IMG/VR virus record: IMGVR_UViG_3300042296_000383
Location: 660 to 64,659 of that record
Reading direction: 5' to 3' (one strand)
Length of the DNA: 64,000 nt
Origin: a virus
Lineage: Duplodnaviria; Caudoviricetes
The translations under genes were made by a program, and so were the position numbers. Below the pieces are notes generated by a model. The model did not search any database. It saw only the letters and a list, made by a program, of their open reading frames with translations, and was not told the DNA's origin. Of the stretch, positions 1-64,000 are shown piece by piece (within the stretch, counting starts at the first letter, position 1; every line of letters starts with the position of its first letter).

Positions 1-264
1 AGGCATTACTATACAGTGTGTTACAAGGATATTTCGGGGAGTAGGATTCGGTATATAAGAATATACCCTAAGGACGAATCCATCGGGTACGAAAATACGC
101 ACGAACACCTACGCAAACAAGCACTTTAGCGTTTTTTAACGTTTACTCGTTTTGACACTTTTTTCGGGGAGCGATCGAGAACGTGCACACACAACACAAA
201 GAACGCGTTTTCCGGGACGGGGCCCGCTGGTTATGGGAGAGGCGTATGGCGGAGGGGGTGAGGT

Positions 265-545
265 ATCGTACACGCGCGCGACCCCGCCAATCGAAATCGC
301 TTTTTCCGCGACGGGCGGGGTGCTCTACGCGTGCGCGTTTACCGCGTGCGTGCGCGTATAATCCATCGCGTGCGTGCGCGTGGTAATCCCGCGTAAACAT
401 GTGCGCGTGTTGGTATCCCCGTGCACCGTGCGCGTCCCGCATGCGCGCGCCATGGTACTCCCCGCGTGCAGAATGCGTGCGCGAGGTGGGTATTCGTGCG
501 CGTATCGGGGTAAACGGGCGTGAACGTGCGCGTTCGTGGGGCGTG
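265..545. repeat. Non-coding tract of degenerate GTGCGCG repeats (alternating purine/pyrimidine)
   Basis: About 9 copies of (C)GTGCGCG(T) or close variants between 329 and 535; overlapping ORFs are low-complexity R/A/C/H/T artefacts. Confidence 0.7.
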
Positions 546-982
546 TGGACTCACCCCCATTCGCCATTTCCCGCACCTAAATTTCCCCGCTCCCGTCCCT
601 CTCTATGTGGCGCGCTAGATTACTTCGGGAGGGTGTCAACGCGGCACCTGATTGTGAACTTTTCGCGGCGATTATTTCACGGAATGTTCGCGACAGTCAA
701 CGTTAAGCATTTGTTAAAAACTGTGAGCTATCCTTACTCCCACGTGGGCTGTAGCGCTTTCCGCTCACTTTTTCGCTGCCGTTGTACTTTTGTGCAACTT
801 TGCCTGTGTTTCTCGGGCTTGGTCTTGCTTGCTGTGGTATTTTCGGTGTTTTGAATGGTCAGTGTTTGTTGGTGTTTGCGGCGCTTTCCCTTCTGCGTCT
901 CTAGGTTTTGCTCGGAAAATAAAAAAAGTGCCCGCATAAATTAGGGCCTGCAGAACTATTTCGTGAAATTTCATAAAATAAA

Positions 983-1015
983 TTTGGAATAAGCAAATCG
1001 ATGACCGTAGATTTG
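983..1015 (+). promoter_or_regulatory. Bacteroidota primary-sigma promoter driving the early region
   Basis: TTTG (983-986), 21-nt spacer, TAGATTTG (1008-1015); fits the -33 TTTG / -7 TAnnTTTG consensus. Confidence 0.8.
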
Positions 1016-1261
1016 CCTCCGTCAAACAATGACAAGGGAGATACAGAATGCGCCCCTAGTGTTTATGAGTCCGCGAGGCATGTCATACACACCGAAGCAA
1101 GACAACGTGCTAACACCTGCACACGGTAACTCAAGCAGGTCAGCCCTAAGGTAACAAGGGGACGGGAGGCAGCCCGATAATGTGTTCAACATAACACAGC
1201 GATTTAATTAGCTAAACTGCCCCGAGCCGCATAAATAGTGCGGGAGACGAGACAAGCAACA

Positions 1262-1323
1262 GGCTAGCTGCATAGGGCAGCACGCAACGGCGTAAGGTGG
1301 TTCGAGTCCACCGCTAGCTACTA
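1262..1323 (+). ncRNA. Minimal tRNA-like element (about 59 nt plus CTA)
   Basis: Acceptor GGCTAGC/GCTAGCT+A, T-arm GGTGG-TTCGAGT-CCACC, two mini-hairpins (TGC/GCA, ACGC/GCGT) replacing the D and anticodon arms. Confidence 0.7.
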
Positions 1324-1344
1324 ACCAATTTAAATTTCATTATC

Positions 1345-1617
1345 ATGGCAACAAAGCAATTAGTAAACGCTAACAGTCAATTCTTTACAGACATGACAAG
1401 CGCTGACAGGGTGATTAACGTTAACGGTGGCGACATGCCAATCGGTTACTACAACCTCCTCCTCACTATCAGAGACCTCGGACTCTACAAGGTAGGTCTG
1501 AAGCCTAACCGTCATTGGAAGATTACCGACGTCAAGAAGTACTTCGGTATCAAGGGGAGTGCGGAGTCCATGCTCGAGGAGCTAAACACTATCAAGGACT
1601 TTTTAAAAGCAAAGTAA
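1345..1617 (+). CDS. Early hypothetical protein (90 aa)
   Basis: ORF with A/T-rich leader; first gene of the operon. Confidence 0.8.
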   Translation: MATKQLVNANSQFFTDMTSADRVINVNGGDMPIGYYNLLLTIRDLGLYKVGLKPNRHWKITDVKKYFGIKGSAESMLEELNTIKDFLKAK

Positions 1618-1622
1618 TCTAC

Positions 1623-1661
1623 AGCCCCGCCACGAGAGTGAGCGGGGCTTTGGCGGTATAA
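1623..1661 (+). other. Intergenic hairpin-GCRGTA motif, copy A
   Basis: AGCCCCGC-CACgagaGTG-a-GCGGGGCT then TTGGCGGTATAA. Confidence 0.75.
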
Positions 1662-1681
1662 CCATTTAAATTTTCATTATC

Positions 1682-1972
1682 ATGAGCAACAAGCTATCAA
1701 TTCACGGCGAACTGAACAACTTCATTGACTACTACACGTCTGATGACGAACTGCGCCGCAAAATGCGCGACTGCGTTATTGACTACCTAGAAGAGGTGCG
1801 CGAAGAGCCGCCCACGGTTGTCTTTATCAAGACGGTGTACAAGGACGTTGAGGTGTACGAGAAACACTTTGTAGGCGATTTAGACCCGTGCAAAGAAAAG
1901 TTTCCTCTCACGGAACTGTCGGCGAAGGTGCACAAGTACCAAGCGCTAGGCTGCGTGGTTGAAATTCGTTAA
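1682..1972 (+). CDS. Early hypothetical protein (96 aa)
   Basis: ORF; leader nearly identical to that of 1345. Confidence 0.75.
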   Translation: MSNKLSIHGELNNFIDYYTSDDELRRKMRDCVIDYLEEVREEPPTVVFIKTVYKDVEVYEKHFVGDLDPCKEKFPLTELSAKVHKYQALGCVVEIR

Positions 1973-1977
1973 CTAAC

Positions 1978-2019
1978 AAGCCCCGCCACTACCAAGTGTG
2001 CGGGGCTTTCGCAGTATAA
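1978..2019 (+). other. Intergenic hairpin-GCRGTA motif, copy B
   Basis: AAGCCCCGC-CACTaccaAGTG-t-GCGGGGCTT then TCGCAGTATAA. Confidence 0.75.
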
Positions 2020-2039
2020 AACAATTAATTTATTTCATC

Positions 2040-2213
2040 ATGACAACTTACTTCATCTGCAACACCGACAGCTACGGGCAAAGAACGGGCACCTACAGCG
2101 CTATTCAACTGAGCGAAGGCGACGTGAATATAGACAGCTACGGTAACAAGATACACGGCGGCAAATTTCTCTACGACAGCGAGCTAGAAATTGCGCGAGC
2201 GTGTCAAGATTAA
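2040..2213 (+). CDS. Early hypothetical protein (57 aa; start MTTYFIC)
   Basis: ATG after an A/T-rich leader; the upstream GTG lies inside the hairpin. Confidence 0.7.
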   Translation: MTTYFICNTDSYGQRTGTYSAIQLSEGDVNIDSYGNKIHGGKFLYDSELEIARACQD

Positions 2214-2259
2214 CTGATGAGGCTTGAGTAGCCGAAACACCCTTCGGGGTGTCTTAATC
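2208..2259 (+). ncRNA. Type I hammerhead ribozyme HH1
   Basis: GATTAA-CTGATGA-GGCT/tgagt/AGCC-GAA-ACACCC/ttcg/GGGTGT-C^TTAATC; GUC site, cut after 2253. Confidence 0.95.
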
Positions 2260-2276
2260 AATAAATAATTTTCATC

Positions 2277-2657
2277 ATGAAAGTAGAACTAAACATTGGG
2301 CTTGGTAACAACCCCTTCGACGGCAGCGCAGCAGCGCTTTTAACCTTCAACGTGCTAACCAAGCACGGCGCCTCCAACACAGCCTTCAGACTATCGAAAG
2401 GCGAGTACGTGGGCAGCGGCGAAGATAACATTGTCGCAATCTTTGATTGGGACATCAACCACGACGGGCTATGGAAATTTAACAAGGTAGGATTTCAGAC
2501 CCTCCTAGAAGCCCTAGCGACAATTATGACGCAGGAGTGCATAGCCTTCTACGTGCAGGATTGGAACGACGGCGGGCTAACGTTTGCCCCCGAGTACGAC
2601 GGCGAACGTTATGACTTCGATATTCAATACTTCGAACGTTGGGAGGCACAAGGTTAA
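2277..2657 (+). CDS. Early hypothetical protein (126 aa)
   Basis: ORF lying between HH1 and HH2. Confidence 0.8.
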   Translation: MKVELNIGLGNNPFDGSAAALLTFNVLTKHGASNTAFRLSKGEYVGSGEDNIVAIFDWDINHDGLWKFNKVGFQTLLEALATIMTQECIAFYVQDWNDGGLTFAPEYDGERYDFDIQYFERWEAQG

Positions 2658-2701
2658 CTGATGAGTCCTAAGTGGACGAAACGCCGCGAGGCGTCTTAAC
2701 C
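2652..2701 (+). ncRNA. Type I hammerhead ribozyme HH2
   Basis: GGTTAA-CTGATGA-GTCC/taagt/GGAC-GAA-ACGCC/gcga/GGCGT-C^TTAACC; cut after 2695. Confidence 0.95.
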
Positions 2702-2714
2702 AACACAATCTACA

Positions 2715-2900
2715 ATGACGAAGATTATCATTCTATTCTACCTGTTCACCGGACAGGTTCAGCAGGTAGACGACCTGTACACCGTGCACACCGGCACCGG
2801 CACCTACGAGTATGCCTGCGAAGGCGAGGTGTTCAATTGGATAGAGACGGGCACATTCAGCTACGACGACAGCCTGTGTAACTGCGGCGAAATCAACTAA
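2715..2900 (+). CDS. Early small protein (61 aa), hydrophobic N-terminus
   Basis: ORF starting 19 nt after the HH2 cleavage site. Confidence 0.7.
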   Translation: MTKIIILFYLFTGQVQQVDDLYTVHTGTGTYEYACEGEVFNWIETGTFSYDDSLCNCGEIN

Positions 2901-2915
2901 AAAAACCATACAAAA

Positions 2916-3050
2916 ATGAAAACATTTGCTCTTATCGCGTCACTAGCATGCATGGTGACAAGCGCAGTAATCGCTGACCTGTTCCTGTTCGGGATATCCG
3001 TAGTGTCAGTGTTCAGTTCAATTCTATTAACCTTTCAAAAGACTAAGTAA
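2916..3050 (+). CDS. Small membrane protein (44 aa)
   Basis: MKTFALIASLACMVTSAVIADLFLFGISVVSVFSSILLTFQKTK, translated by hand; fills the gap between genes. Confidence 0.7.
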   Translation: MKTFALIASLACMVTSAVIADLFLFGISVVSVFSSILLTFQKTK

Positions 3051-3051
3051 C

Positions 3052-3330
3052 ATGGACAAATTTGCAAGAATCGACACGGCGACAGGTCGCGGCATGAACG
3101 AGGGCTACTGCGTCAACGACGGCGTGGCTTACTTCGAAAACGAGAGCGACCTTATCGCTTACCTACGCAACGAGTGCAACGTTGATGAGAACAACGAACT
3201 CAGCGACGAGTTCATCTTGAACGAGGCTTATAACGTCGAGACCTACTACTACACCGAGTGGGACGCGGACGATGAGGACACCTACTACATAGAGGTCGAG
3301 GGCAAGTGGCTCGAGGTCCTGCAAGGTTAA
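3052..3330 (+). CDS. Early acidic hypothetical protein (92 aa)
   Basis: ORF, very rich in D/E/Y. Confidence 0.8.
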   Translation: MDKFARIDTATGRGMNEGYCVNDGVAYFENESDLIAYLRNECNVDENNELSDEFILNEAYNVETYYYTEWDADDEDTYYIEVEGKWLEVLQG

Positions 3331-3383
3331 CTGATGAGGCTTAAATAGCCGAAACGTGAGGTTGTGCGCCTCACGTATTAACC
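3325..3383 (+). ncRNA. Type I hammerhead ribozyme HH3
   Basis: GGTTAA-CTGATGA-GGCT/taaat/AGCC-GAA-ACGTGAGG/loop/CCTCACGT-A^TTAACC; GUA site, cut after 3377. Confidence 0.93.
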
Positions 3384-3397
3384 AATATAATTCAATC

Positions 3398-3628
3398 ATG
3401 AATCAGCTAATTACAATCTACATTAACGGTTGTTGGGACGCGGACCATACGGACGCGACCGACACCTCACCTGTACGTATCTTCGAAAAGGGGACTGTTG
3501 TTCAAGTCATCGCAAGTCAGTACGACCAATACATTGAAGACCTCGAGGAGAGGGGATATGACTGCTACCTCTGCCCCGACATGTACGCCAATCCTAAATG
3601 GAACGGTGAAATAATTTTCATAAACTAA
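3398..3628 (+). CDS. Early hypothetical protein (76 aa; start MNQLIT)
   Basis: ATG 20 nt after the HH3 cut. Confidence 0.7.
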   Translation: MNQLITIYINGCWDADHTDATDTSPVRIFEKGTVVQVIASQYDQYIEDLEERGYDCYLCPDMYANPKWNGEIIFIN

Positions 3629-3642
3629 TACCATAAATCACA

Positions 3643-3771
3643 ATGAAAAAAGTTATCGCACTAGCAATCATCATCATCACGCTCGCGTCATGCAGCACCA
3701 AGAAACTTACCCACTCACACTACACCAAGGGGGTCACTAACGGGCAGGACGGCTGCGCTTGGCACCGATAG
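3643..3771 (+). CDS. Small lipoprotein (42 aa)
   Basis: MKKVIALAIIIITLAS-CSTKK...; LASC lipobox, translated by hand. Confidence 0.75.
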   Translation: MKKVIALAIIIITLASCSTKKLTHSHYTKGVTNGQDGCAWHR

Positions 3772-3828
3772 GTTAACTGATGAGGTCTGAGTGACCGAAA
3801 CCTAGGGCACGCGCTCTAGGTCTTAACC
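3771..3828 (+). ncRNA. Type I hammerhead ribozyme HH4
   Basis: GGTTAA-CTGATGA-GGTC/tgagt/GACC-GAA-ACCTAGGGC/acgc/GCTCTAGGT-C^TTAACC; cut after 3822. Confidence 0.95.
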
Positions 3829-3843
3829 AATAAATAATTTGTC

Positions 3844-4218
3844 ATGAGTACAACAACACGCGCTATAGGACAGCGCAATTCATTCACACCGCAGGTAGAG
3901 CCTGCACCATTCAAAGTTAACCGCTTCGAGGTAGCTAGACTAGTGAAAGCACAAACCGACGCCGTGACGAGCGGCGTATGGGACTTCCCCATGGAGCACA
4001 AGTTCGACAACAGCGGCGATATATGGGACGCGGTCAACGCAGGCAAGAGCGTGCAGATGTTCGTGAGACAGTGCATGGTCGAGTTCGGCACCATCACGGG
4101 AGCCTTGCTCGGGAGTCAGTTCAACCACGTGTCCCACAGCAGCAAGCACGCCATCAGAAAGGGTGTGCTGAGAGCGCAGCAGTACAAGCAAATCATCGAA
4201 CAACTAAAAGCAAAGTAA
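3844..4218 (+). CDS. Early hypothetical protein (124 aa)
   Basis: ORF starting 21 nt after the HH4 cut. Confidence 0.8.
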   Translation: MSTTTRAIGQRNSFTPQVEPAPFKVNRFEVARLVKAQTDAVTSGVWDFPMEHKFDNSGDIWDAVNAGKSVQMFVRQCMVEFGTITGALLGSQFNHVSHSSKHAIRKGVLRAQQYKQIIEQLKAK

Positions 4219-4225
4219 TTATACC

Positions 4226-4267
4226 AAGCCCCGCCGCTCCCAAGCGTGCGGGGCTTTGGCGGTAGAA
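4226..4267 (+). other. Intergenic hairpin-GCRGTA motif, copy C
   Basis: AAGCCCCGC-CGCTcccaAGCG-t-GCGGGGCTT then TGGCGGTAGAA. Confidence 0.75.
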
Positions 4268-4290
4268 ACAATTTAAAAAACAAACACAAT

Positions 4291-4665
4291 ATGGGACGTT
4301 CAGTAATGACGCTAAGCGGGGCGCAAATGACCGCATACATCGGAGGAAGCAAAGACTTCGAGTGGGACTATCTTATCGAGGAACTGCAGGAACTCGGGAT
4401 GGAACTCGGGATGAACAAGTCTAGCAGATGGGAGGACAGGGAGGTTCTGATCTTGCTCGAAGGCAACGGAGCCGAGGTTGGAATCGCGGAGTACGGCGAC
4501 GTGATATCTTTCGGCATACGAACCGAGATGGAGGATGACCCGAGCGCGGCACGCTGGATTGACAAGAACGGTCCCGACCTTGTGAAGCTATTCCATAGCT
4601 ACGGCGACCCGATACGCAGCGTCGGCACATTCAGCAACGGAGAAACTGTTTACGAAAAAAAATAA
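4291..4665 (+). CDS. Early hypothetical protein (124 aa; start MGRSVM)
   Basis: ATG after an A-rich leader. Confidence 0.75.
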   Translation: MGRSVMTLSGAQMTAYIGGSKDFEWDYLIEELQELGMELGMNKSSRWEDREVLILLEGNGAEVGIAEYGDVISFGIRTEMEDDPSAARWIDKNGPDLVKLFHSYGDPIRSVGTFSNGETVYEKK

Positions 4666-4669
4666 TACC

Positions 4670-4912
4670 ATGAACATTAACGTATTTATCACACCGAACA
4701 AGGTGTACGCAACGTACCGCAAAACAATCTGCCACAAAGAAGATTTCAATCCTAATGATTACGAGGCTAAGCAAGGGTCAATCACGCGGGCACAGTCAAT
4801 AGCCTTCAGTCATGGGACTCAACACGGTTTATGCTTATTAAAACGAATTGAGATTGAGGAAGAATGGGGAGACGATGAATTGTTTAATTATCTAGAAACT
4901 AATATCCATTAA
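4670..4912 (+). CDS. Hypothetical protein (80 aa), AT-rich
   Basis: ORF in operon. Confidence 0.7.
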   Translation: MNINVFITPNKVYATYRKTICHKEDFNPNDYEAKQGSITRAQSIAFSHGTQHGLCLLKRIEIEEEWGDDELFNYLETNIH

Positions 4913-4916
4913 CAAC

Positions 4917-5270
4917 ATGAGCGGAAAAAAGTTTTACAACAGCGGCAGGATTGCCAACGTGTTCAGTCATCAGGACAGGCAGCGCCTGCTACACCACCAC
5001 TCGATGACCTACAAGATTTTTATGGAGCTAAGCGAGACAGGCTACTGGATGAAGCCTTCACTTATCGCAGAGTTCGAGGCGTGGAGCGACGAGGTCGAGA
5101 TACGCATGGGCAAGAAGCCCGACAGCGACTACAGCTACAAGGTGCTAGAGAACTGCGCGGACTACGGACCGCTCACGCTGGCGGAATACTTCGAGGGCTG
5201 CGCTAGGCACACGCGAGCGCTGTGCGAGAGCCTTGGGGCGGAGTACAACGACCACCTCCCGAAGATTTAA
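4917..5270 (+). CDS. Hypothetical protein (117 aa)
   Basis: ORF in operon. Confidence 0.75.
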   Translation: MSGKKFYNSGRIANVFSHQDRQRLLHHHSMTYKIFMELSETGYWMKPSLIAEFEAWSDEVEIRMGKKPDSDYSYKVLENCADYGPLTLAEYFEGCARHTRALCESLGAEYNDHLPKI

Positions 5271-5280
5271 TTTATTTGGT

Positions 5281-5328
5281 TACGCCACCGCCTTCGCTGA
5301 GAAATCAGCGGGGGTTTTGGCGGTATAA
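5281..5328 (+). other. Intergenic hairpin-GCRGTA motif, copy D
   Basis: CCTTCGCTGAgaaaTCAGCGGGGG then TTTTGGCGGTATAA. Confidence 0.7.
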
Positions 5329-5340
5329 ACAAACACAGAC

Positions 5341-5838
5341 ATGAAAGAAATAAAAGCAAGCGACCTCAAGGTCGGCGTCGTGTATCACGACACACCGAAT
5401 GAAAACAAGATAGCGTTCGTCTTTGTAAAGAGAACAGAGGACGCGCTGTGGTTTGTCCCACTATCCCCTTTAGATGCTCTCAAGGCGGCGCTGTACCAGA
5501 CAGACGAGAGCGGCATGATTTCGTTTGTGGATTTAGACATCTCTAAATGGTACTATGACGAGGAGCGATGCAGCCCCGACAGGATGCCCAACGGACTGAA
5601 TGACTGGGCAGAGATTCACCATGAAATTGTCAGCGTAATTACAGAAACGCTTGAACGTCCAGAGAGTGAGTGGGGGGACAACCTGAGATGGTATATAGAC
5701 CAGAGCGGAACAGGCGGGATGTACGAGCTAGGTATTGACCTCACTTGGGCGTTCGCTTACATGCACCAAGACACCGTGTGGGGGGAAGACTTGGACTGGT
5801 CCGATACCCTAGAGGAGTTTATTAACTCAAGCCTTTAA
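5341..5838 (+). CDS. Hypothetical protein (165 aa)
   Basis: ORF in operon. Confidence 0.75.
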   Translation: MKEIKASDLKVGVVYHDTPNENKIAFVFVKRTEDALWFVPLSPLDALKAALYQTDESGMISFVDLDISKWYYDEERCSPDRMPNGLNDWAEIHHEIVSVITETLERPESEWGDNLRWYIDQSGTGGMYELGIDLTWAFAYMHQDTVWGEDLDWSDTLEEFINSSL

Positions 5839-5849
5839 CATTCAGTGAC

Positions 5850-5889
5850 GACCTCGCCCGCATCCACGGGCGGGGTTTTCGCGGTATAA
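5850..5889 (+). other. Intergenic hairpin-GCRGTA motif, copy E
   Basis: GACCTCGCCCGcatccaCGGGCGGGGTT then TTCGCGGTATAA. Confidence 0.7.
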
Positions 5890-5901
5890 ACAAATACAAA
5901 C

Positions 5902-6231
5902 ATGAAAAGATACTTCACGTACCAGAAACAGCGCATGACATTCGAGAGCGCCATGACCCACGTCATAATCGAGGAGACCAACAATCAGACTCAGTCACTG
6001 AAGCTAAGGAAGGGGGTGCACCTCTCGGACTGGATGATGACCAAGGAAGAAGGCGAGGCGAGGCTTCAAGAGATTGCCAAGTACGACTGCGACGGCGCCA
6101 CCATAGTAGACGGAGCCGTGTCCAACGAGGGCAGCAGATACCAACTGCACAGCATCGAGAATCTGAGCGAGATTGAATTGCTTAAAATGTCGCGCGTGCT
6201 ACCACTAACATTTAAAGTATACCAGCCATGA
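5902..6231 (+). CDS. Hypothetical protein (109 aa)
   Basis: ORF; ATGA overlap with the next gene. Confidence 0.75.
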   Translation: MKRYFTYQKQRMTFESAMTHVIIEETNNQTQSLKLRKGVHLSDWMMTKEEGEARLQEIAKYDCDGATIVDGAVSNEGSRYQLHSIENLSEIELLKMSRVLPLTFKVYQP

Positions 6232-6464
6232 ACTACGACGTAATCATACACACCGACGCAAGCGGGCACGCCGCCGTCATCGAGGGCGTGTCCCTCAAGG
6301 GGATAAGATGGCTCGAGGACATGGGCACCACCGAGAACGGTAACCGATACCTCATAGGCAAGACCACCCACAAGGACTGGGAGAGCAGGTGCCACAACAA
6401 CGAAATGCTTTACACAATAGCCCGCCACGAGGCGACGGCACTAGAGATAAGGGGGAGAATATGA
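6228..6464 (+). CDS. Hypothetical protein (78 aa)
   Basis: ATGA-coupled ORF. Confidence 0.7.
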   Translation: MNYDVIIHTDASGHAAVIEGVSLKGIRWLEDMGTTENGNRYLIGKTTHKDWESRCHNNEMLYTIARHEATALEIRGRI

Positions 6465-6688
6465 CAAGGAAAAAACAATGGACACCTATCACCATGACGA
6501 TAGGCAGGGGAGTCGTGGAGTGGGACGACAGCGAGTTCTTGAGCTGGTGCATCTACTACCAAGAAGAAGTGAGAAACTTTTACAAACTGTACCTGCGCGA
6601 GACCAACGACAGGGCCACCACCTACATGGAATTTGCCATGGACATATACACCGACCACAAGGACATGCTAACACCAACACTTAACTAA
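6461..6688 (+). CDS. Hypothetical protein (75 aa; start MTRKKQW)
   Basis: ATGA-coupled ORF. Confidence 0.7.
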   Translation: MTRKKQWTPITMTIGRGVVEWDDSEFLSWCIYYQEEVRNFYKLYLRETNDRATTYMEFAMDIYTDHKDMLTPTLN

Positions 6689-6689
6689 G

Positions 6690-6866
6690 ATGAGAGTAAT
6701 ATCAAAACAGGGGGAGTTCAAGACAACGAACTCCATAACCACGTTCGAGGGCGACGTAACGGTCCGAGAGGGCGACACGTACAAGACCATCAGCGGCACG
6801 CACTACCACCACAACTATCAGTGGGGAGCACACTGGAACATAAACGGAGGTCGGATATGGAAATAA
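6690..6866 (+). CDS. Hypothetical protein (58 aa, MRVISKQGEF...)
   Basis: Translated by hand; fills the gap between genes. Confidence 0.6.
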   Translation: MRVISKQGEFKTTNSITTFEGDVTVREGDTYKTISGTHYHHNYQWGAHWNINGGRIWK

Positions 6867-7036
6867 AGCACACCATACTTACCGTATTCCTGATGTACTA
6901 CGCGAGCCTGCTGTTGCTGGCAGCCCGATGGTCCAAGTCCAAGCCCGTCTGGAGGGGAATAATGATAGCCCTGCCTATCCTGCTGGGAATAGCGACGGCG
7001 TGCATAACATGGAGGTCGCTATGCGCTGGATTATAA
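6857..7036 (+). CDS. Small two-TM membrane protein (59 aa)
   Basis: Two hydrophobic stretches. Confidence 0.6.
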   Translation: MEIKHTILTVFLMYYASLLLLAARWSKSKPVWRGIMIALPILLGIATACITWRSLCAGL

Positions 7037-7188
7037 TAGTGCTGAGCATGACGCTGCCCGTGTTCATGCTGGTCCGATACCATCAGAGGGGTGGGAGGGC
7101 GGTGTTCTACGTGCTGATCCTGATCACGATGGTGGCTATCATACGCCCGCACATAAAGCGATCGCTTAACAGGGACACGTGGAGGTAA
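7021..7188 (+). CDS. Small two-TM membrane protein (55 aa; MRWIIIV...)
   Basis: Two hydrophobic stretches with a basic loop. Confidence 0.55.
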   Translation: MRWIIIVLSMTLPVFMLVRYHQRGGRAVFYVLILITMVAIIRPHIKRSLNRDTWR

Positions 7189-7384
7189 TATTATTTACAA
7201 CCATAAAGCACCGAGATATTAACAGGCTCTATAAGAAAGCGAGACCTCATTGATAATATCAATCGATGTTATTGCTCTTATGTGGCGCCTGTGCTGTAAC
7301 TTTCAGCAGACAAAGCCAACACTTGTTAAACAACGCAAGTGTATGTCATTCAATCAATTATTAATATTATATTAGCAAAAAATT

Positions 7385-7783
7385 ATGTACATTATACCGA
7401 CAACAGCACTTCAATGGCTCGACACACTGCCGAGCGAGGTGCGAGAGAAAGCCCTGAGACACTCAGTGTCCAGCTCATTACAGGAAGACTGCAACTCACT
7501 CTACGACGCGCTCGCCCTTGCGTTTGTGTGGGAGAACACCCCCGAGGGGGACGAGTACTGGAGGGGGATTGCCAACGAGTACACCCCGAACTTCTTGGGC
7601 TTCATCGTCAGGTTCAGGGACGCCATCAACCTGTCCTACGTGGCAAGGTTCGGTAACATAAAGCGGCAGACCTTGGAGGACGCGCTGAGGGATGAGGACA
7701 AGCAGACTCCCGAGATGAACCAGAAAGTAATGACGCTATTCTGCGAGATGCAGAGGGCGTTGAATGAAATAAACTCACTATAA
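7385..7783 (+). CDS. Hypothetical protein, possible C-terminal HTH regulator
   Basis: INLSYVARFGNIKRQTLEDAL resembles a Cro/Xre HTH; follows a non-coding gap with promoter-like TATATTAG. Confidence 0.55.
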   Translation: MYIIPTTALQWLDTLPSEVREKALRHSVSSSLQEDCNSLYDALALAFVWENTPEGDEYWRGIANEYTPNFLGFIVRFRDAINLSYVARFGNIKRQTLEDALRDEDKQTPEMNQKVMTLFCEMQRALNEINSL

Positions 7784-7793
7784 AACAAACACA

Positions 7794-8039
7794 ATGACAA
7801 AACAAACTGCGGTTGAATGGTTAGTTAAAAGTTTAGAACATGTTGGTCTAGACTATCCACTTGGACAACACACTGATATAATTGTCCAAGCCAAAGCAAT
7901 GGAGCGTGAGCAGATTATTGATACGGTATTTGAAATTTTATACAGTGAATTTGAGGGTCAAGTTGCTAAAAAAGATTTATTGTATAGTGCTGAACAATAC
8001 TACATCGAAACATACGGAGGAGATGACAAGGGAGTCTAG
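7794..8039 (+). CDS. Small phage protein (KQTAVEWL...AKAMEREQI type)
   Basis: ORF, AT-rich relative to neighbours. Confidence 0.7.
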   Translation: MTKQTAVEWLVKSLEHVGLDYPLGQHTDIIVQAKAMEREQIIDTVFEILYSEFEGQVAKKDLLYSAEQYYIETYGGDDKGV

Positions 8040-8247
8040 GGCACTGTCCATAATCCAGTTCTTCATCGACAACCCCATCCCGTACAGGAGGGCGGCTCGG
8101 GTGTTCAGACCACAACGGGAGGGCAGGCTCATGATGCGAGTCTTCAAACAGAACAACGACTACGAGATCGAGGACCTCGACGCGTGGGAGGAAATAATAA
8201 AACAGGTTAAAGAGTATGGCAAGAAAGTCAAGAAAGAGAAGGGCTAA
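8023..8247 (+). CDS. Hypothetical protein (74 aa; start MTRESRAL)
   Basis: ORF in operon. Confidence 0.6.
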   Translation: MTRESRALSIIQFFIDNPIPYRRAARVFRPQREGRLMMRVFKQNNDYEIEDLDAWEEIIKQVKEYGKKVKKEKG

Positions 8248-8644
8248 GTCGGGCAGGTACCGACTACCCAAGGAGAGCAGGTCCAGAGGCCCGTCGTTAC
8301 TGGCAAGGCTGAGGGAGGAGCAACGCGTGGCGCTGACCGTGAGGTTGAACAGCGCCAAGATAGAGCAGAGTCTGGTGCGTACCGCAAAGAAAATTATAGC
8401 ACGTGCAGACAACCCCTCGTACAGGACGCCGCTGAGAATGTCGGTGTACTTCGACCACCTGTTCGTCACCATCGAGCCAGACCCGCAGAGGCGGAGGCGA
8501 AAACTGGTGAGGATATTCAGGCTCAGGCCCACGATTAGTGACGTGATGTGGGTGAGGTTGATATGGAAAGAGCAGAGCGCCATGGCCGTGAGGTCGAGAA
8601 GGCTCGGCATAAAGACAGGTCTAATAAATAAACAAATAACATAG
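8216..8644 (+). CDS. Very basic hypothetical protein (142 aa)
   Basis: R/K-rich ORF filling the gap before Erf. Confidence 0.5.
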   Translation: MARKSRKRRAKSGRYRLPKESRSRGPSLLARLREEQRVALTVRLNSAKIEQSLVRTAKKIIARADNPSYRTPLRMSVYFDHLFVTIEPDPQRRRRKLVRIFRLRPTISDVMWVRLIWKEQSAMAVRSRRLGIKTGLINKQIT

Positions 8645-8645
8645 C

Positions 8646-9284
8646 ATGAATCTATTACAGAAACTACACGCGATACAGACCAAGGTGAGGGCTGTATCAA
8701 AAGACGAGACGACCAAGAGTCAGTACAACCCTAATGGTTTTAACTACGTGTCTGGCGACAAGATAATCGGCGTGATCCGTCCGCTTATGGACGAGATGGG
8801 CGTGATATTAAAGTCCGAGGTCATCGATATGCACAACAGTACCCAGCAGTACACCACGTCAAAGGGCGCCACAAAGAATGAGGTGCTCACCAATCTAAGG
8901 ATGAGGATGACTTGGATAGACACCGAGTCTGGAGAACGCGAGGAGTGCATGTGGGGGGCGAACGGGATGAACGACTGGGACAAGGGATTCGGCAGCGCCG
9001 TGACCTACGGAATCAGGTACTTCATACTCAAGTCATTCCTAGTATCAACCGACGCGGACGATGTCGACGGTATCATAAGGGACGTGGACACGAGACCATC
9101 AGACCAGCACAAGTCTGCCCCGCAGCCCGAGCCTATGGTCGAGAGGCCATGGCTGGAAGACGACGCCGAGGCGATGAAAAAGGTGACCGCCTTCATGAAA
9201 AATGGTGGGTCGATCGACGACGTGTACACCAAGTTCAGAATGAAGAACGCTACAAAGCAGGAGTTAATTAATCTAAACAAATAA
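8646..9284 (+). CDS. erf: ERF-family single-strand annealing recombinase
   Basis: N-terminal LLQKLHAIQ; signature DKGFGSAVTYGIRY...DADD. Confidence 0.85.
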   Translation: MNLLQKLHAIQTKVRAVSKDETTKSQYNPNGFNYVSGDKIIGVIRPLMDEMGVILKSEVIDMHNSTQQYTTSKGATKNEVLTNLRMRMTWIDTESGEREECMWGANGMNDWDKGFGSAVTYGIRYFILKSFLVSTDADDVDGIIRDVDTRPSDQHKSAPQPEPMVERPWLEDDAEAMKKVTAFMKNGGSIDDVYTKFRMKNATKQELINLNK

Positions 9285-9286
9285 AC

Positions 9287-9757
9287 ATGGAACAGGTACA
9301 ACTATTCAACCAAGGACTCCTAACCAAGGACGGTATCAAGGACCTATCAAACCAGATCATCAACTCCCTAGACGAGGGGAACTTCAACCCGCTAGACTTT
9401 AAACTTGCAGCCAAGGGCTTCGAGAAGTTGATCGAGTCTGTCAAGGAGCAGATAGACGAGGCGGCCATGACCGAGGCGGCCAAGTACGGGCAGAAGACGT
9501 TCTCATACAAGGGGTCAGAGATTCAGGTGGTGGACAACCTCGGCGTGTCTTACGACTACAGCGAGTGCAACCACCCGCAGTACAACGCGGTGATGGAAGA
9601 GTTCAACAGGATAAGCAAGCTCAAGAAGGACTTAGAGGGTGAGCTTCAGGCTACCAAGACATCCCGAACGATGATCGACGAGAGCACGGGCGAGGTGGTG
9701 ACGGTGTACCCCCCAAGGAAGCGGTCAAAGAGCGGCATCAAGATCACTATAAAATAA
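9287..9757 (+). CDS. Phage protein adjacent to the recombinase
   Basis: ORF in operon; DESTGEV motif. Confidence 0.75.
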   Translation: MEQVQLFNQGLLTKDGIKDLSNQIINSLDEGNFNPLDFKLAAKGFEKLIESVKEQIDEAAMTEAAKYGQKTFSYKGSEIQVVDNLGVSYDYSECNHPQYNAVMEEFNRISKLKKDLEGELQATKTSRTMIDESTGEVVTVYPPRKRSKSGIKITIK

Positions 9758-9766
9758 GGAGGCAAC

Positions 9767-10000
9767 ATGAGACTGATGAAAGGTAAAGTAAAGATCAAGC
9801 CTGTGCTGGAGAAAGCAAGCGAGCTGATCGATGTCGAGCAGAGACGCGTGACCAAGGCGGTCATCGTGGACACGGGCGAGTGCGAGGAGGTGGAGGTCGG
9901 ATGGACGGTGTACATTAAGCCGACAGGCTTGAAGATGTTCATGGCCAGCGAGGACTCCACACTCATAATGAACGAGTCCGATATACTGGCAAGGGTATGA
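9767..10000 (+). CDS. groES: GroES/Cpn10-like protein
   Basis: GKVKIKP...VEVGWTVY...LIMNESDILARV pattern. Confidence 0.7.
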   Translation: MRLMKGKVKIKPVLEKASELIDVEQRRVTKAVIVDTGECEEVEVGWTVYIKPTGLKMFMASEDSTLIMNESDILARV

Positions 10001-10311
10001 ACACATCACCGTGTAAGTTCTACAGGGCAGGCTCCATAGCGAGCCGCGCCCTTGACTTTGTCGACGCAGAGCTAGGCCAGCTGGTCTACACCTACCCCGC
10101 AGACAACAACGAGAACCTTGCGCTGGTAATTGACGAACGTGGAATGTTCGTCACTACCTTTGTGAGTTTCGTTAAGGTGACTGACGTGGGAAGGGAGGAG
10201 AGGATCGAGCGCATAGTTCACGACATACTAAAGATGTCCAAGGTGTATGTCCCTACCTTGTTGACGGACCAGTTCGAGAGGGACGTGATTAACATTAAAA
10301 GAAAGCCATGA
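9997..10311 (+). CDS. Hypothetical protein (104 aa)
   Basis: ATGA-coupled ORF. Confidence 0.7.
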   Translation: MNTSPCKFYRAGSIASRALDFVDAELGQLVYTYPADNNENLALVIDERGMFVTTFVSFVKVTDVGREERIERIVHDILKMSKVYVPTLLTDQFERDVINIKRKP

Positions 10312-10685
10312 AAAAGAAAACAGTTATCATACTATGCATCGTCGCCGTTATCTCTATAACAATCGCGGCGGTAATGAACGTGCCATGGGGCAGACCAAAG
10401 ATGTCGCCGACCGACCAGCTGATACAGGACGAGATCGACCACATCAAGCAGAGGGTGGAGATGAGAGACGCCGTGATCAAGGAGCTGATAATAGAGCTAC
10501 GGATGCGCGACTCCCTCATCGCCAACATACAGGCAGGTAAAACTTCTATAACAAATAAATACTACTACGATGAAAAGTTTATTCTCAGCTCTAGCGATAG
10601 CGCTAACCGTGTCCTTCGCGTCAACAACGAGCGCATGTTTATCTCAGACTACTTCGGCGGCAGATACGCTCCCCGATCTAAGTAA
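10308..10685 (+). CDS. N-terminal TM plus coiled-coil protein (i-spanin-like)
   Basis: KKK-hydrophobic anchor then heptad-rich segment; overlaps the next gene. Confidence 0.55.
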   Translation: MKKKTVIILCIVAVISITIAAVMNVPWGRPKMSPTDQLIQDEIDHIKQRVEMRDAVIKELIIELRMRDSLIANIQAGKTSITNKYYYDEKFILSSSDSANRVLRVNNERMFISDYFGGRYAPRSK

Positions 10686-11010
10686 CGACCAAGTATTCAA
10701 CCTGTGCTACAGCTCACTGAACTACTGGTGGGGGTACTCTACCGTGCAGGAACAGATGATCGAGCAGTACATCAAGAAGATACAGGCATACGAGAAGATC
10801 ACGGGCATACAGACACAGAGCGTCGAGGATCTGGAGAGGCTGTACAAGATCCGAGAGGCACAGATTGCCGAGAAGGATCGTCAGCTAGAGGAGATGAACT
10901 CGGCGTTAAAAAAAGCCAACAGGCGCAAGTCTACCATAAAAGTTGGTATGTTTGTCATCACACCTGCAGCCCTGTTAGCGGGGGTGTACATAGGAACCAA
11001 ACTAAAATAA
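10570..11010 (+). CDS. Signal peptide, coiled coil and C-terminal TM protein (spanin-like)
   Basis: Signal peptide with TSAC, coiled coil, hydrophobic C-terminus; starts inside the previous gene. Confidence 0.5.
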   Translation: MKSLFSALAIALTVSFASTTSACLSQTTSAADTLPDLSNDQVFNLCYSSLNYWWGYSTVQEQMIEQYIKKIQAYEKITGIQTQSVEDLERLYKIREAQIAEKDRQLEEMNSALKKANRRKSTIKVGMFVITPAALLAGVYIGTKLK

Positions 11011-11014
11011 AGTC

Positions 11015-11308
11015 ATGAACGTAGGACAAGAAGTTGTATGCATCAAGGATCACTCCCAAGGCATAGTCAGGGAGGGCGAGCTTTATACTGTGCAGGATGT
11101 AACGGAGACCCCATGCTGCGGCGCGGCGCTTATAGACATAGGCAAGAGACACAGCAGCATGGTCATCATGTGCACGTGCGGGAATAAGTTCCCAATCGAT
11201 GTGCCGATTCATTACCTAGCCGCTTACCTGTTCGCACCTCTGGATGACCTGTTCAACACGGAGATCTCGGAGCTGATGTCCGAGGTTGAGACGACAATAG
11301 AATTATAA
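11015..11308 (+). CDS. Hypothetical protein with Cys motifs
   Basis: VGQEVVCI, PCCG and CTCG motifs. Confidence 0.7.
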   Translation: MNVGQEVVCIKDHSQGIVREGELYTVQDVTETPCCGAALIDIGKRHSSMVIMCTCGNKFPIDVPIHYLAAYLFAPLDDLFNTEISELMSEVETTIEL

Positions 11309-11326
11309 ACCAACACATATACAACA

Positions 11327-11551
11327 ATGATAAATATTGAAAGCAAACCAAAGAAGACGGTCCAGTATTTTGACGGGTCGATCACACTAGACAAGACGTA
11401 CACGTTCACCGTGTCCAAGTGTATTAACGGCGAGGTCAAGTACACCGTCGAGCTGCACGATACCCTACCAGAAGTACTGGCCGAGGTTATCATAGGAGGG
11501 ATCCTTAACCACTGCACCACCATAGGGATAGGACAAGTTGAAAATAAATAA
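11327..11551 (+). CDS. Hypothetical protein (74 aa)
   Basis: ORF. Confidence 0.65.
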   Translation: MINIESKPKKTVQYFDGSITLDKTYTFTVSKCINGEVKYTVELHDTLPEVLAEVIIGGILNHCTTIGIGQVENK

Positions 11552-11559
11552 CAGACACA

Positions 11560-11970
11560 ATGGAAGAAAAGAAAGAGCTGACCCCAGAGGAGGCAAGAAG
11601 ACAGATGGAACGCAACAAGATCGTGTCGTTCCTCATGTACACCATAGTGATGGGGTACCTAGCAGATGAGCTGGCGGACAAGTACATCACCAAGGATGTG
11701 AAGATGACGTTCAACAGATTCTTTGACACGTTCATGAAGCGTAACAGGCATAACCTTGACCAGCTATTCAACATGTCGATCGATGAGATGCCCGACCGTG
11801 GCGCCGCGTTCCTTGAGACTCAGCAGGCGATAGAGATGTTAGCGGGTAGGGTGGCGATGCTTCCCGTGCACGCATACCCAGACATCGTCATGATCATAGA
11901 CGCTTACGTCGCTGGTCAGGTGGTGAGGGAAGGTGACATTGAAGAACAGAACGAGAAGCCATCCGAATAG
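11560..11970 (+). CDS. Hypothetical protein (136 aa), last + strand gene
   Basis: ORF. Confidence 0.75.
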   Translation: MEEKKELTPEEARRQMERNKIVSFLMYTIVMGYLADELADKYITKDVKMTFNRFFDTFMKRNRHNLDQLFNMSIDEMPDRGAAFLETQQAIEMLAGRVAMLPVHAYPDIVMIIDAYVAGQVVREGDIEEQNEKPSE

Positions 11971-11981
11971 GGTGGCTTTTT
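11956..11981. terminator. Terminator at the convergence of the + and - transcription blocks
   Basis: AAGCCATCC-gaata-GGGTGGCTT-TTT. Confidence 0.75.
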
Positions 11982-12570
11982 ATCTGTCAGCTACAAACTC
12001 CCTGCGTACTAGAGGCGCGGGCTTGTCCTTCACCTGTGTGCTGGACTCCTTGAATTTAATAGCGCTTGTCTTGCCGTGCGGGAAGAAGAAGTCCGCCATG
12101 CGGTCCTTAGTTATTCGCTTGCCTTGGTTGGACAGGTTCGTCTTGAAGGTCTCGTACTTGGACATGTCCACGCCCAGCGCGTACATCCTCATCTCGACAT
12201 CAGCCACCGTGTTACCCATCTCGTTGACTATTCCGTAGCGGGTGACACCCTCATACCCGGACACCGCCGGCTGATCCTCCACAACCTCGACGTTTAGGTC
12301 TAGTTTAATATCGCAGCTAAGCGCGGCGAACATTAGAGCCACCACCTCCGCGTGTATTGTAGGCACCAGACCCTTCTGGTCTAAGCCCGCGTACTGGCCA
12401 CGGAATACTGGCGTGTACTCACGAGTTGTTTTGTGGTATAACCTTACGGCTACCTCGACCACCGAGTTGTAGCTGGTCCTATCTACGCGCTCTACTATAT
12501 AGCCCGCCTCCAAGAACATGCTGTGTACCTTCAGTAGGTACGACTGCTCCGTCTTTAGTGTTACATTCAT
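11980..12570 (-). CDS. Hypothetical protein (196 aa)
   Basis: ORF. Confidence 0.75.
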   Translation of the reverse strand: MNVTLKTEQSYLLKVHSMFLEAGYIVERVDRTSYNSVVEVAVRLYHKTTREYTPVFRGQYAGLDQKGLVPTIHAEVVALMFAALSCDIKLDLNVEVVEDQPAVSGYEGVTRYGIVNEMGNTVADVEMRMYALGVDMSKYETFKTNLSNQGKRITKDRMADFFFPHGKTSAIKFKESSTQVKDKPAPLVRREFVADR

Positions 12571-13144
12571 TGTGTTTGTGATTACTGTACCTGCTCACTT
12601 GGTATATGGAAGACCTGAGCCGCTTCCTTCTCATGACCCGATCGCCAGAGTTACTGTCCCTTGACCCGCTGTCGTTGGTGTTACCCTCTATGGTGTCGAT
12701 CCACTTGCTTCCCCATGACTCTATGAATCCTGTGTGCCCTATCCTTTCTAGGTTGGGGTAGTACAGGGTGAACACGTCTCCAGATTCTGGAGTCGTCTTG
12801 TTCTTGTCTGGTTTTCTACGGTCGTATATCCTGTTGGTAGCTGTCGCAGATGGCGACCATGCTGTTATCTTGTGACTGATCCCGCATTTGTCGAGAACAA
12901 ACTTTACAAACGCTGCACACCATGGGGCGGGCGTTGTGATGTTGGCGTTGAGTAGGTACTCGGACACCCTCTTACCCTTGTTGTTTCCTCCCTCCTCCTG
13001 CACACCTATCTCCTCGATGGCCTTGTTTATTACACAAGGGCAAGCATAGCCAGAAGGAATCCAAGCAGATACAAGGACAGCAGCAATATATATTTTCTTG
13101 GGAACCTTACAGATCCAAGCACCCAGTCTTTGTACTCTTTCCAT
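12479..13144 (-). CDS. CHAP-domain endolysin with possible N-terminal signal/SAR segment
   Basis: PWCAAFV catalytic Cys, GHTGFI His, TIEGNT. Confidence 0.85.
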   Translation of the reverse strand: MERVQRLGAWICKVPKKIYIAAVLVSAWIPSGYACPCVINKAIEEIGVQEEGGNNKGKRVSEYLLNANITTPAPWCAAFVKFVLDKCGISHKITAWSPSATATNRIYDRRKPDKNKTTPESGDVFTLYYPNLERIGHTGFIESWGSKWIDTIEGNTNDSGSRDSNSGDRVMRRKRLRSSIYQVSRYSNHKHNECNTKDGAVVPTEGTQHVLGGGLYSRARR

Positions 13145-13383
13145 ACCGATGGTTGGTTATATTTTATAGCGCCGTGCGCCAAAGCGTTAGCAAACATTAC
13201 GGTGATAGCTGCCATGAACAGGAACTGTACCCAGTCGTCTGGTATAATATGGTTAGCGCCGACACCCTCGAGGTAGCCCTGCGCTTGGAACAAGACAAAC
13301 ACCACCACAGGGATGGTAATAAATTCTGGGAAGAACTTGAGGGTTCGTGCCAGAGAAAGTAACACGGGTTTAATTTTGTTCAT
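13030..13383 (-). CDS. Holin-like membrane protein (about 3 TM)
   Basis: Three hydrophobic segments; overlaps the endolysin. Confidence 0.6.
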   Translation of the reverse strand: MNKIKPVLLSLARTLKFFPEFITIPVVVFVLFQAQGYLEGVGANHIIPDDWVQFLFMAAITVMFANALAHGAIKYNQPSVWKEYKDWVLGSVRFPRKYILLLSLYLLGFLLAMLALV

Positions 13384-13630
13384 CTTTCTTTTTCTTAGCA
13401 AAGCGTTTCTTCATGAGGTCCACAAACTTGAACGTCATTATAACCAAACCAAGAAGAGCTGTCACACTACCCATAGACACGCTTATTAATCTAATCCACT
13501 GTTCTAGATCAGGCATGAACGACGGCACAGTAAGCACCGTTGTAGCGAAGACCCACTTCACACACACGAGAGCGTCGTCTTGGTTACTATGTAGCTGACT
13601 GATTACCTCCGTGAATATGGTGTGGCGCAT
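13370..13630 (-). CDS. Small membrane protein (holin/antiholin-like)
   Basis: TM segments and basic tail; TATTTTTG promoter element at 13653-13660. Confidence 0.55.
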   Translation of the reverse strand: MRHTIFTEVISQLHSNQDDALVCVKWVFATTVLTVPSFMPDLEQWIRLISVSMGSVTALLGLVIMTFKFVDLMKKRFAKKKKDEQN

Positions 13631-13701
13631 CTTACTGATCAATATATTTGTACAAAAATAAATCAAATTCTTGGTATTTTTACTCAGTACGGTTAGTAAT
13701 T

Positions 13702-16700
13702 TTACTCATTAATGGAGTTTGCTACTAAGTAATTGATATACTTCTCCTTAGCTGTGCTTGTCTCGTCGGAAACAAATCCCATCTCGTTGTATGCAGACTC
13801 TCCCATGTCGTAGATGTAGTACTCACCGCCGAATATATTGCCCAATTCAATAGCCTTCTTCACCTTGAAGCCTTGGTTCATCGTGATGTTCTGGCCGATG
13901 CTGTACTCGTACCTTGACATAATCTCCTCCACCACCTTCACCTGCTCATCGACAGGCAGCCCCTTGGTCGCCACCTTGATCAGCGAGTGTGCGTACTTGT
14001 TCATAGCAACCTGCTTGGTCACCATGTCTTGGTTCCTTGATATAGCGTGGTCCTTGATACCGTTCAAGATTTCTTCAACCTCGGCGTCTCTCTCTGCTTT
14101 AGTCTTCTTGCCAACACTCACCTCGTAGTCTAGCTTGTCGATCACCTGCTTCGCTTCATACTCCTTGTCCTTAAACTCTTGGATAAAGTCCTTCATGCTA
14201 GGGGCAAAGTCGTCGGCCACGTTCTTACCGAACGCCCTGATGACGTCGACAGATATCACGTTGGTACCTAGGAGATGGCGCACCAGCTCGTCGTTCACGT
14301 CTCTCTTGTAAGAGTCGCCCTCGTACTGCTTGTCTACATCTGTAGCCTTGGCTATATCCTGAACAGACCTTATAAAGCCTGGCTTCGATCTATCAAAGAC
14401 ATACAGTCCAACGTTCGCCGCATACTGTAACAGGTCGTCGTTCACGCTAGATATCTGGCCACCTCTAGAGTCCCTGTTAGTCAGAACATCTCTAGCCACG
14501 CTGAGTACAGCCTCCTCGCCGAAGAACGGCTGGAGCAGCTCGCCCATCGCGGCGCCAGCCTTAGACTCGTCTGGTCTGAACTCGCCGGTGCTAGAGTATG
14601 CGTTGTATGCCTTGGTCATAAAGTTGAATGGGTTCATCCAGTCAAGGTCGACCATCGAGTATCCGCGTGGTGTCTTCTTTACAATAATCTTTGTGTTATT
14701 TCTAGAGTACTTAGGTGAACCCTCGTATATCACGCGCTCATCGTCGTCGTCCTCCTCTGGCGCACCAAATGCTGAGGCTATAAGCTGGGTAATAGTGTTA
14801 ACCGCAACAACAGCGGCGCCATACGACACCAATCTCTTCATGCCTATAGCTGCCTGTCTCTTGTTCTTGGAGGCCGCGCCTTCGTTTATATCCTTTACCG
14901 CGCGCAGTGGTATGGTCACCGATATACGCATAGCCTCGGCTACGAATGTAGGGAACGTGCCCAGAAGCGGTGATGCGGATAGCCTCTTGACGATCTCAGG
15001 TGCGTTGTCGTACACGATGTTGGTCTCCTTAAATCTAGACACCGCTATGTCGCGCTGCTCTGCCTTTGACTTGGAAGGGAACATGAACTTGACGTCGGCA
15101 AGCTCAGCCTCGTACTGCACCACACGGTGGATATTATCCATCATCTCGTACCAACTAATAGCAAAAGACTTTGTTTTTGACAGTACTGCCTTTACCCTGT
15201 TGGTCATGTTCTTGCTGTTCTCCATCGGGTCTATAGTGATATCAACAGCGCCGTAAGCCTCCTCGATAACCTTCCTCATAACAGAAGCGTCCACGCCGGA
15301 TCCTATAACGCCGGCCTCAATAAGGTCTAGGAGGTACTGGTCGTCCGCCTTACCAAGCTCCTTGAACCCGTACTTGAAACCCTTGGGCATCTTAGTAAAC
15401 AGGCTGTACATGTGACCGTTAGCCAACGGCATCACGATGTTGGAGTAGAAGTTTCTAACATTAGCTCGTGGTGATAAGATAGTCTGACCCATCTTCCATG
15501 CCGCAGCAATCTTACGAAGCACGTCAAACTTTACAGTGGTATCAACCCTGCCAAGCATATCCGCGATCTCCGGCGTAGTGTACATACCCATCAACGGGTC
15601 GTACTGGTTCTTGTTACCCTTGATCTGCTCACCGAACTCGCTCGACTTGGTGTCAAAGAATATCTTGTCCTTACCCATAGCCGCAACGCCAGTCAAGAAC
15701 TTCTTGTTCTCGGCGAAGTGTATCATGTTGGCCATGGTGTTGTAGAAGTTCGTCATCGGGTCTGTGTACTCCCCGAGGAACGCCCTCAAAACATCTGGTA
15801 TATCCTTACGCTTCTTGAGCATGTCGTCCATAGCCTTGCCCATCTTGCCGCCAGTCTTTATAAACTCTGCGAGGTCAAGTCCCGTGTCAACCTTGGCCAT
15901 AGCAGCTAGCATGCTGTCGATGCTGCCTAGGTCTAAGTCAGGGTACTGAGACTGCAAGAAATTAAACGCCGCGTCATACAGCGCCTGCATCTTTGGTGAC
16001 CTGTCCGCCTGACCAGCCGCCGTGCTCAAACCCTTAGGGAACATGGCCTTGTTCCAGCTTCCATTACTGAAGGCCGCGTAGCTACGGTTCATGTACACCC
16101 CGAGATTGTTGCTGATAGCGCCGTATAGGTTAGATGTCGGGTCGACATATGCCTGTACCTCGCCGGACATGTAGTCGATGTCCTGACGCATGCCGAGGAC
16201 AATGTCCTGAAGATCGTCTGATATTATATTGGAAGTGCTAGGCTGTACCTTACCCGTAAGTAGGCCGTTGATGTGGTTGATTGCCGCATCTATCTCCGCC
16301 TGCGTCTTCCCTTTAAATTCTTTTTTAAACTGTGCACTGAATCTCTTAGCCGTACCCTGCATCTCACGCATCCTCTTCTTGATAGAGTTCTCGGTCACCT
16401 TGTTCATGTCACGGATCTCGCTATGAAATCCTTTACCAAACCAGTAACTAAGAAATGATTTCACAGAGCTAAATCTCTGGGGTACTAGCCAGTTCTTTGA
16501 GTTGCCGACGTACCTTGATCCTATACCTGTTGCGTTGAAGTCCATCACGCCGCCAGCTATGGATACCTTAGCCGCCTCGGTGTCTAGGTTATCTAGCTGA
16601 CTGCTGGTGATTGTGGATATCGGGAAGTTACCCTCCAGATCCTTTGCTATAACTTCAGCCAAGTCCTTCGCCTTCATCTTCATGAAGTCACGGTCTGATC

Positions 16701-17949
16701 CAAAGAGTGATCCAAGGAAGTCGCGGATCTTCTGGATCATGTTCCTGTTCTTACGGGCAAAGCTCGCGTCCTGAATCATGTTGGCCATCGCCTGATTGAT
16801 GACGTCCTCCATCTCAGTGAACCTGTTGGTGGCCTGCACCTCGTCTATGTAAGACTTGTTCTCTGGCTTCATGATCTCAGCCTTGAACGCCTTGTATATG
16901 GCAGGGTCAACCTTCTCTGCTATCTTCAACCATAGCGAAGACATCGCCGCTAGGGGTGTGCTGCTATTCATTGACGCAGGGTTGATGTATATGTTACCCG
17001 ACTCTATGACCGCGATGACGTTGTCGAACGTGTCGTACACATTAACCGCGTCAGGGTTAGATGCCGCCGCAGTATACTGCGCCTGGTTAACCGAGATTGA
17101 TAGGTCTGGGAATTTCTTTGACATCATATCAAACACCACACCCGACGCTCCCGCGCTTGAGGATGATCCCCTGCTTGACTTGGTCTTTATCTTTCTGTTC
17201 TGCTTGAGTGCTGTGTACTCTGGGTTGCTGAACACTACCGTGTTGCCGACAACCTTCTCTATAAGTATAGGCTTCTGTGGCTTGATAGACTCGGCACGTA
17301 ATGCCTTGCCGCTTCTTAGCTTCCAGTCAGCCACGACCATCTCAAATCCTTTGTCTGCCGCCACCTTGCCTACCCATCCGACCTGCTCGTTGAAGTCGAA
17401 CGATCTTGTAGGGTGCGCCTTCCTGAACTCCTTCTCTGCCTTTGGTAAAAGGTTTAGCGGGTCCTCGTTGAACGGGTACACCTTGTCCTTCGGCACGAGC
17501 ACCGCGTGCTTGAAGCCTCCGGTGAATGACTCTGCTATGTCCGGGTCGGTGTAGTACATGCTCGCCTTCATCGTGCGAGACGCCTCGTCCCTTCCTGTTG
17601 CCCTGTTCTTTCCTAAGAACTTAGGGTCTATCTTCTTTTTAGTAAGGTCCTGGTCGCTGTAGTGGTAGAACACATAGTTCCCCTTGCCATCCTCGACCAT
17701 CATGTTGTTCTTCTTGGTACCGAACACGTGGTTCTTGCTCGACTTAGCCTTGATAGGCGGGAGAGAAGACTTCTTAGGCGCGGCCTCCGTGACCGGCTGA
17801 GACTTTAACATCTCTGGCATCTCGCCTTTCATCTTGCTAGGGTCTAACACCCCGGCAGATATAAGGTTGACAACCTCGCCGTTGTGCAGCATGGTCGCAA
17901 ACTTTTCGAACGAGTGCTCCTCGCCTTTGTACTTTACCTTACAAGCCAT
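13702..17949 (-). CDS. Giant polyvalent, probably ejected virion protein C (1415 aa)
   Basis: N-terminal Cys module; possible ADP-ribosyltransferase-like segment (YVFYHYS); degenerate zincin-like segment; long helical C-terminal part. Confidence 0.7.
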   Translation of the reverse strand: MACKVKYKGEEHSFEKFATMLHNGEVVNLISAGVLDPSKMKGEMPEMLKSQPVTEAAPKKSSLPPIKAKSSKNHVFGTKKNNMMVEDGKGNYVFYHYSDQDLTKKKIDPKFLGKNRATGRDEASRTMKASMYYTDPDIAESFTGGFKHAVLVPKDKVYPFNEDPLNLLPKAEKEFRKAHPTRSFDFNEQVGWVGKVAADKGFEMVVADWKLRSGKALRAESIKPQKPILIEKVVGNTVVFSNPEYTALKQNRKIKTKSSRGSSSSAGASGVVFDMMSKKFPDLSISVNQAQYTAAASNPDAVNVYDTFDNVIAVIESGNIYINPASMNSSTPLAAMSSLWLKIAEKVDPAIYKAFKAEIMKPENKSYIDEVQATNRFTEMEDVINQAMANMIQDASFARKNRNMIQKIRDFLGSLFGSDRDFMKMKAKDLAEVIAKDLEGNFPISTITSSQLDNLDTEAAKVSIAGGVMDFNATGIGSRYVGNSKNWLVPQRFSSVKSFLSYWFGKGFHSEIRDMNKVTENSIKKRMREMQGTAKRFSAQFKKEFKGKTQAEIDAAINHINGLLTGKVQPSTSNIISDDLQDIVLGMRQDIDYMSGEVQAYVDPTSNLYGAISNNLGVYMNRSYAAFSNGSWNKAMFPKGLSTAAGQADRSPKMQALYDAAFNFLQSQYPDLDLGSIDSMLAAMAKVDTGLDLAEFIKTGGKMGKAMDDMLKKRKDIPDVLRAFLGEYTDPMTNFYNTMANMIHFAENKKFLTGVAAMGKDKIFFDTKSSEFGEQIKGNKNQYDPLMGMYTTPEIADMLGRVDTTVKFDVLRKIAAAWKMGQTILSPRANVRNFYSNIVMPLANGHMYSLFTKMPKGFKYGFKELGKADDQYLLDLIEAGVIGSGVDASVMRKVIEEAYGAVDITIDPMENSKNMTNRVKAVLSKTKSFAISWYEMMDNIHRVVQYEAELADVKFMFPSKSKAEQRDIAVSRFKETNIVYDNAPEIVKRLSASPLLGTFPTFVAEAMRISVTIPLRAVKDINEGAASKNKRQAAIGMKRLVSYGAAVVAVNTITQLIASAFGAPEEDDDDERVIYEGSPKYSRNNTKIIVKKTPRGYSMVDLDWMNPFNFMTKAYNAYSSTGEFRPDESKAGAAMGELLQPFFGEEAVLSVARDVLTNRDSRGGQISSVNDDLLQYAANVGLYVFDRSKPGFIRSVQDIAKATDVDKQYEGDSYKRDVNDELVRHLLGTNVISVDVIRAFGKNVADDFAPSMKDFIQEFKDKEYEAKQVIDKLDYEVSVGKKTKAERDAEVEEILNGIKDHAISRNQDMVTKQVAMNKYAHSLIKVATKGLPVDEQVKVVEEIMSRYEYSIGQNITMNQGFKVKKAIELGNIFGGEYYIYDMGESAYNEMGFVSDETSTAKEKYINYLVANSINE

Positions 17950-17952
17950 GTA

Positions 17953-18456
17953 TTATCCGAATAGGTTTTCTTCCAACATAAGTAACTCAAACTTGCTGCC
18001 GGTGTTCACACCGAGCAACTTGTTTATCATGTCGCTGTACTCAGCAACCGCCTCCTTCTGTTTAACTCTATAGTCCTGCAGGAAATCAAAGACGCACAGG
18101 TCGCCGATCTTAAATATCTTGGCGCTGGTGTCCTCGTAATCCTCGTACAGTGCGTACTCGATATCATAAGCCTTGCCTATGATGTCTGTCAATCCCATGA
18201 ACATTAGGGTAGGCTTCTCGATAACCGGCAAGTCTGGGATCACGTTCCAGTCCACGAGGTAGTCCTCGATCTTCTTGGCGTGAGCCAACTCGTCCGCGCT
18301 CTCCTTGGCAAAGAACTCGGCGGCCTTCATGAAGCCCACGTTCTTGCACCAGTTAGATGCTGATCGGTAGAAGTAGTAGGCTTTGAACTCGTCGCTTAGC
18401 CTTGGTAGTAGGAGACTGATGACCTCCTCTGGTAGTTGTACTGGGGTTGGTAGCAT
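17953..18456 (-). CDS. Ferritin-like protein
   Basis: DEFKAYYFY...FFAKESADELAHAKKI...IEYAL...QKE ferroxidase-centre pattern. Confidence 0.85.
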   Translation of the reverse strand: MLPTPVQLPEEVISLLLPRLSDEFKAYYFYRSASNWCKNVGFMKAAEFFAKESADELAHAKKIEDYLVDWNVIPDLPVIEKPTLMFMGLTDIIGKAYDIEYALYEDYEDTSAKIFKIGDLCVFDFLQDYRVKQKEAVAEYSDMINKLLGVNTGSKFELLMLEENLFG

Positions 18457-18463
18457 ATCTTTT

Positions 18464-20929
18464 TTATATTGGACACTGGTCGTTTTTAGACGCCAGCCCT
18501 TTGTCTTCTAATTGTTTGTAAATGTACGACATATTATCAATTATATATTTAGCGGACGGGCTGTCTGCTAATATATTTTTCAGGTCCTCGTTAGCCTTAC
18601 GCTTCTTTGCTCCCCCTTCTGCCGCCTTCATCTTGTTGTACCCCTTCTCGTACTGCTTGAACTTATCCTCCACGAGGGATTGTTGTCCTGCTTTATCATT
18701 GTTTTTGACATAGGCTTCTGCTTGTTTTTTTGACATATAAGCATAGTCTGCACCAGCATCTTCGTTCCACTCAGATTCAAACCCAAAATTATTTGTTAAA
18801 TTATTTAAAAGATTTTTATTTGTAACTTCTAACCTGATTTGTTCCAAATCACTCTTAACAAAATCTCTAATCATACCGTCTATCAACTTCTTAGATAGTC
18901 CTTTATTTCTTTCGGATTTGTCTACTGCCATATCTGCCTTGTATTCAAAATCACTATCTTCCAAAGTTAAAGCAGCAACAACTTTTCCTTTTTCAACTAT
19001 AACCAATCTTGGTTCCCCATAGGTAATTACGTTAGAAGAAACTAAATCTTTTGCTTCTTTGTAGTATTGCGATTTTTTATCTATGATCTCCACGTCTACC
19101 TTATCGGGTATAATCTGGCTAGCATCCTGCGTATCTGTACCCGCTTGGGTACCTTTCAGCATGCCCTCAATATCGGGTAGCTTACCCATAGAGAGATCCT
19201 CTGCAATAGAGGCAAGCTGCTCGGGCGTGAAGTTGATAGGGTTCTTACCGTCCGATCCCGTCTTTATATTCTCATAAGAGTCGAGATCAAATAAAGACTC
19301 CTGGCCTGCAAGCTTACCGAACTCTAGCGCCACGTCGCGGTGCTCTCTCGGGATCACGATGTTCAGATCGTATGACACCTCTGGGCGGTCCGGGAATTTG
19401 TATAGCCCTATCTTGAAGATGTCGCTGGAGATGTTGCCCTCGTTTTGTTTTAAGAAATCATACAGCCCCTCTGCGGTAACCTGTCCCTGTCCAACGTTCA
19501 CCGAGGTGGCCGGGACAACAAGCCCACCATCCTCGTACACTGTACCGTCAAGGTTGAGCGTCGCACCGTCCTCACTAGTCGCCGCCTTGATCTTATCAAT
19601 TGTCTCGGCAACGTTGCCAGAGAACTGCTCTGGACTTGCGGACACACGGCTCTTTGTTTTTATACCTGCTTTAATAAATGGCACTTGCCCGTGACCAGCC
19701 TTACCTAATGCAGATCTCTCTTCCATCTCTGATAGAGGTGTGCCTTTAGAGTCTGTCATAAAATCTAAAAAGTTCAGCCTGTCCTTAAGCATGTGTACTT
19801 TAACCCGCTGACCATCCTGTGTTTTCATAACGCCAGCGTAAGCAATGTGACGCCTTTCGCTAGGATCTTTAGACGACTCATCTTCTAGTTTTAACTTAGA
19901 AGGAATTTCAATAACCGCGTAAGCAGATTGAGACGGCACTTCAGAAATGAAACCCTCTTCTTGATTCTTACCAAAGCTGTCTATTATATCCTCTTTATTT
20001 TTAAGAGGGAATCCCAATTTATTACCTAACGATTCAAAGTTTATAAGATTTCCGTTTGATTTTTTATCAAATATATTCCTTATCAAGTTTGTAACAACTT
20101 GCTTTCTCTTTTCAAAAGATGAAAACTCAGCTTTCATGAACAAATCTTTAATCGATTTGTGCATATCTTTTCCGCTGATGTTCATTGGAAATAAATCCTT
20201 ACCAGTGTATCCACTTGTTTTAACAGCGCTTGACATCGCGTTCCTAAAAACGGATAACGGAATATCCCCGTCTTCCACCATGTAAGCTATTGTGTCTACA
20301 GTTGCAATCATTCCATCAACACTGCTGAGAACCTTCCTGTTAGACCCCTTGCTAACAACCACATACGCAGGAGATCCGTTCTTATCGATGGCATCATTTA
20401 TTTGTTTGATTATACTTCTGGCAATTTGAGGGGTGGATGCCCAAAAAGTACCGTCGTCATTAAATTTAACAGCGAAGTATATTCCGCCATTACCCTGAAG
20501 CACAACTCTGTCCTTGCTTTCTTTTGGCTGTTTAGTTTTCTCGTCGTAAACTATTTCTTTACCATAGGATAAATCGCCTACCATTTTATTGTCGGGAACC
20601 ATCGTAAAAACATTATCAGACCCAGCAAATGAAAACACATCAGCGTTATCTACAATGTAACCCTCTTCCCTTAACTTATCTAACTTAGTTTTACCTTGCT
20701 CATCGGTTAGATCAGCAAATAAGTTTACATTAAACTTACCGCCTACAGAGGATTTTGCTTTAAAAGTTTTTACAGTATTAACTACCTCCCTTCCTTCCTG
20801 CGCCTCAACCTTTGGAGTTTGGTCATACTCGGCAAGTATATTCCTGTACTCACCGCCCGCAAGCAAGGCCATGAACTCTTCTTTAGTGTAGGTCTTGTTG
20901 TTGTATATGTACTTACATCCCTTCGGCAT
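18464..20929 (-). CDS. Polyvalent protein B (821 aa) with C-terminal GNAT acetyltransferase
   Basis: MAVDKSERNKGLSKKLI motif A and LEV...FGF; Cys modules at both termini. Confidence 0.7.
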   Translation of the reverse strand: MPKGCKYIYNNKTYTKEEFMALLAGGEYRNILAEYDQTPKVEAQEGREVVNTVKTFKAKSSVGGKFNVNLFADLTDEQGKTKLDKLREEGYIVDNADVFSFAGSDNVFTMVPDNKMVGDLSYGKEIVYDEKTKQPKESKDRVVLQGNGGIYFAVKFNDDGTFWASTPQIARSIIKQINDAIDKNGSPAYVVVSKGSNRKVLSSVDGMIATVDTIAYMVEDGDIPLSVFRNAMSSAVKTSGYTGKDLFPMNISGKDMHKSIKDLFMKAEFSSFEKRKQVVTNLIRNIFDKKSNGNLINFESLGNKLGFPLKNKEDIIDSFGKNQEEGFISEVPSQSAYAVIEIPSKLKLEDESSKDPSERRHIAYAGVMKTQDGQRVKVHMLKDRLNFLDFMTDSKGTPLSEMEERSALGKAGHGQVPFIKAGIKTKSRVSASPEQFSGNVAETIDKIKAATSEDGATLNLDGTVYEDGGLVVPATSVNVGQGQVTAEGLYDFLKQNEGNISSDIFKIGLYKFPDRPEVSYDLNIVIPREHRDVALEFGKLAGQESLFDLDSYENIKTGSDGKNPINFTPEQLASIAEDLSMGKLPDIEGMLKGTQAGTDTQDASQIIPDKVDVEIIDKKSQYYKEAKDLVSSNVITYGEPRLVIVEKGKVVAALTLEDSDFEYKADMAVDKSERNKGLSKKLIDGMIRDFVKSDLEQIRLEVTNKNLLNNLTNNFGFESEWNEDAGADYAYMSKKQAEAYVKNNDKAGQQSLVEDKFKQYEKGYNKMKAAEGGAKKRKANEDLKNILADSPSAKYIIDNMSYIYKQLEDKGLASKNDQCPI

Positions 20930-20941
20930 ACTTGTATCTTT

Positions 20942-23900
20942 TTAGAGTTCGCAATTTACTTTTAATTTCCCTTCCTTCACCATAGCCCTCTCAATTTTAT
21001 CAAAGTTATCCATGATAAAGTCTAGGTCAGGGTTGGTCGCCGCGATCTGGTCGCGTAACCTGCCCGCCATGATCCTGTCGTCAACGCTCATAGCTGATGC
21101 CTGTGCCGCGTCGACGGCTGCTATCTGTGATGCAGACTTTCTAGACTGCTCCCTAACCTTGGCTCTGCTAACCGGCTTTGACTTTGCCAACTCCTTGGCG
21201 CGTTCCTTTGCCAATCTCTTGCCTGCCTGTAGGTCGATAGCTCTGCCGGCAGCTAGTCCAGACGCCATCGCGTTGATGAACTCTACCACGTCCTTCTTTG
21301 TGGCGCGGTCGCTGAACACGTTCATGCCGGTCACCGACTGGAACACGCTGTTCATTATGTCCTTGAATTTGTCGACAAGGGTGGTCGGAAGTTCAAGCTC
21401 TTTATCCGTCACCGCAAGCTGTGCGGTAAGCTCTGTTATGAACTCCTCGGGAGATGATTCTTCGTTGTAGCTTTCTTCTGCCCACTTCTTCAGTCTGTCG
21501 ATATTAGATCCCTTAAACATCTCAAGGATCTTGTCCCTAAACTTAATGTAAACCTCTGGGTCTTGGCCGAACACCTCGAGCAATACGTTGTGCACAAACT
21601 CGTGCGGTGCTGTGGCAGCGTCAGCGTTCTCCATGTTGAGGTATATACCGTTCACGTTCCCATCCTCGTCGTAAGCGAACGCCCCGTTCTCCCTTGGATC
21701 AAAGTCTTTGTTCCTGCCCTGAGCCACTAATGCGTCATGCATCTCTCTTGCTGTCTCGAACACAAACACTGGTGTGTCCTTGCTAAAAGTTTTTCTGAAT
21801 GCGCGTGCCGCCTTGTCTAGATATTCGAGCGTTGCCATTCCCGGCTTTCCCTTGTATTTATTTTTAAGTTCAGTCCTGCGAGATGGCGTATACTCACCCG
21901 GTCTAGTAGTCGTCGTCTCTACTACAATTTGCTGAGCTGGAGCTAAAGTTAAAGTTGTGGCTGGCTGAGACGCCTGCTCCATAGCCTCCTTCTCATCACG
22001 CACTATACGGACAGCCTCCTCTGGGGTGGCGCCTGACTGCACAAAGGCTGTAGCCGTGTCGAGGTCGTCGCCCTCAAGCGTGTCGTCAAACTCTACCACA
22101 GATGCCATGGCGTCATCGTATGCCGCCGCGTTGTCCGTCTCCTCCTCTATCGTGATGGCGGGTGCGCCGTCGAAGTCTACTTCTTGCGTGCCTTGAACCA
22201 CTCCACCTGTCGTAGCCGCTTCTGTGCCTGTTCCTTGGTTAGATTGGTCTTGGATAGGGGCTTGTTGTCCTCCGACACCACCTGGTACCCCTTGCTTGTT
22301 TTTCGTATCATCTGTCTTTAAATTTGGTTGTTCTACATTAAACTCTTTGCTTTCATACTTGAGGCCCATGTTACCGCTGAGGTTTTCGTCCATAATAGAC
22401 AGGGTGTCGCCGTTCGGTAGCTTCATGTTGGCTACGTTGTTCTGGTCAGGCGCCCATGATGGGTTGCTCTCTGTGTTAACGAACTCGGCATTAGAGTCGA
22501 TGTCCTCCTGAGATCCTACAACCACAATACCCTTGCGGCCTGCCCTGTTGTTGGTTCCCTTTGGGACAAACACGTAGTTACCTTCGGGTATAATGTCACC
22601 GACGTTGTCGACCATCTTACCATCAGACATCTTCATCGTGCCCTTCATCCCGTTGTAAGCTACATCTATTCCTTCTAAGGCTACTGTCCTTACTGGGCTG
22701 GATACTCGCTCATTTAGTACTTTATTTTCTTCTACAGAAAGAGCATCGGCTACGGTTTCAGTAATAGCCGCCTTATTTCCTCTTGTTAGAATCGGCAAGT
22801 CAATTTCAACCGTTCCATTCCTCCAATAAATATTTGAACTACTAAGACCTAAAGACTCCATATATGGGGTTAGTGCTTGTCTTACTATGTCAAACTCTTG
22901 GTTATTTTTAACTTCAATAACATCAAAATCCCCCGCTTTTACATCAATCCCTAACTCATTTACTATCGCGTCACCGTTAATAGCAACTCTATTTGTTTTT
23001 AATTTACCATTTTCATCATATTGCAAGTCGTACCCTCTACTTAATTGTTGTTCCCAAACTCTTAGTCCGTCAGTAGATATGCTAGTTTTTTCAGTATATT
23101 CGTGTCCTTCGGGAAGTCTTGCTTGAACTTCTGAAATCATTGTTTTGAAATTACCCTTATTCCTAGATTGATTTTCAAACTTTGAACTCCATTTATTTGT
23201 TGGCTTTCCATCTTCGTATAATCTATAAAACCCAACAAAATCGTGGTCTGAAACACCACTTGTTACAACATCAACAACACCCGTGTTAGGGTTTGAAAAC
23301 TCAACCACATCAATACCGTTTACAATATTATGATTTGATATGACGGAGTTTATGCCGCTACCACCTAATTCATTAGCAAAAACACCTACACCCTCAAACA
23401 AAGTAGGATTAAGCATTTGAGCCATAAAGTCGCGTTGCTCAACGGTATTGTTTTCGTTATTAATTATTTCGTTGCCTACAACCACTTCATTAACAACGCC
23501 ATTCTCAACTACAGCTCCCTCAGCTGACTCCTGAGTTGCGGTCTCCTTAATAATCTTATCCTCCTCGTATATAGACATCACCTCCTTGTCGATGTTGTCG
23601 ATATCTTCCTTGTCAAGGGGAAGCAACCCTGTCTCCTTGCGTGCGTCTACGATACTCTTTTTTAATTGGAGTAGGTTAAACACCCTGTCCTTGTTGTCCC
23701 CAGTAAGCTCTGCATATGACGGTATATTGTTTAGCTCCTTGGCTAGATTAGTAAGCTCTCCGAGATCCTTCATCTCCTCTACCGTGGCACCAGAGTTTGC
23801 CCAATCCACCTGAATATCGGCGCCGTTCTCCCCCATGTTTCTTAAGGTCGCCTGCTCCTGTGGTGTTCTGTAATTGATACCAAACTTCATCACGCCCAAG

Positions 23901-26788
23901 AACGCAGGAGGAAGTGATCCGGAAAATCCACTCTCAACAACAGCGCTCATGTTCCACCCCGCGTTGAGTACCTCCCTTCCTACAACACCGTTGACAGCGT
24001 TGTTCACCGTTTGGTTCAATAACTCGGATGCGGACTCTTCCAGAAATTCTGGGGCAGCCTCGTTGAATATACTCTTAACGTACTGTGGAGCCCAAGCGGT
24101 CAGCCCATCCTCAAACCCTTTCTCTCTGATCAGGCTGCCTAAGCTATACCTCTGCGTAGGCTTGAAGACATCTATCTCGTTGAATAAGCTCTCGCCTATT
24201 CCATTCATGACGCCCACTATGTTAGCTACCACGCCAGCTTCTTGAGTGCTCATGCCGCTCTTTAGTGCCTGCCTGTAGGCGTCGCCTTGACCCATAAGGT
24301 AACCCTGCATAAAGCCGGAGGTGACCTGAGCCGCCTTCATCATCTTCGCTCCGCCGCTCAATCCCTTCACGGCAAGGCCGCCCACGCCACCAAACAATAT
24401 GCTTGTCGCGTAAGCACCAAAAGCCTCAGCCGTCTTATTCATGAAATTAAAGGCTGAGCTACCCTCTGTTATGTCAGTGCCTCCCTTTGATAGCCTAGTA
24501 TTCACGTCAGTGCTCCAGTCGTATAAGCTCTCAGCAAAAGCGTCCGCGCCACCTAACGCCTCAAAGGTTACCTTTGGAGCCTGAGCTATACTAAAAATTG
24601 AAGTCGCTAGTGCCGTTCCCATGGTGTCAAACAATGCACCTGCCTTCTCCCCGTAAGTCCCTTCCTTTGCTATCCTGTTTCTTTCTGCCTTTGATTTCTC
24701 GTAGGCATCCTTTTCTATTTTAGATTTTAAATAGTCCTTATCTATAAACTCGTACGCCAGCTTAGACTGACCAAGGGAAGTGTAGGTATTATTTAAACTG
24801 TTTAGCTTGTCTTCGGTAACGCCTGTGGTCTGCTGTATCTTATCATAATCTTTTGTCAGCGTGTTGTACTGCTCGTAAAGCACTTGAAGTTTCTTACTGT
24901 TCACTCCCGGTATAACGTTACCGTTCTCGTCGAATATAGAAGAGTACCTTGACTGGATCTCTTTAGCTTTCTCTGATGCTATGTTGTACTGATCAATAAG
25001 TTCTTGAACCTTTACCGCCTCGGTCGGATTAAGGTCCTGCCTCATCGATCCGTCCTGCGCCATGAATGGTTTGAGTTGCGCCTCAATAGCTTGTAGCCCT
25101 TGATTCACAGGAGTCATCTCGTCCTTGTACTTGTTGTACTTGACTATGTTCTCGTCTCCAGAAATGTTCAACAGCTTTGACTGGTCCTTGATCTGCTTCT
25201 CCACATTCTTCATGTCGTATAGCGTACGCTGACCGTCGAGCTGGAATGTTCTCATGTCCATGCTAGACTCAATATCACGAGCCGCCTTTAAATCACTAAG
25301 CTGTCTAAACTGTAGCGCCTCTTTTGTAAAAGAACTTGCGAACTCTTCCTCCTCAAATGACAAAGGCTGGCCGTTGTTTCTCTTGTAATCTATCTCGTCC
25401 ATTCGACTCTTGTACTGAGAATATCTTGACGGGTTAGTCCCGTTAAGGTACATCATAAAGTCGCTCTCTAATATTCTGAACGCCCTGTCAACCTTGCCCT
25501 CTGCTCTTAGCTCAGATATAAGACCACCTCCCTTCTTCTCCGACTCAAGCAATAGCTCGTCGAGGTTTATATTTTTAAATGCATTGGGCGCATACTTTTG
25601 GTATTCGGCAACCTCCTGCATTTTTTTAGAGTGCATGTCACGCATAGCCTGAACAGACATGCCCCTAACTACTGGAGAGTCTGGGTTTAGATTTATTTCA
25701 GACGCCAGCTTAGACCTCTCCTGTATCTTTGCTATATCAAATTGAGAATACAAATCTTGAACGTCTACAAACTCTCCGGGTTTTTTAGGCGCATGATACA
25801 TGTCCTTACCAAAATCTGGTATGATTGTAGGTGAATAAGTACCCTCATTAATTTCTTTTAAACTTTTTTCAGCAAAATCTAATTCCTGTTTAGCTTCCGA
25901 CAAACGATCTTGTGCACCATCCTCACCAGCTTTCATCATAGACTCTGCAAGCGCAACCTTTTTTTCCGCTTCTGAAATCTTTTCCGAGAACACATACCTA
26001 CCTACCGCCTCTTGCTCAGGATCCATTCCTATTTTTCGCGCTTGACTTGGATCAATGTATGACATCTGCTTGTTAGCAAGTTCAAACATTTTTGAATACA
26101 TCTTATCTAGCTGATCCTTCTTTTGAAATAAAGGGATCTCGGACTCTTCAATCTTACGAATTTGAGATTGCAGCTTCATCAACTCCGGGTCGATAGAAGC
26201 TACCTTTGCAATTACATCACCTTTAACATTTTTTAATCCGTCAACTATTTTCTTATTCATCTCAAGGTACATGTCGCGCATTGACACTTTTGATCCTTGA
26301 CCATCGATAATTTCCGGCTGCTTCGTTACCTTGCTAGCACCTGTATTAGAAGAAGCGAAGTCTTTACTAGCACGGGCAACCGCCTGCTGAGACTTCTTTA
26401 ACTTTATTAGCTCCTGATTTTCTTGTGGAGTTAGAAAGTTACTGTTAGTCTTCAGCGCGCTCTCGTACTTAGACTGTAGTCGGTCGATCTCTTGCTGTAC
26501 AGGATCACTTGTTGCGCCACTCTTCTCTGAAGGCACGGGCTGCTGCGCTGATACTGCGCTTCCATCTTCCCCACCACTGCCCAAGGGTGAGGCGGTCTGC
26601 TTTCCCAAGCCTAGCAAAGCGGAGTAGTCATCAATACTGTCGGCGTACCCGTCCTTTTTAAACAGGCCGTAGCTGTAGTCAAGAGCTTTTTTATCTGTTG
26701 ATACTAGCGCCTTAAAATCATCAAGGCTACCATTATACCCGTCCTTGGTGAATAACCCGTGGGCATACTTTAACGCTTCTTCGTTCAT
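20942..26788 (-). CDS. Giant polyvalent protein A (1948 aa) with zincin metallopeptidase
   Basis: GIYLN...APHEFVH...EEF (HExxH); duplicated N-terminal motif ALxYxxGLFxKDGY; C-terminal Cys module. Confidence 0.75.
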   Translation of the reverse strand: MNEEALKYAHGLFTKDGYNGSLDDFKALVSTDKKALDYSYGLFKKDGYADSIDDYSALLGLGKQTASPLGSGGEDGSAVSAQQPVPSEKSGATSDPVQQEIDRLQSKYESALKTNSNFLTPQENQELIKLKKSQQAVARASKDFASSNTGASKVTKQPEIIDGQGSKVSMRDMYLEMNKKIVDGLKNVKGDVIAKVASIDPELMKLQSQIRKIEESEIPLFQKKDQLDKMYSKMFELANKQMSYIDPSQARKIGMDPEQEAVGRYVFSEKISEAEKKVALAESMMKAGEDGAQDRLSEAKQELDFAEKSLKEINEGTYSPTIIPDFGKDMYHAPKKPGEFVDVQDLYSQFDIAKIQERSKLASEINLNPDSPVVRGMSVQAMRDMHSKKMQEVAEYQKYAPNAFKNINLDELLLESEKKGGGLISELRAEGKVDRAFRILESDFMMYLNGTNPSRYSQYKSRMDEIDYKRNNGQPLSFEEEEFASSFTKEALQFRQLSDLKAARDIESSMDMRTFQLDGQRTLYDMKNVEKQIKDQSKLLNISGDENIVKYNKYKDEMTPVNQGLQAIEAQLKPFMAQDGSMRQDLNPTEAVKVQELIDQYNIASEKAKEIQSRYSSIFDENGNVIPGVNSKKLQVLYEQYNTLTKDYDKIQQTTGVTEDKLNSLNNTYTSLGQSKLAYEFIDKDYLKSKIEKDAYEKSKAERNRIAKEGTYGEKAGALFDTMGTALATSIFSIAQAPKVTFEALGGADAFAESLYDWSTDVNTRLSKGGTDITEGSSAFNFMNKTAEAFGAYATSILFGGVGGLAVKGLSGGAKMMKAAQVTSGFMQGYLMGQGDAYRQALKSGMSTQEAGVVANIVGVMNGIGESLFNEIDVFKPTQRYSLGSLIREKGFEDGLTAWAPQYVKSIFNEAAPEFLEESASELLNQTVNNAVNGVVGREVLNAGWNMSAVVESGFSGSLPPAFLGVMKFGINYRTPQEQATLRNMGENGADIQVDWANSGATVEEMKDLGELTNLAKELNNIPSYAELTGDNKDRVFNLLQLKKSIVDARKETGLLPLDKEDIDNIDKEVMSIYEEDKIIKETATQESAEGAVVENGVVNEVVVGNEIINNENNTVEQRDFMAQMLNPTLFEGVGVFANELGGSGINSVISNHNIVNGIDVVEFSNPNTGVVDVVTSGVSDHDFVGFYRLYEDGKPTNKWSSKFENQSRNKGNFKTMISEVQARLPEGHEYTEKTSISTDGLRVWEQQLSRGYDLQYDENGKLKTNRVAINGDAIVNELGIDVKAGDFDVIEVKNNQEFDIVRQALTPYMESLGLSSSNIYWRNGTVEIDLPILTRGNKAAITETVADALSVEENKVLNERVSSPVRTVALEGIDVAYNGMKGTMKMSDGKMVDNVGDIIPEGNYVFVPKGTNNRAGRKGIVVVGSQEDIDSNAEFVNTESNPSWAPDQNNVANMKLPNGDTLSIMDENLSGNMGLKYESKEFNVEQPNLKTDDTKNKQGVPGGVGGQQAPIQDQSNQGTGTEAATTGGVVQGTQEVDFDGAPAITIEEETDNAAAYDDAMASVVEFDDTLEGDDLDTATAFVQSGATPEEAVRIVRDEKEAMEQASQPATTLTLAPAQQIVVETTTTRPGEYTPSRRTELKNKYKGKPGMATLEYLDKAARAFRKTFSKDTPVFVFETAREMHDALVAQGRNKDFDPRENGAFAYDEDGNVNGIYLNMENADAATAPHEFVHNVLLEVFGQDPEVYIKFRDKILEMFKGSNIDRLKKWAEESYNEESSPEEFITELTAQLAVTDKELELPTTLVDKFKDIMNSVFQSVTGMNVFSDRATKKDVVEFINAMASGLAAGRAIDLQAGKRLAKERAKELAKSKPVSRAKVREQSRKSASQIAAVDAAQASAMSVDDRIMAGRLRDQIAATNPDLDFIMDNFDKIERAMVKEGKLKVNCEL

Positions 26789-26797
26789 TATAACCTG

Positions 26798-28177
26798 TTA
26801 TTTTTGTTTATTAAACGTTGATGCTCCACCAGTGGACGCGCCAAATGATGTGATCCACTTATCAAACTCTTGTTGAACAGACGCAGGGAACGCGACCTTG
26901 TTCTCTGGGGACATCGGCATGTATATGTCCTCGGCCTCGTGAAACTCCACAACGTACTGGCCGTTGTCTTCTTTCAACGACGCAGCAACGTCGCCTGCTT
27001 GCTTCTGACTTTCTAAAAATGCCGAAGCTCCTGACTCATCCTCTTTTTTAAATACTCTCTGGGTAGTCCTTGAGCTGAACTTCTTTGCCTTGATCCTTCC
27101 AAACACTTGCCCGTTAGGACCCTCTGCCGCGTAGAACCCTATCGGCACAACCTGTTCAGCCTGTCCCTTGTCTGGTTTCAAGGTGATAGGTGTGTAGTCC
27201 ACCTTCTTCTTGCCCACTATATTTTTAATACCCATAAAGTTCTTTGGAGAAACCTTAAGCCCCGGGTACGCGCCCTTATCGGTGATGTCAGCAAAGTCCC
27301 ATGTGGTGCCTTCCTCTGTGCCCTGACCGTAGTTAACGTAGGTGCTGCTTCCTTCTTTACCAGACTCTTTATTAGTTACCTGTCCAAATCCCATAGCCAC
27401 CTCGGTGTAGTAGTCGACAAACTTATCTGGGCTATCCCAAGCCCCTGCCTTGACCCCTTCCGCGTACACGTCGTCCCACTGGTTATCCTGTGGGTTGAGC
27501 AAGGTCTTCTCTATAAGGCCCTTTACATCACCACGGTTGAGCGCTCCCGTTTCTTGAAACGTACCGTTACCTGTCGCTACTTTGGTTATCTCTTCCTTTA
27601 ATCCAAGATCCTTGATATACTTAACAGGATCAAACAGCTCCTGGTAAGGGTTGTTGTTGTAGAAATAATTCTTTCTATCCTTCAATGTAGTCTGCTGCGC
27701 GTACCCCTTGTTGAACTCCACGAGGGCGTCCGGGTTGTACTTGGTAGGGTCGGCGGCCACCTTCGCTGTCATCTGCGAGTAGTTATCTTCTAGCTGCTTG
27801 CCCTCGTTTGATAGCATCTTCAGCTTCATTATGATCGGGGCTGCCTGCGCCTTGAACTCCGCGCTGTCGGGGTCTAGCCCGCGTGCTGCGGCGTCCGCCA
27901 TGATCTCGCTGAACGCCTCGACCTGCTCTGTGATCTCCGCCTGATTGGAGTAGTACACCTCAGCCGGCACGATATCCTCGAACTTGAACTTGGCCCACTT
28001 AGCCTTGTTCTCCAGCGCATCCTTCTTGGCGAGCGCGCGTTGCTGCTGCTCAAGGGTGATGAGGTTAGTCATGAACGCGTTCGGGTCGAACGTGCTCTGG
28101 TCTAACACCACCGCGTATCCGCTATTCCTTTCTGGGGCTATCCCTATGGCAGGGGCGTTTGGTATTCCTAGTTCCAT
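26798..28177 (-). CDS. Putative internal virion/ejection protein (459 aa)
   Basis: Position between the tail stabiliser and the giant proteins; helical N-terminal half. Confidence 0.55.
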   Translation of the reverse strand: MELGIPNAPAIGIAPERNSGYAVVLDQSTFDPNAFMTNLITLEQQQRALAKKDALENKAKWAKFKFEDIVPAEVYYSNQAEITEQVEAFSEIMADAAARGLDPDSAEFKAQAAPIIMKLKMLSNEGKQLEDNYSQMTAKVAADPTKYNPDALVEFNKGYAQQTTLKDRKNYFYNNNPYQELFDPVKYIKDLGLKEEITKVATGNGTFQETGALNRGDVKGLIEKTLLNPQDNQWDDVYAEGVKAGAWDSPDKFVDYYTEVAMGFGQVTNKESGKEGSSTYVNYGQGTEEGTTWDFADITDKGAYPGLKVSPKNFMGIKNIVGKKKVDYTPITLKPDKGQAEQVVPIGFYAAEGPNGQVFGRIKAKKFSSRTTQRVFKKEDESGASAFLESQKQAGDVAASLKEDNGQYVVEFHEAEDIYMPMSPENKVAFPASVQQEFDKWITSFGASTGGASTFNKQK

Positions 28178-30657
28178 TATTTATTACCTCCAATATAATT
28201 ACCTTCGTCGTCTACTATATCCGCGTACAAGTCGGGGTACTTTTCTTTCAACGCTTTAAGTTTAGGTTTCATTTTATTCTTAACACCTTGTAAACTACCC
28301 ACAGGATGAGTCGCCATTTCTAACCATTTCTTTTCGTCTTCACTTAGGTCTTCTTTGAGTAAAAATTCAATCGCATTCTTTTGGTCTTTAGGTGACAAGC
28401 TCGTTCCTCTCTTCTCGTTTAAATCATCAATATCTTTGAAATATCCGTCTTGGTCTATTAAATCACCCAACATAGGTATAGCAAACCACGCAGGGCTATG
28501 TGCAGACGTTGATGAATAACATTTACCTGCTTTACAATCTTCGGAGTTATTATAGTTATTTACAGCAGCACGCCAATCCACAACGCCATTTACCATAGGT
28601 AGGGGAACTTCTTTAGTGTATGGTTCAAAGCGTCTAGTTTGTCCCGGCGTGTTGCCTACCATCTGTTCTCCAATGTAAGTCATTGTCACCTCTCCATTTG
28701 CTGACCCCGAAGTATTCTCGGCAGATTTGTTTGTATTAAAGTATTCAGGAAACTCTTTGGCTAAAGTGTTTGTGTTTGTGTTTTTAGAACTCATTCTATC
28801 ATTACCAACTAATAACCTTCCCAACTCCTCTGTTGTGAAGCCTATCTTTTTTAACTTATCTAAAGCCTTTGTGTCTAACGAACCGTTTCTTTTCCAATTA
28901 CTATGATAAACACTTCCTAAATCTTCTAATACCCGAATAGGGTCTTCGGGATGTACAAGATTCCCATACTTGTCTGTATAAGCAATTTCACTTTCGCTTG
29001 CCTTTTTAGCTACTGTTGGGTCATAGTCTTGTACCGTCCATTTACCTTTAGAGTCTTTTACCCACTCGTACTTTTCATTACCATTATCATCTCTTTCTAT
29101 AGTCAACCCTGAAAAGTCGCGCAAAAGAAGAGGGTCGACAGGACCTTCTGATTTAAACTTGTCCATGTTTACTATCAAGTCGTGAAGCTCTTGGTATGCT
29201 AACTCTCTATTTTTCATAGGGTCTGTTGAGACAGCGTTTTGCTCCGCAAACTTTTGAAGTGATGGTGAAGACTTAATGATAGAGGCTGGCAGACGAGAGA
29301 TCATAAGACTTGTCGCCTCAAGCGGCGTGATCTTTTTAATCTCTGGTGCTGGAGGGACTGCTGGCGCTGTAGCCTCTGGGGCTACAACAGGCTCAGTGCT
29401 CGGAGCTGCCGCTGCTGCCGCCGCCACATCCTGTGCCTGCATCTGATCCTTGGTGTAATCACCAGCTTGTATAGCGCCGGCCTGAAAAGCCTGCATAGTC
29501 TGCTGTGCCTGAGCAAAGCCCGGGCTTACAATAGCTGGAGCGGGAGCTGCTGGAGCGGGTGCGGGAGCTGCTGGCGCTGGCTGAGACGGGATCACAGCCG
29601 TAGGCTGAACTTGCGCCGGTGTTGGCATAGCCGTAGGCTGAACTGGTGCTGTATTTGAAACGACAGGAGGCGTGACATTTAGTGCACCTACACCCCCGCT
29701 GTTAGTCGTTCCAACCATAAAAGAATTTCTGCCAGTTATCTGACTTACAACATTATTGAAAGGCTGCTGGTTAATCAACGGCGACTCGGTCAAGCCGTCG
29801 GTAACCCCCGGTATATTGTTAAACATGATGCCGGTATTCTCTCCGGTATTACTTATCACGTTAGCGTCTCCCATCATCGGGACAAATTGATTTGGCTTGC
29901 TTGTAATTCCCAAATTCGGAACAAACGAGCTGTATCTGCTGATCGAGTTGTTGAACTGTGGCTGGCCGTACTTATTAAACCCTTGAAAATTAGGATTAAG
30001 TTTACTTATAAAATTAGGATCAGCGTTTGTTGGACTTGTTGCTTGGGCTACCTTGTTAGTGCCCGTGCCCGTGCCCGTATCAAACATACCAAGACTCTTC
30101 ATCATGAGAGCGTTCGCGCCCACACCGGCAAGACCCTTGACCGCCTGATAGGCGTTAATCTTCCCAGCCTCCGCAAGAGCAGACGCTGCCTGTGCCTCCT
30201 CGGCATAGGGCTGGTACACGTTAGTCATCCACTGCTTCTCCTCGTAGGCGCCCTTGTTCATCAAGGCCTGTGATGCCATGGCGTTGCGCTGCTGGTAGTC
30301 CTGAGCTGCCGCTAACGCCATCTGATTCTGCGCGCCCATCTGGCTTCCGTAAACACCGGCCATTGCGGCTAGTGCCTCAGGACCCGACGTCGCGTTCTGG
30401 TTAATATTGTATAAGGCGTTCGATGACGCCTGGTCTATAGACTGCTGATAGGCGTCCTGCCCGGGCATCTGGAACGAGCTGGCCGCGTTGACCATTCTCT
30501 GCGTGCCCTGGAGTACACTCTGTGGAATCTCGTATGTTGGGCGCTCCAAACCGTCGAGCATCTGACGAGCTTTTCTGCCCTGTATGACACCCTGAACCCC
30601 TTGCACCACTGCGGGTACAGCAGACATTGCTGTTATTGCTGCTAATCCTACTGGCAT
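28177..30657 (-). CDS. Putative ejection/pilot protein (826 aa) with Pro/Ala linker and AT-rich C-terminal domain
   Basis: Hydrophobic N-terminus and A/Q/G-rich segment typical of podovirus pilot proteins. Confidence 0.55.
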   Translation of the reverse strand: MPVGLAAITAMSAVPAVVQGVQGVIQGRKARQMLDGLERPTYEIPQSVLQGTQRMVNAASSFQMPGQDAYQQSIDQASSNALYNINQNATSGPEALAAMAGVYGSQMGAQNQMALAAAQDYQQRNAMASQALMNKGAYEEKQWMTNVYQPYAEEAQAASALAEAGKINAYQAVKGLAGVGANALMMKSLGMFDTGTGTGTNKVAQATSPTNADPNFISKLNPNFQGFNKYGQPQFNNSISRYSSFVPNLGITSKPNQFVPMMGDANVISNTGENTGIMFNNIPGVTDGLTESPLINQQPFNNVVSQITGRNSFMVGTTNSGGVGALNVTPPVVSNTAPVQPTAMPTPAQVQPTAVIPSQPAPAAPAPAPAAPAPAIVSPGFAQAQQTMQAFQAGAIQAGDYTKDQMQAQDVAAAAAAAPSTEPVVAPEATAPAVPPAPEIKKITPLEATSLMISRLPASIIKSSPSLQKFAEQNAVSTDPMKNRELAYQELHDLIVNMDKFKSEGPVDPLLLRDFSGLTIERDDNGNEKYEWVKDSKGKWTVQDYDPTVAKKASESEIAYTDKYGNLVHPEDPIRVLEDLGSVYHSNWKRNGSLDTKALDKLKKIGFTTEELGRLLVGNDRMSSKNTNTNTLAKEFPEYFNTNKSAENTSGSANGEVTMTYIGEQMVGNTPGQTRRFEPYTKEVPLPMVNGVVDWRAAVNNYNNSEDCKAGKCYSSTSAHSPAWFAIPMLGDLIDQDGYFKDIDDLNEKRGTSLSPKDQKNAIEFLLKEDLSEDEKKWLEMATHPVGSLQGVKNKMKPKLKALKEKYPDLYADIVDDEGNYIGGNK

Positions 30658-30723
30658 AGTTAATATATTTAATTACAAATGTAGTAAAAACATATCAAAA
30701 GTAAGGGCAAGAACGCATCTCTT

Positions 30724-33700
30724 TTATTCAGTCGCCTCGCTCGGCACGTAGTTCACCCTGGCGCTGATCACCACCACCTTGTCGGCGGGTGAGTCGTAGC
30801 TTACCGTGTGCGCTGCCACGTACCCTCTCATCTCCTTGCCGTTAAGTCTCGCCAAGTCTACCGTTGCAAGGTATGGTATGTCGACGTTCTCGTCAAGCTC
30901 ATCCCTCTGGTACTCTGCCCACACGCCGTTCTCGTAATTCTCAAACAATGTCGAGTCAATAGTCGTCGCCATGGCCGAGTAGTTCAGACCAGTCGGGACG
31001 TTCACGTACACTGTAGGCACGGCGTTAGCGCGTAGTCCCATAGCAAGCGGTCTCTTGACCAATAACGGGGAGTGATTGAACATGAACTCAAAGTCAAACG
31101 GGTACTGAACGCCGAAGAAGTTACACTGAGGACCCTCATTGCACACGTACATGTCAGCGTCCGATGTGAACTCTACGCTGTAAGCTCCCAAGTTCTCCGC
31201 CCAGTCCGGCCTGTACTGAAGGAAAGACTTCCACCTCCCCTCGCCGTAGTTGAACGCCGCACCGAAAGAGGTCTCGCCGTCCGATATCCAGAACTTGTAC
31301 TCCGCGTTGAACTCGTCCACCGCGCTCACGGAACTCCATGCTGTAGGCCCGCCAAACGTGCCTATGAAATTAGTTAGGTTTGTGGTGTACTTGTTGAACT
31401 TAAACTTCTCCCCGGAAATGTCCTGCTGGCCGTTGTTGATCGACATCACAAACATGCCGGAGTTGTAGTCGTAGTAGAACAGCTGGCCATCCACCACCCT
31501 CACGCTGCCCGGGTGTACCGTCCCGTACAAGCTGTCGTAAGGGTTGACACCACCGAACGTGCGGTCGGTGTAGCTCACGTTCTGCCCGCCGTCACCGCCG
31601 ACTGCCATTGTCCTCTGTATGTAGACGCTGGTCTCCTTTCTAGCCTGTATAACCTTGAGGGTGTAGCCGTTGATTATGATACGGTATATCTGACCGAACT
31701 CCTCGCTCATGTCCTGCTTGTTCAGCAGGTTAAAGTCGAAGCTGCATATGTTATTGTTGTTGCTGTTGTCGATGTAAGCGCCCCCGTGTATAAGCGACAC
31801 AAGCTCCCTCCTCCTGAACTTAGTGTCCTGTATGCCCACCCTTCCGTAGTCGCTCCAGTTACTGATGTAGTAATCGGAGACCGACGGGTCCTCGACGTAG
31901 TACCTCCACAGCCAGAAGTTATCCGGCAGCTTGTTGGAGATCCTTGGTCGTACATACACGTCGCCAAAATCTAACTCCAAGGTAGCGGGCGTGTCCTCTG
32001 TCTGGTTAGTATTAAACGTGTAGACAAGGTATGTAAGTCCTGGTGACGGGTCAAATACAGTTATTGTACTCTCATCAGCGATAGGGTCATAAGCAACAAA
32101 GCTGACCTGCACTATAAATGATAGCCCAACAGCCGGTGTAAACGTTATGGTGTAGTTACTGCCCGAGTCGGTGAGAACTGATAGATCCCCGCCCACAACA
32201 AAATCAAAACCGCCAGGGGCTGGGCTAGATATAACATTCTTTTCTAGGTACAAGTCACCCTCGTGGTACCTGTTCGCTGTGTACGGGTTCAGGATGTTCT
32301 TAATCATCCCGATCTCAAACCAAGGCTCGTTGATTGCGTCCTTTCTCGGGGTGTATATTTCAATTAAAAAAGCCTGATAGTTACCTATCATTCCATATTC
32401 AAATTGAGTAACCCATATCGCTTCCGCTCCGTCTTGGCCACCTGCCGCATCATACGACTGGACCTCTACCTCTATATAATTATTTACATACGCGGGTAAT
32501 GTATCAATACCATCCACTGATGTATTAACAAATCTTACAATATCCCCCTTCTGCGGGGTGTGGTTGACGTTCGCTTGGAACGCGCTCTCGTAATAATTAT
32601 CAAGGCTCAGTTTCCATAACTGAGGATTCTGAACATCAAGCTCTAATAGGGTTACGGTCCGGTACTGGAAATTTAAAACTTCGGTAGTTTTCCTGGCTAG
32701 TATCTGGTAGTACCTAGCCCAGCTTGGAGGCTCATGCTTCACATACATGCGTGGAGATACCCAGTACGGTGAGTGTGTGTCTGCAAACTTTAAAGCGATC
32801 TCTGACCCGTCCTGTGATGGGTACGGCACATATATGGTTGCCGTGTCAGATGTTAAAACGCCACCGCTTCTCATTCCCCTGTCATAGTACTGTATTCCAA
32901 ATTCGTGAGTCGCCCCTTTCTTTAATGATTTTTTTGGATCAGTTAATGGAAGAGCGCTTATAGTTGTTATATCTTGCGTTCCAAGAGGAGGATCAGTTTG
33001 AAGACGATAATATGTAGGTCCAAGAACTATAGTACAAGTATATCCTAAGGGCGTTAAATAGGATGACAGTTCCGTACAAATAGCTAATGTTAAATTTATT
33101 TGTGCGTCTAATACTGATAGCCCAATTGTAGCTTGCAATATTTCCTCAGTGACTGTAAAATTAAAAGCAAACAAACTTCCGTTATTTATGGTAACGTCGT
33201 GAGTAAGATTAAAAGATAAAACATCATTTGGCTGAAATGGATAAATTACAGCTGAATCAAAACCAACTAAAAAAAGACTTGTTGTAGAAGCAGGAACAAA
33301 TACAACAGCATATTCAATAGTTGATTTTTTAATTGTAGTCCCCCTAATCTCATGAAGCACCCTAGCCCCGTCTAAGTTAATTTCGATGGGGTCGTAACCC
33401 TCAACGAACTGGCCGTAGCACAGCTGCTTTGTCGGCAGCAACTCCATCCAGTTTGCCACCTGCGGCACGCGGTCATAGTTCCTCAGCCCCTCAGCAAGTG
33501 TGATGGGTATGAGCGCGTTAAGCCCGTTGAACACCACCTCGTGTGTGGTGTCGTCGGCGATACCCTCGAGTGACTTGTCAAGCTCGGTGAATATACCGAA
33601 CTGTCCGATGTTCCCAGACCTCACAGCCACACGTAACTTCTTAACCATGAAGCTACCAGTCGGCACCTCAAGCGTTATGATGTTCTCCTCCAACGAGTCC

Positions 33701-34425
33701 AGGTAGTTCCTTCCGCTGATGAACTCCTGCCTTACAGGTACCGGGAGTTCAGATATAGGAGACCACACACTCTCCTCGTCGTTCTCGTACACCCACTGTG
33801 TGGCGAACTGGTAGAGCTGTCCGTATAATTTATTTGAGAATATGTTCGGGTCTGTGTCGTACCCTATAGTCTCCGCCGCGTATGGTGGCGGGTACTTGAT
33901 CACGTCGAGCACCTGCTCGTCGATAGACGGGTAGCCTGCTATAGCCGACGCGATGTTGATCATGCGTGGCGGGTTAAAGTCCCAGTAACCCTCAGCGTCC
34001 ACAAGGTAGCTGTTGAAGTAGCCGTCGGTCCAGTATAAAATATTGTTGGTAACCTTGGCGTCGTAGACCTTGCTAGACACTTTAAAGTTAAGTATCCCGT
34101 CCTGCAAGATAAGTGTAAACCCTTGAGTGGATATGCTGTACTGCCAGATGCTATGGTTAAGCTCGTCGTTGTGGACAAAGTAGATGATAGAGTCACCCTC
34201 CACCCACGGGCAGCTGCCCACTACCGTGTTGACTCCGGCCGCAAGCGACGGGTTATCATACAGGAGGTTGCCTGCCATAGACGTTATCGCGCCGTCGTTA
34301 CTGTCGCCAGCGTTACCGCCACGCGCGTGGTTAGCCGAGCGGTAGTCACCGTCTGGAATTAGTCTATCTTCATCATCGGTATTTAACCCTCCAAAAAAGA
34401 ACAGGTCCTGAGACTGCTTTGCCAT
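30724..34425 (-). CDS. Tail stabilisation/nozzle protein (P22 gp10/crAss muzzle-like)
   Basis: GGLNTD N-terminus, LYWTDG...PPRMINI, beta-rich; position after ring genes. Confidence 0.75.
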   Translation of the reverse strand: MAKQSQDLFFFGGLNTDDEDRLIPDGDYRSANHARGGNAGDSNDGAITSMAGNLLYDNPSLAAGVNTVVGSCPWVEGDSIIYFVHNDELNHSIWQYSISTQGFTLILQDGILNFKVSSKVYDAKVTNNILYWTDGYFNSYLVDAEGYWDFNPPRMINIASAIAGYPSIDEQVLDVIKYPPPYAAETIGYDTDPNIFSNKLYGQLYQFATQWVYENDEESVWSPISELPVPVRQEFISGRNYLDSLEENIITLEVPTGSFMVKKLRVAVRSGNIGQFGIFTELDKSLEGIADDTTHEVVFNGLNALIPITLAEGLRNYDRVPQVANWMELLPTKQLCYGQFVEGYDPIEINLDGARVLHEIRGTTIKKSTIEYAVVFVPASTTSLFLVGFDSAVIYPFQPNDVLSFNLTHDVTINNGSLFAFNFTVTEEILQATIGLSVLDAQINLTLAICTELSSYLTPLGYTCTIVLGPTYYRLQTDPPLGTQDITTISALPLTDPKKSLKKGATHEFGIQYYDRGMRSGGVLTSDTATIYVPYPSQDGSEIALKFADTHSPYWVSPRMYVKHEPPSWARYYQILARKTTEVLNFQYRTVTLLELDVQNPQLWKLSLDNYYESAFQANVNHTPQKGDIVRFVNTSVDGIDTLPAYVNNYIEVEVQSYDAAGGQDGAEAIWVTQFEYGMIGNYQAFLIEIYTPRKDAINEPWFEIGMIKNILNPYTANRYHEGDLYLEKNVISSPAPGGFDFVVGGDLSVLTDSGSNYTITFTPAVGLSFIVQVSFVAYDPIADESTITVFDPSPGLTYLVYTFNTNQTEDTPATLELDFGDVYVRPRISNKLPDNFWLWRYYVEDPSVSDYYISNWSDYGRVGIQDTKFRRRELVSLIHGGAYIDNSNNNNICSFDFNLLNKQDMSEEFGQIYRIIINGYTLKVIQARKETSVYIQRTMAVGGDGGQNVSYTDRTFGGVNPYDSLYGTVHPGSVRVVDGQLFYYDYNSGMFVMSINNGQQDISGEKFKFNKYTTNLTNFIGTFGGPTAWSSVSAVDEFNAEYKFWISDGETSFGAAFNYGEGRWKSFLQYRPDWAENLGAYSVEFTSDADMYVCNEGPQCNFFGVQYPFDFEFMFNHSPLLVKRPLAMGLRANAVPTVYVNVPTGLNYSAMATTIDSTLFENYENGVWAEYQRDELDENVDIPYLATVDLARLNGKEMRGYVAAHTVSYDSPADKVVVISARVNYVPSEATE

Positions 34426-34513
34426 TTAAAAGAAATTTGAACAAAGATAACAAAAAGACCCTCCAAGTGTGCATGAATCAGAGGCATGGAGGGTGTATTA
34501 TTTTTTAAAAATA

Positions 34514-35251
34514 TTATCTCAAGTTCAATCCGCTGCCCTTGTACAACTCGTCGAGCAACTCTCTGAGTGTTGGCGCCTTCGCAAGTATGTTGCTGTCCCA
34601 CATAGAGTCGCGGTACTGTCTCTCCTTGTCCTTGCTCCTCGCGTAAGCACGGTCAGAGTCGCTGTGCTCGTGCACCTGCCATATCAAATAGTTACGGAAG
34701 GCGTCCACGTAAGGCAGGGGTATAAAGGTTAACTCGTTTACATTCTTTCCTGAACTAAGGTACTCCACAACACCCCGCCCTACTGGGACGCTCTCCGAGA
34801 ATACTATGCGCCTGTTCTCGTTATCGACCCTGTAGTAGTTGACGTTCTTTCCGCCGCCCTCTCCGTACCTCACGTATGAGGCGTACCAGTAACCTGGCAG
34901 GAAGTACCCGTCGCCAGAGTCGCTTGGCTTAGCCGTCTCGCACAGCCCAGGGCCGTCGCTTAAGTCTATGGTGTTGTCAACCGTCAGGTCCCATAACCTT
35001 CCAGACTGCTTGTAGGCAACCCTACTGATAGCTATGAAGTCTGCAGGCATAGCCCACACACGGTTGGCTAGGTTAACCTCTATCTCCTCGGTCACAAGGG
35101 ATGGCATCTCAAAGCCTCTCAACTTTTCTTGGTAGAAGCTGACCGCTATCTCTAGCAGCCACATGTAGTCAGAGCTTGTGATGCCAAGGTTCTTGTTCCT
35201 TGATATGGTGCTGAGCACTAGGCTCCTTATGTTTTTTATTGGCTGGTCCAT
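34514..35251 (-). CDS. Tail ring/adaptor protein
   Basis: MPADF motif; one of three similar-sized genes before the stabiliser. Confidence 0.6.
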   Translation of the reverse strand: MDQPIKNIRSLVLSTISRNKNLGITSSDYMWLLEIAVSFYQEKLRGFEMPSLVTEEIEVNLANRVWAMPADFIAISRVAYKQSGRLWDLTVDNTIDLSDGPGLCETAKPSDSGDGYFLPGYWYASYVRYGEGGGKNVNYYRVDNENRRIVFSESVPVGRGVVEYLSSGKNVNELTFIPLPYVDAFRNYLIWQVHEHSDSDRAYARSKDKERQYRDSMWDSNILAKAPTLRELLDELYKGSGLNLR

Positions 35252-35844
35252 TACTTAGCTGGTTGGGTTGGCTTGTCCGTGTCAGGGACCCTGTTATTGT
35301 AAACCTCCTCGATCTGACTTGACTGCTCTCTCATCATCTGCATCACCATGGAGAACAGCTGAGCCTGCACGCCCTCGACGCACACGTTGTCGTTCTCGGA
35401 CAGGTTAACAAAGTCTGGTAGTATCTCCAGGTCTAGCGTGGTCTCGTTAGGGTTAGCCGAGAAGTATAGCTTGTTGCCCACAATCCTGTTCGCCGAACAG
35501 CTCACCATCGGGAGAAGGTAGGACATGATGTTCGCCTCCTCGATTCCCTGGCTAACTGGGAAGAACTTCTGCCCCTTGCTGATCCATACTATCCCGTTCA
35601 CCCCGTTGATAGGGCTAACAGGGAGCACGATGTAGTACTGACCGTTGGCCGTCATGACCGTGCACTCGTATGGCAGCGCCATGTTACGCACAGACTTCTT
35701 GTTCTGGGACGCCATGTCGGAATACACCATGCCTATGAGGCGTGATATAACCGGCTTTGGGTACTTACCCTGCAAGTCGCTTGGCACATCCCCACCAGCT
35801 AGGCGGTTCTGTACAAGCTCTATGAGCACTCTCTTTGTTATCAT
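35251..35844 (-). CDS. Tail ring/adaptor protein
   Basis: YIVLP motif; gene order. Confidence 0.55.
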   Translation of the reverse strand: MITKRVLIELVQNRLAGGDVPSDLQGKYPKPVISRLIGMVYSDMASQNKKSVRNMALPYECTVMTANGQYYIVLPVSPINGVNGIVWISKGQKFFPVSQGIEEANIMSYLLPMVSCSANRIVGNKLYFSANPNETTLDLEILPDFVNLSENDNVCVEGVQAQLFSMVMQMMREQSSQIEEVYNNRVPDTDKPTQPAK

Positions 35845-36563
35845 TGACCCTGCTTAGTTTGTGATGTCTGGTAATTGAACTCGTCACGAATCTTGATCGC
35901 GTACTCCCTCACTATAAGGTTGACGATATCCTCGTACACCGGCTCTGGGAACTCGAACTCTACACTGACGCTTGGCGTTCCAGCCGGGAGCACAGAGGAG
36001 TTGGTGTGCACAGACCCTGGCGGCAAGTAGATAGGACGACCGCCTATGATGTCGTAGTCAAACACCGGGGTGGCCGCTCTACGAACATAGGTAAATCCTA
36101 CACTTGTGATGCCTGTTGGTCTCACAAGGAATCGGTCGTTCTCGTCCACAGCTATGGGCTGCTCGAGCGTCGGGAACATAAGCTCGGTCGACATCCTGTA
36201 GCCAAAGTCTTGCTGGGTAAGGAACTCGACCATCCTAACATTCTCTGTATACGCGCCGCAAGAGTTCAGGTACTGGCTGTACGATGACCTCGCGGTGTAG
36301 TAGTAGTCGCTTGGGTACTCGCCGTACCCGTAACTATCAAGCTCGATAGGGGCAGAGTCTGGGCTGCCCACCGTGACGATGAAAGGGTAGAGATCCCTTG
36401 AGATCTCCTGCTTCTCCTCGAACACCTTGAGTAGCTCGTTCATCTTGTACACGCATATCCAGGGGAGCATGGCGTTGAAGTTGTTCGGGGTCACATAACC
36501 ACCGAACTGGTCCTTGCCTAGCTTCTCTAAAGCACGCGCGTATATGTCTCCTAAGTTGAGCAT
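35841..36563 (-). CDS. Tail ring/adaptor protein
   Basis: KDQFGGYVTPNNFN, YPSDY, FEFPE; gene order. Confidence 0.6.
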   Translation of the reverse strand: MLNLGDIYARALEKLGKDQFGGYVTPNNFNAMLPWICVYKMNELLKVFEEKQEISRDLYPFIVTVGSPDSAPIELDSYGYGEYPSDYYYTARSSYSQYLNSCGAYTENVRMVEFLTQQDFGYRMSTELMFPTLEQPIAVDENDRFLVRPTGITSVGFTYVRRAATPVFDYDIIGGRPIYLPPGSVHTNSSVLPAGTPSVSVEFEFPEPVYEDIVNLIVREYAIKIRDEFNYQTSQTKQGQ

Positions 36564-36582
36564 TATCTTTAGTCTTTATTTT

Positions 36583-38853
36583 TTACTGTCTGTAAGCAAA
36601 ACCATCCACAGCGTAGAAGGTGTTAGTAAGGGCAACCCCTGAACCTACAACGTTAATGACGGTCGGGATGTTAAACGGAAGCAAGGTAGTTGGGTCAATA
36701 GTAAAGTCTCCTATCACCGCTAACGAGCCGCCAATATTAACTGTGCCCCCTATCTTCCAAGTCAAATCGGCTGGGACGTAGACCATGTTAAGCTGTATGT
36801 CATAGGCGTTATTGCCAACAGCCACACCGAATATAGTCGTGGCAATATTTGTGTTGACCAACTTAATTACATCTGCTGGGTCTGTAGATGTTCCCTTTAT
36901 ATTAAACTTGTAAACTATTTTTTCACCTAGCCAGTCAGCTGGAATAAATAAATTTACAGCGGCGGGAGCGGACTCATCAACATAGAAGCCCAGTATCAAA
37001 AGCTTATTCAGCCCATTAACCACGGCCGTCAACGTGTCTATTTCAAACTGTAAAGAAGTGTTTTGTTCTATTAAACTAGCTAAAGTAACTTGTATACTTT
37101 CAATAGAGGCTAACGCAATGCCAACTTGTTGAGCAAGTAATGAAAAATAAATTTGCAAACTTTCAATAGCGTCCCAAATTTCCTCTATTTCATCGTTATA
37201 TGTTGAAGGCGTTAATGTGGCTAGTGACGCTTGAAGCTGGTCTATAACCGCTTGAATTGTGACGCTTGTCTCGGCTGACGCTTGTAATTGCTCATACAAT
37301 GTTATTGTGTACGAAGCAAATTCAGGATAGTCTTCATTAAACGCAACAACCTCAACAAGCAAATCATTCAGCTGATCGTTTAACAAAAAAAAGTTAGTCT
37401 CTATCGTATCTACGTTAGCAATTAAAACATCAACGTCTGCTTCAAAAGAAGGGCTGCTTGGGTTTAAAGCTAGCGCCGCCGCCTGTACAACATTAAGTTC
37501 TGCTAGTATGGTTAGCAAGTCAGTGTTGTAAGTATTTATATTACCTATTAACGTATTGTACGCCGCCAGAGCTGAAGCATTATTCTGCACCGCATTCTCT
37601 AGCCCACCCACCTGTAAGTTTAAGGCATCAATCTCAGACTGTAGCTGAGCTATAATAGATGTCGCGTCTAGGTTGCTGTTGTCTACCCAGTAAGGGACGT
37701 CCTGACTCTCGTCGCAGCATCCGCAGCTGCACTCTCCGCTGTTGTCAAGTACTGACTGTAGCTGAGCTACGGTAGCCGCGTACATTGCGGTATTGCCACA
37801 GGTCTTGTACTCCTTAGCAAGGGCATACAGCTGCAGTATCATGAGTATCGCCGGCTCAAGACCAGAAGCCTGGCCTCTAACAAACGACGCGTAGTACTTA
37901 TCTTTAATGCTTTCAATGCAAGGTGTAAGCCCACACAAAGTTCCAACGCAAGTAACCAGAGTCTCCCCTGTGTCCCTTACAGTGTAAGTGTAAACAAGCC
38001 CGTCGTCCTGAGTCACGCTCATGTTAAGCACGAGAACGTGAGTCCATGTGCCCACGGCTAGGTTTGTAAACGTGAGGCTGGAGGTTGTTGTCGTCTCCGG
38101 GTTTGTCTCAGGCTCTGGATAGAGACCGTTCGGGTAGTACCCGCTCAGAGATCTGCTCACCAGGATCTGTCCTGATGGTATCACGCTAGTGTCCGAGAAT
38201 ATGATCTGACCAAACTGTGTGCTCTCGCAGTCGTAAGTTGTGGTGACCGCAGGCGTAGCAAAGTTACAGCCGTTCCATGTGTACGTGCTGCCAGCAAAGG
38301 CTGCGCGGGTAACGTCAAAGGAATAAGTTCCTGTAGCAAGCGCCTCATTCACCAAAGTTGTTTGTGTCACTACAATGGTTGAATTGTCAAGACCTTCATC
38401 AAACGCCGCAGTAGACACGGTGAATGTACCGTTATTCGCCGCAATTGTGTTTGCTGTAGTTACCAGGCTATCACCCGCAACAAGCACCCTTCCCGCCTGT
38501 GTAAACTCTAGTTCAAAAGTAGAAGGAGCTGATACCGAATTAACAACACCCGCCGTGATGGCGTAGCGCAACGAGTAGGTGAACGAGTAAGTCCCGTTCA
38601 AGATCTCACCGTTAGAATCAAGCGGTAGGTTAAACCACACACTGTTCGTGGTAGCCGACAGGTTGATGAGCGGCGATCCCACTGTAGTTCCAGTGAAGAT
38701 AGCCACACCTGTAGGTCCGGTGACAACACCGAGTCCTCTAGCGGACAATGCGGACAGGCTGATACCCTCAGCTGTATAGTTTGACGCGTCTACGATCCTA
38801 CCTTTCTTGGTCACCGCGTTGATTTCAAGATACACGTTAGCTGTAAGGGCCAT
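36583..38853 (-). CDS. Structural protein with Cys cluster and long coiled coil (756 aa)
   Basis: T/S-rich beta region, CSCGCC, heptad region. Confidence 0.6.
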   Translation of the reverse strand: MALTANVYLEINAVTKKGRIVDASNYTAEGISLSALSARGLGVVTGPTGVAIFTGTTVGSPLINLSATTNSVWFNLPLDSNGEILNGTYSFTYSLRYAITAGVVNSVSAPSTFELEFTQAGRVLVAGDSLVTTANTIAANNGTFTVSTAAFDEGLDNSTIVVTQTTLVNEALATGTYSFDVTRAAFAGSTYTWNGCNFATPAVTTTYDCESTQFGQIIFSDTSVIPSGQILVSRSLSGYYPNGLYPEPETNPETTTTSSLTFTNLAVGTWTHVLVLNMSVTQDDGLVYTYTVRDTGETLVTCVGTLCGLTPCIESIKDKYYASFVRGQASGLEPAILMILQLYALAKEYKTCGNTAMYAATVAQLQSVLDNSGECSCGCCDESQDVPYWVDNSNLDATSIIAQLQSEIDALNLQVGGLENAVQNNASALAAYNTLIGNINTYNTDLLTILAELNVVQAAALALNPSSPSFEADVDVLIANVDTIETNFFLLNDQLNDLLVEVVAFNEDYPEFASYTITLYEQLQASAETSVTIQAVIDQLQASLATLTPSTYNDEIEEIWDAIESLQIYFSLLAQQVGIALASIESIQVTLASLIEQNTSLQFEIDTLTAVVNGLNKLLILGFYVDESAPAAVNLFIPADWLGEKIVYKFNIKGTSTDPADVIKLVNTNIATTIFGVAVGNNAYDIQLNMVYVPADLTWKIGGTVNIGGSLAVIGDFTIDPTTLLPFNIPTVINVVGSGVALTNTFYAVDGFAYRQ

Positions 38854-38909
38854 GGTCTTTAATATATTTTAGACAAAAATACAAAAACAGTGCGATCCTA
38901 CAACGAATA

Positions 38910-38984
38910 AAAAAGAAATTCCCCTCACATGGAGGGGAATAACTAAACCAATTAATCAATAACAACAATTACTATGAATTATCT
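38910..38984 (-). ncRNA. Candidate sRNA 1
   Basis: TATATTTG at 38989-38996, U-rich body, terminator hairpin at 38918-38940. Confidence 0.5.
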
Positions 38985-38997
38985 GGGTCAAATATAG

Positions 38998-40062
38998 CTA
39001 CCCTCTAAGGGTCTGGCAAATCTCTCCTGTTAAAATATTATAATAACCGCTGTATGAGTCGTTCTTTCCTTGAGCCGGCATGAACTCAATGTACAGTTCA
39101 AGTATAGCCTGGTCCTTGTCAGGGTTGTACGTGAGGGTGTGAGACTCCACGTCGTAGGCAGGCTTAAGGTCTGACGGGATCAGGGTGATCGTCTTAGACT
39201 TAGGGTCAGACTTGAGGAACCTTCTCTTGAAGCTCTCACCGAAATTACCAGACGACAAGCTCGTGGTGTCGCCCACCTCGCCTGCGTTGTAAAGTCTCCA
39301 CTCTACCACATAGTCACGGCCCTTCATGTTGTACGAAGTAGTCAAGGATCCTATATCATAGAAGTCAGAGATGAGGCCGTTAATAAAGATGTCCCCGTTG
39401 TACACGCCGCTTCCTACACTTGTTATCTGAGGGAAGATGTTCGTGAAGTACAACGCAGGGTCGCGCTCTTCAATTAGCCAGAGGTCTCCAAACGAAGATA
39501 GCAACTCTTCTGTGGTCTTGCCAAGTCTCTTGGCTAGATCTTCCTGCTCTATGTAGGTAGCCTTTCCGTTTACCGTGCACAGCACAGGCATGTTATTCTC
39601 ACGAGTCAGCGAGTATCCCGTTGTCATCAGTGACGGATTAATTCTCAACACCTCCTCGAAGATGTCGTATGTCTTCTTGTTGGCGTGAAGCCAGTTCTCT
39701 CTCTGCATGTGGAACACGTAAGAGTCGTCCTGCTTTCCTACATACTCGTACCCGTACTCGTGAATAAGGGCGTGCACGTAGTTCAGCAGGTATATACCGA
39801 ACGGTGACTCAAACTTAGTGTCTACAGACACCTGGTCCTTCCACTCGTAGAACGATGGCGCGACAGGCTTAGTGCCCCCGTTTGTTCTGAACGCCAGAAG
39901 GTCGGCCTTGTACTTAGCCTGCAACTCGGCAATAACCGTCTGAGATTTTCGAACGAAGCTGGTCGAGATAACAGGACGGCGCGATTGCTTGGCCACCACC
40001 ACCGCGTCTTTCAATTCTAATAACTCGGCCGGTAGCTCGAGCGTGTTGAAGTCTAGTGTCAT
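38998..40062 (-). CDS. Hypothetical protein (354 aa)
   Basis: ORF. Confidence 0.7.
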   Translation of the reverse strand: MTLDFNTLELPAELLELKDAVVVAKQSRRPVISTSFVRKSQTVIAELQAKYKADLLAFRTNGGTKPVAPSFYEWKDQVSVDTKFESPFGIYLLNYVHALIHEYGYEYVGKQDDSYVFHMQRENWLHANKKTYDIFEEVLRINPSLMTTGYSLTRENNMPVLCTVNGKATYIEQEDLAKRLGKTTEELLSSFGDLWLIEERDPALYFTNIFPQITSVGSGVYNGDIFINGLISDFYDIGSLTTSYNMKGRDYVVEWRLYNAGEVGDTTSLSSGNFGESFKRRFLKSDPKSKTITLIPSDLKPAYDVESHTLTYNPDKDQAILELYIEFMPAQGKNDSYSGYYNILTGEICQTLRG

Positions 40063-40098
40063 ACTATTCTGTGTTTAATTATTAATGCTTATCAAAAG

Positions 40099-40374
40099 TT
40101 AAATTTCATTTGGTGGTATTTCCAAGTCAGGTATAGGCTCTAAAATATCTACACCCTTTACAATCGCGTTGTACTGGGTAAGGGTAAGCGTTGTGGTGTC
40201 TTCCGTGCCAGCAAAAGTTTTGGAGTAGATTAAGTACATTTGTTGTTGTACTATCAACTTAGTATCTTGCAAACTTGCGGCATAGTCAACGTCCTCACAT
40301 TTTTGAGTGATGGATATAACCGCTTTCTTAGAGTCGTCGTCGTTAAACGTGTATGTGTACTTATAGTATATCAT
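40099..40374 (-). CDS. Small protein after the tail fibre (possible chaperone)
   Basis: ATGA-coupled to the fibre gene. Confidence 0.55.
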   Translation of the reverse strand: MIYYKYTYTFNDDDSKKAVISITQKCEDVDYAASLQDTKLIVQQQMYLIYSKTFAGTEDTTTLTLTQYNAIVKGVDILEPIPDLEIPPNEI

Positions 40375-41744
40375 CGTTTCAAGTTAAAGGATTCACCACA
40401 CCAGTCAACTGACGCAGACCTAGAGGCTAAAAGCCCAACACTTCCCGCTAACCTATAAAAAGGTAATCCCCCATAGTTACCCGACACCCTTGTAAACCTA
40501 TAAGCAAAAGAGTAGGTTATACCGTCTGTTGAGTAGAAGAAAATAGCATCACCACTATTTGATGAGGTAATAAATATTCCTAGATATATGTAAGTAGCGG
40601 CGGTAATAGGTACCGAGGTTGTTGTTAGTATAGTTAAAGAGTTAGTAACGTTTGTGATTCTAATATTCCAAAAGGCAGGGGTCACCCCTCCCGAAGCAAA
40701 TGTTGGCATCTCCCACATTAATCCCGTCTGCCCATTTGTTGCTACCGTAGAACTTGAGGCGTTTAGTCCCGCGTTAAAATTCCAATCTTGCAAAGCGGTA
40801 GGTATTGTGTCGATTTTTACTTTTGTTACCCATAATTGGGGACATAAGCCGTTAAGCCCAAATATAGTGTTCCCTCCAAACCTTCTATAGTCCACACTCG
40901 CATATATAAACCCTGTTAATGTAGTTCCCGCAGTCAATCTCATTACTCCCCAATCAGTAGTATTTTCAGCCCCCGACGCTAAGCCCGACCCCGTTCCCGA
41001 AGTCACCCCATAAAACATTTTAGTTGACTGTGATGCCGCGGTAGGATTTAAATTTGTAAAGTCATCATAGAAATCAAAACCACCTTGATTTGGATGAGTA
41101 TTAAACTGACTCCATCTTGTTCCCGTGTAAAGAAATGTTATCTCTCTTTCGGGCATTAAGAAGTATGGAGACTTTTGAGCCAACTTAAATCTATTAGCAG
41201 CTGTTGAAGTTGTAGCTTCATTTTCAATAATAACTACATTGTTTGTTGAGCTGTTTACTATAGTAACTATTCTTCCACCAGCAGGATTAGAAAGGCCTCC
41301 TAAACTTATAATGTTGTTTACATTGTTTGGGGTGAAATCAATAACCTTAACAATATCAGTAGTACCGGGCCATCCGGTAGGTGTCCAGTTATCTTCTCTA
41401 GCATTAGTAGATGTAACAGATATAACAGCTAGATCAATATTACCAACATTCAGAGTTGTGGCAGATAAATCTAAACCAGTTCCTAATGTAATCTCCTCCA
41501 TAACTCCTGTACCTGCAGTACCTCTACCGATGAGTTTGTCTGTACTCATTGATGTGGATATGTCAGGATTCGGTCCACCAGAAGAAGTTAACGGGGCGGT
41601 TGCTGTCACATCTGCTACAAGCAACGCGTCCTGATTATCTACATAAGCCTTGATAGCTTTCTGTGATGGAACAACAAGATCACTATCCAACGATAACGTT
41701 GGGTCTGTATCTATGGGTACTCCTCTTGTGAATCCTTGGCTCAT
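40371..41744 (-). CDS. Tail fibre/receptor-binding protein
   Basis: VPSQKAIKAYVD, GRGTAGTG.MEEI fibre-type motifs; AT-rich. Confidence 0.7.
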   Translation of the reverse strand: MSQGFTRGVPIDTDPTLSLDSDLVVPSQKAIKAYVDNQDALLVADVTATAPLTSSGGPNPDISTSMSTDKLIGRGTAGTGVMEEITLGTGLDLSATTLNVGNIDLAVISVTSTNAREDNWTPTGWPGTTDIVKVIDFTPNNVNNIISLGGLSNPAGGRIVTIVNSSTNNVVIIENEATTSTAANRFKLAQKSPYFLMPEREITFLYTGTRWSQFNTHPNQGGFDFYDDFTNLNPTAASQSTKMFYGVTSGTGSGLASGAENTTDWGVMRLTAGTTLTGFIYASVDYRRFGGNTIFGLNGLCPQLWVTKVKIDTIPTALQDWNFNAGLNASSSTVATNGQTGLMWEMPTFASGGVTPAFWNIRITNVTNSLTILTTTSVPITAATYIYLGIFITSSNSGDAIFFYSTDGITYSFAYRFTRVSGNYGGLPFYRLAGSVGLLASRSASVDWCGESFNLKR

Positions 41745-41745
41745 A

Positions 41746-42987
41746 TTATCTGCTTATTTCTTCCCAGTCCATTGACGCAACAACGGTATCACTAGCCCCA
41801 TCAGAGGCGATTACCATTGTAAGCTCAAACGGTGTTGAGGTTAATGAATTTCTTTCTAATTGGAATTTAAACAATGCCTCTTTCAAGATGTCAACCTGAC
41901 CAGCCCCTTGATTTGTAGCGTTAAAAAATCCACTTGCCAGTATCCTACCTCCTGCAAACGAGGTCCCTGTTATGTTATACTCTACAGAAGAATTTGTTCC
42001 TGCACTTACCCATGCCCCGCCCGTGGTAGTTCCTGTGGCTATTATCTGCCAGTTAAAATTACCCGTGGTGATTGGCATTATAGAAAGTGCAGTAAGGATT
42101 ACCACACCATCTAAACGCGTTGACTTAAGACGCAGACTTATTACTGGGTAGAACGTACCTGCCGTGCCTAATGTTCTAGGAGAGTTGATAGGAATACCAA
42201 CCGCTTGTTGTAAACCATTAAGCTCATACCCTCCCTCAGACATTACGGTAGAGCATATCTGCTTTAATCTACTTGAACTAGCTGTAGCTCCTGTGTTAGT
42301 TATCTCATATCTTAGTGGCAATGACGCCGTTGTAATATAGGTAGAGGTAATCAAGTTTGCGTGATGAAACTTATGGCATACATAGAAGTTTCCGTTTATC
42401 ACAAACCCTATCCTTACAGTCCCCACACCTAACCACTCCAAGTCCATGAATAGGATCTGAGCTTTTGTTAGATCAAGAGTGATACCACTAGGTCCTGAAC
42501 CATCCATCTTATCAACATTCCAATTTGATTGGACCACCTGATTGTTTACTAATGAACCTGAAACAGAAGTTCTTTCATAAAAACTTACTATAGTATTATT
42601 CAGTTCTAGATAATAACCATTAGCTGCTCCATAGTACCCAACCCTTTGTCTGAGGTTAGTCTTAGCAACATTCATTACAAATGTAGATAGTACCAACAAA
42701 CTCTTACCAGGCTGATATGAGAAGACCTTAGTAGTCTCCCTAACAACCTCAGAGCCTGATGCAGTGGTTACACCCAAGTTCATCAGACCTTCATTAGCAT
42801 CAAATGTAGCAGTACCACCTGTAGCGGTAGCTGTAGACCATAACCCATTATCATCAAACCTGTGGCTCGAGTCAAATAGTGTAAACGGGCTGCTTACCCT
42901 TAGTCTTCCAAAGGCATCTATGTTAGGAGTATTTGCAAATGAAATCTCACTACTAATTATATTGTATGACGAGTATCCTTGTGACAT
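41746..42987 (-). CDS. Beta-rich (lectin-like) virion protein
   Basis: DAFGRLRVS, YQPGKS, WLGVG motifs. Confidence 0.65.
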   Translation of the reverse strand: MSQGYSSYNIISSEISFANTPNIDAFGRLRVSSPFTLFDSSHRFDDNGLWSTATATGGTATFDANEGLMNLGVTTASGSEVVRETTKVFSYQPGKSLLVLSTFVMNVAKTNLRQRVGYYGAANGYYLELNNTIVSFYERTSVSGSLVNNQVVQSNWNVDKMDGSGPSGITLDLTKAQILFMDLEWLGVGTVRIGFVINGNFYVCHKFHHANLITSTYITTASLPLRYEITNTGATASSSRLKQICSTVMSEGGYELNGLQQAVGIPINSPRTLGTAGTFYPVISLRLKSTRLDGVVILTALSIMPITTGNFNWQIIATGTTTGGAWVSAGTNSSVEYNITGTSFAGGRILASGFFNATNQGAGQVDILKEALFKFQLERNSLTSTPFELTMVIASDGASDTVVASMDWEEISR

Positions 42988-42988
42988 G

Positions 42989-43318
42989 TTAGCTTATTTC
43001 AGATCCGTAAAGTGAGAATGACAGGTTAGTGTTCGAGGCGTACACCTTCACCTTGTCCGTCGTTGCCAAGGTTACACCAATTGTAGCAATGAATGTATCG
43101 TTTGCGCCTAAGGGAAGGTCGTAGTAAATGTAGTCCTTATTAGCCGTCGCCCCACCACCAACAGCTATTGATATTCTAAAGGTGGCCACAGACGTGCCCC
43201 TGTTGCATACAATAACAGAGCTTGCCACAGCTGATGTAGCTGCTGGCACAGTGTAAAGTGTTGTCTCTGTTGTCGCTGCGGGACTTGACTGTCCCAGTGT
43301 TTTATATATTGTTGGCAT
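42989..43318 (-). CDS. Small virion/fibre-associated protein
   Basis: TLYTVPA...VCNR...GSEI. Confidence 0.65.
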   Translation of the reverse strand: MPTIYKTLGQSSPAATTETTLYTVPAATSAVASSVIVCNRGTSVATFRISIAVGGGATANKDYIYYDLPLGANDTFIATIGVTLATTDKVKVYASNTNLSFSLYGSEIS

Positions 43319-43319
43319 A

Positions 43320-43832
43320 TTATCCTCCCATTAACATTAAAGGTGATATAGTATCTGATGAACCGGATGATCCACCCACCTGAACATACGCGGCGCCGTC
43401 CCAACGATAGAGGTAGTTTGTATCCTCTGCTATGTAGATGACGTCCACAACCCCGGTGGCTGGGAATGACGCAAGGTCTGCGTAAGACTGCACGCTCAGC
43501 GTTCCGAGATCCGTACAGCATCCTATAAATATTGTAGAGTTGAGGTACTCATAAACATCGCGCACCTTTGTGATGTACGTGTTGACGTCAAAGTTAGGCT
43601 GCACCAGAGCGGTGTATGGTTTGCCGTCTATGTCCACTAGACCAATAACAGTGAAGGTGTACATGGACTCGCCGTTCACTATAGCGAACAGTTTGCTGGT
43701 GGCCATGTTGATCTCGACCTGGTCGGTCAGCTTGAGTGAAAGGACAACAACGTCGTTAGTGTTAATGAACAGCACACGACCCGTGGCGGTCTTCACTATA
43801 GATTTTAAGTCAGCCTCGATGCTATATACCAT
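43320..43832 (-). CDS. Virion protein (170 aa)
   Basis: FPATG...YIAEDTN.LYRWDG motif; promoter element at 43837-43844. Confidence 0.65.
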   Translation of the reverse strand: MVYSIEADLKSIVKTATGRVLFINTNDVVVLSLKLTDQVEINMATSKLFAIVNGESMYTFTVIGLVDIDGKPYTALVQPNFDVNTYITKVRDVYEYLNSTIFIGCCTDLGTLSVQSYADLASFPATGVVDVIYIAEDTNYLYRWDGAAYVQVGGSSGSSDTISPLMLMGG

Positions 43833-43893
43833 AGTACAAAAATAAATAAAGGTGACCAATTAGCCACCTTTATTATTATTAATTTTCAGTTCC

Positions 43894-44820
43894 TTACTTC
43901 GCCAACCCCTGCAAGAGTTCCGCGTCCTTAGGACTAACGTTCAAGTATTCTAAAAGAGATAGCTCCTTCTCCATCTTGTTCTTACCCTTAGACTCCACGA
44001 TAGTTACCAGCTCTGCGCCGTTCTTAACTATCCAAAACCCTTCCTTGTCCTGCAAAAGCTCTGACTTAATCAAAGACTTCACGGTAGTAGATAGGCTCTG
44101 ACTGTCCTTGCTCGTGTTGGCCATAGCCTCCACGTTTGCGATGGAACGGTCTAGGCGCTCACGGAAGCCATTACGGTCTGCAATAGCCTGGTCGTATAGC
44201 TGAGTTCTGTCGTCGTCCTCAACACCGGTAGGTGTCATGGCAAGCAGGATCATCACGTTGTTTAGTTTAGATGAACTCATACGTGTATCCTCTACCAACA
44301 GTAACGACATGTACTTGTGCTGAACGCTCACGTTTGCAATTCGAGACTTAGCCTCGGCAGCCGGGATCAAGAAGTTAAACTTGCCAGCCGGGTTAGCCTT
44401 CACGTTATTTGTAAAGTTTGAGCTGTAAAAATATAGAGCCACCAGCTTCTCAAGATTTGCGACCGGGTCGATAGGCATGCCGTTAGAGACTGGGATGTGT
44501 CTAGCATTAAACACTGGATCGCCAGTCTTGCTGTATGTTGGCTGAGACTCGGTGTACATCCACTGGTGCATCATGCTGTCCTCTCCAAGGAAACGACCAG
44601 ATGATTTCAAGTATGTAGGCAGTGTCTGGATAGGTCTGTTACCAAGCGGAACGTCGGTCACGCCAGCTCTAAACGTTGTAACAGAACCAAGTCCTGCCTT
44701 GTTCAAATGAATAATAATTGGCGCTCGATTTTTACCTGTGAACGAGTTTGGGAAAATTTCTTTTAAGACTTCCAACTCCTTAGAGAAGTCGGTCTGTCTC
44801 TTTCCGTCGATGTATAGCAT
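43894..44820 (-). CDS. Hypothetical protein downstream of the capsid gene
   Basis: ORF with its own promoter element (44841-44848) and downstream hairpin. Confidence 0.7.
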   Translation of the reverse strand: MLYIDGKRQTDFSKELEVLKEIFPNSFTGKNRAPIIIHLNKAGLGSVTTFRAGVTDVPLGNRPIQTLPTYLKSSGRFLGEDSMMHQWMYTESQPTYSKTGDPVFNARHIPVSNGMPIDPVANLEKLVALYFYSSNFTNNVKANPAGKFNFLIPAAEAKSRIANVSVQHKYMSLLLVEDTRMSSSKLNNVMILLAMTPTGVEDDDRTQLYDQAIADRNGFRERLDRSIANVEAMANTSKDSQSLSTTVKSLIKSELLQDKEGFWIVKNGAELVTIVESKGKNKMEKELSLLEYLNVSPKDAELLQGLAK

Positions 44821-44852
44821 TGTGTATAATATTTATAAGGCAAATATAAAAC

Positions 44853-44883
44853 AAAAAAAAGGACAACCGAGGCTGTCCTTTTA
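44853..44883 (-). terminator. Terminator after the major capsid gene
   Basis: AAAAGGACA...TGTCCTTTT hairpin followed by a long T run on the - strand. Confidence 0.7.
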
Positions 44884-44904
44884 AAATATAATTCCTTTTT
44901 ATGA

Positions 44905-46314
44905 TTACAAAGACGAGTCGAACATGTAACCACACTGCTTCAATGAGAAGAAGTCTAGTCCAAAGTGAGACAAGTAGTGAGTAAGACGGTTGTCGATGTC
45001 GTTCGTTGGAACAGGCGCGTTAGCTCCAGTCTCCCAAATCTTCAACATACGATCCTGTCCGTTGTCACCGTTCACACCGTAAGCAAGCTCCATGTGACGG
45101 CGGGTCATACCCTGTGCGTCAACACCTGAACCTGAAGGCATGAAGTATGCCGTGTTAGCAAACAAGTTACCAGACACACCACCTAGACCGAACACTTGTG
45201 GGTCGTAAGACAAGTCAAACGAGCGCAAGTTGAACACCATACCCTCCTTAACAACACACTCAAAGTCGAATGTTGCGTACATGCTCTCAACGTTCTCACC
45301 TGCACCGAAGATCATCTCAGCTGACTGACGACGAACCGCAGAGATGTTAGCGTTCTGGAACTCTGTAGCCAAAGCGTCCTGAAGTGGTCGGTTGATACCG
45401 CGACACAACCAACCCATAAAGTTGTTGTCAGGGTTGTTAGGCTTCAAAGCGTCGATCAACGCGTTCAAGTCCTCAATACCTACACCTGTGCCTGTAGTGT
45501 CAACGTTGACGCTGTTAGCTAGTGTAGAGAAACGGTCCATCATACCGTGAGTTGTCTGTGACACGCCTGATGCGTCAGACTCAATACCCAAGATAAGCTG
45601 TCCGATAGTAGACTTAAGGTGACGGAACTCAGCCTGCGTGCGCTGAACACCACCCCAGTTACCTACGAAGTTTCCGTTCTCGTCAGTCTCAGGGAATAGC
45701 TGGTCGATTGCCGCGTTACCTGTGATCAAGGCAGAAGTCTTCAAGGTCTGTAGCTTGAATGAGAACTTGTCCCATGAGCTAGACTTTGCGTTAGGCTGTC
45801 CGCTGTTCTCGTTGTATGCGTTTGAGTAGATAGCGTATCTCTTGCCAGCTGTTGGTGTAGTCCATGTAGTTCCTGTCAAAGACTCAGCCTCAACTGTAAC
45901 GTCACCAGATGATGGGATATCCACTCTGACAACCTGACCACGAGTGTTTGTCGCCATGTCCATGATAAGGTCACCTACTGTAACGTACACTGTACGTGTA
46001 GAACCAACGGTCTCAATCTGATCGTTAGCCACAGTGAATGTAAGAGTACTTAAAGCTGAAGAAGCATTTGCTTTAACTTCAACGTAAGTGTCGTAGAAGC
46101 TCTCCTCAAAGTGGAAACCGCCCGATGCGTTACGGATAGGACGTGTAGCTTGCATACGCTTCAAGAGCAACAAGTCGTCCATGAACTGACCGTACTGCTT
46201 GAATAGTTTTGTTTGAAAGTCTGGACGTACAAAGTCAGACACCGCAAGGATGCTCGACTGCTGATAGCCAGAGGTGTTAGGGGCCACCGAGTTCGGTGAA
46301 TATTCTAATGCCAT
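44905..46314 (-). CDS. Major capsid protein
   Basis: 469 aa, follows portal and scaffold-like genes, biased codon usage, strong terminator. Confidence 0.75.
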   Translation of the reverse strand: MALEYSPNSVAPNTSGYQQSSILAVSDFVRPDFQTKLFKQYGQFMDDLLLLKRMQATRPIRNASGGFHFEESFYDTYVEVKANASSALSTLTFTVANDQIETVGSTRTVYVTVGDLIMDMATNTRGQVVRVDIPSSGDVTVEAESLTGTTWTTPTAGKRYAIYSNAYNENSGQPNAKSSSWDKFSFKLQTLKTSALITGNAAIDQLFPETDENGNFVGNWGGVQRTQAEFRHLKSTIGQLILGIESDASGVSQTTHGMMDRFSTLANSVNVDTTGTGVGIEDLNALIDALKPNNPDNNFMGWLCRGINRPLQDALATEFQNANISAVRRQSAEMIFGAGENVESMYATFDFECVVKEGMVFNLRSFDLSYDPQVFGLGGVSGNLFANTAYFMPSGSGVDAQGMTRRHMELAYGVNGDNGQDRMLKIWETGANAPVPTNDIDNRLTHYLSHFGLDFFSLKQCGYMFDSSL

Positions 46315-46341
46315 TTTTTTATAGTTTTAATTACTGGTTGG

Positions 46342-47496
46342 TTATTTATTCTGCTTCCAGCTCTCCATAGCCTGTTCTGCCGGGCTGATCACCTTTCCTT
46401 GTTGACTCGGTGCGGCTATTCTTCCATTTGTTATCGGGCCGAGATTGTGTTGTTCTCGCACAATTTGTTCTCTTATCTTGCCCTCAGCTGCCTTTACAGA
46501 CTCGCGGATAATGTCGCCCATCTTTGCCAACCGCAAATTGGTCTCTACCGCCTGTCGTACAGCCACCATCCCTTCATCATCCGGGTTGGCATAGTTGAAT
46601 ATTCCAACGTCCATCAGGTTTTTAAGCTCACGTCCGACCTCGTCGTTGCTAACCGCAACACTAACCTCGACCGAACCAACGCCTTCAATACCTGTGTCAA
46701 CAACTGTGCTAATCGCCTTTATAGGGGTGCCTATTGTTGGGACTAAAGCGTCCCATTTCGCCTGGCGCTCCGCATAATTTTGCTCTTGAGCCTTCGCTTG
46801 TTGTTGCAAATTTACAAAATAATTGTCATTTGATACATACTCCCCACGTTTTTTTCCGATAGACTCCAACGCGGTGGTCGCGTCTATCTTGAGTAGTGCA
46901 GGGAACTTAGTGTCCTCGTCAATGTAGTTGAGGTCCACGTTGTACTTCTGGGCAACACCCTCCATCAACTCGTCAAGACCAACCGTTGAAAGTTTTGGGT
47001 TGGCAAGCAACATATCAATAGCTATTGCCTTGATAGGGTTCTTGGTCAAGTCCTCGTCCGTGGTGTTGATGACGGTGGTCGCAAGGTTAAAGTCGTTGAT
47101 GCCCGTAGCCTTGCTGAAGTTATTGATCTGTCTGATAGCGTCGTTAGCGAACGGGTCCTTGACCATGTTCAGCACCTTCATCTCTTCCTGAACTTGGCTG
47201 TACTGTGTGGCGATACCCTCAAGCTCGTTGAACCTGTTCATTCTCTGCTGCAAGTCGTCCTCTCCTGACAGCCCGAACTTTGCAAAGTCAAAAGACCCTG
47301 GGGTTGGTTCAGCCGCCGGAGTTGGTTCAGCCGCCGGTGCGAAATTGTCCGCTGGCGATGCATTCTGTGCCGCTGGCTCTTGAGCCGCTGGTGTAGGATT
47401 CTGTGCGCTGTATGCGGCGGCCATATCCTCTGCGCTGGCGCTAGGGTTGCTAGAGCTGTAGCTCATGGCAAACTCTGCTGGTACTTGTGTGTTCAT
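46342..47496 (-). CDS. Scaffold-like protein
   Basis: Low-complexity N-terminus (PAAEPT twice), helical; lies between portal and capsid. Confidence 0.6.
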   Translation of the reverse strand: MNTQVPAEFAMSYSSSNPSASAEDMAAAYSAQNPTPAAQEPAAQNASPADNFAPAAEPTPAAEPTPGSFDFAKFGLSGEDDLQQRMNRFNELEGIATQYSQVQEEMKVLNMVKDPFANDAIRQINNFSKATGINDFNLATTVINTTDEDLTKNPIKAIAIDMLLANPKLSTVGLDELMEGVAQKYNVDLNYIDEDTKFPALLKIDATTALESIGKKRGEYVSNDNYFVNLQQQAKAQEQNYAERQAKWDALVPTIGTPIKAISTVVDTGIEGVGSVEVSVAVSNDEVGRELKNLMDVGIFNYANPDDEGMVAVRQAVETNLRLAKMGDIIRESVKAAEGKIREQIVREQHNLGPITNGRIAAPSQQGKVISPAEQAMESWKQNK

Positions 47497-47511
47497 CTAT
47501 ACTTTGTTTGT

Positions 47512-49851
47512 TTATATTTTTCCTGTTATTTCTCTGCCCTGTGCCGCCTGAAGTTTCCCCTCAAGGGTCATCGTCTCAAGGTCGGCGAGCTTCTGTGCCT
47601 CAATCTCCGCAAGCTTAGCCTGTAGCTTGTCGGCGATCTCCTTGCTGTTCTCGTTAGTTCTTAACGACGATAGCATCTGCTCTACCTCCGCGCGGAATTG
47701 CTGTGCCGCCTGTGCAGACTTCGTGCTATTCTCCGCATTAATTGCAGACATACGCTCCTGATTCTGCTGTATCTTGTCGTCAGCTCTTTGCTCTGCAAGC
47801 GCCAGGTACCAAGCCGCCAGCTCGTCGTTCCCTTCCTCTAGGGTCTTCTCAACATACAGCGCGTCTGCGGTGTTGATACCCTTCATCCCGTTCCTTCCTG
47901 CGGCAAGGCTTGCCTCTATCAACGACATGATGTAAGCCTTACGCTGTGCGGTGGTTGTGGCTTTTAATTTGATACCGATCTGGTTAAGGCTAATATCCTT
48001 CAGGCTGCTGACAGCCTTGTAGTATATAGGTCCAAGGTAAGCCTCGTAGTAATTAGCGCAGGTCTTGTCGCCTGCAATATTCACACGAGCCTTCTGTATA
48101 ATCTTGCGTGCTGCCTTCTCTTTAATTCTTATGATAGCCTGTCTGATGTTGAATAGCGCGTTGTTCGTGCTATCAAGTTCCATCTGCCCGATACCCACGA
48201 GCTTCTCTGGTGAAGAGTTTGGCGACGCAGACGCGGTGTCTGTGATCCCAGCGATTCTCTTCATCTGACTCTCGACAAACATCTGGTAGTTGATCCACTC
48301 GTCGAGCTGTCTACCTACACCGTTCTCTAACTCCATCACGGCGTTAGCCCCGTTGTACTTCTGCCCAACCTCTAGTCGTGTGGCAAAGAACTGGTTACCC
48401 GTCTCTCTGCGGATACGTGCGATCTCTAGTGCGCTCACCTTGCCAAGTCCCAGGTCCATGTTGGCAAGGAGTCCCACGTCTATAGCGAGACCCTTTGGTG
48501 CGGCAGCTAGTATAGCCGCGCGTAACTTTAGTGTGGCGATCTGCTGGTCGTCAAGTAAGCTCTGCCATCTCTCGACAACAGACTTGCCCGCGATCCTCTC
48601 GCTGAAGTAAGACAGCGCGCAGGTGCCGTCAGCGTTCTTGATCATGTTGGTCTGGAGTCCGTAGTCGTAAGCGTAGTTAGAGCCTATAATCCAGCAACCC
48701 TCGTATATGTTCTGTTGGTAGACCTTGTCTGTCTTGCGCTCCCTTCCGTCGGCGTACTGCTTCTTTGGTCGGTCCTCCTTCTTGTAGACGTAGTTTCCGT
48801 TGCCTGCCCTTCTGCCGATGTAGAAGTTGACGTCGTCGGTCTTGTACTCAAAGTCGAGCACGTCCACCAAGAAGTCATACCATGTGTACCTCTGAGTCAC
48901 AGGGTCCTTAGACGTCCACGCGTAGTTCGTGGGATCGCTCACGTTGTTAGACGTGCTGTACATTCTAGCCAGGCCCTCTAACTGTTTAGTCGTCAGGTTA
49001 GGTAACTTCTCCTTGAGCACGTGGATAGGGACACGCTTTATGTATCCGGCAAACGGAGGCTCAGCCTCGGGGTTGTCGTCGTCCCATACCGTTATGTACA
49101 TGGCCGGGTTGATGTACTTGACACCAACGCTCCCGTCTCTTCTAGTCTCTATCTTGCCACAAATAAACGAGGTCTGCAGTGCAGAGTCGATCATCTTATC
49201 ACGAACCTTGTCCCAGTCGCTCACGTTAAATCCGTGCTCCGCGATCATGGACAGTGACATCTCTATCGGAAGTCTTATACCGTGATACTTCTCGTACAGC
49301 TCAGCCTCAGCCTTTGACTGTGGCTCCCAGTCTGGTTTTGTAAATGGTATGCCAAGCTCTTCCTTTAGGGGGTTGACAATCTTGGCGTCGATGTACATCT
49401 TCCACTTGATCTTGTCCTTAAGGTAGTTGTCAGCCTTCGATGTTGAGGACACCACGACCTTGTAGTCGCTCTGCGTGAGCAGACCCTTTATCACACTGAT
49501 AAGTAATGGGGCAGAACTCACGATACTGTTCTGGTCGAACCCGATGTTGTTGTATCCCTTACGGGTGTTCTCGTTGTAGCTGTCGTGCCCCGAAGAGTTC
49601 GGCTTGGATATCTCGCCACGGTACAACTTCTTGTACTTGAGTGTGCTCTGTCTACCCTCTGAGTAGCTCTTGAGCATATTAAAATAACCAAGGTTACCAT
49701 ACACGGTACCTCCTGATCCGTATGGGATCGGGGCTGAGTACCAACGCCCGTAAATTGCCTGAGCTGCTGAGACTCCCCACGCCGTGTCCTTCTTGTCGTC
49801 GGATGGGAGTGAGTCTGCTGGGAATGGTGAAATCTTTCCGGTAGGTATCAT
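47512..49851 (-). CDS. Portal protein
   Basis: 779 aa after TerL; FP...K N-terminus, G.Q...KY, coiled-coil C-terminus as in crAss-like portals. Confidence 0.8.
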   Translation of the reverse strand: MIPTGKISPFPADSLPSDDKKDTAWGVSAAQAIYGRWYSAPIPYGSGGTVYGNLGYFNMLKSYSEGRQSTLKYKKLYRGEISKPNSSGHDSYNENTRKGYNNIGFDQNSIVSSAPLLISVIKGLLTQSDYKVVVSSTSKADNYLKDKIKWKMYIDAKIVNPLKEELGIPFTKPDWEPQSKAEAELYEKYHGIRLPIEMSLSMIAEHGFNVSDWDKVRDKMIDSALQTSFICGKIETRRDGSVGVKYINPAMYITVWDDDNPEAEPPFAGYIKRVPIHVLKEKLPNLTTKQLEGLARMYSTSNNVSDPTNYAWTSKDPVTQRYTWYDFLVDVLDFEYKTDDVNFYIGRRAGNGNYVYKKEDRPKKQYADGRERKTDKVYQQNIYEGCWIIGSNYAYDYGLQTNMIKNADGTCALSYFSERIAGKSVVERWQSLLDDQQIATLKLRAAILAAAPKGLAIDVGLLANMDLGLGKVSALEIARIRRETGNQFFATRLEVGQKYNGANAVMELENGVGRQLDEWINYQMFVESQMKRIAGITDTASASPNSSPEKLVGIGQMELDSTNNALFNIRQAIIRIKEKAARKIIQKARVNIAGDKTCANYYEAYLGPIYYKAVSSLKDISLNQIGIKLKATTTAQRKAYIMSLIEASLAAGRNGMKGINTADALYVEKTLEEGNDELAAWYLALAEQRADDKIQQNQERMSAINAENSTKSAQAAQQFRAEVEQMLSSLRTNENSKEIADKLQAKLAEIEAQKLADLETMTLEGKLQAAQGREITGKI

Positions 49852-49929
49852 GTATATGCGATTACGGCAAAATTACTATAATTTGTTTTAAAGATACAAA
49901 ATTAGTTAATTTTATCTACACAAGGCATA

Positions 49930-50020
49930 AATACAAAAGACCCCTCACGTTAGAGGGGTCTAATTGCTTAACTAATTTAAAACTGAACCAAACATGAAAA
50001 CTCAATATCTTTCTTTTCTG
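49930..50020 (-). ncRNA. Candidate sRNA 2
   Basis: TATATTTG at 50024-50031, U-rich body, terminator GACCCCTC-taacgt-GAGGGGTC-TTTT. Confidence 0.5.
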
Positions 50021-50065
50021 TGACAAATATATGCAGTATCCTGCAAAACAATAACACAAAAAAAG

Positions 50066-52456
50066 TTAATCGTACATCTCGATGACGTCCGAGAAGTCTG
50101 TGGTGGTGTTGTCCTTCCTTATCATGTCAGGGTACGCGCTCTCCGCACCAAGCAGCGCCATGCCACAAGCCGCGAACAAGTCGAGGTCGGTCATGTCGCT
50201 GAAGCTCTGTGCACTCTCGATCTCCTCTAAGAGTTCAAGGTGACGGGCGCGGTGCCCCACGTTCTTCACGTAGTCGCCGAACTTGGCGAATATCTTTTCC
50301 TGGACGTTGGTGCCTGTCCGCACCCCAGGTATAGGGTCGATCTTCCCTGTGGTCGGGTCGATCATGTGCATGAGGTAACCCTCTGCGTGGTGGTCACGGA
50401 AGTATTTGATCACGTGCGACACGTTACGCTCGGTGTTAACCATCGAACCAAAGTACACGGCAGCGAGGAGCATGTCGTCGCAGTACTCGTCGGTGGTGTC
50501 CACCCTGTTGCTGTATGTCATAACAAAGTCTCCGGTCACGTGCTCGATCGGGTTCTTGTCCTGCCCGTCCACGAGCGGGTCGTTCTTCATGTACATGCCG
50601 CCACCTCCGTTAGACTTCTTCTTCCCGCTGACGTCCTTGGTGTCATAGCTGAACGGGTCACAACCCAGTATGTAACGGCCGATAATGTCGGGGTTAGGTC
50701 TGTAGGTCTGCGCGCGGTCGTCGTATATAAACCTGTTGGTGGTCTCGGGTATAGGGCGCAGGCTTATAACCCACCTGCCCGGTTTTGCTGGGGTGGCGTC
50801 GACCATCCTCACCGTACTCCACGGCCCGTCCACCCACTCCAAATTAACCTCCTTGGTAAGCTTGTCGCCGAACTTGTGGGCGCTGATCCTGTTCTTGAGG
50901 ATCGACATGTCCCAGTAGTTAGACCGGTTAGCCCTACGGCCAGCCTCTCGTAACGTCCACGGGTTGTTCCTTATCTCGTTGTTCAGCGAGTTCCAGTCCT
51001 TCATCTCCTCGTAAAAAGATCTTGTCTTCTTGAGCGTGGACTTGGCCCCGTCCTCCTTCATCACACCCTCAAGGTTGACGAACGGGGCGTCGGGGTCTTC
51101 TATGATAGACTCGCCGTAGCGGTCGACATACCCGTCGTACCCGTCGTATGCAGGGATGAACAGGGTAACCATGCCCGATGCTGTGATTCCGTTGTCGTTT
51201 CTTTTGTGTGAGTATGACTTCACGCACAGCTCAAAGTACTCCCTACCACCGCCACTCTCGAACTCTCCGAAGGTTGATGTGTACAGGGCAAAGCCGTGTA
51301 TGTTCTGTCCCTGCGCGAGCGAGTTCTTTATCGTGTCGGTGAACTCGTGGAAGACGTTCCCGTTCACCTTCTTTCCGGACTCGTCGTTCAGGTAAGCGTG
51401 CAGCTTGTTACCGTCGAACGCCTTGTTGGCCGACGATCGTGGACGTATCCACCCGCCGTGCTCCACGGTGTCCCCGGAGAAGTTTACGCTTGAACGCTTT
51501 GTGAACACCAGCGCGTTAGTGTCTGCCGTCGACGCGCAAGGTTTAAGGAACCACGGGTAGTGTCGCCACGAGGCGAGCACCTTCTTCTGGTACACGTCCT
51601 CTATGGCCGTGTCCTCCGTGAGCGCCTGTATCGCAAACGTGCCGAGCGAGTTATCCGTCGCTATCCTCATGCCCACGTGCGCGCCCATGAACGTGGCGCC
51701 GACACGTCGACGTTTAGGGAACACCACGCCGAACACGGTGCGATAGCCCATGTCCACGTAGTAGCCCTCGTCGTCAATGAAGTAGGAATCTATAGCCTCT
51801 GACCGTACAAACTGTGCGGCTGTCGACTTGTTGTTGAAGTATTTCTGGCGGACGTTGTTGTTCTTCCTGTAAGTCAAGACGTACTTGAACTTTGCCCAAG
51901 TCGTCGTGTAGGCCCAGCGGAAGAACAGGAATATCCTGCGGTCAACGTCACGGTAACCTGGGAGCCTGTCCCTGCGGTTGTCGTTATCGATCGGTGTGTA
52001 GTTGAGGTATGTGTAGTGCCAGCCGTCTATGTAAGTGGGGCGCCCCTTGATGAAGCACCAGTAACCCTGCTTGGCCCTGTTGTTAGTCATCCTGATAAAG
52101 CTGATCTCCTCCTTGTAGAAGAGAGGGTCAGACTCCACCTCGTCGAAGAAGTCTTCGGGGTACAGCTTGTCCTTTGGCTTTATGTTTCTCTTGCGCCGTA
52201 CAATCTCCTCTATGCTCTTGAGCTTTGCCGGCAGCGCGAATAGCTTGCCGTCCCTGTACAGGTCAAAGGTCTGATCCTCTGGTGCCACGCCGTACCCGTC
52301 GATCTCCTTGATGGCCTCATCCCACGGCTTGCCGAAGAATGACTCGACCGTCGGTAGGTCCACGCGTATGGCGTTGTCTCCGCCCAGGTCAGGGTCTGAC
52401 TCGTTGTACAGGATAAACTCCTGCTCTCTCTTGTACTGGTCGTGGTACTCTGACAT
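50066..52456 (-). CDS. terL: Terminase large subunit (start MSEYHDQY)
   Basis: KRRRVGAT Walker A-like, YLNDESGK Walker B, TST, GCDP nuclease, terminal D.D. Confidence 0.9.
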   Translation of the reverse strand: MSEYHDQYKREQEFILYNESDPDLGGDNAIRVDLPTVESFFGKPWDEAIKEIDGYGVAPEDQTFDLYRDGKLFALPAKLKSIEEIVRRKRNIKPKDKLYPEDFFDEVESDPLFYKEEISFIRMTNNRAKQGYWCFIKGRPTYIDGWHYTYLNYTPIDNDNRRDRLPGYRDVDRRIFLFFRWAYTTTWAKFKYVLTYRKNNNVRQKYFNNKSTAAQFVRSEAIDSYFIDDEGYYVDMGYRTVFGVVFPKRRRVGATFMGAHVGMRIATDNSLGTFAIQALTEDTAIEDVYQKKVLASWRHYPWFLKPCASTADTNALVFTKRSSVNFSGDTVEHGGWIRPRSSANKAFDGNKLHAYLNDESGKKVNGNVFHEFTDTIKNSLAQGQNIHGFALYTSTFGEFESGGGREYFELCVKSYSHKRNDNGITASGMVTLFIPAYDGYDGYVDRYGESIIEDPDAPFVNLEGVMKEDGAKSTLKKTRSFYEEMKDWNSLNNEIRNNPWTLREAGRRANRSNYWDMSILKNRISAHKFGDKLTKEVNLEWVDGPWSTVRMVDATPAKPGRWVISLRPIPETTNRFIYDDRAQTYRPNPDIIGRYILGCDPFSYDTKDVSGKKKSNGGGGMYMKNDPLVDGQDKNPIEHVTGDFVMTYSNRVDTTDEYCDDMLLAAVYFGSMVNTERNVSHVIKYFRDHHAEGYLMHMIDPTTGKIDPIPGVRTGTNVQEKIFAKFGDYVKNVGHRARHLELLEEIESAQSFSDMTDLDLFAACGMALLGAESAYPDMIRKDNTTTDFSDVIEMYD

Positions 52457-53181
52457 TAGCTCTTTGATTCTGGGAACACCGAGCCTGCCTTGGCAAGACT
52501 TGGGGCTACCGATTTTATATCCATCATCACGATCTCCTCGGGCCTGATACCCAGGGAGGTGTGCGCCATGAACTCGTCGACGTCTGACTCTATAATCTTT
52601 GAGGTCTCGCTGTCCATGATCCTTGTCCTTGAGTCGCTGATCGCCTGCCTGAGAAGCTCTACCGTCTTCACCCTGTGGCTCTGCTTGAGCGGGTCCTCCG
52701 GCATCGGGGTGCCCAGAACCTCTTGCAAATCCTCCTGACTCTTGAGCATGATAGCCCAGTCGGCTGGCTGCTGTAGTGTGAGGAACGTTGACAGCTTGCG
52801 GAGTATCAGCCTGTTCTGGTTGAGCAGCAAATCCAAATACTTTGAAGGGTACTTGTTGTTCTCGTCCGTCTTCACCCCTAGCTCGTCCAGCACCCACGTC
52901 TTGCGCTTGCCTATCTGCGGGTACTTCTCTATGGCAGGGCTGTTCGCCGAGTACATCAGTATGATATACTTCATCACGAACTCGTTGTCCAGGTCGCCCA
53001 GGTCTACCGTTATAGTGCGCCTTACAGGCTTGCCCTTCTCGTCCTCCTCGGTCACGATGAACGGGTGCCTGGTGGCGTGGAATATGGGCACGGCGTTAAG
53101 GTCGGGGAAAGACTCCACGACACTCTCGGACTCGTCCAGCCTGTGGAAGGGGTACCTTATGTTTCCGTAATTCTTAGTCAT
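52456..53181 (-). CDS. Hypothetical protein upstream of TerL (possible small terminase)
   Basis: Stop overlaps the terL start. Confidence 0.6.
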   Translation of the reverse strand: MTKNYGNIRYPFHRLDESESVVESFPDLNAVPIFHATRHPFIVTEEDEKGKPVRRTITVDLGDLDNEFVMKYIILMYSANSPAIEKYPQIGKRKTWVLDELGVKTDENNKYPSKYLDLLLNQNRLILRKLSTFLTLQQPADWAIMLKSQEDLQEVLGTPMPEDPLKQSHRVKTVELLRQAISDSRTRIMDSETSKIIESDVDEFMAHTSLGIRPEEIVMMDIKSVAPSLAKAGSVFPESKS

Positions 53182-53863
53182 GTATTGCTGTTATGTCTGC
53201 AGATCGGAAGTACACGTACTCCTCCTCCAACTTCATGTTGTATCTGTCCTCTAGCTCCCCGACGGTACGGCCACCACCGAGCACCATCACCTGGTCGCCA
53301 GGCTCGCACCTGTTCACAAACCTTTCGTTGTTGTAGTGACCGCTGAATGACGGGGTGTGAACCACCTCGTACCTGTCCTTGACGGGGGCGCCAAGTGACG
53401 TGAAGCTGAGGTCAAGGAACGCGTGAGCTTTCGGCATGACCTTCTTGGCTATCACCCTGTCGTTGAGGGCAAGGGTGGTGTCGCTCCTTCTTCTCAATAG
53501 CAACTCCGCGTATGGTATCATGATCAGCCTGTCGCCCTCACACTCAAACATCGCCTCCTCCTTGCCGTTGTTTTTTAATATCTTTCCTATAGCGGACTGG
53601 CTCCACCACACCTCGTCACCGTCCTCGATCTCGTGGTCAGACTTGAAGGAGTAGTTGAGGTAGGGGATGTCTGTCTTTGCCGACGACTTGATTACCGTCC
53701 CGTGCCTTGCGGACATCTCTGCTATTGACGTTGTTGCGATAGTCTTAATTGCAATCTCGTGCCCGGAAAGGTTGACGCTCTCCGTTGTCAGCTCGGCTAT
53801 ACGCACAAGCACACGGCCCTCACGCATGACCATACGATCAAGTTGTTGTCTTGTAATTTGCAT
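53174..53863 (-). CDS. Tandem two-domain GroES-like protein
   Basis: GRVLVR...HGTVI...IEDGDEV, then NDRVIAK...EPGDQV...DITA. Confidence 0.6.
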   Translation of the reverse strand: MQITRQQLDRMVMREGRVLVRIAELTTESVNLSGHEIAIKTIATTSIAEMSARHGTVIKSSAKTDIPYLNYSFKSDHEIEDGDEVWWSQSAIGKILKNNGKEEAMFECEGDRLIMIPYAELLLRRRSDTTLALNDRVIAKKVMPKAHAFLDLSFTSLGAPVKDRYEVVHTPSFSGHYNNERFVNRCEPGDQVMVLGGGRTVGELEDRYNMKLEEEYVYFRSADITAIHD

Positions 53864-53879
53864 ACGGCAAATATATAAA

Positions 53880-53964
53880 AAAAACAAACCCCCTCACGTT
53901 AGAGGGGGCCTGTATAAACAAAACACAAAACACGTATAAGAATGCAAGGTGTTATGAACACCTT
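53880..53964 (-). ncRNA. Candidate sRNA 3
   Basis: TACTTTTG at 53968-53975, 5' hairpin, GU-rich body, terminator CCCCCTC-taacgt-GAGGGGG. Confidence 0.45.
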
Positions 53965-53994
53965 CTGCAAAAGTACATTACTATTGCGTATACC

Positions 53995-54525
53995 TTACGT
54001 GTTTTTTAATTTCTTAATTTGTTGCTTATAATGTGAAATTCTTTCCTTTGTTTCAGGAATTGTGAAATTGAGTGGAAGGCTCGAGATGGCGTCAAGCTCG
54101 TTCAGCCTGTCCAGGCCAATCCTTGTTATCAGCCCCTCCCTGTAAGCTATAAGGTTTCCGTGCTTGTCCCTGTTACAGTACACGCACTGTCCGTGAACGT
54201 TGTGCTCGTGGTACCGAAGGTTCGGGTAGCTGCCCACGCTGTAGTAGTGACCGGCGTCGTACTTCTTTCCTAGATCCCTGCCGCAGCTTATGCACGCCAG
54301 GCCACGGTCTCTCATCCGGATGTAGGTGTTGAACACTACCTGCAACTCACGCCTCCAGTCAGAGGCTGGCTTGATCCTCTCGGACCATTCCTTTTTCTCT
54401 TTAGCCCACTCCTTACTCTTTATCTTCTTCGAGTACTCTATTATGCATGCGGGCGACTCGCAGGTCGACTGTAGCGTGCTGAACCTTGGCTCGAACTTGT
54501 TGCCGCATACCTTACACTTTCTCAA
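53995..54525 (-). CDS. ninG: NinG/Rap-family endonuclease
   Basis: RKCKVC, FNTYIRMRD, CISCG, DAGHY, HGQCVYCN. Confidence 0.9.
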   Translation of the reverse strand: MRKCKVCGNKFEPRFSTLQSTCESPACIIEYSKKIKSKEWAKEKKEWSERIKPASDWRRELQVVFNTYIRMRDRGLACISCGRDLGKKYDAGHYYSVGSYPNLRYHEHNVHGQCVYCNRDKHGNLIAYREGLITRIGLDRLNELDAISSLPLNFTIPETKERISHYKQQIKKLKNT

Positions 54526-54726
54526 TTGATTCCTCTTTTTGAGGACAACTCGCAGTTGTCGTATCCATAAATAATCTCATAAAAAAAGAACCGTGCACCC
54601 TTCGTTCTTGGGGACTTCAAGTCCTCCACCATCACGTACCTTGACGTTCCGGGGTGGGACTCTATCCATCTCAACGAATGATGCACGGTCTTTTTCACAT
54701 CACTTAATTTATTGATTTACAATAAG

Positions 54727-55059
54727 TTAAAAAGGGAGATCTTGATCATCATTACTAGCAACTTGCTGCGCTGGTCTAGCCGGCGTCGCAGGCGTACCGC
54801 CCAGAACTTCAACCTTCCATGCCGAAGCCGAGGTGAACCATTTCCCGTTCCACTCGCGGCTCTGCACGTTTATGCTTACCTGCACGTCGTCGCCAACTCT
54901 GACGCCGTCAGCAAGGGCTACCTTCTGGTTCATCAGCTCGAGCGCTAGGTTGTCCTTGTACTGCCCGTTCTGCATCTCGATGACAAAGATCATCTTTGTT
55001 AGCTTATCAGATACCGCCTCTGGCGTCCCGATGTGTACCACCTTTCCTTTAACTTCCAT
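54727..55059 (-). CDS. DUF3127-like OB-fold ssDNA-binding protein
   Basis: REWNGKWFTSASAWK and acidic DDQDLPF tail. Confidence 0.8.
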   Translation of the reverse strand: MEVKGKVVHIGTPEAVSDKLTKMIFVIEMQNGQYKDNLALELMNQKVALADGVRVGDDVQVSINVQSREWNGKWFTSASAWKVEVLGGTPATPARPAQQVASNDDQDLPF

Positions 55060-55069
55060 GTTTTTTGTT

Positions 55070-55324
55070 TTATTGTTTATTAAATATTATGCTCGCATTT
55101 TCCTCATTAAGCATGAGGAGCACCTCGCCGTTGTATTCGATCTCGACGAAAGACCACTTGTCAAACACCACCGTGTCCCCTGGCTTTGCCTCGGACTCCT
55201 TGCCTGCAAAGATCACCTCTCCTGTGTACGGCTTCTTCTCAAATGATTCGGGGGCAGCAATCATCGACGACTCTTGTGCGGCGCTGTCTTGCCTTACTAT
55301 TATGTTGTTGCCTATAGGTATCAT
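55070..55324 (-). CDS. groES: GroES/Cpn10 co-chaperonin
   Basis: PIGNNIIV...EKKPYTGEVIFAG...KPGDTVVF...YNGE. Confidence 0.85.
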   Translation of the reverse strand: MIPIGNNIIVRQDSAAQESSMIAAPESFEKKPYTGEVIFAGKESEAKPGDTVVFDKWSFVEIEYNGEVLLMLNEENASIIFNKQ

Positions 55325-55734
55325 GTTGTCAAATTTATAATGGTGTGAACTATAAGATACAAGACAAATATAATAGACATTCTCTTATTAAAAACTGACT
55401 GGCTTGCAAAAAAACTTTCAGCCCACGAACCCTGAGTGTCTATAAGGGTGTAAAGGTTTTCGATGATGTCTGCCTTGACTATTATCTGATCCTTTAAAAT
55501 GTCAACTTTATTATGCATGCCCTTGAGTTCAAACTCGAGCGCACGTATCGTCATGTCCTGTTGCTGTGCGTACTCCGGGAGGTTCTGGATACGGTCGGCG
55601 ATCTCCTCGTAGTGCTTCTTGTTTTTTTCAAGCGGGAGGTTCTTAGGCTCCCCGTCCTGCTGCTTGATCAGGGTGTACTTGACACGGAGCGGCGCGTTGC
55701 CTGCTGTGGTGTCTATGATGTCGTGATACTTCAT
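55321..55734 (-). CDS. Coiled-coil protein with C-terminal TM
   Basis: ORF. Confidence 0.6.
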   Translation of the reverse strand: MKYHDIIDTTAGNAPLRVKYTLIKQQDGEPKNLPLEKNKKHYEEIADRIQNLPEYAQQQDMTIRALEFELKGMHNKVDILKDQIIVKADIIENLYTLIDTQGSWAESFFASQSVFNKRMSIIFVLYLIVHTIINLTT

Positions 55735-55773
55735 TGTCTTTTTTTTTACAAACGTAATACAAACTTTGAGACC

Positions 55774-56316
55774 TCATGCCTCGTTAACAAAAATTGTACT
55801 TATCCCGTCGCAGGTCTTTTTTGTCACGTCAACCAAAGACTGGCAGAGCTTATGGTGTGCAAGCCTTTTACCCATCACAAGCTCTGGGACATAGCCCTCC
55901 ATGCGCGTGTACTCGTAATCTGTGAGCCTGCTCATCTCGAAAGAGTTGGTGCTGAATGATGCCGTGATCACGTTCCACACGTCGTCATAGTCTATGTAGT
56001 ATGACCCGTTGCCGGATATCATGTATGAACGAGACAGGAGCCTTCGCCCTACAAAGTAGCTGACCGTGACCAGCAGCTTGCTCGAGACGCCAAAGTCCGC
56101 ATACCCGTCGACCTGGTCGTGCTCAACCCTCAGCTTCTTCATAGCGTATTGCGCCTGCCTCTCGCTGTTACAGTTTTTGCACAGACAGTCGAAATCATCC
56201 TTGAACACCTTGGATATTCTGTCGGAGTAGAACGTGTCCTTCTTGCACACGACACATCTCTTCACGATATACTTAGAATGGGGGTTTATCTGATACTGCG
56301 GATCCGTCTTGCTCAT
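55774..56316 (-). CDS. Zn-finger hypothetical protein
   Basis: CVVC...CKNC. Confidence 0.6.
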   Translation of the reverse strand: MSKTDPQYQINPHSKYIVKRCVVCKKDTFYSDRISKVFKDDFDCLCKNCNSERQAQYAMKKLRVEHDQVDGYADFGVSSKLLVTVSYFVGRRLLSRSYMISGNGSYYIDYDDVWNVITASFSTNSFEMSRLTDYEYTRMEGYVPELVMGKRLAHHKLCQSLVDVTKKTCDGISTIFVNEA

Positions 56317-58216
56317 AATCTCCTGGGTAAACGTTACTTAAAAAACTGCTGTTGGGTTGGATGTTGTACTTCTCGACATCAAGTGTGACCTTCTGAGACT
56401 CGGGCTTTGGAATCTCGATAGAGGACTGCTTCGGTGTGAGATGACGATCGATGGCGACTTGCATCTCGTCGACCCCGGCGAACAAGAACCTCCTTATCTT
56501 GAAGTCGTACTCTATCGTTATAGTGCCCTTGGTGCCCGTTATCTTCTGCTTCTTGATCTTAAGGAATGCCACCTCTGCGGTCGGGTCTGTCGGGTCCTCC
56601 TGGTGGTTAGGCCGGTGGTACATCATTATGTTGTCCACCTTGTTGTTCCACATCGCACCCCCAGCCAAGTCGAACACTCCGGGCATCGGGTAGTTCTGGC
56701 TGCCCTCCTTCCTCATGGTCTTGGGGTGGGCTACGATGTCCATGTAGACGTTGTTGATCTGGGCGAACCTCTGTATGTCGCTGAGGAAGGTCTCGAGGTA
56801 CTTGTCGTCCCTGCCGCCGGTGCTCGAGTAGTCGTTAGCCATCTGATTGAACGGGTCGATCACGCAGCCGTCGACGCTCTCCTTGATGATCAGCTCCAAG
56901 AACTTCTCCTTGATGTATGCAGGCGTCGGGGTTATGGACACGGGGTCCAAGAAGAAGAAGTGCTTCGATACCCAGTCGTACGCCCACTCGTACCTTGCCC
57001 TGCTCGCGCGGGTAGGGTTTGCAATGTCGATGCTTCCGCCGAGCATCATCTCCACCAGGTCGATGTAGAACTCCTCGGCGGGGTTATCCTCCGGGGCAAA
57101 TATCGCCCACTTCTCCCCGAACATTATAGAACGGAGAAGCATGAGATACTTCGACCACAGACCCTTGCCGTAGTTTCCTATACCGGACAGCAGGGTGATC
57201 TCCTTCTTCCTGCGCTTGAAGTGCTTGTCGAGCATCGGTATGCCCCAAGGCTTCACCGCCTCACGCCCTGAGTCGTATATCTGCATGGCGCTCTCCTTCA
57301 CGTCCTCGCCGTACAGCACATCCTTGGCCTTGACGCTCGGGTCGTAGAAGTCGTCGCTCCTTGAGATCACGACCTCGTCACGTGACTTAGAATCGACTAA
57401 CACCCCGTTGGTCATAGTAGCAGACCCGAAAATGTTTTGAGGCGATTTATAGGCACTCTTAATAGCTGACACACACTCCTGCTCACTGAACGATGAGTTG
57501 TTGATCGCGTAGCTTCCTACAATCAGGTACACCGCGTTGCCCTCTGGGATGCCGTACCTGCAGCACGCAGACGCCAGCTTGTAGATGTACGAGTTACGCT
57601 CCCCTGTACGGAACGCGTCGTTGCGGTTAGCCAGCCACTTGATGATGGTCTGGTAGATCGACGTGTAGTCGGTCACCACCTCGTCGGCCTTCACCCTTGT
57701 CACGCTCACCAGCTTCGTGAACACCTCTGCCCTTTCTCGGACAAGTATGTGCGGGTCGTAAGACTCGTAGCACACACGGCTCACGTTCACGCCCGACCGG
57801 TCGATAGACGGGAACACCTCCCTGAGCGCGTCGAAGTGCTCGCGGTGTTTGGAACCGTCGGCCACACGGACTAGCGCCTTGACGCCGTTGCCGCCCGGGC
57901 TTACCCAGCAGGCGTACACGAAGCTTGTGGAGAACACGTTAGTCTTGAACAGCTCCACGTCGTCCACGTCGTCAAAGTCTAGGACGATGTAGCCGCTGTG
58001 CTCTATCAGCCCGCTGTCCACACGCTCGCTGAACTTGCCACTGAAGCATACACTTGGCAGGTTCTTCTTTAAATTGTTTGCACGCTCCTTGTCGATCTGG
58101 CTTCTGATCTCGTCTATGCGTGCCGCGCTCTTTCCGTTTCGTATACGCTCGATGGCAGACTCCACGGTTATGTAGTGGGGCTGCTTGTCGAATATGTTTG
58201 AGAATATTGTTATCAT
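56273..58216 (-). CDS. Primase-helicase (VirE-N/BT4734-like N-domain plus DnaB-like SF4 helicase)
   Basis: KKNLP..CFSG.F, DFDD, SPGGNGVK; GERN; GIGNYGK Walker A; VIDPFN; VAHP. Confidence 0.85.
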   Translation of the reverse strand: MITIFSNIFDKQPHYITVESAIERIRNGKSAARIDEIRSQIDKERANNLKKNLPSVCFSGKFSERVDSGLIEHSGYIVLDFDDVDDVELFKTNVFSTSFVYACWVSPGGNGVKALVRVADGSKHREHFDALREVFPSIDRSGVNVSRVCYESYDPHILVRERAEVFTKLVSVTRVKADEVVTDYTSIYQTIIKWLANRNDAFRTGERNSYIYKLASACCRYGIPEGNAVYLIVGSYAINNSSFSEQECVSAIKSAYKSPQNIFGSATMTNGVLVDSKSRDEVVISRSDDFYDPSVKAKDVLYGEDVKESAMQIYDSGREAVKPWGIPMLDKHFKRRKKEITLLSGIGNYGKGLWSKYLMLLRSIMFGEKWAIFAPEDNPAEEFYIDLVEMMLGGSIDIANPTRASRARYEWAYDWVSKHFFFLDPVSITPTPAYIKEKFLELIIKESVDGCVIDPFNQMANDYSSTGGRDDKYLETFLSDIQRFAQINNVYMDIVAHPKTMRKEGSQNYPMPGVFDLAGGAMWNNKVDNIMMYHRPNHQEDPTDPTAEVAFLKIKKQKITGTKGTITIEYDFKIRRFLFAGVDEMQVAIDRHLTPKQSSIEIPKPESQKVTLDVEKYNIQPNSSFLSNVYPGDYEQDGSAVSDKPPF

Positions 58217-59025
58217 CCTGTGTATGGTATCTTGTTAATGTTATCGTCTGTCTTGAACTCCCCGTGCTGCCAGCACTCGTACCGCTGACCGTCCTTTGAC
58301 CATACCTTCCAGTACACCCCGGCGGTCGGGTCGTAGAACACCCCGGGCGAACCCTTCTTCACGGACCCTGTCTTCGCGTCGAGTCGGTACTTGTCGTTCT
58401 GCTCACGGCTGATCCATGACTGCATCTTGTTCTTCCAGTTCTTGACCTTCTTGTTCTCGGCGTCCGTCCACTCGCATCTGCTATAGTAGTCAAAGAATAC
58501 CTTGGCGAAGGCGGAGTCGAACCCATTCTGTTTTGCATACAGCTCGACCGCCGATAAATCTGGTATGACAAACATTTTTGTTTTTTCCTTACTATCATAT
58601 ATCTTACTATTAGTATTAATATTACTATATGTCGGATTCCCATCCGACCCTAATTCGGATCCCAATCCGAGTTTGCTCGGATCCCCATCCGAGTTATCCG
58701 GATTCAAATCCGAGTTTTTTCTAGAGTTCCACTCGTTGCAGACCGGCAACATTTTGTACAAATCCTTGTTGTCTTTTTTAATATACTCAATAAGCCCAAG
58801 ATCTTTTAGCCTCGTAAACCATCTATATACCGTGTCTGGTTTACTCGTAATGTATGGTATGTCAGAGACTACCTTGCCCCTGCTTACCCACTTGTATACC
58901 TTGTCGTCAACTAGAACGTCCTGCGCCCAAGTCAAAGACTCACGCAAGTAGCTGAGAAAGGCAGACTGTTCAATTGTGAGTTTGTGTTTGATCATAAACT
59001 CAGCATCTATGTTAATGTATTTCAT
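58213..59025 (-). CDS. Replication initiator (lambda O-like architecture)
   Basis: wHTH N-terminus, iteron-encoded linker, C-terminal FFDYY...W...KNWK; directly upstream of the helicase. Confidence 0.75.
   Translation of the reverse strand: MKYINIDAEFMIKHKLTIEQSAFLSYLRESLTWAQDVLVDDKVYKWVSRGKVVSDIPYITSKPDTVYRWFTRLKDLGLIEYIKKDNKDLYKMLPVCNEWNSRKNSDLNPDNSDGDPSKLGLGSELGSDGNPTYSNINTNSKIYDSKEKTKMFVIPDLSAVELYAKQNGFDSAFAKVFFDYYSRCEWTDAENKKVKNWKNKMQSWISREQNDKYRLDAKTGSVKKGSPGVFYDPTAGVYWKVWSKDGQRYECWQHGEFKTDDNINKIPYTG
58575..58713. repeat. Putative replication origin: four palindromic iterons plus an AT-rich tract
   Basis: (T/C)CGGAT-N4-ATCCGA at 58632, 58655, 58677 and 58698; AT-rich 58575-58630. Confidence 0.8.
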
Positions 59026-59040
59026 ATTGTTAAATAAAAA

Positions 59041-59133
59041 AACCCCTAGGTACGAGCTAGGGGTTGAGTTAGGCAAGGTTTTTAATCTTACCCGCCCAAA
59101 CCCTAGAAGGCTCGTACTTCTTCTAGGGGTTGG
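59041..59133 (-). promoter_or_regulatory. Two-hairpin leader with complementary loops upstream of the initiator
   Basis: Loops contain GTACGAG and CTCGTAC; promoter element at 59152-59159. Confidence 0.65.
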
Positions 59134-59227
59134 TATGTAGTATATCCAATGCAAATATATAAAAAATGCTCGTCTTTCCGAGCCGTCATCAGCTTTTTCT
59201 TTCCATGTTTCGGGCTGACACCTTCTG

Positions 59228-59329
59228 TAATCAGGACAGGATTCGAACCTGTACGGTATCTTTTGGATTTACATCAGCTTTAGGCTGGAATGCGAATACC
59301 ACCTGCGTCTACCATTCCGCCACCTGACT
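59228..59329 (-). ncRNA. tRNA-like RNA lacking a canonical anticodon arm
   Basis: AGTCAGG/CCTGATT acceptor, GCGGAATGGTAGACGC D-arm, ACAGG-TTCGAAT-CCTGT T-arm. Confidence 0.75.
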
Positions 59330-59454
59330 ATGTCGCTCGTCTTTCCGAGCCGTCAACAAAACTTAAATCTTACCTACGAGAGCGAGGTATTTTGTGTGGT
59401 TGTTCCCATTGCCTAGGCAGTGTCTAGTATGCCTTCGGGTGCCTCTCGTGTCAG

Positions 59455-59567
59455 TAGCCAGGACAGGATTCGAACCTGTAAATTATGTTACTGTGGTTCA
59501 CTAAGATTACCCACACATTCACATAACATTATTGTCTTAAGCGTGTCTACCATTCCACCACCTGACT
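59455..59567 (-). ncRNA. tRNA-like RNA lacking a canonical anticodon arm (paralogue)
   Basis: AGTCAGG/CCTGGCT acceptor, GTGGAATGGTAGACAC D-arm, identical T-arm. Confidence 0.75.
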
Positions 59568-59672
59568 ATGTATACCGTTCCCACCTGCTTTATGAACATA
59601 CGGTATCAGATGCTTCCTCATAACCTTCGGATGGGTAAGTTAAAAATTAATCTATGTCTCAAAGAACTTTAG

Positions 59673-59703
59673 CAAAAGTAAGGCAAGTGCATAACACAAC
59701 AAA
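59673..59703 (-). promoter_or_regulatory. Promoter for the tRNA-like RNA locus
   Basis: TTTG-N19-TACTTTTG followed by boxA-like GTTCTTTGA. Confidence 0.7.
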
Positions 59704-59714
59704 GCTAACAAAAG

Positions 59715-60002
59715 TTAAACGTGCTGCCTAATGGTGGTGTGGTACTTCCCGTCCTTGTTAATAGTAGTCCGGATAGTGGGCAGCGGGTGCAGGTCATGGC
59801 AGACCCTCATCTCCACCACCTCGCCGTACACGTCAACCTTCTTATTCCTGACCACGGACGAGCTGATCAGGTACCTGTCCCCGACCTTGTACTTGGAGTG
59901 CTCTGCTATAAAATCCTCCTCCAGCTTTGTCATGGCCCTCCTTATCTCCATGTGCTTGGCGTGGGATCGCTCGCGCAGACCCTTCAGTTCACTCGCGTTC
60001 AT
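59715..60002 (-). CDS. Hypothetical protein (95 aa)
   Basis: ORF. Confidence 0.65.
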   Translation of the reverse strand: MNASELKGLRERSHAKHMEIRRAMTKLEEDFIAEHSKYKVGDRYLISSSVVRNKKVDVYGEVVEMRVCHDLHPLPTIRTTINKDGKYHTTIRQHV

Positions 60003-60284
60003 AGTTCCTGGAATTGGTTTTTATTGTAAGGCGCCTTCACCCCCGTGTCGTCAACGACCAGGTAGTGGGGGCTATTTAATTCAGCTACAACTATATACGA
60101 CTTCCCGTGCGTAAGGCGACGGGAGGTCGGGCTGTGAGCTATCACAGCAAAGGGTTTAAAGAAGATGTCCATTTATTTAATTAGGTGAGCACGTTAGTTA
60201 AAGAAAGAATAAACTTCTTTAATTAAGTGGTGGCACAGTACAACTCGTCCATGACCATGATCATACAGTAGATGTAGGCCACGA

Positions 60285-61310
60285 TCATTTCTTCAGCCAT
60301 TCAGACACCGACCAGTACGGGGTGATTTCGTGCCTGTTAGGGTCTAGAGAAAAGCAAGGGAAGTGGTCCTGGTGCTTCAGAGAGAACAGACGCTTTCCGT
60401 ACCCGCTGTTCTGCAAGCTGCCGCTGTTAAGGGCTATCCTTGTGGTGCCCCCCTCCTTGTACTTGATCAGCCCGGCGACGTGGCTGTCACCTGCCGCGCA
60501 GATCTCCCGGTCGTTAGCTTCGAATCGCATGTACCTCATCTGCCCGTGCACAGGGTTCAGCATCGTGCGACCCCTGAAGAAATGGGCAACCGCCACCTTG
60601 TAGACTTCCTTACCAACCTTAATATCCACGTGACCAATACCGCTATGGTAAATGGTGTGGCGTTTAAATATTTCAGCGTATGTAGAGTAGCCGACAGCGT
60701 TCTCCTCTCTCATCACAGAGTGGTTGTCCCATGTTGAGCAGATGACCTTGTGCTTTACAGACATAAGCCAGCTCTCTAAAAAACGGATCTGCCAGTAAGG
60801 AGGCAACGCGTTGTCGGAAACTTCCAGCACACCGCGTAGTTTTATGGACATCTGAAGCAAATCCCCGACAAGGATCACATACAGGTTGGGCGTGTTTATG
60901 ATCTCGTCAGTAATAGCAATAAGCTTGTCGTAGTCGGTAGCCCATGAACCCATGTGTGTGTCGCCGAGCACCAGGACACAGATAGGTTTTTTTGTTTTGA
61001 TCTCCCAGCTCGCAAAGTCCTGAGACCCCTTGTGCGCCTTGAATATATTCTGGAACTCTTTGAGCGGTCTGATAGCGTCTCTCCAGTCAAACTCCCCCAT
61101 CTCCACCTTGTCGGTCTTGATGTCCTCCGTGTTGTACTGGACAAGGTCACGGCTGAGACCTTTCTTGGTCACGTTCTCGTTGTACTTGTTCGCAATGTTT
61201 GCAGGGGTTGTGCTGTACTTGGGAGCAATCCTCCTGGAGTAAGCCCTGATAGCCTCGCCCTCTTGACGTGGGTCGTTTGTGAAGATCTCTAACCATCGTT
61301 GTTTTGCCAT
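60285..61310 (-). CDS. Calcineurin-like metallophosphoesterase
   Basis: GDTHMG, GDLL, DNH, AH, GDSH motifs. Confidence 0.85.
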   Translation of the reverse strand: MAKQRWLEIFTNDPRQEGEAIRAYSRRIAPKYSTTPANIANKYNENVTKKGLSRDLVQYNTEDIKTDKVEMGEFDWRDAIRPLKEFQNIFKAHKGSQDFASWEIKTKKPICVLVLGDTHMGSWATDYDKLIAITDEIINTPNLYVILVGDLLQMSIKLRGVLEVSDNALPPYWQIRFLESWLMSVKHKVICSTWDNHSVMREENAVGYSTYAEIFKRHTIYHSGIGHVDIKVGKEVYKVAVAHFFRGRTMLNPVHGQMRYMRFEANDREICAAGDSHVAGLIKYKEGGTTRIALNSGSLQNSGYGKRLFSLKHQDHFPCFSLDPNRHEITPYWSVSEWLKK

Positions 61311-61316
61311 GTGATT

Positions 61317-61646
61317 TTATTTTTGCTCGCCCTCAGCGAGTATGAATGAATCTACTCCGTACTTCTGGACCGACCACTCCTTGATGAAGGACGTGTAGTC
61401 CACGTCGATTATAAACTCTGTGCCGGTGCGGGTTGTTATCTGTGCTATGTCCCTCTGCTTCTTGCCCACCTCATAGGTGATGCACTTCGCGGACTCGATC
61501 GACTCTATGTCAATCGCTATAAGGTACCAGCACTCCTCGATGTTGTCGTCATTGACCGGGAGTCCCAGGCGCATAGCCTCCTCCTCAATCTCGCTGATGT
61601 TCGACCACAGGTAGTGGGTTAACAGTATCTTAGCTTTGTCCGACAT
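61317..61646 (-). CDS. Hypothetical protein (109 aa; start MSDKAK)
   Basis: Promoter element at 61665-61672. Confidence 0.65.
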   Translation of the reverse strand: MSDKAKILLTHYLWSNISEIEEEAMRLGLPVNDDNIEECWYLIAIDIESIESAKCITYEVGKKQRDIAQITTRTGTEFIIDVDYTSFIKEWSVQKYGVDSFILAEGEQK

Positions 61647-61705
61647 AGTTGAGAATGTTAGCCACAAAAATAGATAACATTCTACATGATAACACAATTC
61701 ATGTG

Positions 61706-62134
61706 TTAAAAAATATCAAGCTGCTCGTTAGGGTAGGGGACCTGAACATCCAGGGTCTCCGCCGAGAACCTTATTATATCATCAATGTACCGGTTGAACT
61801 CTACCGTGTCCATGCCCTTGGTCTCCTTGATCACGCTGAACACCTCTCCCGTGTCCGGGGAGATGTACTCCCGCCTGTTGAAGCGGTCCTTCAGGAACTC
61901 GTGCGTCTCCTCCTGGGTAACGTCCCAGCCAAACTCTACAAGCCTCTCGTGTATGATCGAGACCACCACGCCCCAGTAGTAACTGTTCTGGCGTGATGAC
62001 CTGCGGCTGTACCTCTTCTCTATCGTGACCTTGATCGGGACGTCGCCCATGCTGGCGAGGTGGCGGCGCATGTCCTCGCGGCGGTAGACCACCAGCTGGC
62101 CGGCCCTGGTCTCGGCAAAGAACACCGCCCTCAT
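61706..62134 (-). CDS. NinB-like phage protein
   Basis: RSSRQNSYYW...T..M...EF..YI...P motif. Confidence 0.65.
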   Translation of the reverse strand: MRAVFFAETRAGQLVVYRREDMRRHLASMGDVPIKVTIEKRYSRRSSRQNSYYWGVVVSIIHERLVEFGWDVTQEETHEFLKDRFNRREYISPDTGEVFSVIKETKGMDTVEFNRYIDDIIRFSAETLDVQVPYPNEQLDIF

Positions 62135-62406
62135 TCCTTGATCCTCCAGACGTGCTCGTTCTTTCCGTACAACCCCATACTCTTTTTCTCAGTCTTGATG
62201 AGATAGCCTTCGCTCGTCAGGTTTGTGAGCGAGCGGCGGACAGAGGTGATGGGGTAGTAGTGATTAAGGGCGACGTAGATCTGGGAAGGCTGCCACTCCA
62301 GCCTGTCTTTAAACAGCTGCAAAATAACAGCCTCTTGCTTCTCGGACTTTTTAATGCTTTTTATCAGCTCGTTTCCGTACTCGTTTAGTGTGTTGTAGTA
62401 GCTCAT
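62131..62406 (-). CDS. Winged-helix DNA-binding protein
   Basis: PITSVRRSLTNLT..GYL.KT...W. Confidence 0.7.
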   Translation of the reverse strand: MSYYNTLNEYGNELIKSIKKSEKQEAVILQLFKDRLEWQPSQIYVALNHYYPITSVRRSLTNLTSEGYLIKTEKKSMGLYGKNEHVWRIKE

Positions 62407-62627
62407 TTGTCACCTCCTTTCTTTTTGTTCTGTTCAAACCATATATCTAAATCCGCTCTTAAAAATATACCTGTTTTCATTAAGACACCTTTAACCTCCT
62501 CCTCACTATACATTCTCTCCTCTTGCCATTTAGCGCCAAATTGAACACCCTCTCTCCATATTTTATCATAATCTGATTCGAAATACCCATCTTTCATCAT
62601 TGCTTCTTCAAGCGTTTCTTGTTTCAT
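62403..62627 (-). CDS. Small protein, MKQETLEEA...GAKWQ.ERMYS family
   Basis: Paralogue of its neighbour. Confidence 0.7.
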   Translation of the reverse strand: MKQETLEEAMMKDGYFESDYDKIWREGVQFGAKWQEERMYSEEEVKGVLMKTGIFLRADLDIWFEQNKKKGGDK

Positions 62628-62628
62628 T

Positions 62629-62862
62629 TTATTTCTTTTTAAATTGTTCACGATAAAGTTTCATTCCTTCTATAACCCATTGTCTTTTAATATCATTGTA
62701 TAGTACATAATCATACGCAATTTTTGTTATTTCTTCATCACTATACATTCTTTCAGATTGCCATTTAGCACCAGCTATAAAAAATGACCTTTGTGAAAAT
62801 GTAGATAAATCATCTCCTTTAATATAATCTCTTGCAGCCTCTTCAAGTGTTTCTTGTTTCAT
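62629..62862 (-). CDS. Small protein, MKQETLEEA...GAKWQ.ERMYS family
   Basis: Paralogue of its neighbour. Confidence 0.7.
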   Translation of the reverse strand: MKQETLEEAARDYIKGDDLSTFSQRSFFIAGAKWQSERMYSDEEITKIAYDYVLYNDIKRQWVIEGMKLYREQFKKK

Positions 62863-62887
62863 TTTGTCTGTGTTTTATTTATACTGG

Positions 62888-63388
62888 TTATTCATTTGGC
62901 AATCCATAGTAGTCATTCCAAATGTGACGGTCAACTTCGAGCGAATGGTCACGGGCTGCTTTGTCAAGAAAGGCTATTTGCGTGTAAAATTTTGTAGACC
63001 AATTTATTTGTAATTCATTTCTTTCTCTATCTACAAAATATTTCATTTGCTCATAATCCTCCCACTCCACCACCCTCCCTCCGTTGCATCGTCTTGCCAC
63101 TTCACTAAGATAGGCAAGGGCGTTGAGGTGTTTGTTTAATCGGTACAAAGAAACATCTTGATTCATACTGCCAATACTATAGTTGGTTACTATCCTTATG
63201 TTTGAATCATAACGCCACATAAGCTCACGGCACGTTTCCCAAATTGGTTTAGTAGCGGGGTTGGGCGGGAGTGGTTTGCCCGTTCCCATTTTCACATACG
63301 TCTCCCCGTTCAACACGATTTCAGTTGACACGTTCTTGATTTCTTTGCCGTCGTTGTCGTAGACGGTGATTACTGTTGCTTTTTTCAT
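62888..63388 (-). CDS. Hypothetical protein (166 aa)
   Basis: ORF. Confidence 0.7.
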   Translation of the reverse strand: MKKATVITVYDNDGKEIKNVSTEIVLNGETYVKMGTGKPLPPNPATKPIWETCRELMWRYDSNIRIVTNYSIGSMNQDVSLYRLNKHLNALAYLSEVARRCNGGRVVEWEDYEQMKYFVDRERNELQINWSTKFYTQIAFLDKAARDHSLEVDRHIWNDYYGLPNE

Positions 63389-63465
63389 TTTGTTATTTGT
63401 TTTGTTTATATAGTAAAGTGATAGCCTTACCCTCCGCTCTGAAAGTAAGGCGATAGCTTGACGCC

Positions 63466-63849
63466 CTAGTCCTTGTAGCTGACAACCGTCTGGGTGCTCA
63501 CTATCTCGTAACAGGATCGCATCTTGTCGTGATCGTCAAGGAACATCAGAAGGATCATCATCTGCTGCGCGACCGACGCGTCCATGTAGTCGGCGCTCAT
63601 AGGGTTTACCGTCCAGGTGTACCCGTCGCCGGAGTCCATCACCTGCGCCACCAGCGTCCCGTCCACGTCGTCAGACCATTGTGCATTATCTGCACAATAC
63701 ATCGTGACCACCTTGCCGTCAGTCTCCTTTAAGCCGATCACCTCGATCGTGTACTCCACGCAGTGGCGACCCTGTGTCGTGTCTAAAACGAAGTAGGTCC
63801 TAGCGGTGCTGAGGTCTACAGCGTGTGGTGTCTTGTTCTTCTTTGCCAT
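63466..63849 (-). CDS. Hypothetical protein (127 aa)
   Basis: ORF. Confidence 0.7.
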   Translation of the reverse strand: MAKKNKTPHAVDLSTARTYFVLDTTQGRHCVEYTIEVIGLKETDGKVVTMYCADNAQWSDDVDGTLVAQVMDSGDGYTWTVNPMSADYMDASVAQQMMILLMFLDDHDKMRSCYEIVSTQTVVSYKD

Positions 63850-63870
63850 GTTATATATTTAAAAGATTGT

Positions 63871-63964
63871 TAGCCCCCCTGTGCGGGATTCGAACCCGCA
63901 TCCGCCGCGTACACGTCGATGCTTACCGTTCCCAGTATTTATTCCTGGTTACACCAACAGGGGA
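63871..63964 (-). ncRNA. Aberrant tRNA-like element
   Basis: TCCCCTG/CAGGGGG+G-CTA acceptor, GCGGG-TTCGAAT-CCCGC T-arm, hairpin inserted in the D-loop, degenerate anticodon arm. Confidence 0.6.
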
Positions 63965-64000
63965 GACAAACATACAAACAAGATCAGTAACTCAAAACCA

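What the first reader, a model, noticed from the sequence alone, without database searches (positions are those of the whole stretch)
1262..5902. RNA-punctuated early operon: ten gene junctions carry one of three RNA elements in the same slot
Seen: downstream of one clear promoter, junctions hold a tRNA mimic (1), a hairpin-GCRGTA motif (5) or a hammerhead (4), never two at once. Each lies at or just after a stop codon (except the first) and roughly 12-24 nt before the next ATG. Inference: a system that cuts the first transcript into mono- or oligocistronic mRNAs with structured 3' ends and short A/U leaders, functionally like RNase III processing of T7 early mRNA but partly protein-free. This is my best candidate for an undescribed system.
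Basis: partly seen in the sequence, partly recalled or inferred. Interest (0 to 1): 0.88.

Follow-up and report, generated by a model that had tools for sequence, protein, structure and literature searches.

The report
Ribozyme- and hairpin-punctuated phage early operon
The first genes of this lake phage are separated by three kinds of small signals: four real self-cutting hammerhead RNAs, one tRNA look-alike, and five copies of a hairpin-plus-box element that is common in uncultured phages, is absent from the RNA family catalogue searched, and more likely acts on the transcribing polymerase than cuts RNA.

Summary
In 1262-5902, 10 of 15 gene junctions carry exactly one element: one tRNA-like element, five hairpin+TTTSGCRGTAKAA elements, four hammerheads. 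The other five junctions are 1-15 nt long.

- **Hammerheads:** canonical type I, 4 found against 0.18 expected. This kind is already described in prophages (Perreault 2011).
- **tRNA-like element:** conserved in two relatives, with changes only in loops.
- **Hairpin element:** 5 found against 0.01 expected. It belongs to a phage-enriched family. In viral contigs 37 of 68 motif sites have the hairpin, against 17 of 114 in bacterial genomes. It sits beside true hammerheads in at least four unrelated phage groups and matches no Rfam family.

Only one host-type promoter feeds the operon, so the hairpins must be read through.

The element looks like a terminator with its U-tract replaced. The invariant GTA lies 8-12 nt after the hairpin, and the box resembles the core of ops, the RfaH/UpxY loading site. 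My best reading (about 0.4) is a co-transcriptional pause or antitermination signal that also leaves a 3' hairpin.

In relatives the element type usually stays with the upstream gene. Earlier notes of this scan recorded second motifs in hammerhead slots on other DNA.

The parts
983..1015 (+). Host (Bacteroidota)-type promoter, TTTG-N21-TAGATTTG. It is the only one on the + strand ahead of the early operon.
   Evidence: Pattern scan; sequence. The same TAnnTTTG boxes follow long-U terminators in the late, minus-strand region.
1022..1261 (+). Non-coding leader of about 240 nt (start inferred from the promoter), conserved in relatives L151 and L145.
   Evidence: Sequences compared by eye. No ORF of note. 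No Rfam match at E<=10 other than a chance-level CRISPR-DR22 hit.
1262..1320 (+). tRNA-like element. Acceptor stem 1262-1268/1313-1319, two mini-hairpins, T arm 1296-1312, discriminator A1320. No anticodon arm.
   Evidence: Conserved in L151 and L145/L079 with changes only in loops and linkers, including T-loop positions 59-60.
1624..1661 (+). Hairpin element 1: hairpin 1624-1648, box TTTGGCGGTATAA 1649-1661.
1980..2019 (+). Hairpin element 2: hairpin 1980-2006, box TTTCGCAGTATAA 2007-2019.
2208..2259 (+). Hammerhead 1 (type I). Stop TAA 2211-2213 lies in stem I. Predicted cleavage after C2253.
   Evidence: Weak Rfam RAGATH-1-hammerhead hit, 21.7 bits.
2652..2701 (+). Hammerhead 2 (type I). 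Predicted cleavage after C2695.
   Evidence: Rfam Hammerhead_1 29.5 bits, E 4.6e-4, below the gathering score of 34. An ortholog is present in L151.
3325..3383 (+). Hammerhead 3 (type I, GUA site). Predicted cleavage after A3377.
   Evidence: The ortholog in L151 has CUGACGA, a change at the variable core position 7.
3771..3828 (+). Hammerhead 4 (type I). Stop TAG 3769-3771 abuts stem I. Predicted cleavage after C3822.
   Evidence: Orthologs follow the same 42-aa gene in L151 and in L183/L145.
4228..4267 (+). Hairpin element 3: hairpin 4228-4254, box TTTGGCGGTAGAA 4255-4267. This is the only window copy with GGCGGTAG.
   Evidence: Orthologs in L151, L183 and L138.
5290..5328 (+). Hairpin element 4: hairpin 5290-5315, box 5316-5328. 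An outer helix, 5283-5287 with 5318-5322, is specific to this copy.
   Evidence: One G-C to A-T compensatory change in the outer helix among three orthologs.
5852..5889 (+). Hairpin element 5: hairpin 5852-5875, box TTTCGCGGTATAA 5877-5889.

Best explanation
This is the left-end early operon of a 64.7-kb lake phage with a crAss-like tail. Host RNA polymerase transcribes it from one Bacteroidota-type promoter at 983-1015. The operon is a string of small ORF cassettes joined by interchangeable linkers.

Five linkers cut the RNA. The tRNA-like element at the end of the leader is inferred to be cut by host RNase P at its 5' side and by a tRNA 3' nuclease after A1320. The four type I hammerheads self-cleave, which is inferred from intact cores and stems. 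Each stays on the upstream fragment as a structured 3' cap and frees a 19-23-nt A/U-rich leader.

The five hairpin-UUU-SGYRGUAKAA linkers are most likely not cutters. They are terminator-like hairpins whose U-tract has been replaced by a GC-rich, ops-like box. The polymerase would pause about 10-11 nt past the hairpin and then escape rather than terminate. It may load or keep a NusG-family elongation factor there. The stable hairpin then marks and protects the 3' end of the upstream cistron once the RNA is trimmed.

Shown: the elements, their conservation and swaps, the single promoter, and the hairpin-to-box geometry. Inferred: cleavage, pausing, and any factor recruitment.
For: Real hammerheads. 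Core and three stems are intact in 4 of 4, with different stem II and III sequences. The same parse finds 167 distinct hammerheads in the viral loci, with 130 distinct stem II and 141 distinct stem III sequences.

Read-through is required.
- There is one promoter, and no TAnnTTTG on the + strand from 1008 to 10155.
- None of the five hairpins meets the terminator scan's U-tract rule.
- The late region uses hairpins with long T-runs (e.g. TTTTTTTT), several followed by a TAnnTTTG box.
- No T7-like RNAP was found, and no DxDxD motif in the seven largest ORFs. So the host enzyme meets these hairpins.

Geometry. In 71 hairpin-bearing sites the A of the invariant GTA lies 8-12 nt after the hairpin in 70 of 71, most often 9-10 nt. 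B. fragilis opsX pause hairpins reach -12 to -9 from the pause (PMC11685472, passages).

Box resembles ops.
- The invariant G-T-A preceded by R equals ops positions 4-7, the loop that RfaH contacts (PMC5995543, passages).
- E. coli ops sites share GCGGTAGC (PMC11685472). GGCGGTAG occurs in window copy 3 and in 8 of 71 sites.
- B. fragilis ops sequences follow a hairpin directly (PMC11685472).

No dedicated phage protein. No protein cluster is shared by 3 or more of 6 element-bearing phage genomes at BLASTP 1e-5. This points to conserved host machinery.

Phage-specific. 37 of 68 viral sites have the hairpin, against 17 of 114 bacterial sites.

3' module behaviour. The element type after a gene is the same in all genomes compared for 6 of 7 genes.

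In some phages the box ends 4 nt before, or overlaps, the next ATG. That fits a polymerase signal better than a cut site.
Against: - No pause, 3' end or factor binding has been measured.
- The ops pause determinants T11 and G12 are absent; the box continues AAAC.
- The commonest box is GGCAGTAG (14 of 71), with A at ops position 4. Position 8 is T in 4 of 5 window copies, which breaks the C3:G8 pair.
- RfaH is confined to Proteobacteria (PMC7593976, passages), and UpxY sites are about 40 bp and paralog-specific (PMC11685472). One box shared across host phyla is therefore hard to tie to one factor.
- No NusG-like (NGN) domain is encoded by any of 26 element-bearing records.
- The elements are not in operon leaders. 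They sit mid-operon, and in several complete phages they occur only once.
- Most sites in the tally were fetched with a pattern that fixed much of the box, so its frequencies are biased.
- The 'same slot as ribozymes' pattern, and leaders that start to be alike right after all three elements, fit RNA cutting as well.
Confidence: 0.4

Rival explanations
1. The hairpin element is an RNA processing site equivalent to the hammerheads. A host endonuclease (RNase E/G- or Y-like, or an unknown one) cuts in GUA-KAA. The upstream mRNA ends in a protective hairpin and the downstream mRNA gets a short A/U leader.
For: - It occupies the same slot as hammerheads in the window and in relatives, with hammerhead-to-hairpin swaps before the same gene in 4 of 7 comparable genes.
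- It lies in the same operons as true hammerheads in the window clade, G004/L137, L032 and L076/L096.
- The leaders after the tRNA-like element, hairpin element 1 and the hammerheads become alike (UAACCA...) exactly where the hammerhead cuts and where a tRNA 3' nuclease would cut.
- GCAGUAU resembles the RNase E site of RNA I (recalled, not checked).
Against: - No known nuclease has this specificity across phyla, and host endonucleases differ between Bacteroidota and Proteobacteria.
- The box touches or overlaps the next start codon in some phages, so a cut would remove the ribosome landing site.
- There is no catalytic fold, no Rfam match and no general second helix.
- RNA contigs gave no end information.
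Confidence: 0.3
2. Leaky intrinsic terminators (attenuators) combined with a conserved linker that serves mainly as a crossover point for cassette shuffling. This would resemble the PeSL terminator/promoter motifs of T4-like phages, with no factor recruitment and no cutting.
For: - A GC hairpin followed by 3-4 U is the proximal part of a terminator.
- Cassettes are shuffled between relatives and lake populations. Contig joints 2900->3635 and 4662->4910 are seen, and mosaic linkers.
- PeSLs are composite stem-loop motifs between small ORFs that mediate modular shuffling (PMC4122927, abstract and passages).
Against: - PeSLs contain a sigma70-type promoter. No host-type promoter lies in these linkers.
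- A 13-nt box is too short for homologous recombination.
- Its conservation in phages that share no detectable proteins is not explained by shuffling within one lineage.
Confidence: 0.15
3. The box is a promoter or start site for a phage or modified host polymerase. The hairpin terminates the previous unit.
For: - The position is 12-26 nt before the start codons in the window.
- The box contains TATAA/TAGAA, which is -10-like.
- It loosely resembles short single-subunit RNAP promoters (recalled).
Against: - PF00940 gave no match in the window genome or in 25 element-bearing records. The control rang nowhere, so this is weak evidence.
- There is no crAss-type DxDxD motif.
- The box lacks the T at -7 and shows no -35 or -33 element at a fixed spacing (my reading).
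- Some records are proviruses.
- The distance to the ATG ranges from -1 to 66 nt.
Confidence: 0.05
4. A DNA-level site, such as a strand-specific nick, a recombination site or a primase site. Examples are the localized nicks of phages T5, phiKMV and tf.
For: It is a strand-specific short consensus clustered near one genome end, as for the tf nick sites (PMC3517423, passages).
Against: - tf nick sites lie mostly inside genes and have no hairpin.
- The consensus differs.
- G-U pairs in the hairpins (e.g. GCCTCC/GGGGGC) show that the sense strand or the RNA is what folds.
- The elements are strictly co-oriented with genes and intergenic.
Confidence: 0.05
5. The boxes are substrates of one trans-acting hammerhead, as an earlier report of this scan proposed for another phage.
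For: - GUA followed by a purine or U is a legal hammerhead cleavage triplet context.
- The architecture (G+C-rich gene-free kilobase, then an early operon with hairpin+motif cassettes) matches notes e1-3293241 and e1-3293242.
Against: - No free catalytic strand with arms complementary to the box exists anywhere in the 64,659-bp genome. The only GAAACCGCC follows a segment that cannot form stem II.
- The box varies at three positions between copies, so one guide could not fit all of them.
Confidence: 0.02

Closest known systems
Clustered hammerhead ribozymes flanking genes in prophages (Perreault et al. 2011, PMC3088659; passages read)
   Same: Several canonical hammerheads lie between small, non-conserved genes of one transcription unit. 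The authors proposed that these cut long phage transcripts into gene-length mRNAs. Three tandem arrangements cleaved in vitro.
   Different: Here the hammerheads share their slot with two other element types. The stop codon is built into stem I. The host is probably a Bacteroidota member. The passages I read mention no alternation with hairpin or tRNA-like elements; the supplements were not seen.
ops (RfaH) and opsX (Bacteroides UpxY) pause and recruitment sites (PMC5995543, PMC11685472, PMC7819879; passages read)
   Same: A short element of the non-template strand with a G-G-T-A core. In Bacteroides a nascent-RNA pause hairpin directly precedes it and ends 9-12 nt before the pause. These sites act on elongating host RNAP and suppress polarity in long operons that are poorly coupled to translation.
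   Different: The T11-G12 pause dinucleotide is absent. The box is followed by AAAC. The elements are repeated at gene junctions rather than placed once in a leader. No cognate NusG paralog is encoded nearby. The U3-4 run is not part of ops.
PeSL composite terminator/promoter motifs of T4-like phages (PMC4122927, PMC2839356; abstract and passages of the first, listing only of the second)
   Same: Conserved stem-loop motifs sit in nearly every intergenic space of a block of small early ORFs. They are associated with insertion, deletion and swapping of ORF cassettes between close relatives.
   Different: PeSLs carry a sigma70-type -35/-10 promoter. The present element has none, and it is found in phages that share no detectable proteins.
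tRNA punctuation of mitochondrial transcripts and RNase P cleavage of bacterial operon mRNAs
   Same: A tRNA-shaped structure within a polycistronic RNA is used as a processing signal by RNase P and a 3' nuclease.
   Different: There is a single, anticodon-less mimic at the end of a non-coding leader, not a functional tRNA.
RNase III processing of T7 early mRNA
   Same: One early transcript carries structured intercistronic signals that leave hairpins at the 3' ends.
   Different: T7 sites are long duplexes cut by one host enzyme. Here the stems are 5-12 bp and at least four sites are self-cleaving.

Membership tests
Hammerhead ribozyme, type I (Rfam RF00163, clan CL00010) | Conserved core CUGANGA ... 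GAAA ... UH | tested here: met
   All four sites match; H17 is C, C, A, C.
Hammerhead ribozyme, type I (Rfam RF00163, clan CL00010) | Three helices with pairs next to the core; stem I open, stems II and III closed | tested here: met
   Stem I has 6 pairs, stem II 4 pairs, stem III 5-9 pairs, with differing sequences. 0 in 20 shuffles.
Hammerhead ribozyme, type I (Rfam RF00163, clan CL00010) | Score at or above Rfam's gathering threshold | tested here: not met
   The best is 29.5 bits against 34 (site 2). Sites 1 and 3 get only weak hits to related models, and site 4 gets none at E<=10.
Hammerhead ribozyme, type I (Rfam RF00163, clan CL00010) | Self-cleavage | not testable with these tools
   Needs in vitro transcription. 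The contigs of run X24 show no ends.
tRNA / tRNA-like RNase P-Z substrate | 7-bp acceptor stem stacked on a 5-bp T stem with a UUCRANN loop | tested here: met
   Sequence 1262-1320. The loop changes only at its last two positions in relatives.
tRNA / tRNA-like RNase P-Z substrate | D arm, anticodon arm, and recognition by tRNA finders | tested here: not met
   ARAGORN finds 0 genes. Rfam tRNA models are below threshold; tRNA-Sec scores 14.3 bits.
tRNA / tRNA-like RNase P-Z substrate | Cleavage by RNase P and a 3' nuclease | not testable with these tools
   Inference from the known substrate rules of these enzymes (recalled).
ops element (RfaH) | Core G2-C9 = GCGGTAGC in the non-template strand | tested here: inconclusive
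   Window copy 3 has GCGGTAG followed by A. The other four differ at 1-2 of these positions. Family-wide, G5, T6 and A7 are fixed and position 4 is G or A (a biased set).
ops element (RfaH) | T11-G12 pause dinucleotide | tested here: not met
   The box continues A-A-A/C-C/A in all five copies.
ops element (RfaH) | Single site in an operon leader; host encodes RfaH | tested here: not met
   There are five sites at internal junctions. RfaH is confined to Proteobacteria (PMC7593976), while the host signals here are Bacteroidota-like.
Bacteroides opsX (UpxY) | Nascent-RNA pause hairpin ending 9-12 nt before the pause site | tested here: inconclusive
   The distance from hairpin end to the A of GTA is 8-12 nt in 70 of 71 sites. 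The pause site itself is unknown.
Bacteroides opsX (UpxY) | ntDNA hairpin YGCGNAGCR and a cognate upxY gene downstream | tested here: not met
   The box has GGTA/AGTA rather than G-N-A. No NGN domain was found in 26 records, and the control rang in 10 of 14 genomes.
Intrinsic (factor-independent) terminator | GC-rich hairpin followed by a U-rich tract | tested here: not met
   The hairpin is present, but only 3-4 U follow. None of the five passes the scan's rule of 5 T in 8.
PeSL (T4-like phages) | Stem-loop plus an early promoter of host type | tested here: not met
   The stem-loop is present. No TAnnTTTG lies on the + strand between 1008 and 10155.
boxA (NusB/NusE site) | GYTCTTTAANA (gamma-proteobacterial consensus, PMC5725501) | tested here: not met
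   The element in Pseudomonas phage Psp6 reads GGGGCTTTGGCAGTA. It mismatches positions 2, 3, 8 and 9.

The most novel reading that the evidence does not exclude
The hairpin-UUU-GGYRGTA box is a phage-borne counterpart of ops. It would be a portable pause-and-load signal that captures a host NusG-family factor at each cassette boundary: UpxY-like paralogs in Bacteroidota, RfaH in Proteobacteria, or NusG itself. This would make a promoter-poor, ribozyme-cut early operon resistant to Rho and polarity. As a side effect it could draw these factors away from the host's capsule operons. It would be the first elongation-factor recruitment signal found as a mobile module shared by unrelated phages and interchangeable with self-cleaving ribozymes.
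Probability: 0.2. Interest if true: 0.85.

Novelty: new variant of a known kind. Interest (0 to 1): 0.6.

Why it matters
Hammerheads in phages have been known since 2011, but their purpose is still open. This operon and its relatives show them as one of three interchangeable 3'-end modules on shuffled ORF cassettes, which turns 'what are they for' into a comparison that can be tested.

The hairpin-box partner is the more useful result. It is short, abundant in uncultured phages of several host groups and absent from Rfam. It also occurs in a cultured phage, Pseudomonas phage Psp6. If it is a polymerase pause or loading signal, it links ribozyme punctuation to the control of transcription elongation. 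If it is a cut site, it defines an unknown nuclease specificity conserved across phyla.

Either way it offers a compact insulator part for synthetic operons in Bacteroidota.

Tried and rejected
- **Rfam.** The gathering-threshold scan of the whole window found only a tRNA-like hit at 59228-59329. The E<=10 scan of 1-9000 found no family for the hairpin elements or the leader.
- **Similar DNA in cultured phages.** Nothing matched window 1-8000.
- **T7-like RNAP promoter idea.** PF00940 was absent from the window genome and from 25 records. The control rang nowhere, so the result is weak. Dropped also because some records are proviruses.
- **crAss-type virion RNAP.** No DxDxD motif in seven large ORFs. 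phi14:2 early transcripts had no common upstream motif (bioRxiv 10.1101/2020.03.07.982082, passages).
- **Trans-hammerhead.** No enzyme strand found.
- **Outer helix pairing the box with the hairpin's 5' flank.** Mean best run 4.33 nt, against 3.92, 3.83 and 4.42 in three control windows. It is real only for element 4 and a few lineages.
- **Loop-box pseudoknot.** No covariation, judged by eye.
- **boxA.** Mismatches critical positions.
- **Sigma70, sigma54 and Bacteroidota promoter readings of the box.** No consistent second element (my reading).
- **CRISPR-repeat mimic.** The hairpins differ too much between copies.
- **Nick sites of phage tf.** Different consensus, inside genes.
- **Shared phage protein.** None in 3 or more of 6 genomes. 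No NusG-like domain.
- **Covariance model of the hairpin element.** Abandoned because hairpin registers differ across the alignment. Scripts were used instead.
- **RNA evidence.** One metatranscriptome run (X24) held 5% of the sampled words. Its 8 short contig pieces lie inside ORFs of relatives (85-99% alike) and show no ends at the junctions. This is no evidence either way. The habitat 'lake water' rests on DNA runs, two of which may be the source.
- **BLAST of 32-34-nt elements against cultured phages.** Full-length hits came only in Pseudomonas phages Psp6, 16Q and vB_PseuGesM_254. The last two, as read in 254, lack GTA. Otherwise only the hairpin part matched, annotated as a terminator in Felix O1-like phages.
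- **Not seen.** Figures and supplements of the papers were not available. Fig. 1b of PMC11685472 (all opsX sequences) and the supplementary tables of Perreault 2011 may bear on the ops comparison and on prior sightings of the hairpin motif.
- **Not-in-print claim.** My statement that the hairpin element is not in print rests on searches and on the Rfam scans only.

Full report
**Where it lies.** The window is bases 660-64659 of a 64,659-bp IMG/VR virus record, estimated 97% complete.
- Small + strand ORFs run from 1345 to about 13 kb. Everything beyond is on the minus strand.
- The late genes include a portal, large terminase, primase/helicase and a protein whose N-terminus matches the crAss muzzle protein (PF25731, E 2.2e-8).
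- Start codons lack Shine-Dalgarno sequences. The late region has hairpins with long T-runs, several followed by TAnnTTTG boxes. The host is therefore probably a Bacteroidota member.
- DNA runs that hold the stretch are lake-water metagenomes (two may be the source).
- No T7-like RNAP and no DxDxD motif in the seven largest ORFs were found.
- The only full host-type promoter on the + strand is at 983-1015, and no TAnnTTTG follows on that strand until 10155.
- So host RNAP most likely transcribes the early operon from one start near 1022.

**The observation.** Of 15 junctions between 1262 and 5902, ten hold exactly one element. The other five are 1-15 nt long and hold none.
- Four hammerhead matches, against 0.18 expected.
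- Five box matches, against 0.01 expected.
- All lie on the + strand, 12-24 nt before the next ATG.

**Hammerheads.** All four have the full core, a 6-bp stem I that contains or abuts the stop codon, a 4-bp stem II and a 5-9-bp stem III. The stem sequences differ.
- Rfam scores are below threshold: best 29.5 against 34 bits. By that one criterion they are not members. By the defining core and helices they are.
- My parse finds 167 distinct hammerheads in the fetched viral loci, with 130 different stem II and 141 different stem III sequences.
- Orthologs in relative L151 keep the fold. One has CUGACGA, a change at the variable core position.
- Perreault et al. 2011 already described several hammerheads flanking single genes in prophages. 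They proposed processing into gene-length mRNAs (PMC3088659, passages). This part is a new member of a known kind.

**tRNA-like element.** Positions 1262-1320 have a 7-bp acceptor stem, two mini-hairpins, a T arm with loop UUCGAGU and discriminator A, but no anticodon arm.
- tRNA finders reject it. Its folding energy is unremarkable (z -1.5).
- It is conserved in L151 and L145/L079. Changes occur only in loops and linkers, including the two variable T-loop positions. With three sequences there is no compensatory evidence.
- Cutting by RNase P and a 3' nuclease is an inference.

**The hairpin element.** Each copy is a stable GC hairpin (-23 to -29 kcal/mol) followed by 3-4 U and S-G-Y-R-G-T-A-K-A-A.
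- A scan of IMG/VR for GGGG, 0-2 nt, then the box returned 80 loci. This is near the number I estimate by chance for the sequence alone.
- However, 37 of 68 distinct viral sites are preceded by a hairpin of at least 5 bp. In the (truncated) bacterial genome scan the figure is 17 of 114.
- The viral sites are intergenic and co-oriented with their genes. 26 of 30 examined have an upstream ORF of at least 40 codons ending within 90 nt before the T-run. 28 of 30 have a start codon -1 to 66 nt after the box.
- Some downstream genes have clear Shine-Dalgarno sequences, so hosts outside Bacteroidota are involved.
- One cultured phage carries a full copy: Pseudomonas phage Psp6.
- True hammerheads lie in the same operons in the window clade, G004/L137, L032 and L076/L096. 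Those loci were fetched for their hammerheads. In them, 13 of 216 sense-strand 'hairpin+TTT' sites carry N4-5-GTA-N-A, against 2 of 257 antisense sites (which includes relative L079).
- Several complete phages have a single strict copy. G004 has three looser copies in the first 4.6 kb of its leftward operon.
- Six element-bearing genomes share no protein cluster in three or more of them.

**What the hairpin element is not.**
- Not a known RNA family.
- Not a substrate of a trans hammerhead in this genome.
- Not a two-helix fold in general.
- Not boxA.
- Not a host-type promoter.
- Not a standard terminator.
- Not like the tf nick sites.

**What it most resembles.**
- The hairpin and its proximal U's are the upstream half of an intrinsic terminator. 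The distal U-tract is replaced by a GC-rich box.
- The whole operon depends on one promoter, so polymerase has to pass all five.
- The conserved tract begins at the foot of the hairpin. The invariant GTA ends 8-12 nt later in 70 of 71 sites. That is the stretch held in the RNA-DNA hybrid and bubble when a nascent hairpin acts on RNAP.
- In B. fragilis capsule operons, pause hairpins that reach -12 to -9 are followed directly by an ops-like non-template element, and both parts are needed to load UpxY (PMC11685472, passages).
- E. coli ops sites share GCGGTAGC (same paper). Positions 4-7 (G-G-T-A) form the loop that RfaH contacts. G5A, A7T, G4C and G8C abolish recruitment (PMC5995543, passages).
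- The phage box has R-G-T-A fixed at exactly these positions. It reads GGCGGTAG in window copy 3 and in 8 of 71 sites.
- I therefore read the element as a 'pause-then-escape' signal for host RNAP, possibly an elongation-factor loading site, that also leaves a 3' hairpin on the upstream cistron.

**Against this reading.**
- The T11-G12 pause bases are missing.
- The commonest box has A at position 4, and position 8 is often T.
- The sites are not in leaders.
- RfaH is proteobacterial (PMC7593976), and UpxY sites are long and paralog-specific.
- No NusG-like gene is phage-encoded.
- Nothing has been measured.
- The resemblance to ops was first recalled and then checked only against passages, not figures.

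**Swaps.** I compared the window with L151 and with two near-identical contigs, L079+L183 and L145+L138.
- The element type before a given gene differs in 4 of 7 comparable genes. For example, MKVELN follows a hammerhead in the window but a hairpin element in the relatives. MTTYFIC shows the reverse.
- The type after a gene is the same in 6 of 7; the exception is MKVELN.
- Linkers are mosaics: hairpin, box and leader recombine separately.
- Lake populations carry cassette indels.
- So the elements behave as 3' modules of ORF cassettes, as PeSLs do in T4-like phages (PMC4122927), but without a promoter.
- This fits a role in forming or protecting the 3' end of the upstream message. The type I hammerhead stays on the upstream fragment after cutting, and the hairpin would do the same job.

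**Verdict.**
- Self-cleavage at four junctions and tRNA-type processing at one are likely.
- The five hairpin elements are real and widespread, and I found no description of them.
- Whether they pause polymerase (my preference, about 0.4), are cut (about 0.3) or merely attenuate (about 0.15) needs end-mapping or in vitro transcription.
- Phage Psp6 offers a cultured test case.

Noticed in passing
window 230-560: G+C-rich, ORF-poor stretch full of GTGCGCG-type repeats upstream of the early promoter. A similar stretch precedes the promoter in relatives L145 and L151. It could be an origin, a packaging region or a structured DNA region.
   Followed up: no
window 1022-1261: Conserved 240-nt non-coding leader between the promoter and the tRNA-like element. 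RNase P cutting would release it as a separate RNA. It has no Rfam match.
   Followed up: partly
G000:C1:20-60 (outside the window, minus strand): A further T-arm-like sequence (GCGGGTTCGAATCCCGC) at the extreme left end of the record, downstream of a minus-strand ORF. ARAGORN does not call it.
   Followed up: no
window 59228-59329 (minus strand): Rfam tRNA hit of 36.5 bits with a 37-nt insertion in place of the anticodon region. ARAGORN finds no tRNA.
   Followed up: no
window 2900-3635, 4662-4910, 2682-3324: Contigs from other lake samples join across these stretches, so whole ORF cassettes are present or absent in natural populations. One joint carries 12 replacement bases.
   Followed up: partly
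window 3629-3642, 4666-4669; L151 7201-7204: Element-free junctions often read stop codon, TACC, (few nt), ATG. TACC is the complement of the GGTA core of the box. This may be chance.
   Followed up: no
G001 (96-kb phage record), e.g. 7375, 12775, 60720: A different repeated composite in an unrelated phage: the same hairpin followed by TTTTTACGCC and then a Shine-Dalgarno sequence, at least five times. Hairpin-plus-box linkers may be a general phage design.
   Followed up: no
window 13702-34425 (minus strand): A run of giant virion-type ORFs (1415, 821, 1948, 459, 826, 1233 aa). Only weak family matches: GNAT domain in the 821-aa ORF, crAss muzzle N-terminus in the 1233-aa ORF. No polymerase motif.
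   Followed up: partly
L222 2064-2309 (Pseudomonas phage Psp6): Psp6, the cultured phage that carries the hairpin element, encodes a CsrA homolog about 500 nt downstream of it.
   Followed up: no

What the first reader, a model, noticed from the sequence alone, without database searches (positions are those of the whole stretch)
1623..5889. Five copies of an unassigned hairpin plus TTT(G/C)GC(G/A)GTA(T/G)AA motif
Seen at 1623, 1978, 4226, 5281 and 5850: a GC stem ending GCGGGG(G/C/T), a variable but paired top (three copies have a one-nt bulge at the same position), and a conserved 3' tail. The U run is only 3-4 nt, weak for a terminator, and the tail lacks the TA of TAnnTTTG. It occupies the same slot as the hammerheads. 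Known: new ribozyme classes and RAGATH motifs were found through shared genetic context with hammerhead and twister ribozymes. Inference: a nuclease site, an unknown self-cleaving RNA, a leaky terminator or a phage-specific promoter.
Basis: partly seen in the sequence, partly recalled or inferred. Interest (0 to 1): 0.72.

Follow-up and report, generated by a model that had tools for sequence, protein, structure and literature searches.

The report
Conserved hairpin-plus-box spacer between phage genes
Five copies of a strong RNA hairpin followed by a conserved short box sit between the small early genes of a lake-water phage, in the same slots that self-cleaving hammerhead ribozymes occupy, and the same unnamed element turns up in many unrelated phages, so it is probably a new kind of gene-separating signal whose exact action is still open.

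Summary
Exactly five copies lie on the + strand at 1624-1661, 1980-2019, 4228-4267, 5291-5328 and 5852-5889. Each is a GC hairpin, then 3-4 T, then SGCRGTAKAA, and the next ATG follows 12-23 nt later. No Rfam family matches.

The hairpin covaries and uses sense-strand G-U pairs, so it acts as RNA. The element is not private to this phage:
- A pattern scan of viral contigs gave 54 matches, against 14 and 9 for permuted tails.
- A hairpin-constrained scan of 596 Gb of bacterial genomes gave 41 stretches, roughly what I estimate for chance.

Close relatives carry the hairpin-box in front of genes that here follow a hammerhead. An unrelated 75-kb phage also combines both elements.

The early block has host-type promoters only at its start. 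The late strand uses ordinary terminators with 7-8 T. In about a third of instances a 5' box pairs with the tail.

My best reading (0.38) is an RNA punctuation signal. The hairpin caps the upstream mRNA, and a cut at or next to GUA frees the downstream leader, as the hammerheads do.

The main rival (0.25) is a hairpin pause or attenuator with an ops-like box. A ribozyme is unlikely (0.03).

No RNA data were available, so the mechanism is inferred.

The parts
1624..1661 (+). Copy 1. Hairpin 1624-1648 (7-bp lower stem, bulged A, 3-bp upper stem, GAGA loop). Tail TTTGGCGGTATAA at 1649-1661. Upstream stop at 1615-1617, next ATG at 1682.
   Evidence: (55.4 bits)
1980..2019 (+). Copy 2. Hairpin 1980-2006 (bulged T). 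Tail TTTCGCAGTATAA at 2007-2019. Next ATG at 2040.
   Evidence: (55.6 bits). One population contig's homology starts at 2017, right after the GTA.
4228..4267 (+). Copy 3. Hairpin 4228-4254 (bulged T). Tail TTTGGCGGTAGAA at 4255-4267. Next ATG at 4291. The 8 letters at 4258-4265 equal the first 8 of the E. coli ops element.
   Evidence: (60.7 bits); ops letters
5286..5328 (+). Copy 4. Hairpin 5291-5314 (10 pairs, two U-G, GAAA loop). Tail TTTTGGCGGTATAA at 5315-5328. Next ATG at 5341. It is the only copy in the window with a 5' box (ACCGCC, within 5286-5292 by my own count) that can pair with GGCGGT of the tail.
   Evidence: 45.8 bits; -10.0 kcal/mol. Orthologues keep the pairing as CACCA/TGGTG and CACTA/TGGTG.
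5852..5889 (+). Copy 5. Hairpin 5852-5875 (9 pairs, one U-G). Tail TTTTCGCGGTATAA at 5876-5889. Next ATG at 5902.
   Evidence: (48.0 bits)
2214..3801 (+). Context: four type I hammerhead cores (2214-2238, 2658-2682, 3331-3355, 3777-3801) in the neighbouring intergenic gaps. They are positionally interchangeable with the hairpin-box in relatives.
979..1015 (+). Context: host-type (Bacteroidota-style) promoter boxes TAAATTTG (979-986) and TAGATTTG (1008-1015, with TTTG 21 nt upstream). The next TAnnTTTG on the + strand is at 10155.
1262..1323 (+). Context: tRNA-like element (7-bp acceptor-like stem, T-arm) in the slot before the first early gene. The leader after it is nearly identical to the leader after copy 1.
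   Evidence: Not called by ARAGORN or Rfam.

Best explanation
The element is an RNA-level punctuation signal inside one long early transcript. The GC hairpin forms in the nascent sense RNA and stays as a protective 3' cap on the upstream message. The conserved box that follows (UUU-NNN-R-GUA) places an endonucleolytic cut at or next to GUA. That cut releases the downstream message with the same short A-rich leader (UAAMC...) that the hammerheads and the tRNA-like element produce in the neighbouring slots.

The cutting enzyme is inferred to be a host or phage nuclease, not the RNA itself. In the subset where a 5' box pairs with the tail, the fold looks like a stem plus one free A, the layout read by enzymes that trim tRNA 3' ends. 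Because the elements are short, conserved and repeated, they also serve as joints at which gene cassettes are swapped.

Shown: the hairpin, its strand, its place, its interchangeability with hammerheads, the conserved tail, the lack of internal promoters and the poor U run.

Inferred: the cut itself, its position and the enzyme.
For: 1. RNA hairpin.
- 86.1% of 180 cells are paired, and 7 of 10 pairs change on both sides. 0 of 500 shuffles reach this, and it is far above the slid controls.
- On 47 distinct rows: 86.0% paired, 8 of 10 pairs (this alignment was fitted to the model).
- U-G pairs occur on the sense strand, in 17 of 47 and 7 of 47 rows at two stem positions. On the other strand these would be C-A mismatches.

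2. Same slot as RNA-cleaving elements.
- All 5 copies lie between co-directional genes, 5-20 nt after a stop and 12-23 nt before an ATG.
- In relatives G011 and G013, the homologue of gene 2277-2657 follows a hairpin-box where this phage has a hammerhead. The homologues of 2715-2900 and 2916-3330 also follow a hairpin-box in G011.
- The unrelated 75-kb phage G007 has a type I hammerhead and then 3-4 hairpin-boxes in its terminal small-gene block.

3. Leader homology starts at the same point after all three element types...GCTAGCTAC|TAACCA, GTC|TTAACCA and GGCGGTA|TAACCA.
- If cut after GUA, the leaders would be 15-26 nt, against 19-23 nt after the hammerheads.
- One population contig's homology begins at 2017, just after the GTA.

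4. Not an efficient terminator-plus-promoter unit.
- The U run is 3-4, while the late strand of the same genome has hairpins with 7-8 T directly followed by TATATTTG.
- No TAnnTTTG lies on the + strand between 1008 and 10155.

5. The tail takes part in RNA pairing in a subset.
- Flank-tail duplex energy averages -5.97 against -5.11 kcal/mol for permuted flanks (sd 0.18); 0 of 200 permutations are as low.
- 31 of 102 instances reach -8 or lower.
- I read six matched pairs by eye from the sequences listed, among them CCACG with CGTGG and CCACT with AGTGG.
- By exact 5-mer count, own variant against other variants: CCACG 5 of 8 against 2 of 121; CCACT 3 of 4 against 1 of 125; CTACC 1 of 3 against 1 of 126. 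The remaining three (CCACC, CCGCC, CTGCC) are not enriched: CCACC 3 of 22 against 12 of 107, CCGCC 1 of 14 against 6 of 115, CTGCC 3 of 19 against 6 of 110.
- The duplex most often stops at the U of GUA (12 of 31 by my reading).

6. Spread beyond one host group, which fits a universal enzyme.
- 54 matches in viral contigs against 14 and 9 for permuted tails. A CCCC...GGGG arm is present in 31 of 54 against 0 of 14 and 1 of 9.
- Cultured Pseudomonas phages carry hairpin plus TTTG(G/C)CAGTA.
Against: - There are no RNA data at all, so no end has been seen.
- A loosely specific nuclease would not by itself explain a tail conserved over about 10 letters when it is unpaired in two thirds of instances, including 4 of the 5 copies here.
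- The commonest K letter in the wider set is G (GUAG). As I recall it, that fits the RNase E preference for U two letters after the cut less well.
- The shared start of leader homology may only mark where one module ends and the next begins.
- 'Same slot' may simply mean that intergenic gaps are where any signal can sit.
- Some instances follow a major capsid gene, a classic place for a plain attenuator.
- The cross-phylum unity is partly made by my own search patterns. The Pseudomonas-type set (hairpin with TTNNNT loop plus TTTGSCAGTA) and the Bacteroidota-type set (TTTGGTGGTAKAAAC) share for certain only hairpin-TTT-NNN-R-GTA.
Confidence: 0.38

Rival explanations
1. Hairpin-stabilised transcription pause or attenuator with an ops-like box. 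The nascent hairpin stalls the host RNA polymerase about 9-12 nt downstream. The box, exposed as non-template DNA in the stalled bubble, is read by a NusG-family factor or another elongation factor. The polymerase then reads through the long, poorly translated early operon (anti-polarity).
For: - Copy 3 and several relatives have GGCGGTAG, the first 8 letters of the E. coli ops element. The most invariant phage letters, G-T-A, fall on ops G5-T6-A7, the loop that RfaH reads.
- Bacteroides opsX sites are about 40 bp: a nascent-RNA pause hairpin directly followed by a 12-nt non-template box, with the start codon at +9 or +41/42. Some have an 'escape duplex' that extends the hairpin toward the RNA 3' end. 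This is the same layout as hairpin, box and ATG 12-23 nt later, and as the facultative 5' box pairing.
- One promoter region serves about 9 kb of small genes, so read-through is needed.
- The short U run followed by G/C argues for a pause rather than release.
Against: - The less biased scan shows GGTGGTA is the commonest box (16 of 49), with C at ops position 3 in a minority. Pseudomonas phages have GCCAGTA.
- The pause-inducing TG at ops positions 11/12 is absent.
- C3:G8-type pairing inside the box is possible in only about half of the variants I listed by eye.
- No NusG-like domain was found in this phage or in 5 other motif-bearing phages (0 of 6).
- ops sites sit once in an operon leader, not five times between genes or after a capsid gene.
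- The match was found after I compared the tail with many known motifs, so chance resemblance is a real risk.
Confidence: 0.25
2. An ordinary leaky intrinsic terminator that grades expression along the operon. The tail is conserved only because it is the start of the downstream leader and because cassettes are copied around.
For: - GC hairpin plus 3-4 U directly after a stop codon.
- The short-loop hairpin GCCCCTTAACTGGGGC is common in cultured phages: in the spread listing, most listed rows match only the hairpin part of the query, and three listed Klebsiella phage rows are annotated 'terminator'.
- TTT+SGCR followed by a second T run is a frequent terminator form in viral contigs.
- Some instances follow major capsid genes.
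Against: - The tail is enriched 4-6 fold over permuted tails in unrelated phages.
- GTA keeps a fixed distance from the hairpin in copies not selected by my pattern.
- Five real terminators with no internal promoters would silence about 35 downstream genes.
- The same genome uses 7-8 T where it does terminate.
Confidence: 0.12
3. A promoter for a phage-specific RNA polymerase or sigma factor, with the start site in or just after the tail. The hairpin would be the terminator of the previous unit, making this a PeSL-like terminator/promoter cassette.
For: - It has the same genome logic as PeSL cassettes: a stem-loop just upstream of a promoter, then the start codon, among shuffled ORFans.
- The tail is always upstream of an ATG.
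- The Y-R step and the A/T-rich end resemble start-site regions (inference).
Against: - No T7-like polymerase was found (0 of 6 genomes). No DxDxD or D[FYW]DxD catalytic motif occurs in any large ORF. No Pfam or PHROG polymerase hit was found.
- Only 25-36 nt separate the hairpin from the ATG, too short for a two-box host promoter. No TAnnTTTG is present.
- In other phages the start codon overlaps the last A of the tail or lies 4 nt after it.
- Sense-strand G-U pairs and flank-tail pairing point to RNA.
Confidence: 0.07
4. A DNA-level joint only: the end of a mobile gene cassette, or a recombination hot spot, with no role in RNA.
For: - Gene order in the early block is permuted between G000, G011 and G013, with breaks at the intergenic elements.
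- Population contigs break at hammerhead cores and, once, right after the GTA of copy 2.
- The phage encodes an ERF-family annealing protein at 8646-9284.
- A hairpin plus a site 10 nt beyond its foot recalls the right end of IS200/IS605 elements (recalled).
Against: - No Y1 transposase in 5 genomes.
- Only one hairpin per junction.
- The orientation is strictly co-directional with transcription. Sense-strand G-U pairs imply that an RNA fold, or a one-strand fold, is selected.
- Recombination use does not exclude an RNA role.
Confidence: 0.07
5. A new self-cleaving ribozyme.
For:
- Independent of host type.
- GUA matches the hammerhead cleavage triplet used at 3331-3390.
Against: - Loops and hairpin tops vary freely. 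The only invariant unpaired letters are UUU and R-GUA.
- There is no conserved junction or pseudoknot, and flank-tail pairing is present in only a third of instances.
- No CUGAUGA...GAAA partner in cis or in trans anywhere in the genome.
- No hit to any ribozyme family at E up to 10 at these sites.
Confidence: 0.03

Closest known systems
Hammerhead (type I) and tRNA-like processing elements in the same operon
   Same: Same intergenic slots, the same downstream leader, and interchangeable in front of orthologous genes in relatives. Both leave a structured 3' end on the upstream RNA.
   Different: No catalytic core and no tRNA arms. If it is cut, a protein must do it.
Bacteroides opsX and E. coli ops sites (recruitment sites for the NusG paralogues UpxY and RfaH)
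   Same: A nascent-RNA hairpin directly followed by a short sense-strand box, then a start codon close by. The box core G-T-A(-G) is shared, and GGCGGTAG is identical over 8 letters in copy 3.
   Different: The 3' half of ops (the pause TG) is missing. The commonest phage box is GGTGGTA. There are five copies per operon instead of one leader copy. No paralogue gene was found in the phages.
PeSL cassettes of T4-like phages (Arbiol 2010, Comeau 2014)
   Same: A conserved stem-loop plus regulatory box between small ORFan early genes, tied to modular shuffling.
   Different: A PeSL holds a full sigma70-type -35/-10 promoter and a Shine-Dalgarno sequence. Here there is room for neither, and no host promoter boxes are present. 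This phage's late strand does have PeSL-like terminator-plus-TATATTTG units.
RNase III sites between the early genes of phage T7 (recalled; no paper read here)
   Same: Hairpins that separate early cistrons of one long transcript and stay as 3' caps. The subset with 5' box pairing forms two stems around an internal loop.
   Different: The helices are shorter (13-19 bp in all), and two thirds of instances lack the lower stem.
Intrinsic terminators with a short or split U run
   Same: GC hairpin plus UUU. TTT-SGCR-TTTT forms are common in viral contigs.
   Different: The second half is GTA-KAA, not U-rich, and it is conserved. The genome's own terminators have 7-8 T.

Membership tests
Any Rfam family (including hammerhead, twister, pistol, hatchet, RAGATH motifs, preQ1) | Covariance-model score at or near the family's gathering score | tested here: not met
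   At gathering scores the only hit in the window is a tRNA at 59228-59329. At E up to 10 over 1-12000, no hit overlaps any of the five copies.
Intrinsic (factor-independent) terminator | GC-rich hairpin directly after a gene | tested here: met
Intrinsic (factor-independent) terminator | U-rich tract of about 7-9 nt after the stem | tested here: not met
   3-4 T, then G/C-rich SGCRG. The consensus scan (at least 5 T in 8) did not call them. The late-strand terminators of the same genome have 7-8 T.
Intrinsic (factor-independent) terminator | Release of RNA by RNA polymerase at the site | not testable with these tools
   Needs Term-seq or in vitro transcription.
ops / opsX (NusG-paralogue recruitment site) | Sense-oriented box in a transcribed non-coding stretch upstream of genes | tested here: met
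ops / opsX (NusG-paralogue recruitment site) | Box GCGGTAGC (E. coli) or YGCGNAGCR (Bacteroides) able to form a small non-template hairpin | tested here: inconclusive
   GGCGGTAG is present in copy 3 only. The other copies have T at position 8, and the wider set is mostly GGTGGTA.
ops / opsX (NusG-paralogue recruitment site) | Consensus pause letters (TG at ops 11/12) | tested here: not met
   Positions 11/12 are A-C or C-C; requirement taken.
ops / opsX (NusG-paralogue recruitment site) | Upstream nascent-RNA pause hairpin (Bacteroides type) | tested here: met
ops / opsX (NusG-paralogue recruitment site) | A cognate NusG paralogue | tested here: not met
   PF02357 was found in 0 of 6 phage genomes, while the control rang in 11 of 14 genomes. 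A host-encoded factor cannot be tested because the host is unknown.
PeSL terminator/promoter cassette | Stem-loop just upstream of a two-box host promoter, then ribosome site and ATG | tested here: not met
   No TAnnTTTG lies between 1008 and 10155 on the + strand, and the hairpin-to-ATG gap is 25-36 nt.
PeSL terminator/promoter cassette | Association with ORFan shuffling between close relatives | tested here: met
Self-cleaving ribozyme | Conserved catalytic core of unpaired nucleotides held by several helices | tested here: not met
   One helix, or two in a third of cases. Only UUU and R-GUA are invariant.
Self-cleaving ribozyme | Cleavage without protein | not testable with these tools
   Needs a cleavage assay.

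The most novel reading that the evidence does not exclude
The hairpin-box is a previously unnamed, widespread class of phage intercistronic RNA signal that does the job of a self-cleaving ribozyme by other means. It would be a compact hairpin plus UUU-NNN-R-GUA tag, sometimes closed by an ACCACC/GGUGGU stem into a mini-helix with one free A. A universal host RNA-end-processing enzyme would cut it. Phages could then swap ribozyme, tRNA mimic and hairpin-box freely as equivalent 'commas' between gene cassettes.
Probability: 0.25. Interest if true: 0.8.

Novelty: new variant of a known kind. Interest (0 to 1): 0.62.

Why it matters
If the element is a processing or read-through signal, it gives a third, protein-dependent partner to the ribozymes and tRNA mimics that phages use to cut long early transcripts into units. 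It would also explain how unrelated ORFan genes can be moved as ready-to-express cassettes.

It is short, easy to spot and present in cultured Pseudomonas phages, so its action can be tested directly. A named motif would also improve the annotation of phage intergenic regions, where it is now either ignored or called a terminator.

If the ops-like reading is right, it would be the first case I know of in which phages carry portable recruitment sites for host elongation factors.

Tried and rejected
Ideas rejected:
- T7-like polymerase promoter: PF00940 found in 0 of 6 genomes. The 14 control genomes did not ring either, so this is a weak negative.
- crAss-type virion polymerase promoter: no D[FYW]DxD or DxDxD motif in any large ORF, and the large proteins have no polymerase hit. 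The phi14:2 preprint says its early transcripts have no common upstream motif (passages). Its supplementary files were not seen.
- Trans-acting hammerhead: no CTGANGA...GAAA unit with arms complementary to the tail.
- Host rRNA-leader boxA-like site: considered from memory. It is not supported, because the motif is at chance level in bacterial genomes (41 stretches in 596 Gb, mostly coding or plain terminators by eye).
- Sigma54, sigma70 -35/-10, ECF and Bacteroidota -33/-7 readings: checked by eye. No consistent second box was found.
- Shared neighbouring gene: flanking ORFs of instances in different phages do not cluster.
- Y1 transposase ends: 0 of 5 genomes.
- General 5' flank pairing: marginal in the first set. 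The mean best helix was 4.70 against 4.55, with 44 of 500 permutations as high; helices of 5 or more numbered 30 against 24, p about 0.02. It was clearer in larger sets.

Searches that found nothing:
- Literature by sequence: nothing relevant.
- Earlier scan notes by sequence and by words: nothing.
- Near-identical DNA in GenBank phages: none.
- Distant search with copy 3: only chance-level pieces.
- RNA evidence: no RNA holder listed for window 900-7200, so expression and RNA ends could not be looked at. The laid runs were DNA contigs only.

Cautions:
- The hairpin test was too lax, so I replaced it with stricter counts.
- The set still held bacterial chance hits. One search dropped loci L059-L122 and L141-L257.
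- Tail conservation in alignment A2 is largely forced by my own search pattern.
- Supplementary tables and figures of PMC11685472, which hold the full opsX sequences, were not seen. I used only the letters printed in its main text.

Full report
WHAT IS THERE

The window is bases 660-64659 of a 64,659-bp virus record, estimated 97% complete. Lake-water metagenomes hold its DNA. Its large genes lie on the - strand. They include a terminase, a portal, virion proteins and a crAss-type muzzle protein.

The first 12 kb of the + strand is a block of about 40 small, mostly overlapping or closely packed ORFs. Ten of them were scanned. Only an ERF-family annealing protein (8646-9284) and one PHROG of unknown function were recognised.

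The five claimed copies are real.
- The tail TTTSGCRGTAKAA occurs 5 times, all on the + strand, against 0.46 expected. There are none elsewhere in the genome.
- A covariance model finds the same five and nothing else.
- Each copy has a GC hairpin of 9-11 pairs, 3-4 T, the box, and then an A-rich leader of 12-23 nt before the next ATG.
- Rfam has no family for it.

THE HAIRPIN IS SELECTED AS A SENSE-STRAND FOLD

I aligned 18 copies from this phage, two close relatives (G011, G013) and a distant crAss-like relative (G014).
- 86.1% of cells pair and 7 of 10 pairs change on both sides. 0 of 500 shuffles reach this, and it is well above the slid controls.
- Orthologous copies keep the tail and leader letter for letter while the upper stem flips between CAC/GTG and CGC/GCG and the loop changes freely.
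- U-G pairs are common at two stem positions (17 and 7 of 47 distinct rows). They would be mismatches on the other strand.

IT IS NOT PRIVATE TO THIS PHAGE

- The pattern GGGGNTTTSGCRGTAKAA matches 54 times in the viral contig collection. Two permuted-tail controls give 14 and 9.
- A complementary CCCC arm is present in 31 of 54 real matches, against 0 of 14 and 1 of 9 control matches.
- The hairpin-constrained pattern gives only 41 stretches in 596 Gb of bacterial genomes. Most look like coding sequence or plain terminators, and a few lie on Bacteroidota contigs that look like phage.
- From the control counts I estimate that the viral collection is some 25-50 times smaller. On that estimate the element is strongly enriched in phages.
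- Of the 48 distinct hairpin-bearing matches listed, 26 show same-strand ORFs on both sides. A further 13 show only the upstream one, often because the locus ends or the next ORF is short. Seven lie inside an opposite-strand ORF of 200 aa or more and look like chance hits.
- The flanking proteins do not cluster, apart from those shared by close relatives.
- Other phages carry one or two copies, while this lineage carries four to six.
- A less biased scan shows the commonest tail is TTTGGTGGTA(K)AAAC. CGTGG, GTCAG, AGTGG, GGTAG and GGCGG are variants.
- Cultured Pseudomonas phages (Psp6, Torfinnsbu, DDSR119, phiPto-bp6g, PHB09) have a short-loop hairpin followed by TTTG(G/C)CAGTA, or TTCTCCAGTA in PHB09. 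A Shine-Dalgarno-led gene follows.
- The part common to all sets is hairpin, TTT, three free letters, a purine, then GTA.
- The unity of the two sets is therefore likely but not proven, because my patterns selected for it.

CONTEXT IN THIS GENOME

- Host-type promoter boxes stand at 979-1015. The next TAnnTTTG on the + strand is at 10155.
- No phage polymerase was recognised. The early block is therefore most simply one host-transcribed operon.
- Its first 5 kb are punctuated by a tRNA-like element (1262-1323), five hairpin-boxes and four type I hammerheads.
- On the late strand, hairpins with 7-8 T are followed at once by TATATTTG. The phage thus uses normal terminator-promoter units where it wants them.
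- The early hairpins, with 3-4 T and no promoter after them, must be read through.

INTERCHANGEABILITY

- Gene order in the early block is permuted between G000, G011 and G013.
- The homologue of gene 2277-2657 follows a hammerhead here and a hairpin-box in G011 and G013. The homologues of 2715-2900 and of 2916-3330 follow a hairpin-box in G011.
- G007 is a 75-kb phage with no detectable protein similarity to this one. It starts its terminal small-gene block with a type I hammerhead that has the same GGTTAA/TTAACC stem I, and continues with hairpin-boxes.
- In lake metagenomes, contigs diverge at the hammerhead cores. One contig's homology starts at 2017, right after the GTA of copy 2, and the R position of copy 1 varies G/A.
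- Leaders after the tRNA-like element, the hammerheads and the hairpin-boxes start alike (TAACCA...) and have similar lengths.

THE TAIL CAN PAIR WITH A 5' BOX

In about a third of 102 viral instances, the 20 nt before the hairpin hold a complement of the tail.
- By eye from the sequences, the matched pairs are ACCACC/GGUGGU, CCACG/CGUGG, CCACU/AGUGG, CUACC/GGUAG, ACCGCC/GGCGGU and CUGCC/GGCAG.
- By exact 5-mer count only three are enriched in their own variant. These are CCACG (5 of 8 against 2 of 121), CCACU (3 of 4 against 1 of 125) and CUACC (1 of 3 against 1 of 126). The other three are not enriched.
- The excess over permuted flanks is clear.
- The duplex most often ends at the U of GUA, leaving the A free.
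- Some of these groups are probably related to each other, so the number of independent events is smaller than the number of instances.
- In the window only copy 4 has this pairing. Its orthologues keep it through a change on both sides, CGCCA/UGGCG to CACCA/UGGUG.

HOW IT MOST LIKELY WORKS

The facts point to an RNA-level, read-through signal that stands where RNA-cutting elements stand. I therefore favour (0.38) a processing and 3'-capping site. The hairpin protects the upstream message, and a nuclease cuts at or beside GUA to free the standard leader.

The fold with the 5' box resembles a stem plus a free A, which is what tRNA 3'-end enzymes read (established knowledge, recalled). The same phage uses true tRNA mimics in this slot. 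The cut and the enzyme are inference only.

The main rival (0.25) is a hairpin-stabilised pause with an ops-like box.
- The E. coli ops core and the phage box share G-T-A at the positions that RfaH reads. Copy 3 matches 8 of 8 (passages of PMC5995543).
- Bacteroides opsX sites are a pause hairpin plus a 12-nt box plus a nearby start codon, sometimes with an extending 'escape duplex' (sections 6, 9 and 10 and passages of PMC11685472).
- Against it: GGTGGTA is the commoner box, the pause letters are missing, there are five copies per operon, and no NusG-like gene is in the phages.

The remaining rivals are a plain leaky terminator (0.12), a promoter (0.07), a DNA-only joint (0.07) and a ribozyme (0.03).

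COMPARISON AND NOVELTY

The genome logic is that of PeSL cassettes of T4-like phages: a stem-loop and a regulatory box between shuffled ORFans (abstract listings; passages of PMC4122927). There is, however, no promoter in the box.

I found no name for this element in Rfam. I found no printed match to its letters in the paper library. The literature not held there, and supplements, could still contain it.

I class it as a new variant of a known kind: a conserved-box, terminator-like hairpin used as an intercistronic signal. Interest is moderate to high. The element is real, widespread, tied to ribozymes and directly testable in cultured phages, but its mechanism is not settled here.

Noticed in passing
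window 1262-1323 (+): tRNA-like element with a 7-bp acceptor-like stem (1262-1268 with 1313-1319) and a perfect T-arm, but tiny D and anticodon hairpins. ARAGORN and Rfam do not call it. The leader after it is almost identical to the leader after hairpin-box copy 1.
   Followed up: partly
window 979-1015 (+): Two overlapping host-type promoter candidates: TAAATTTG, and TAGATTTG with TTTG 21 nt upstream. They stand in front of a roughly 330-nt leader. No further TAnnTTTG occurs on the + strand until 10155.
   Followed up: partly
window 38881-59159 (- strand), e.g. 53875, 44848, 49904: Late-strand units of a GC hairpin with 7-8 T directly followed by TATATTTG-type promoter boxes. These are PeSL-like terminator/promoter cassettes, in contrast with the early hairpin-boxes.
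   Followed up: partly
window 13702-34425 (- strand): The phage has a crAss-type muzzle protein, but none of its large virion ORFs (1948, 1415, 1233, 826, 821 aa) carries a DxDxD polymerase motif or any polymerase family hit. It may be a crAss-like phage without a recognisable virion RNA polymerase.
   Followed up: partly
window 8646-9284 (+): ERF-family single-strand annealing protein in the early block. It is a plausible agent of short-homology cassette shuffling.
   Followed up: no
window 2651-2685, 3323-3356, 3770-3801 (population data): In four lake metagenome runs, many contigs share only the hammerhead core and then run on into unlike sequence on both sides. Their stem III hairpins differ, but the same GTCTTAACCAA follows. 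The ribozymes are therefore shared joints between different cassettes in the population.
   Followed up: partly
L132 (G007) reverse strand, about 590-660 nt from the genome end: An unrelated, AT-rich 75-kb phage has a type I hammerhead with the same GGTTAA/TTAACC stem I in the leader of its first early gene. Further on it has an ORF made of a long run of TGCAGTG(A/G)T-type repeats (Cys-Ser-Asp/Gly repeats).
   Followed up: no
loci L143, L152, L158, L162 and about 25 others: A large family of viral contigs shares a conserved intergenic unit: hairpin GCCCC...GGGGC, then TTTGGCGTTTTCC, then ACCCGGAGAATTCCAC..ATG. This looks like a terminator with a split T run fused to a conserved ribosome-site leader.
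   Followed up: no
L259, L261, L262, L008 (Pseudomonas-type instances): Upstream of the short-loop hairpin these phages also share a C/A-rich stretch (AACCAACCCCGCCACCCACA-like) right after the stop codon. The conserved unit there is thus about 45 nt long.
   Followed up: no

What the first reader, a model, noticed from the sequence alone, without database searches (positions are those of the whole stretch)
2208..3828. Four intact type I hammerhead ribozymes in 1.6 kb, each overlapping a stop codon
Seen: invariant CUGAUGA/GAAA/GUH core. Compensatory changes in stem II (GGCT/AGCC, GTCC/GGAC, GGTC/GACC) and stem I (GATTAA/TTAATC versus GGTTAA/TTAACC). Stem III differs in every copy but stays paired, and loop II is always URARU. 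The upstream gene's TAA forms stem I in three copies; its TAG overlaps stem I in the fourth. Cuts fall 23, 19, 20 and 21 nt before the next ATG. Known: cleavage leaves 5'-OH and 2',3'-cyclic phosphate ends. Inference: products resist end-dependent decay, and a terminating ribosome would melt stem I, coupling cleavage to translation. Segments between ribozymes could also be circularised by RtcB-type ligation.
Basis: partly seen in the sequence, partly recalled or inferred. Interest (0 to 1): 0.9.

Follow-up and report, generated by a model that had tools for sequence, protein, structure and literature searches.

The report
Four hammerhead ribozymes in phage operon
Four genuine self-cutting hammerhead RNAs sit between the small early genes of an uncultured phage that probably infects Bacteroidota, most likely chopping one long message into separate mRNAs, a layout known since 2011.

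Summary
Four complete type I hammerheads lie on the + strand at 2208-2259, 2652-2701, 3325-3383 and 3771-3828. The cuts fall after 2253, 2695, 3377 and 3822, which is 23, 19, 20 and 21 nt before the next ATG. A covariance model built from other phages scores them 54-71 bits, and the next best hit in the window scores 11 bits.

They belong to a large phage family that Rfam's thresholds miss. Arrays of hammerheads flanking phage genes, mRNA processing and possible circles were already described by Perreault et al. 2011. This scan has also noted such arrays in at least 505 other genomes.

The stop-codon overlap is real and family-wide: 74 of 115 upstream ORFs end inside the ribozyme. It looks like tight packing, helped by conserved ribozyme bases that can spell stops. 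A stem I stop triplet is the actual stop in only 10 of 50 cases. Translation gating is therefore possible but unsupported.

Two regularities were absent from the papers I searched:
- The cut lies 19-28 nt before the ATG in 74 of 142 family members.
- Stem I is matched between neighbouring ribozymes (34 of 59 pairs against about 5 expected).

No cleavage or expression data were available. I class it as a new member of a known kind, of modest interest.

The parts
2208..2259 (+). Type I hammerhead HH1. Stem I is GAUUAA/UUAAUC and the cleavage triplet is GUC, cutting at 2253/2254. The upstream stop TAA 2211-2213 lies inside the stem I 5' strand.
   Evidence: Sequence; MFE fold is the hammerhead junction; R1 model 61.5 bits, E 3.6e-15; descriptor hit.
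2652..2701 (+). Type I hammerhead HH2. Stem I is GGUUAA/UUAACC and the triplet is GUC, cutting at 2695/2696. The upstream stop TAA 2655-2657 lies inside stem I.
   Evidence: Rfam RF00163 gives 29.5 bits, E 1.3e-4, below the cut-off of 34. R1 gives 71.2 bits, but HH2 was one of the 18 training rows.
3325..3383 (+). Type I hammerhead HH3. The triplet is GUA, cutting at 3377/3378, and stem III has 9 bp. The upstream stop TAA 3328-3330 lies inside stem I.
   Evidence: R1 53.7 bits, E 6.6e-13. In a 144-nt context the MFE fold does not keep stem I.
3771..3828 (+). Type I hammerhead HH4. The triplet is GUC, cutting at 3822/3823, and stem III has 9 bp. The upstream stop TAG 3769-3771 supplies the family-conserved A at -7 and the first G of stem I.
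   Evidence: R1 54.0 bits, E 5.4e-13. In a 144-nt context the MFE fold disrupts stems I and II.
2040..2213 (+). First gene of the unit (57 aa, no family match). It ends in HH1.
   Evidence: ORF list, sequence, PHROGs none.
2277..2657 (+). Gene between HH1 and HH2 (126 aa, unknown function). The excised RNA would be 2254-2695, 442 nt.
   Evidence: PHROGs gives only a weak hit, phrog_11722 at E 0.0048. Homologues at 27-38% identity occur in four other hammerhead-bearing contigs; in L087 the homologue starts 26 nt after a hammerhead cut.
2715..3330 (+). Three genes between HH2 and HH3: 2715-2900 (61 aa), 2916-3050 (44 aa, hydrophobic) and 3052-3330 (92 aa). The gaps between them are 15 nt and 1 nt, with no ribozyme. 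The excised RNA would be 2696-3377, 682 nt.
   Evidence: PHROGs none.
3398..3771 (+). Two genes between HH3 and HH4: 3398-3628 (76 aa) and 3643-3771 (42 aa, signal-peptide-like N-terminus). The excised RNA would be 3378-3822, 445 nt.
   Evidence: PHROGs gives only a weak phrog_9078 hit.
3844..4218 (+). Last gene of the unit (124 aa, unknown function), 21 nt after the HH4 cut.
1980..2006 (+). GC hairpin GCCCCGC...GCGGGGC just after the stop of gene 1682-1972. It is the likely upstream boundary of the hammerhead-containing transcription unit (terminator or 3' stabiliser; inferred).
   Evidence: Pattern search: 3 copies in the window against 0 in 100 shuffles; sequence. The sigma-70-type scan did not call it as a terminator.
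4228..4254 (+). Second copy of the same GC hairpin, just after the stop of gene 3844-4218. It is the likely downstream boundary of the unit (inferred).

Best explanation
The four elements are active cis-cleaving type I hammerhead ribozymes. They lie in a roughly 2.2-kb early operon of nine small genes (2040-4218), bounded by two copies of a GC hairpin, in a phage of about 65 kb whose host is probably a member of the Bacteroidota.

As the operon is transcribed, each ribozyme folds and cuts after H17. This splits the transcript into five RNAs.
- Because the topology is type I, almost the whole ribozyme stays on the upstream piece. That includes the GC-rich stem III hairpin and the 2',3'-cyclic phosphate end, which would act as a structured 3' end.
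- The downstream piece starts with 5'-OH-UUAAYC-AA and carries an A/U-rich leader of only 19-23 nt with no Shine-Dalgarno sequence.
- The likely benefit is that each cistron or gene block gets its own 5' end, stability and translation rate, so the ribozymes act as intercistronic insulators.

What the sequence shows: the fold, the core, the covariation and the positions. What is inferred: cleavage in vivo, the effect on stability and translation, and the operon boundaries.

The overlap with the upstream stop codon is best read as tight packing. Conserved ribozyme bases can spell a stop in each frame: UAA at -9 or -3, UAG at -8 or UGA at +1, and URA in loop II at +11.
For: (1) All defining hammerhead features are present in 4 of 4 copies, and the family model gives strong hits.

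(2) The family is large and under RNA-level selection.
Of those 118 loci, 90 hold descriptor-positive type I hammerheads, 144 in all, and 33 loci hold 2 to 7 copies.
- The R1 model found 121 hits in the window plus 99 loci.
- On that alignment 99.1% of cells pair, 13 of 15 pairs change on both sides, and the covariation score is 0.856. Shuffled columns give 0.158 and slid registers give at most 0.074. The alignment was fitted to the model, which favours the structure.

(3) Position is conserved among the 142 non-identical members.
- The cut-to-ATG distance is 19-28 nt in 74 of 142 and 19-41 nt in 106 of 142.
- Of the 115 members whose long upstream ORF ends between -45 and +20, 108 have the stop at -20 or later.

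(4) Bases flanking stem I and in loop II are conserved: A at -7 in 93%, AA at +7/+8 in 79% and 68%, and loop II U-N-A-N-U at 98%, 92% and 75% (n=136 or 122). All are present in the four window copies. This fits a loop II to stem I-flank tertiary contact, which natural fast hammerheads need (PMC13725137 and PMC3088659 passages).

(5) Host setting.
- A Shine-Dalgarno-like 4-mer lies upstream of only 3 of 54 long ORFs, against 8.1% of random 15-mers, and A is at -3 in 30 of 54.
- All 78 TerL relatives from cultured phages infect Flavobacterium, Cellulophaga or Tenacibaculum, but identity is 25% or less.
- In the bacterial-genome scan, the 6 isolate genomes with a descriptor-positive member are all Bacteroidota.

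(6) Precedent: Perreault et al. 2011 showed in vitro cleavage of three tandem prophage arrays, and in vivo cleavage of one of them in E. coli, and proposed processing into single-gene mRNAs.
Against: - There is no cleavage, 5'-end or expression data for this phage, and no RNA run could be listed.
- Rfam does not call any copy at its gathering score.
- In 137-144-nt contexts the predicted MFE keeps the hammerhead fold for HH1 and HH2 but not for HH3 and HH4, where coding sequence or the next start region competes. Folding may therefore depend on co-transcriptional kinetics or on ribosomes.
- Only 4 of the 7 gene junctions in the unit carry a ribozyme, so not every cistron needs its own 5' end.
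- The operon boundaries are inferred. The hairpins were not called by the terminator scan and no promoter was identified.
- The benefit for stability or translation is inference from other bacteria and from synthetic insulators (recalled, not from a call).
Confidence: 0.65

Rival explanations
1. Translation-gated cleavage. Because the upstream stop lies in or next to stem I, a terminating ribosome melts stem I and the core. Cutting, and hence the fate of the downstream cistron, would then depend on how heavily the upstream gene is translated.
For: - The stop overlaps the ribozyme in 4 of 4 window copies and in 74 of 115 family members. In 108 of 115 it lies at -20 or later, within reach of a ribosome footprint.
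- The HH3 and HH4 folds are out-competed by pairing with upstream coding or downstream start sequence in long contexts, so ribosome passage could change the folding outcome.
- An earlier scan note on another phage reached a similar idea (e1-3481804; unchecked by me).
Against: - The stop has no fixed place. It ranges from -42 to +14, with peaks wherever conserved ribozyme bases can spell a stop.
- The stem I stop triplet is used in only 10 of 50 cases, and the ORF frame is near random: 18, 22 and 10 of 50.
- Ordinary junctions in the same operon are just as tight, with gaps of 1, 14 and 15 nt, so packing alone explains the overlap.
- Cleavage is irreversible and needs only one ribosome-free interval, so occlusion would delay the cut but not set its extent (inference).
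Confidence: 0.2
2. Cut-and-rejoin. Because neighbouring ribozymes share stem I, the 5'-OH end made by one hammerhead can pair with the stem I 5' strand of the next one. This rebuilds a nicked hammerhead. The ribozyme's own reverse reaction or a host RtcB could then seal it, giving circular mRNAs (442, 682 and 445 nt here) or spliced and shuffled transcripts.
For: - All three inter-ribozyme segments in the window are 6/6 cross-compatible, one through a G.U pair.
- Family-wide, after clustering similar loci, 34 of 59 adjacent pairs are 6/6 compatible against a null mean of 4.6 (maximum 13 in 1000). In 17 of 32 arrays every adjacent pair is compatible.
- The within-array similarity is specific to stem I. 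The within/between difference ratio is 0.38 for stem I, against 0.80 for the leader, 0.94 for upstream sequence, 0.85 for stem II and 0.86 for loop II.
- Bacteroides thetaiotaomicron rings for RtcB in the control panel.
Against: - No RNA data were available.
- Perreault et al. looked for circular or spliced products from prophage arrays and found none (data not shown in their paper).
- The phage record has no RtcB or RNA-ligase domain.
- 15 of 32 arrays are not fully compatible.
- A 6-bp A/U-rich stem I should release the 3' product quickly (inference).
- Stem I may simply evolve slowly, because its two strands overlap the upstream gene's last codons and the downstream leader.
- Earlier follow-ups in this scan judged circles unsupported on other arrays.
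Confidence: 0.12
3. The ribozymes mark the borders of exchangeable gene cassettes. The shared 13-14-nt stem I plus core acts mainly at the DNA level, as a short homology for recombination that shuffles small early genes between phages. Cleavage would be a secondary or ancestral trait.
For: - Homologues of three window genes turn up in other hammerhead-bearing contigs. Four contigs hold a relative of 2277-2657, three of 3052-3330 and one of 3844-4218, at 27-56% identity.
- Two earlier scan notes report ribozyme-bounded blocks in different orders in related phages (e1-6064534 and e1-6050499; not tested here).
Against: - Strong compensatory covariation in all three stems and conserved tertiary-contact bases show selection on the RNA fold.
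- The constant cut-to-ATG spacing has no DNA-level rationale.
- The stem I 3' strand, about 40 nt away across variable stems, is matched too, which a short recombination tract would not give.
Confidence: 0.08

Closest known systems
Clustered hammerhead ribozymes flanking single genes or short gene blocks in prophages (Perreault et al. 2011, PLoS Comput Biol, PMC3088659; passages read)
   Same: Several co-oriented hammerheads lie within a few kb and flank small phage genes of varying identity. Their proposed role is to process long phage transcripts into operon- or gene-length mRNAs. Circles and splicing were already considered there.
   Different: The arrays tested there were in Clostridium scindens, Azorhizobium caulinodans and Agrobacterium tumefaciens prophages and mixed types I to III. 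Here all four are one type I sub-family in a free phage genome with a Bacteroidota-like signature. That paper has no occurrence of 'stop codon'. In the passages I read it does not describe the cut-to-ATG spacing or stem I matching.
Rfam RF00163 Hammerhead_1 (type I hammerhead), clan CL00010
   Same: Same topology (open stem I, closed stems II and III), same core, and a GUH cleavage triplet. HH2 aligns end to end with the model.
   Different: Scores are below Rfam's gathering threshold. HH2 reaches 29.5 bits against 34, and the other three give no RF00163 row at E up to 10. This is probably because stem III is longer here. The flanking A / AA bases and the U-N-A-N-U loop II of this phage family are not part of that model as far as the printed alignment shows.
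[quoted passage not shown]
   Same: Type I hammerheads occupy short intergenic or 5' untranslated regions and cut a few nt upstream of the next start codon, 7 nt in one fusarivirus. Cleavage there is linked to translation initiation of the downstream ORF.
   Different: Those are RNA genomes of eukaryotic viruses with cap-independent translation. Their ribozymes lack recognisable loop-loop contacts and have very short or long helix II. Here the elements are DNA-encoded in a bacteriophage, with a 4-bp helix II and conserved putative contact bases.
HHphage of haloviruses HF1/HF2 (Perreault et al. 2011)
   Same: A phage hammerhead lies 13 nt upstream of the start codon of the first gene of an early polycistronic transcript. 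The mapped 5' end is within 3 nt of the predicted cut.
   Different: It is a single core-variant hammerhead in an archaeal virus. It is not an array and not this sub-family.

Membership tests
Hammerhead ribozyme (class) | Core nucleotides C3 U4 G5 A6 N7 G8 A9, G12 A13 A14, A15.1-U16.1 and H17 (not G), as listed by Perreault et al. 2011 | tested here: met
   All four copies read CUGAUGA ... GAAA ... U-H with H = C, C, A, C. The criteria were read in PMC3088659.
Hammerhead ribozyme (class) | Three helices around the core, with no mispair next to the core | tested here: met
   Stem I has 6 bp, stem II 4 bp (G10.1-C11.1 in all four) and stem III 5-9 bp. The MFE fold is the junction in 4 of 4 isolated elements. 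Across the family 99.1% of cells pair.
Hammerhead ribozyme (class) | Helices supported by compensatory changes | tested here: met
   13 of 15 pairs change on both sides across 113 distinct sequences. The covariation score is 0.856, against 0.158 when shuffled and at most 0.074 when slid. The alignment was model-fitted.
Hammerhead ribozyme (class) | Mg2+-dependent self-cleavage at the H17 phosphodiester, giving 2',3'-cyclic phosphate and 5'-OH ends | not testable with these tools
   This needs in vitro transcription or 5'-OH mapping. No RNA run could be listed.
Type I topology (Rfam RF00163) | Open stem I carrying the 5' and 3' ends, with stems II and III closed by loops | tested here: met
   The order stem I 5' strand, core, stem II hairpin, GAAA, stem III hairpin, UH, stem I 3' strand is seen in all four.
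Type I topology (Rfam RF00163) | Score at or above Rfam's gathering threshold (34 bits) | tested here: not met
   There is no hit at the gathering threshold. The best is HH2 at 29.5 bits. This is a shortfall of the curated model, not of a structural feature.
Phage intergenic type I sub-family (defined here by model R1) | 6-bp stem I flanked by A (-7) and AA (+7, +8); 4-bp stem II with a U-N-A-N-U loop; located between co-oriented small genes | tested here: met
   Logos from 136 or 122 members. All four window copies carry A at -7 (2207, 2651, 3324, 3770), AA after stem I and a U-R-A-R-U loop. R1 scores are 54-71 bits.
Clustered prophage hammerheads (Perreault 2011) | Several co-oriented ribozymes within a few kb, flanking single genes or short gene blocks of phage origin | tested here: met
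   Four ribozymes in 1.6 kb flank blocks of 1, 3 and 2 genes. Phage identity comes from portal, TerL and primase-helicase matches and from the virus record at 97% completeness.

The most novel reading that the evidence does not exclude
Neighbouring hammerheads in an array are kept matched in stem I while stems II and III diverge. Any 5'-OH end made by one ribozyme can then dock on the next ribozyme's stem I strand and be re-ligated, by the hammerhead's reverse reaction or by host RtcB. If so, the phage would make circular, exonuclease-proof mRNAs of 442, 682 and 445 nt, or alternative spliced combinations of its early genes. This would be a ribozyme-based RNA rearrangement system in a DNA phage.
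Probability: 0.12. Interest if true: 0.8.

Novelty: new member of a known kind. Interest (0 to 1): 0.35.

Why it matters
The biological role of the thousands of DNA-encoded hammerheads in bacteria and phages is still described as open (review PMC6765202, passages read). This locus adds nothing new in kind. It is, however, a clean four-copy example of a very common type I sub-family that Rfam misses, apparently tied to phages of Bacteroidota, hosts that do not rely on Shine-Dalgarno pairing.

Three family-level regularities measured here give concrete hypotheses about function:
- The cut lies one ribosome-footprint length before the next start codon.
- Each reading frame has a built-in stop within the ribozyme.
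- Stem I is matched within arrays.

Two cultured phages carry a member of the family, so these hypotheses can be tested at the bench: Cellulophaga phage phi18:3 and Flavobacterium phage vB_FspP_elemoE_6-9C. In both records the ribozyme is not annotated as an RNA. In one of them an opposite-strand 'hypothetical protein' is annotated over it.

Tried and rejected
- Rfam at gathering thresholds found no hammerhead. In E-value mode it gave only sub-threshold hits. The weak RAGATH-1 and type III rows are mis-registrations of the same elements.
- The megablast of window 1-12000 against the phage collection found no match.
- MAFFT misaligned stem III of the four copies. I therefore built the model from equal-length members instead.
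- RNA evidence: no RNA holder was listed for window 1900-4300, so read laying could not be used.
- The sigma-70-type promoter and terminator scan gave counts no higher than shuffles and did not call the GC hairpins. Bacteroidota-type promoters are not covered by that tool, so the operon boundaries remain inferred.
- PHROGs on the ten small proteins gave no usable function.
- RtcB (PF01139) and RNA_ligase (PF09414) are absent from the virus record.
- The tRNA-like fold at 1262-1322 was not recognised by ARAGORN, even at relaxed settings, or by Rfam at E up to 1.
- I considered and rejected the idea that the stem I TAA is selected as the stop codon.
- I considered and rejected non-functional relics or chance matches.
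- Literature: I found no paper describing stop-codon overlap, cut-to-ATG spacing or stem I matching for phage hammerheads in searches, or in the passages read from PMC3088659, PMC6765202, PMC13725137 and PMC8782182. Supplements were closed, and many subscription papers are not in the library, among them Jimenez et al. 2011 and Weinberg et al. 2015, which I only recall. The claim of absence is therefore weak.
- The bacterial-genome pattern scan gave 76 loci, near my own estimate of about 70 chance matches. Only 32 passed the descriptor, and most of those are MAG contigs whose taxon labels may reflect mis-binned phage DNA.


Full report
**What is there**

The window is bases 660-64659 of a 64,659-bp IMG/VR virus record that CheckV rates 97% complete. 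It encodes a portal protein, a large terminase and a primase-helicase on the - strand. A block of small genes of unknown function lies on the + strand at the left end.

In that block the sequence shows four elements, at 2208-2259, 2652-2701, 3325-3383 and 3771-3828. Each has this order:
- a 6-nt stem I 5' strand
- CUGAUGA
- a 4-bp stem II with a 5-nt loop
- GAAA
- a stem III hairpin
- U-H
- a 6-nt stem I 3' strand

This is the type I hammerhead topology. It has every core nucleotide that Perreault et al. 2011 list as defining the class (criteria read). H17 is C, C, A and C, and the cuts fall after 2253, 2695, 3377 and 3822. Each isolated element folds into the canonical three-way junction as its minimum-free-energy structure (4 of 4).

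**More than chance**

- A strict descriptor finds 4 hits on the + strand and none on the - strand. It averages 0.025 hits per window in 200 first-order Markov random windows.
- I built covariance model R1 from 18 equal-length members, of which HH2 is one and 17 come from other contigs. With filters off it scores the four copies at 71.2, 61.5, 54.0 and 53.7 bits. The next best hit in 64 kb on both strands is 10.9 bits, E 1.7.
- The whole virus record has no further copy.
- Rfam misses them at its gathering thresholds. Only HH2 reaches 29.5 bits against RF00163, whose cut-off is 34.

**A large family**

Of those 118 loci, 90 contain descriptor-positive type I hammerheads. There are 144 in all, and 33 loci hold 2 to 7 copies. 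R1 found 121 hits in the window plus 99 of these loci.

On that alignment, which was fitted to the model, 99.1% of cells pair and 13 of 15 pairs show changes on both sides. The covariation score is 0.856, against 0.158 for shuffled columns and at most 0.074 for slid registers.

Family logos show conserved unpaired bases (n=136 for flanks, n=122 for loop II):
- A directly 5' of stem I (93%)
- AA directly 3' of stem I (79% and 68%)
- a loop II of U-N-A-N-U (98%, 92% and 75%)

All of these are present in the four window copies. I read them as the loop II to stem I-flank tertiary contact that natural fast hammerheads need. The need for such contacts is stated in passages of PMC13725137. The assignment here is inference.

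**Host**

- Shine-Dalgarno-like 4-mers precede only 3 of 54 long ORFs, against 8.1% of random 15-mers. Leaders are A-rich and G-poor, with A at -3 in 30 of 54.
- The terminase's only relatives in the phage collection are 79 records, all at 25% identity or less. Of these, 78 are phages of Flavobacterium, Cellulophaga or Tenacibaculum.
- In one scan of bacterial genomes, 32 of 76 pattern matches passed the descriptor. The six that are isolate genomes are all Bacteroidota: three Mucilaginibacter, plus Flavobacterium, Daejeonella and Paraflavitalea. Most other positives are MAG contigs whose labels I do not trust.
- R1 also hits two of the four cultured or deposited phage records that I tested. 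These are Flavobacterium phage vB_FspP_elemoE_6-9C at 51.5 bits and Cellulophaga phage phi18:3 at 39.6 bits, both confirmed by the descriptor. Neither record annotates an RNA there.

A Bacteroidota host is therefore likely but not shown.

**Position relative to genes**

I examined 142 non-identical family members, including the four here, using crude ORF calls that are my own and not a gene finder.
- The distance from the cut to the next ATG that opens an ORF is 19-28 nt in 74 members and 19-41 nt in 106. In 9 members no such ATG was found.
- Of the 142, 121 have an upstream open frame of at least 50 codons. HH4 of the window is not among them because its upstream gene has only 42 codons.
- In 115 of the 121, the frame ends between -45 and +20 relative to C3. 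Of those 115, 108 end at -20 or later and 74 overlap the ribozyme.
- The favoured stop positions are +1 (24 cases), -8 (19), -9 (13), -3 (10), -5 (7) and +11 (7).

These are the places where conserved ribozyme bases can spell a stop: UGA in the core, U-A(-7)-G(-6), UAA ending at A(-7), UAA at the A-rich end of stem I, and U-R-A in loop II. The ribozyme thus offers a stop in each reading frame.

**The translation-coupling idea**

If the stem I TAA were kept because it is the stop codon, it should be in frame more often than chance. Fifty hammerheads have a stop triplet at -3..-1 and a long upstream ORF. In 10 of them that triplet is the stop, and the frames split 18, 22 and 10. The window's 3 of 4 is within what one third would give (my estimate, about 0.11).

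Ordinary junctions in the same operon are equally tight, at 1, 14 and 15 nt. The overlap is therefore real and general, but packing explains it. A terminating ribosome would still cover stem I in most members.

In 137-144-nt contexts the predicted fold of HH3 and HH4 is out-competed by pairing with neighbouring coding or start-region sequence. HH1 and HH2 keep the hammerhead fold. An effect of translation on folding therefore remains possible. I give it 0.2.

**Most likely mechanism**

The four ribozymes lie in a run of nine small genes (2040-4218). The run is bracketed by two copies of a GC hairpin, GCCCCGC...GCGGGGC, at 1980-2006 and 4228-4254. A third copy lies at 1624-1648. There are 3 copies in the window against 0 in 100 shuffles. 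Each hairpin sits just after a stop codon.

I infer one transcript that the ribozymes cut into five RNAs.
- The type I topology leaves the ribozyme, with its stable stem III hairpin and cyclic phosphate, on the 3' end of the upstream RNA.
- Only six stem I bases go to the downstream RNA, which then starts 19-23 nt before its ATG with an unstructured A/U-rich leader.
- In a host without Shine-Dalgarno pairing, a free 5' end at about one ribosome-footprint distance is a plausible way to make an internal cistron initiate like a first cistron.

This is inference. The nearest published parallels are the HF1/HF2 hammerhead 13 nt before a start codon and the type I hammerheads before ORFs of fungal RNA viruses, which support translation. 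Only 4 of the 7 junctions carry a ribozyme, so the units are 1, 1, 3, 2 and 1 genes.

**What is already known**

Perreault et al. 2011 state that multiple hammerheads often flank single genes or short gene blocks in prophages. They say this implies processing of long phage transcripts. They also note that circular or spliced products are conceivable but were not detected. Three tandem arrays cleaved in vitro, and one of them also in E. coli. A 2019 review still calls the function open. A 2026 paper notes that type I hammerheads are usual in bacterial and phage DNA. This scan itself has notes holding the same words in at least 505 other genomes, including the same type I family and stop-codon overlaps. 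The finding is therefore a new member of a known kind.

**What may be new**

Neighbouring hammerheads in one contig share stem I far more than they share anything else.
- The per-site difference within arrays, relative to between contigs, is 0.38 for stem I. It is 0.80 for the 12-nt leader, 0.94 for upstream sequence, 0.85 for stem II and 0.86 for loop II.
- I collapsed 195 loci into 161 similarity clusters. After that, 34 of 59 adjacent pairs allow the 5'-OH end from one ribozyme to pair 6/6 with the stem I strand of the next. The null mean is 4.6 and the null maximum 13. In 17 of 32 arrays every adjacent pair is compatible.
- All three segments in the window are compatible.

This is what a cut-and-rejoin model (circles or splicing) predicts. 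It could also arise because stem I is held by the upstream gene's last codons and by the downstream leader. There is no RNA evidence, and the phage has no RtcB or RNA-ligase domain. Fifteen of 32 arrays are not fully compatible. Earlier follow-ups in this scan judged circles unsupported on other arrays. I give this reading 0.12.

**Limits**

- No cleavage or expression data were available.
- The ORF calls are crude.
- The family sample is biased by the search pattern, which fixes U7, a 13-nt stem II hairpin and C15.2.
- The nulls do not model phylogeny.
- The supplements of the papers were closed.

Noticed in passing
window 1262-1322 (+): A 61-nt tRNA-like fold lies just before the first early gene. 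It has an acceptor-like stem, two tiny hairpins and a perfect T-arm (GGUGG-UUCGAGU-CCACC). It ends about 24 nt before ATG 1345, and the leader after it (CUAACCAAU...) closely resembles the leaders left by the hammerheads (UUAACCAAU...). ARAGORN and Rfam do not call it. It may be an RNase P/Z-type processing signal doing the same job as the ribozymes.
   Followed up: partly
window 1624-1648, 1980-2006, 4228-4254 (+): Three copies of a GC hairpin, GCCCCGC-(11-13 nt)-GCGGGGC, each follow a stop codon within 6-10 nt and are followed by CTTTGGCGGTA- or CTTTCGCAGTA-like sequence. There are 0 matches in 100 shuffles. They may be terminator-plus-promoter modules or 3' stabilisers that bound the hammerhead-containing unit.
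   Followed up: partly
window 59228-59329 (-): This is Rfam's only gathering-level hit in the window: a tRNA-like sequence (36.5 bits) with a 37-nt insertion where the anticodon arm should be. ARAGORN calls no tRNA anywhere in the window.
   Followed up: no
NC_055854.1 16289-16396 (+), locus L206 890-997: In Flavobacterium phage vB_FspP_elemoE_6-9C, a 'hypothetical protein' (gp65) is annotated on the strand opposite a family hammerhead (16304-16361, -). This is probably a spurious gene call over the ribozyme.
   Followed up: partly
L146 (MAG contig labelled Aliivibrio), 534-4571 (+): Nine type I hammerheads of the same sub-family lie within 4 kb, all with stem I (A)GATTAA or AGGTTAA paired to TTAATC(T). 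This was the largest array seen here. The taxon label of this short MAG contig is doubtful.
   Followed up: no
window 13702-34425 (-): A run of very large ORFs (1415, 821, 1948, 459, 826 and 1233 aa) occupies a third of the phage genome. I did not examine them.
   Followed up: no
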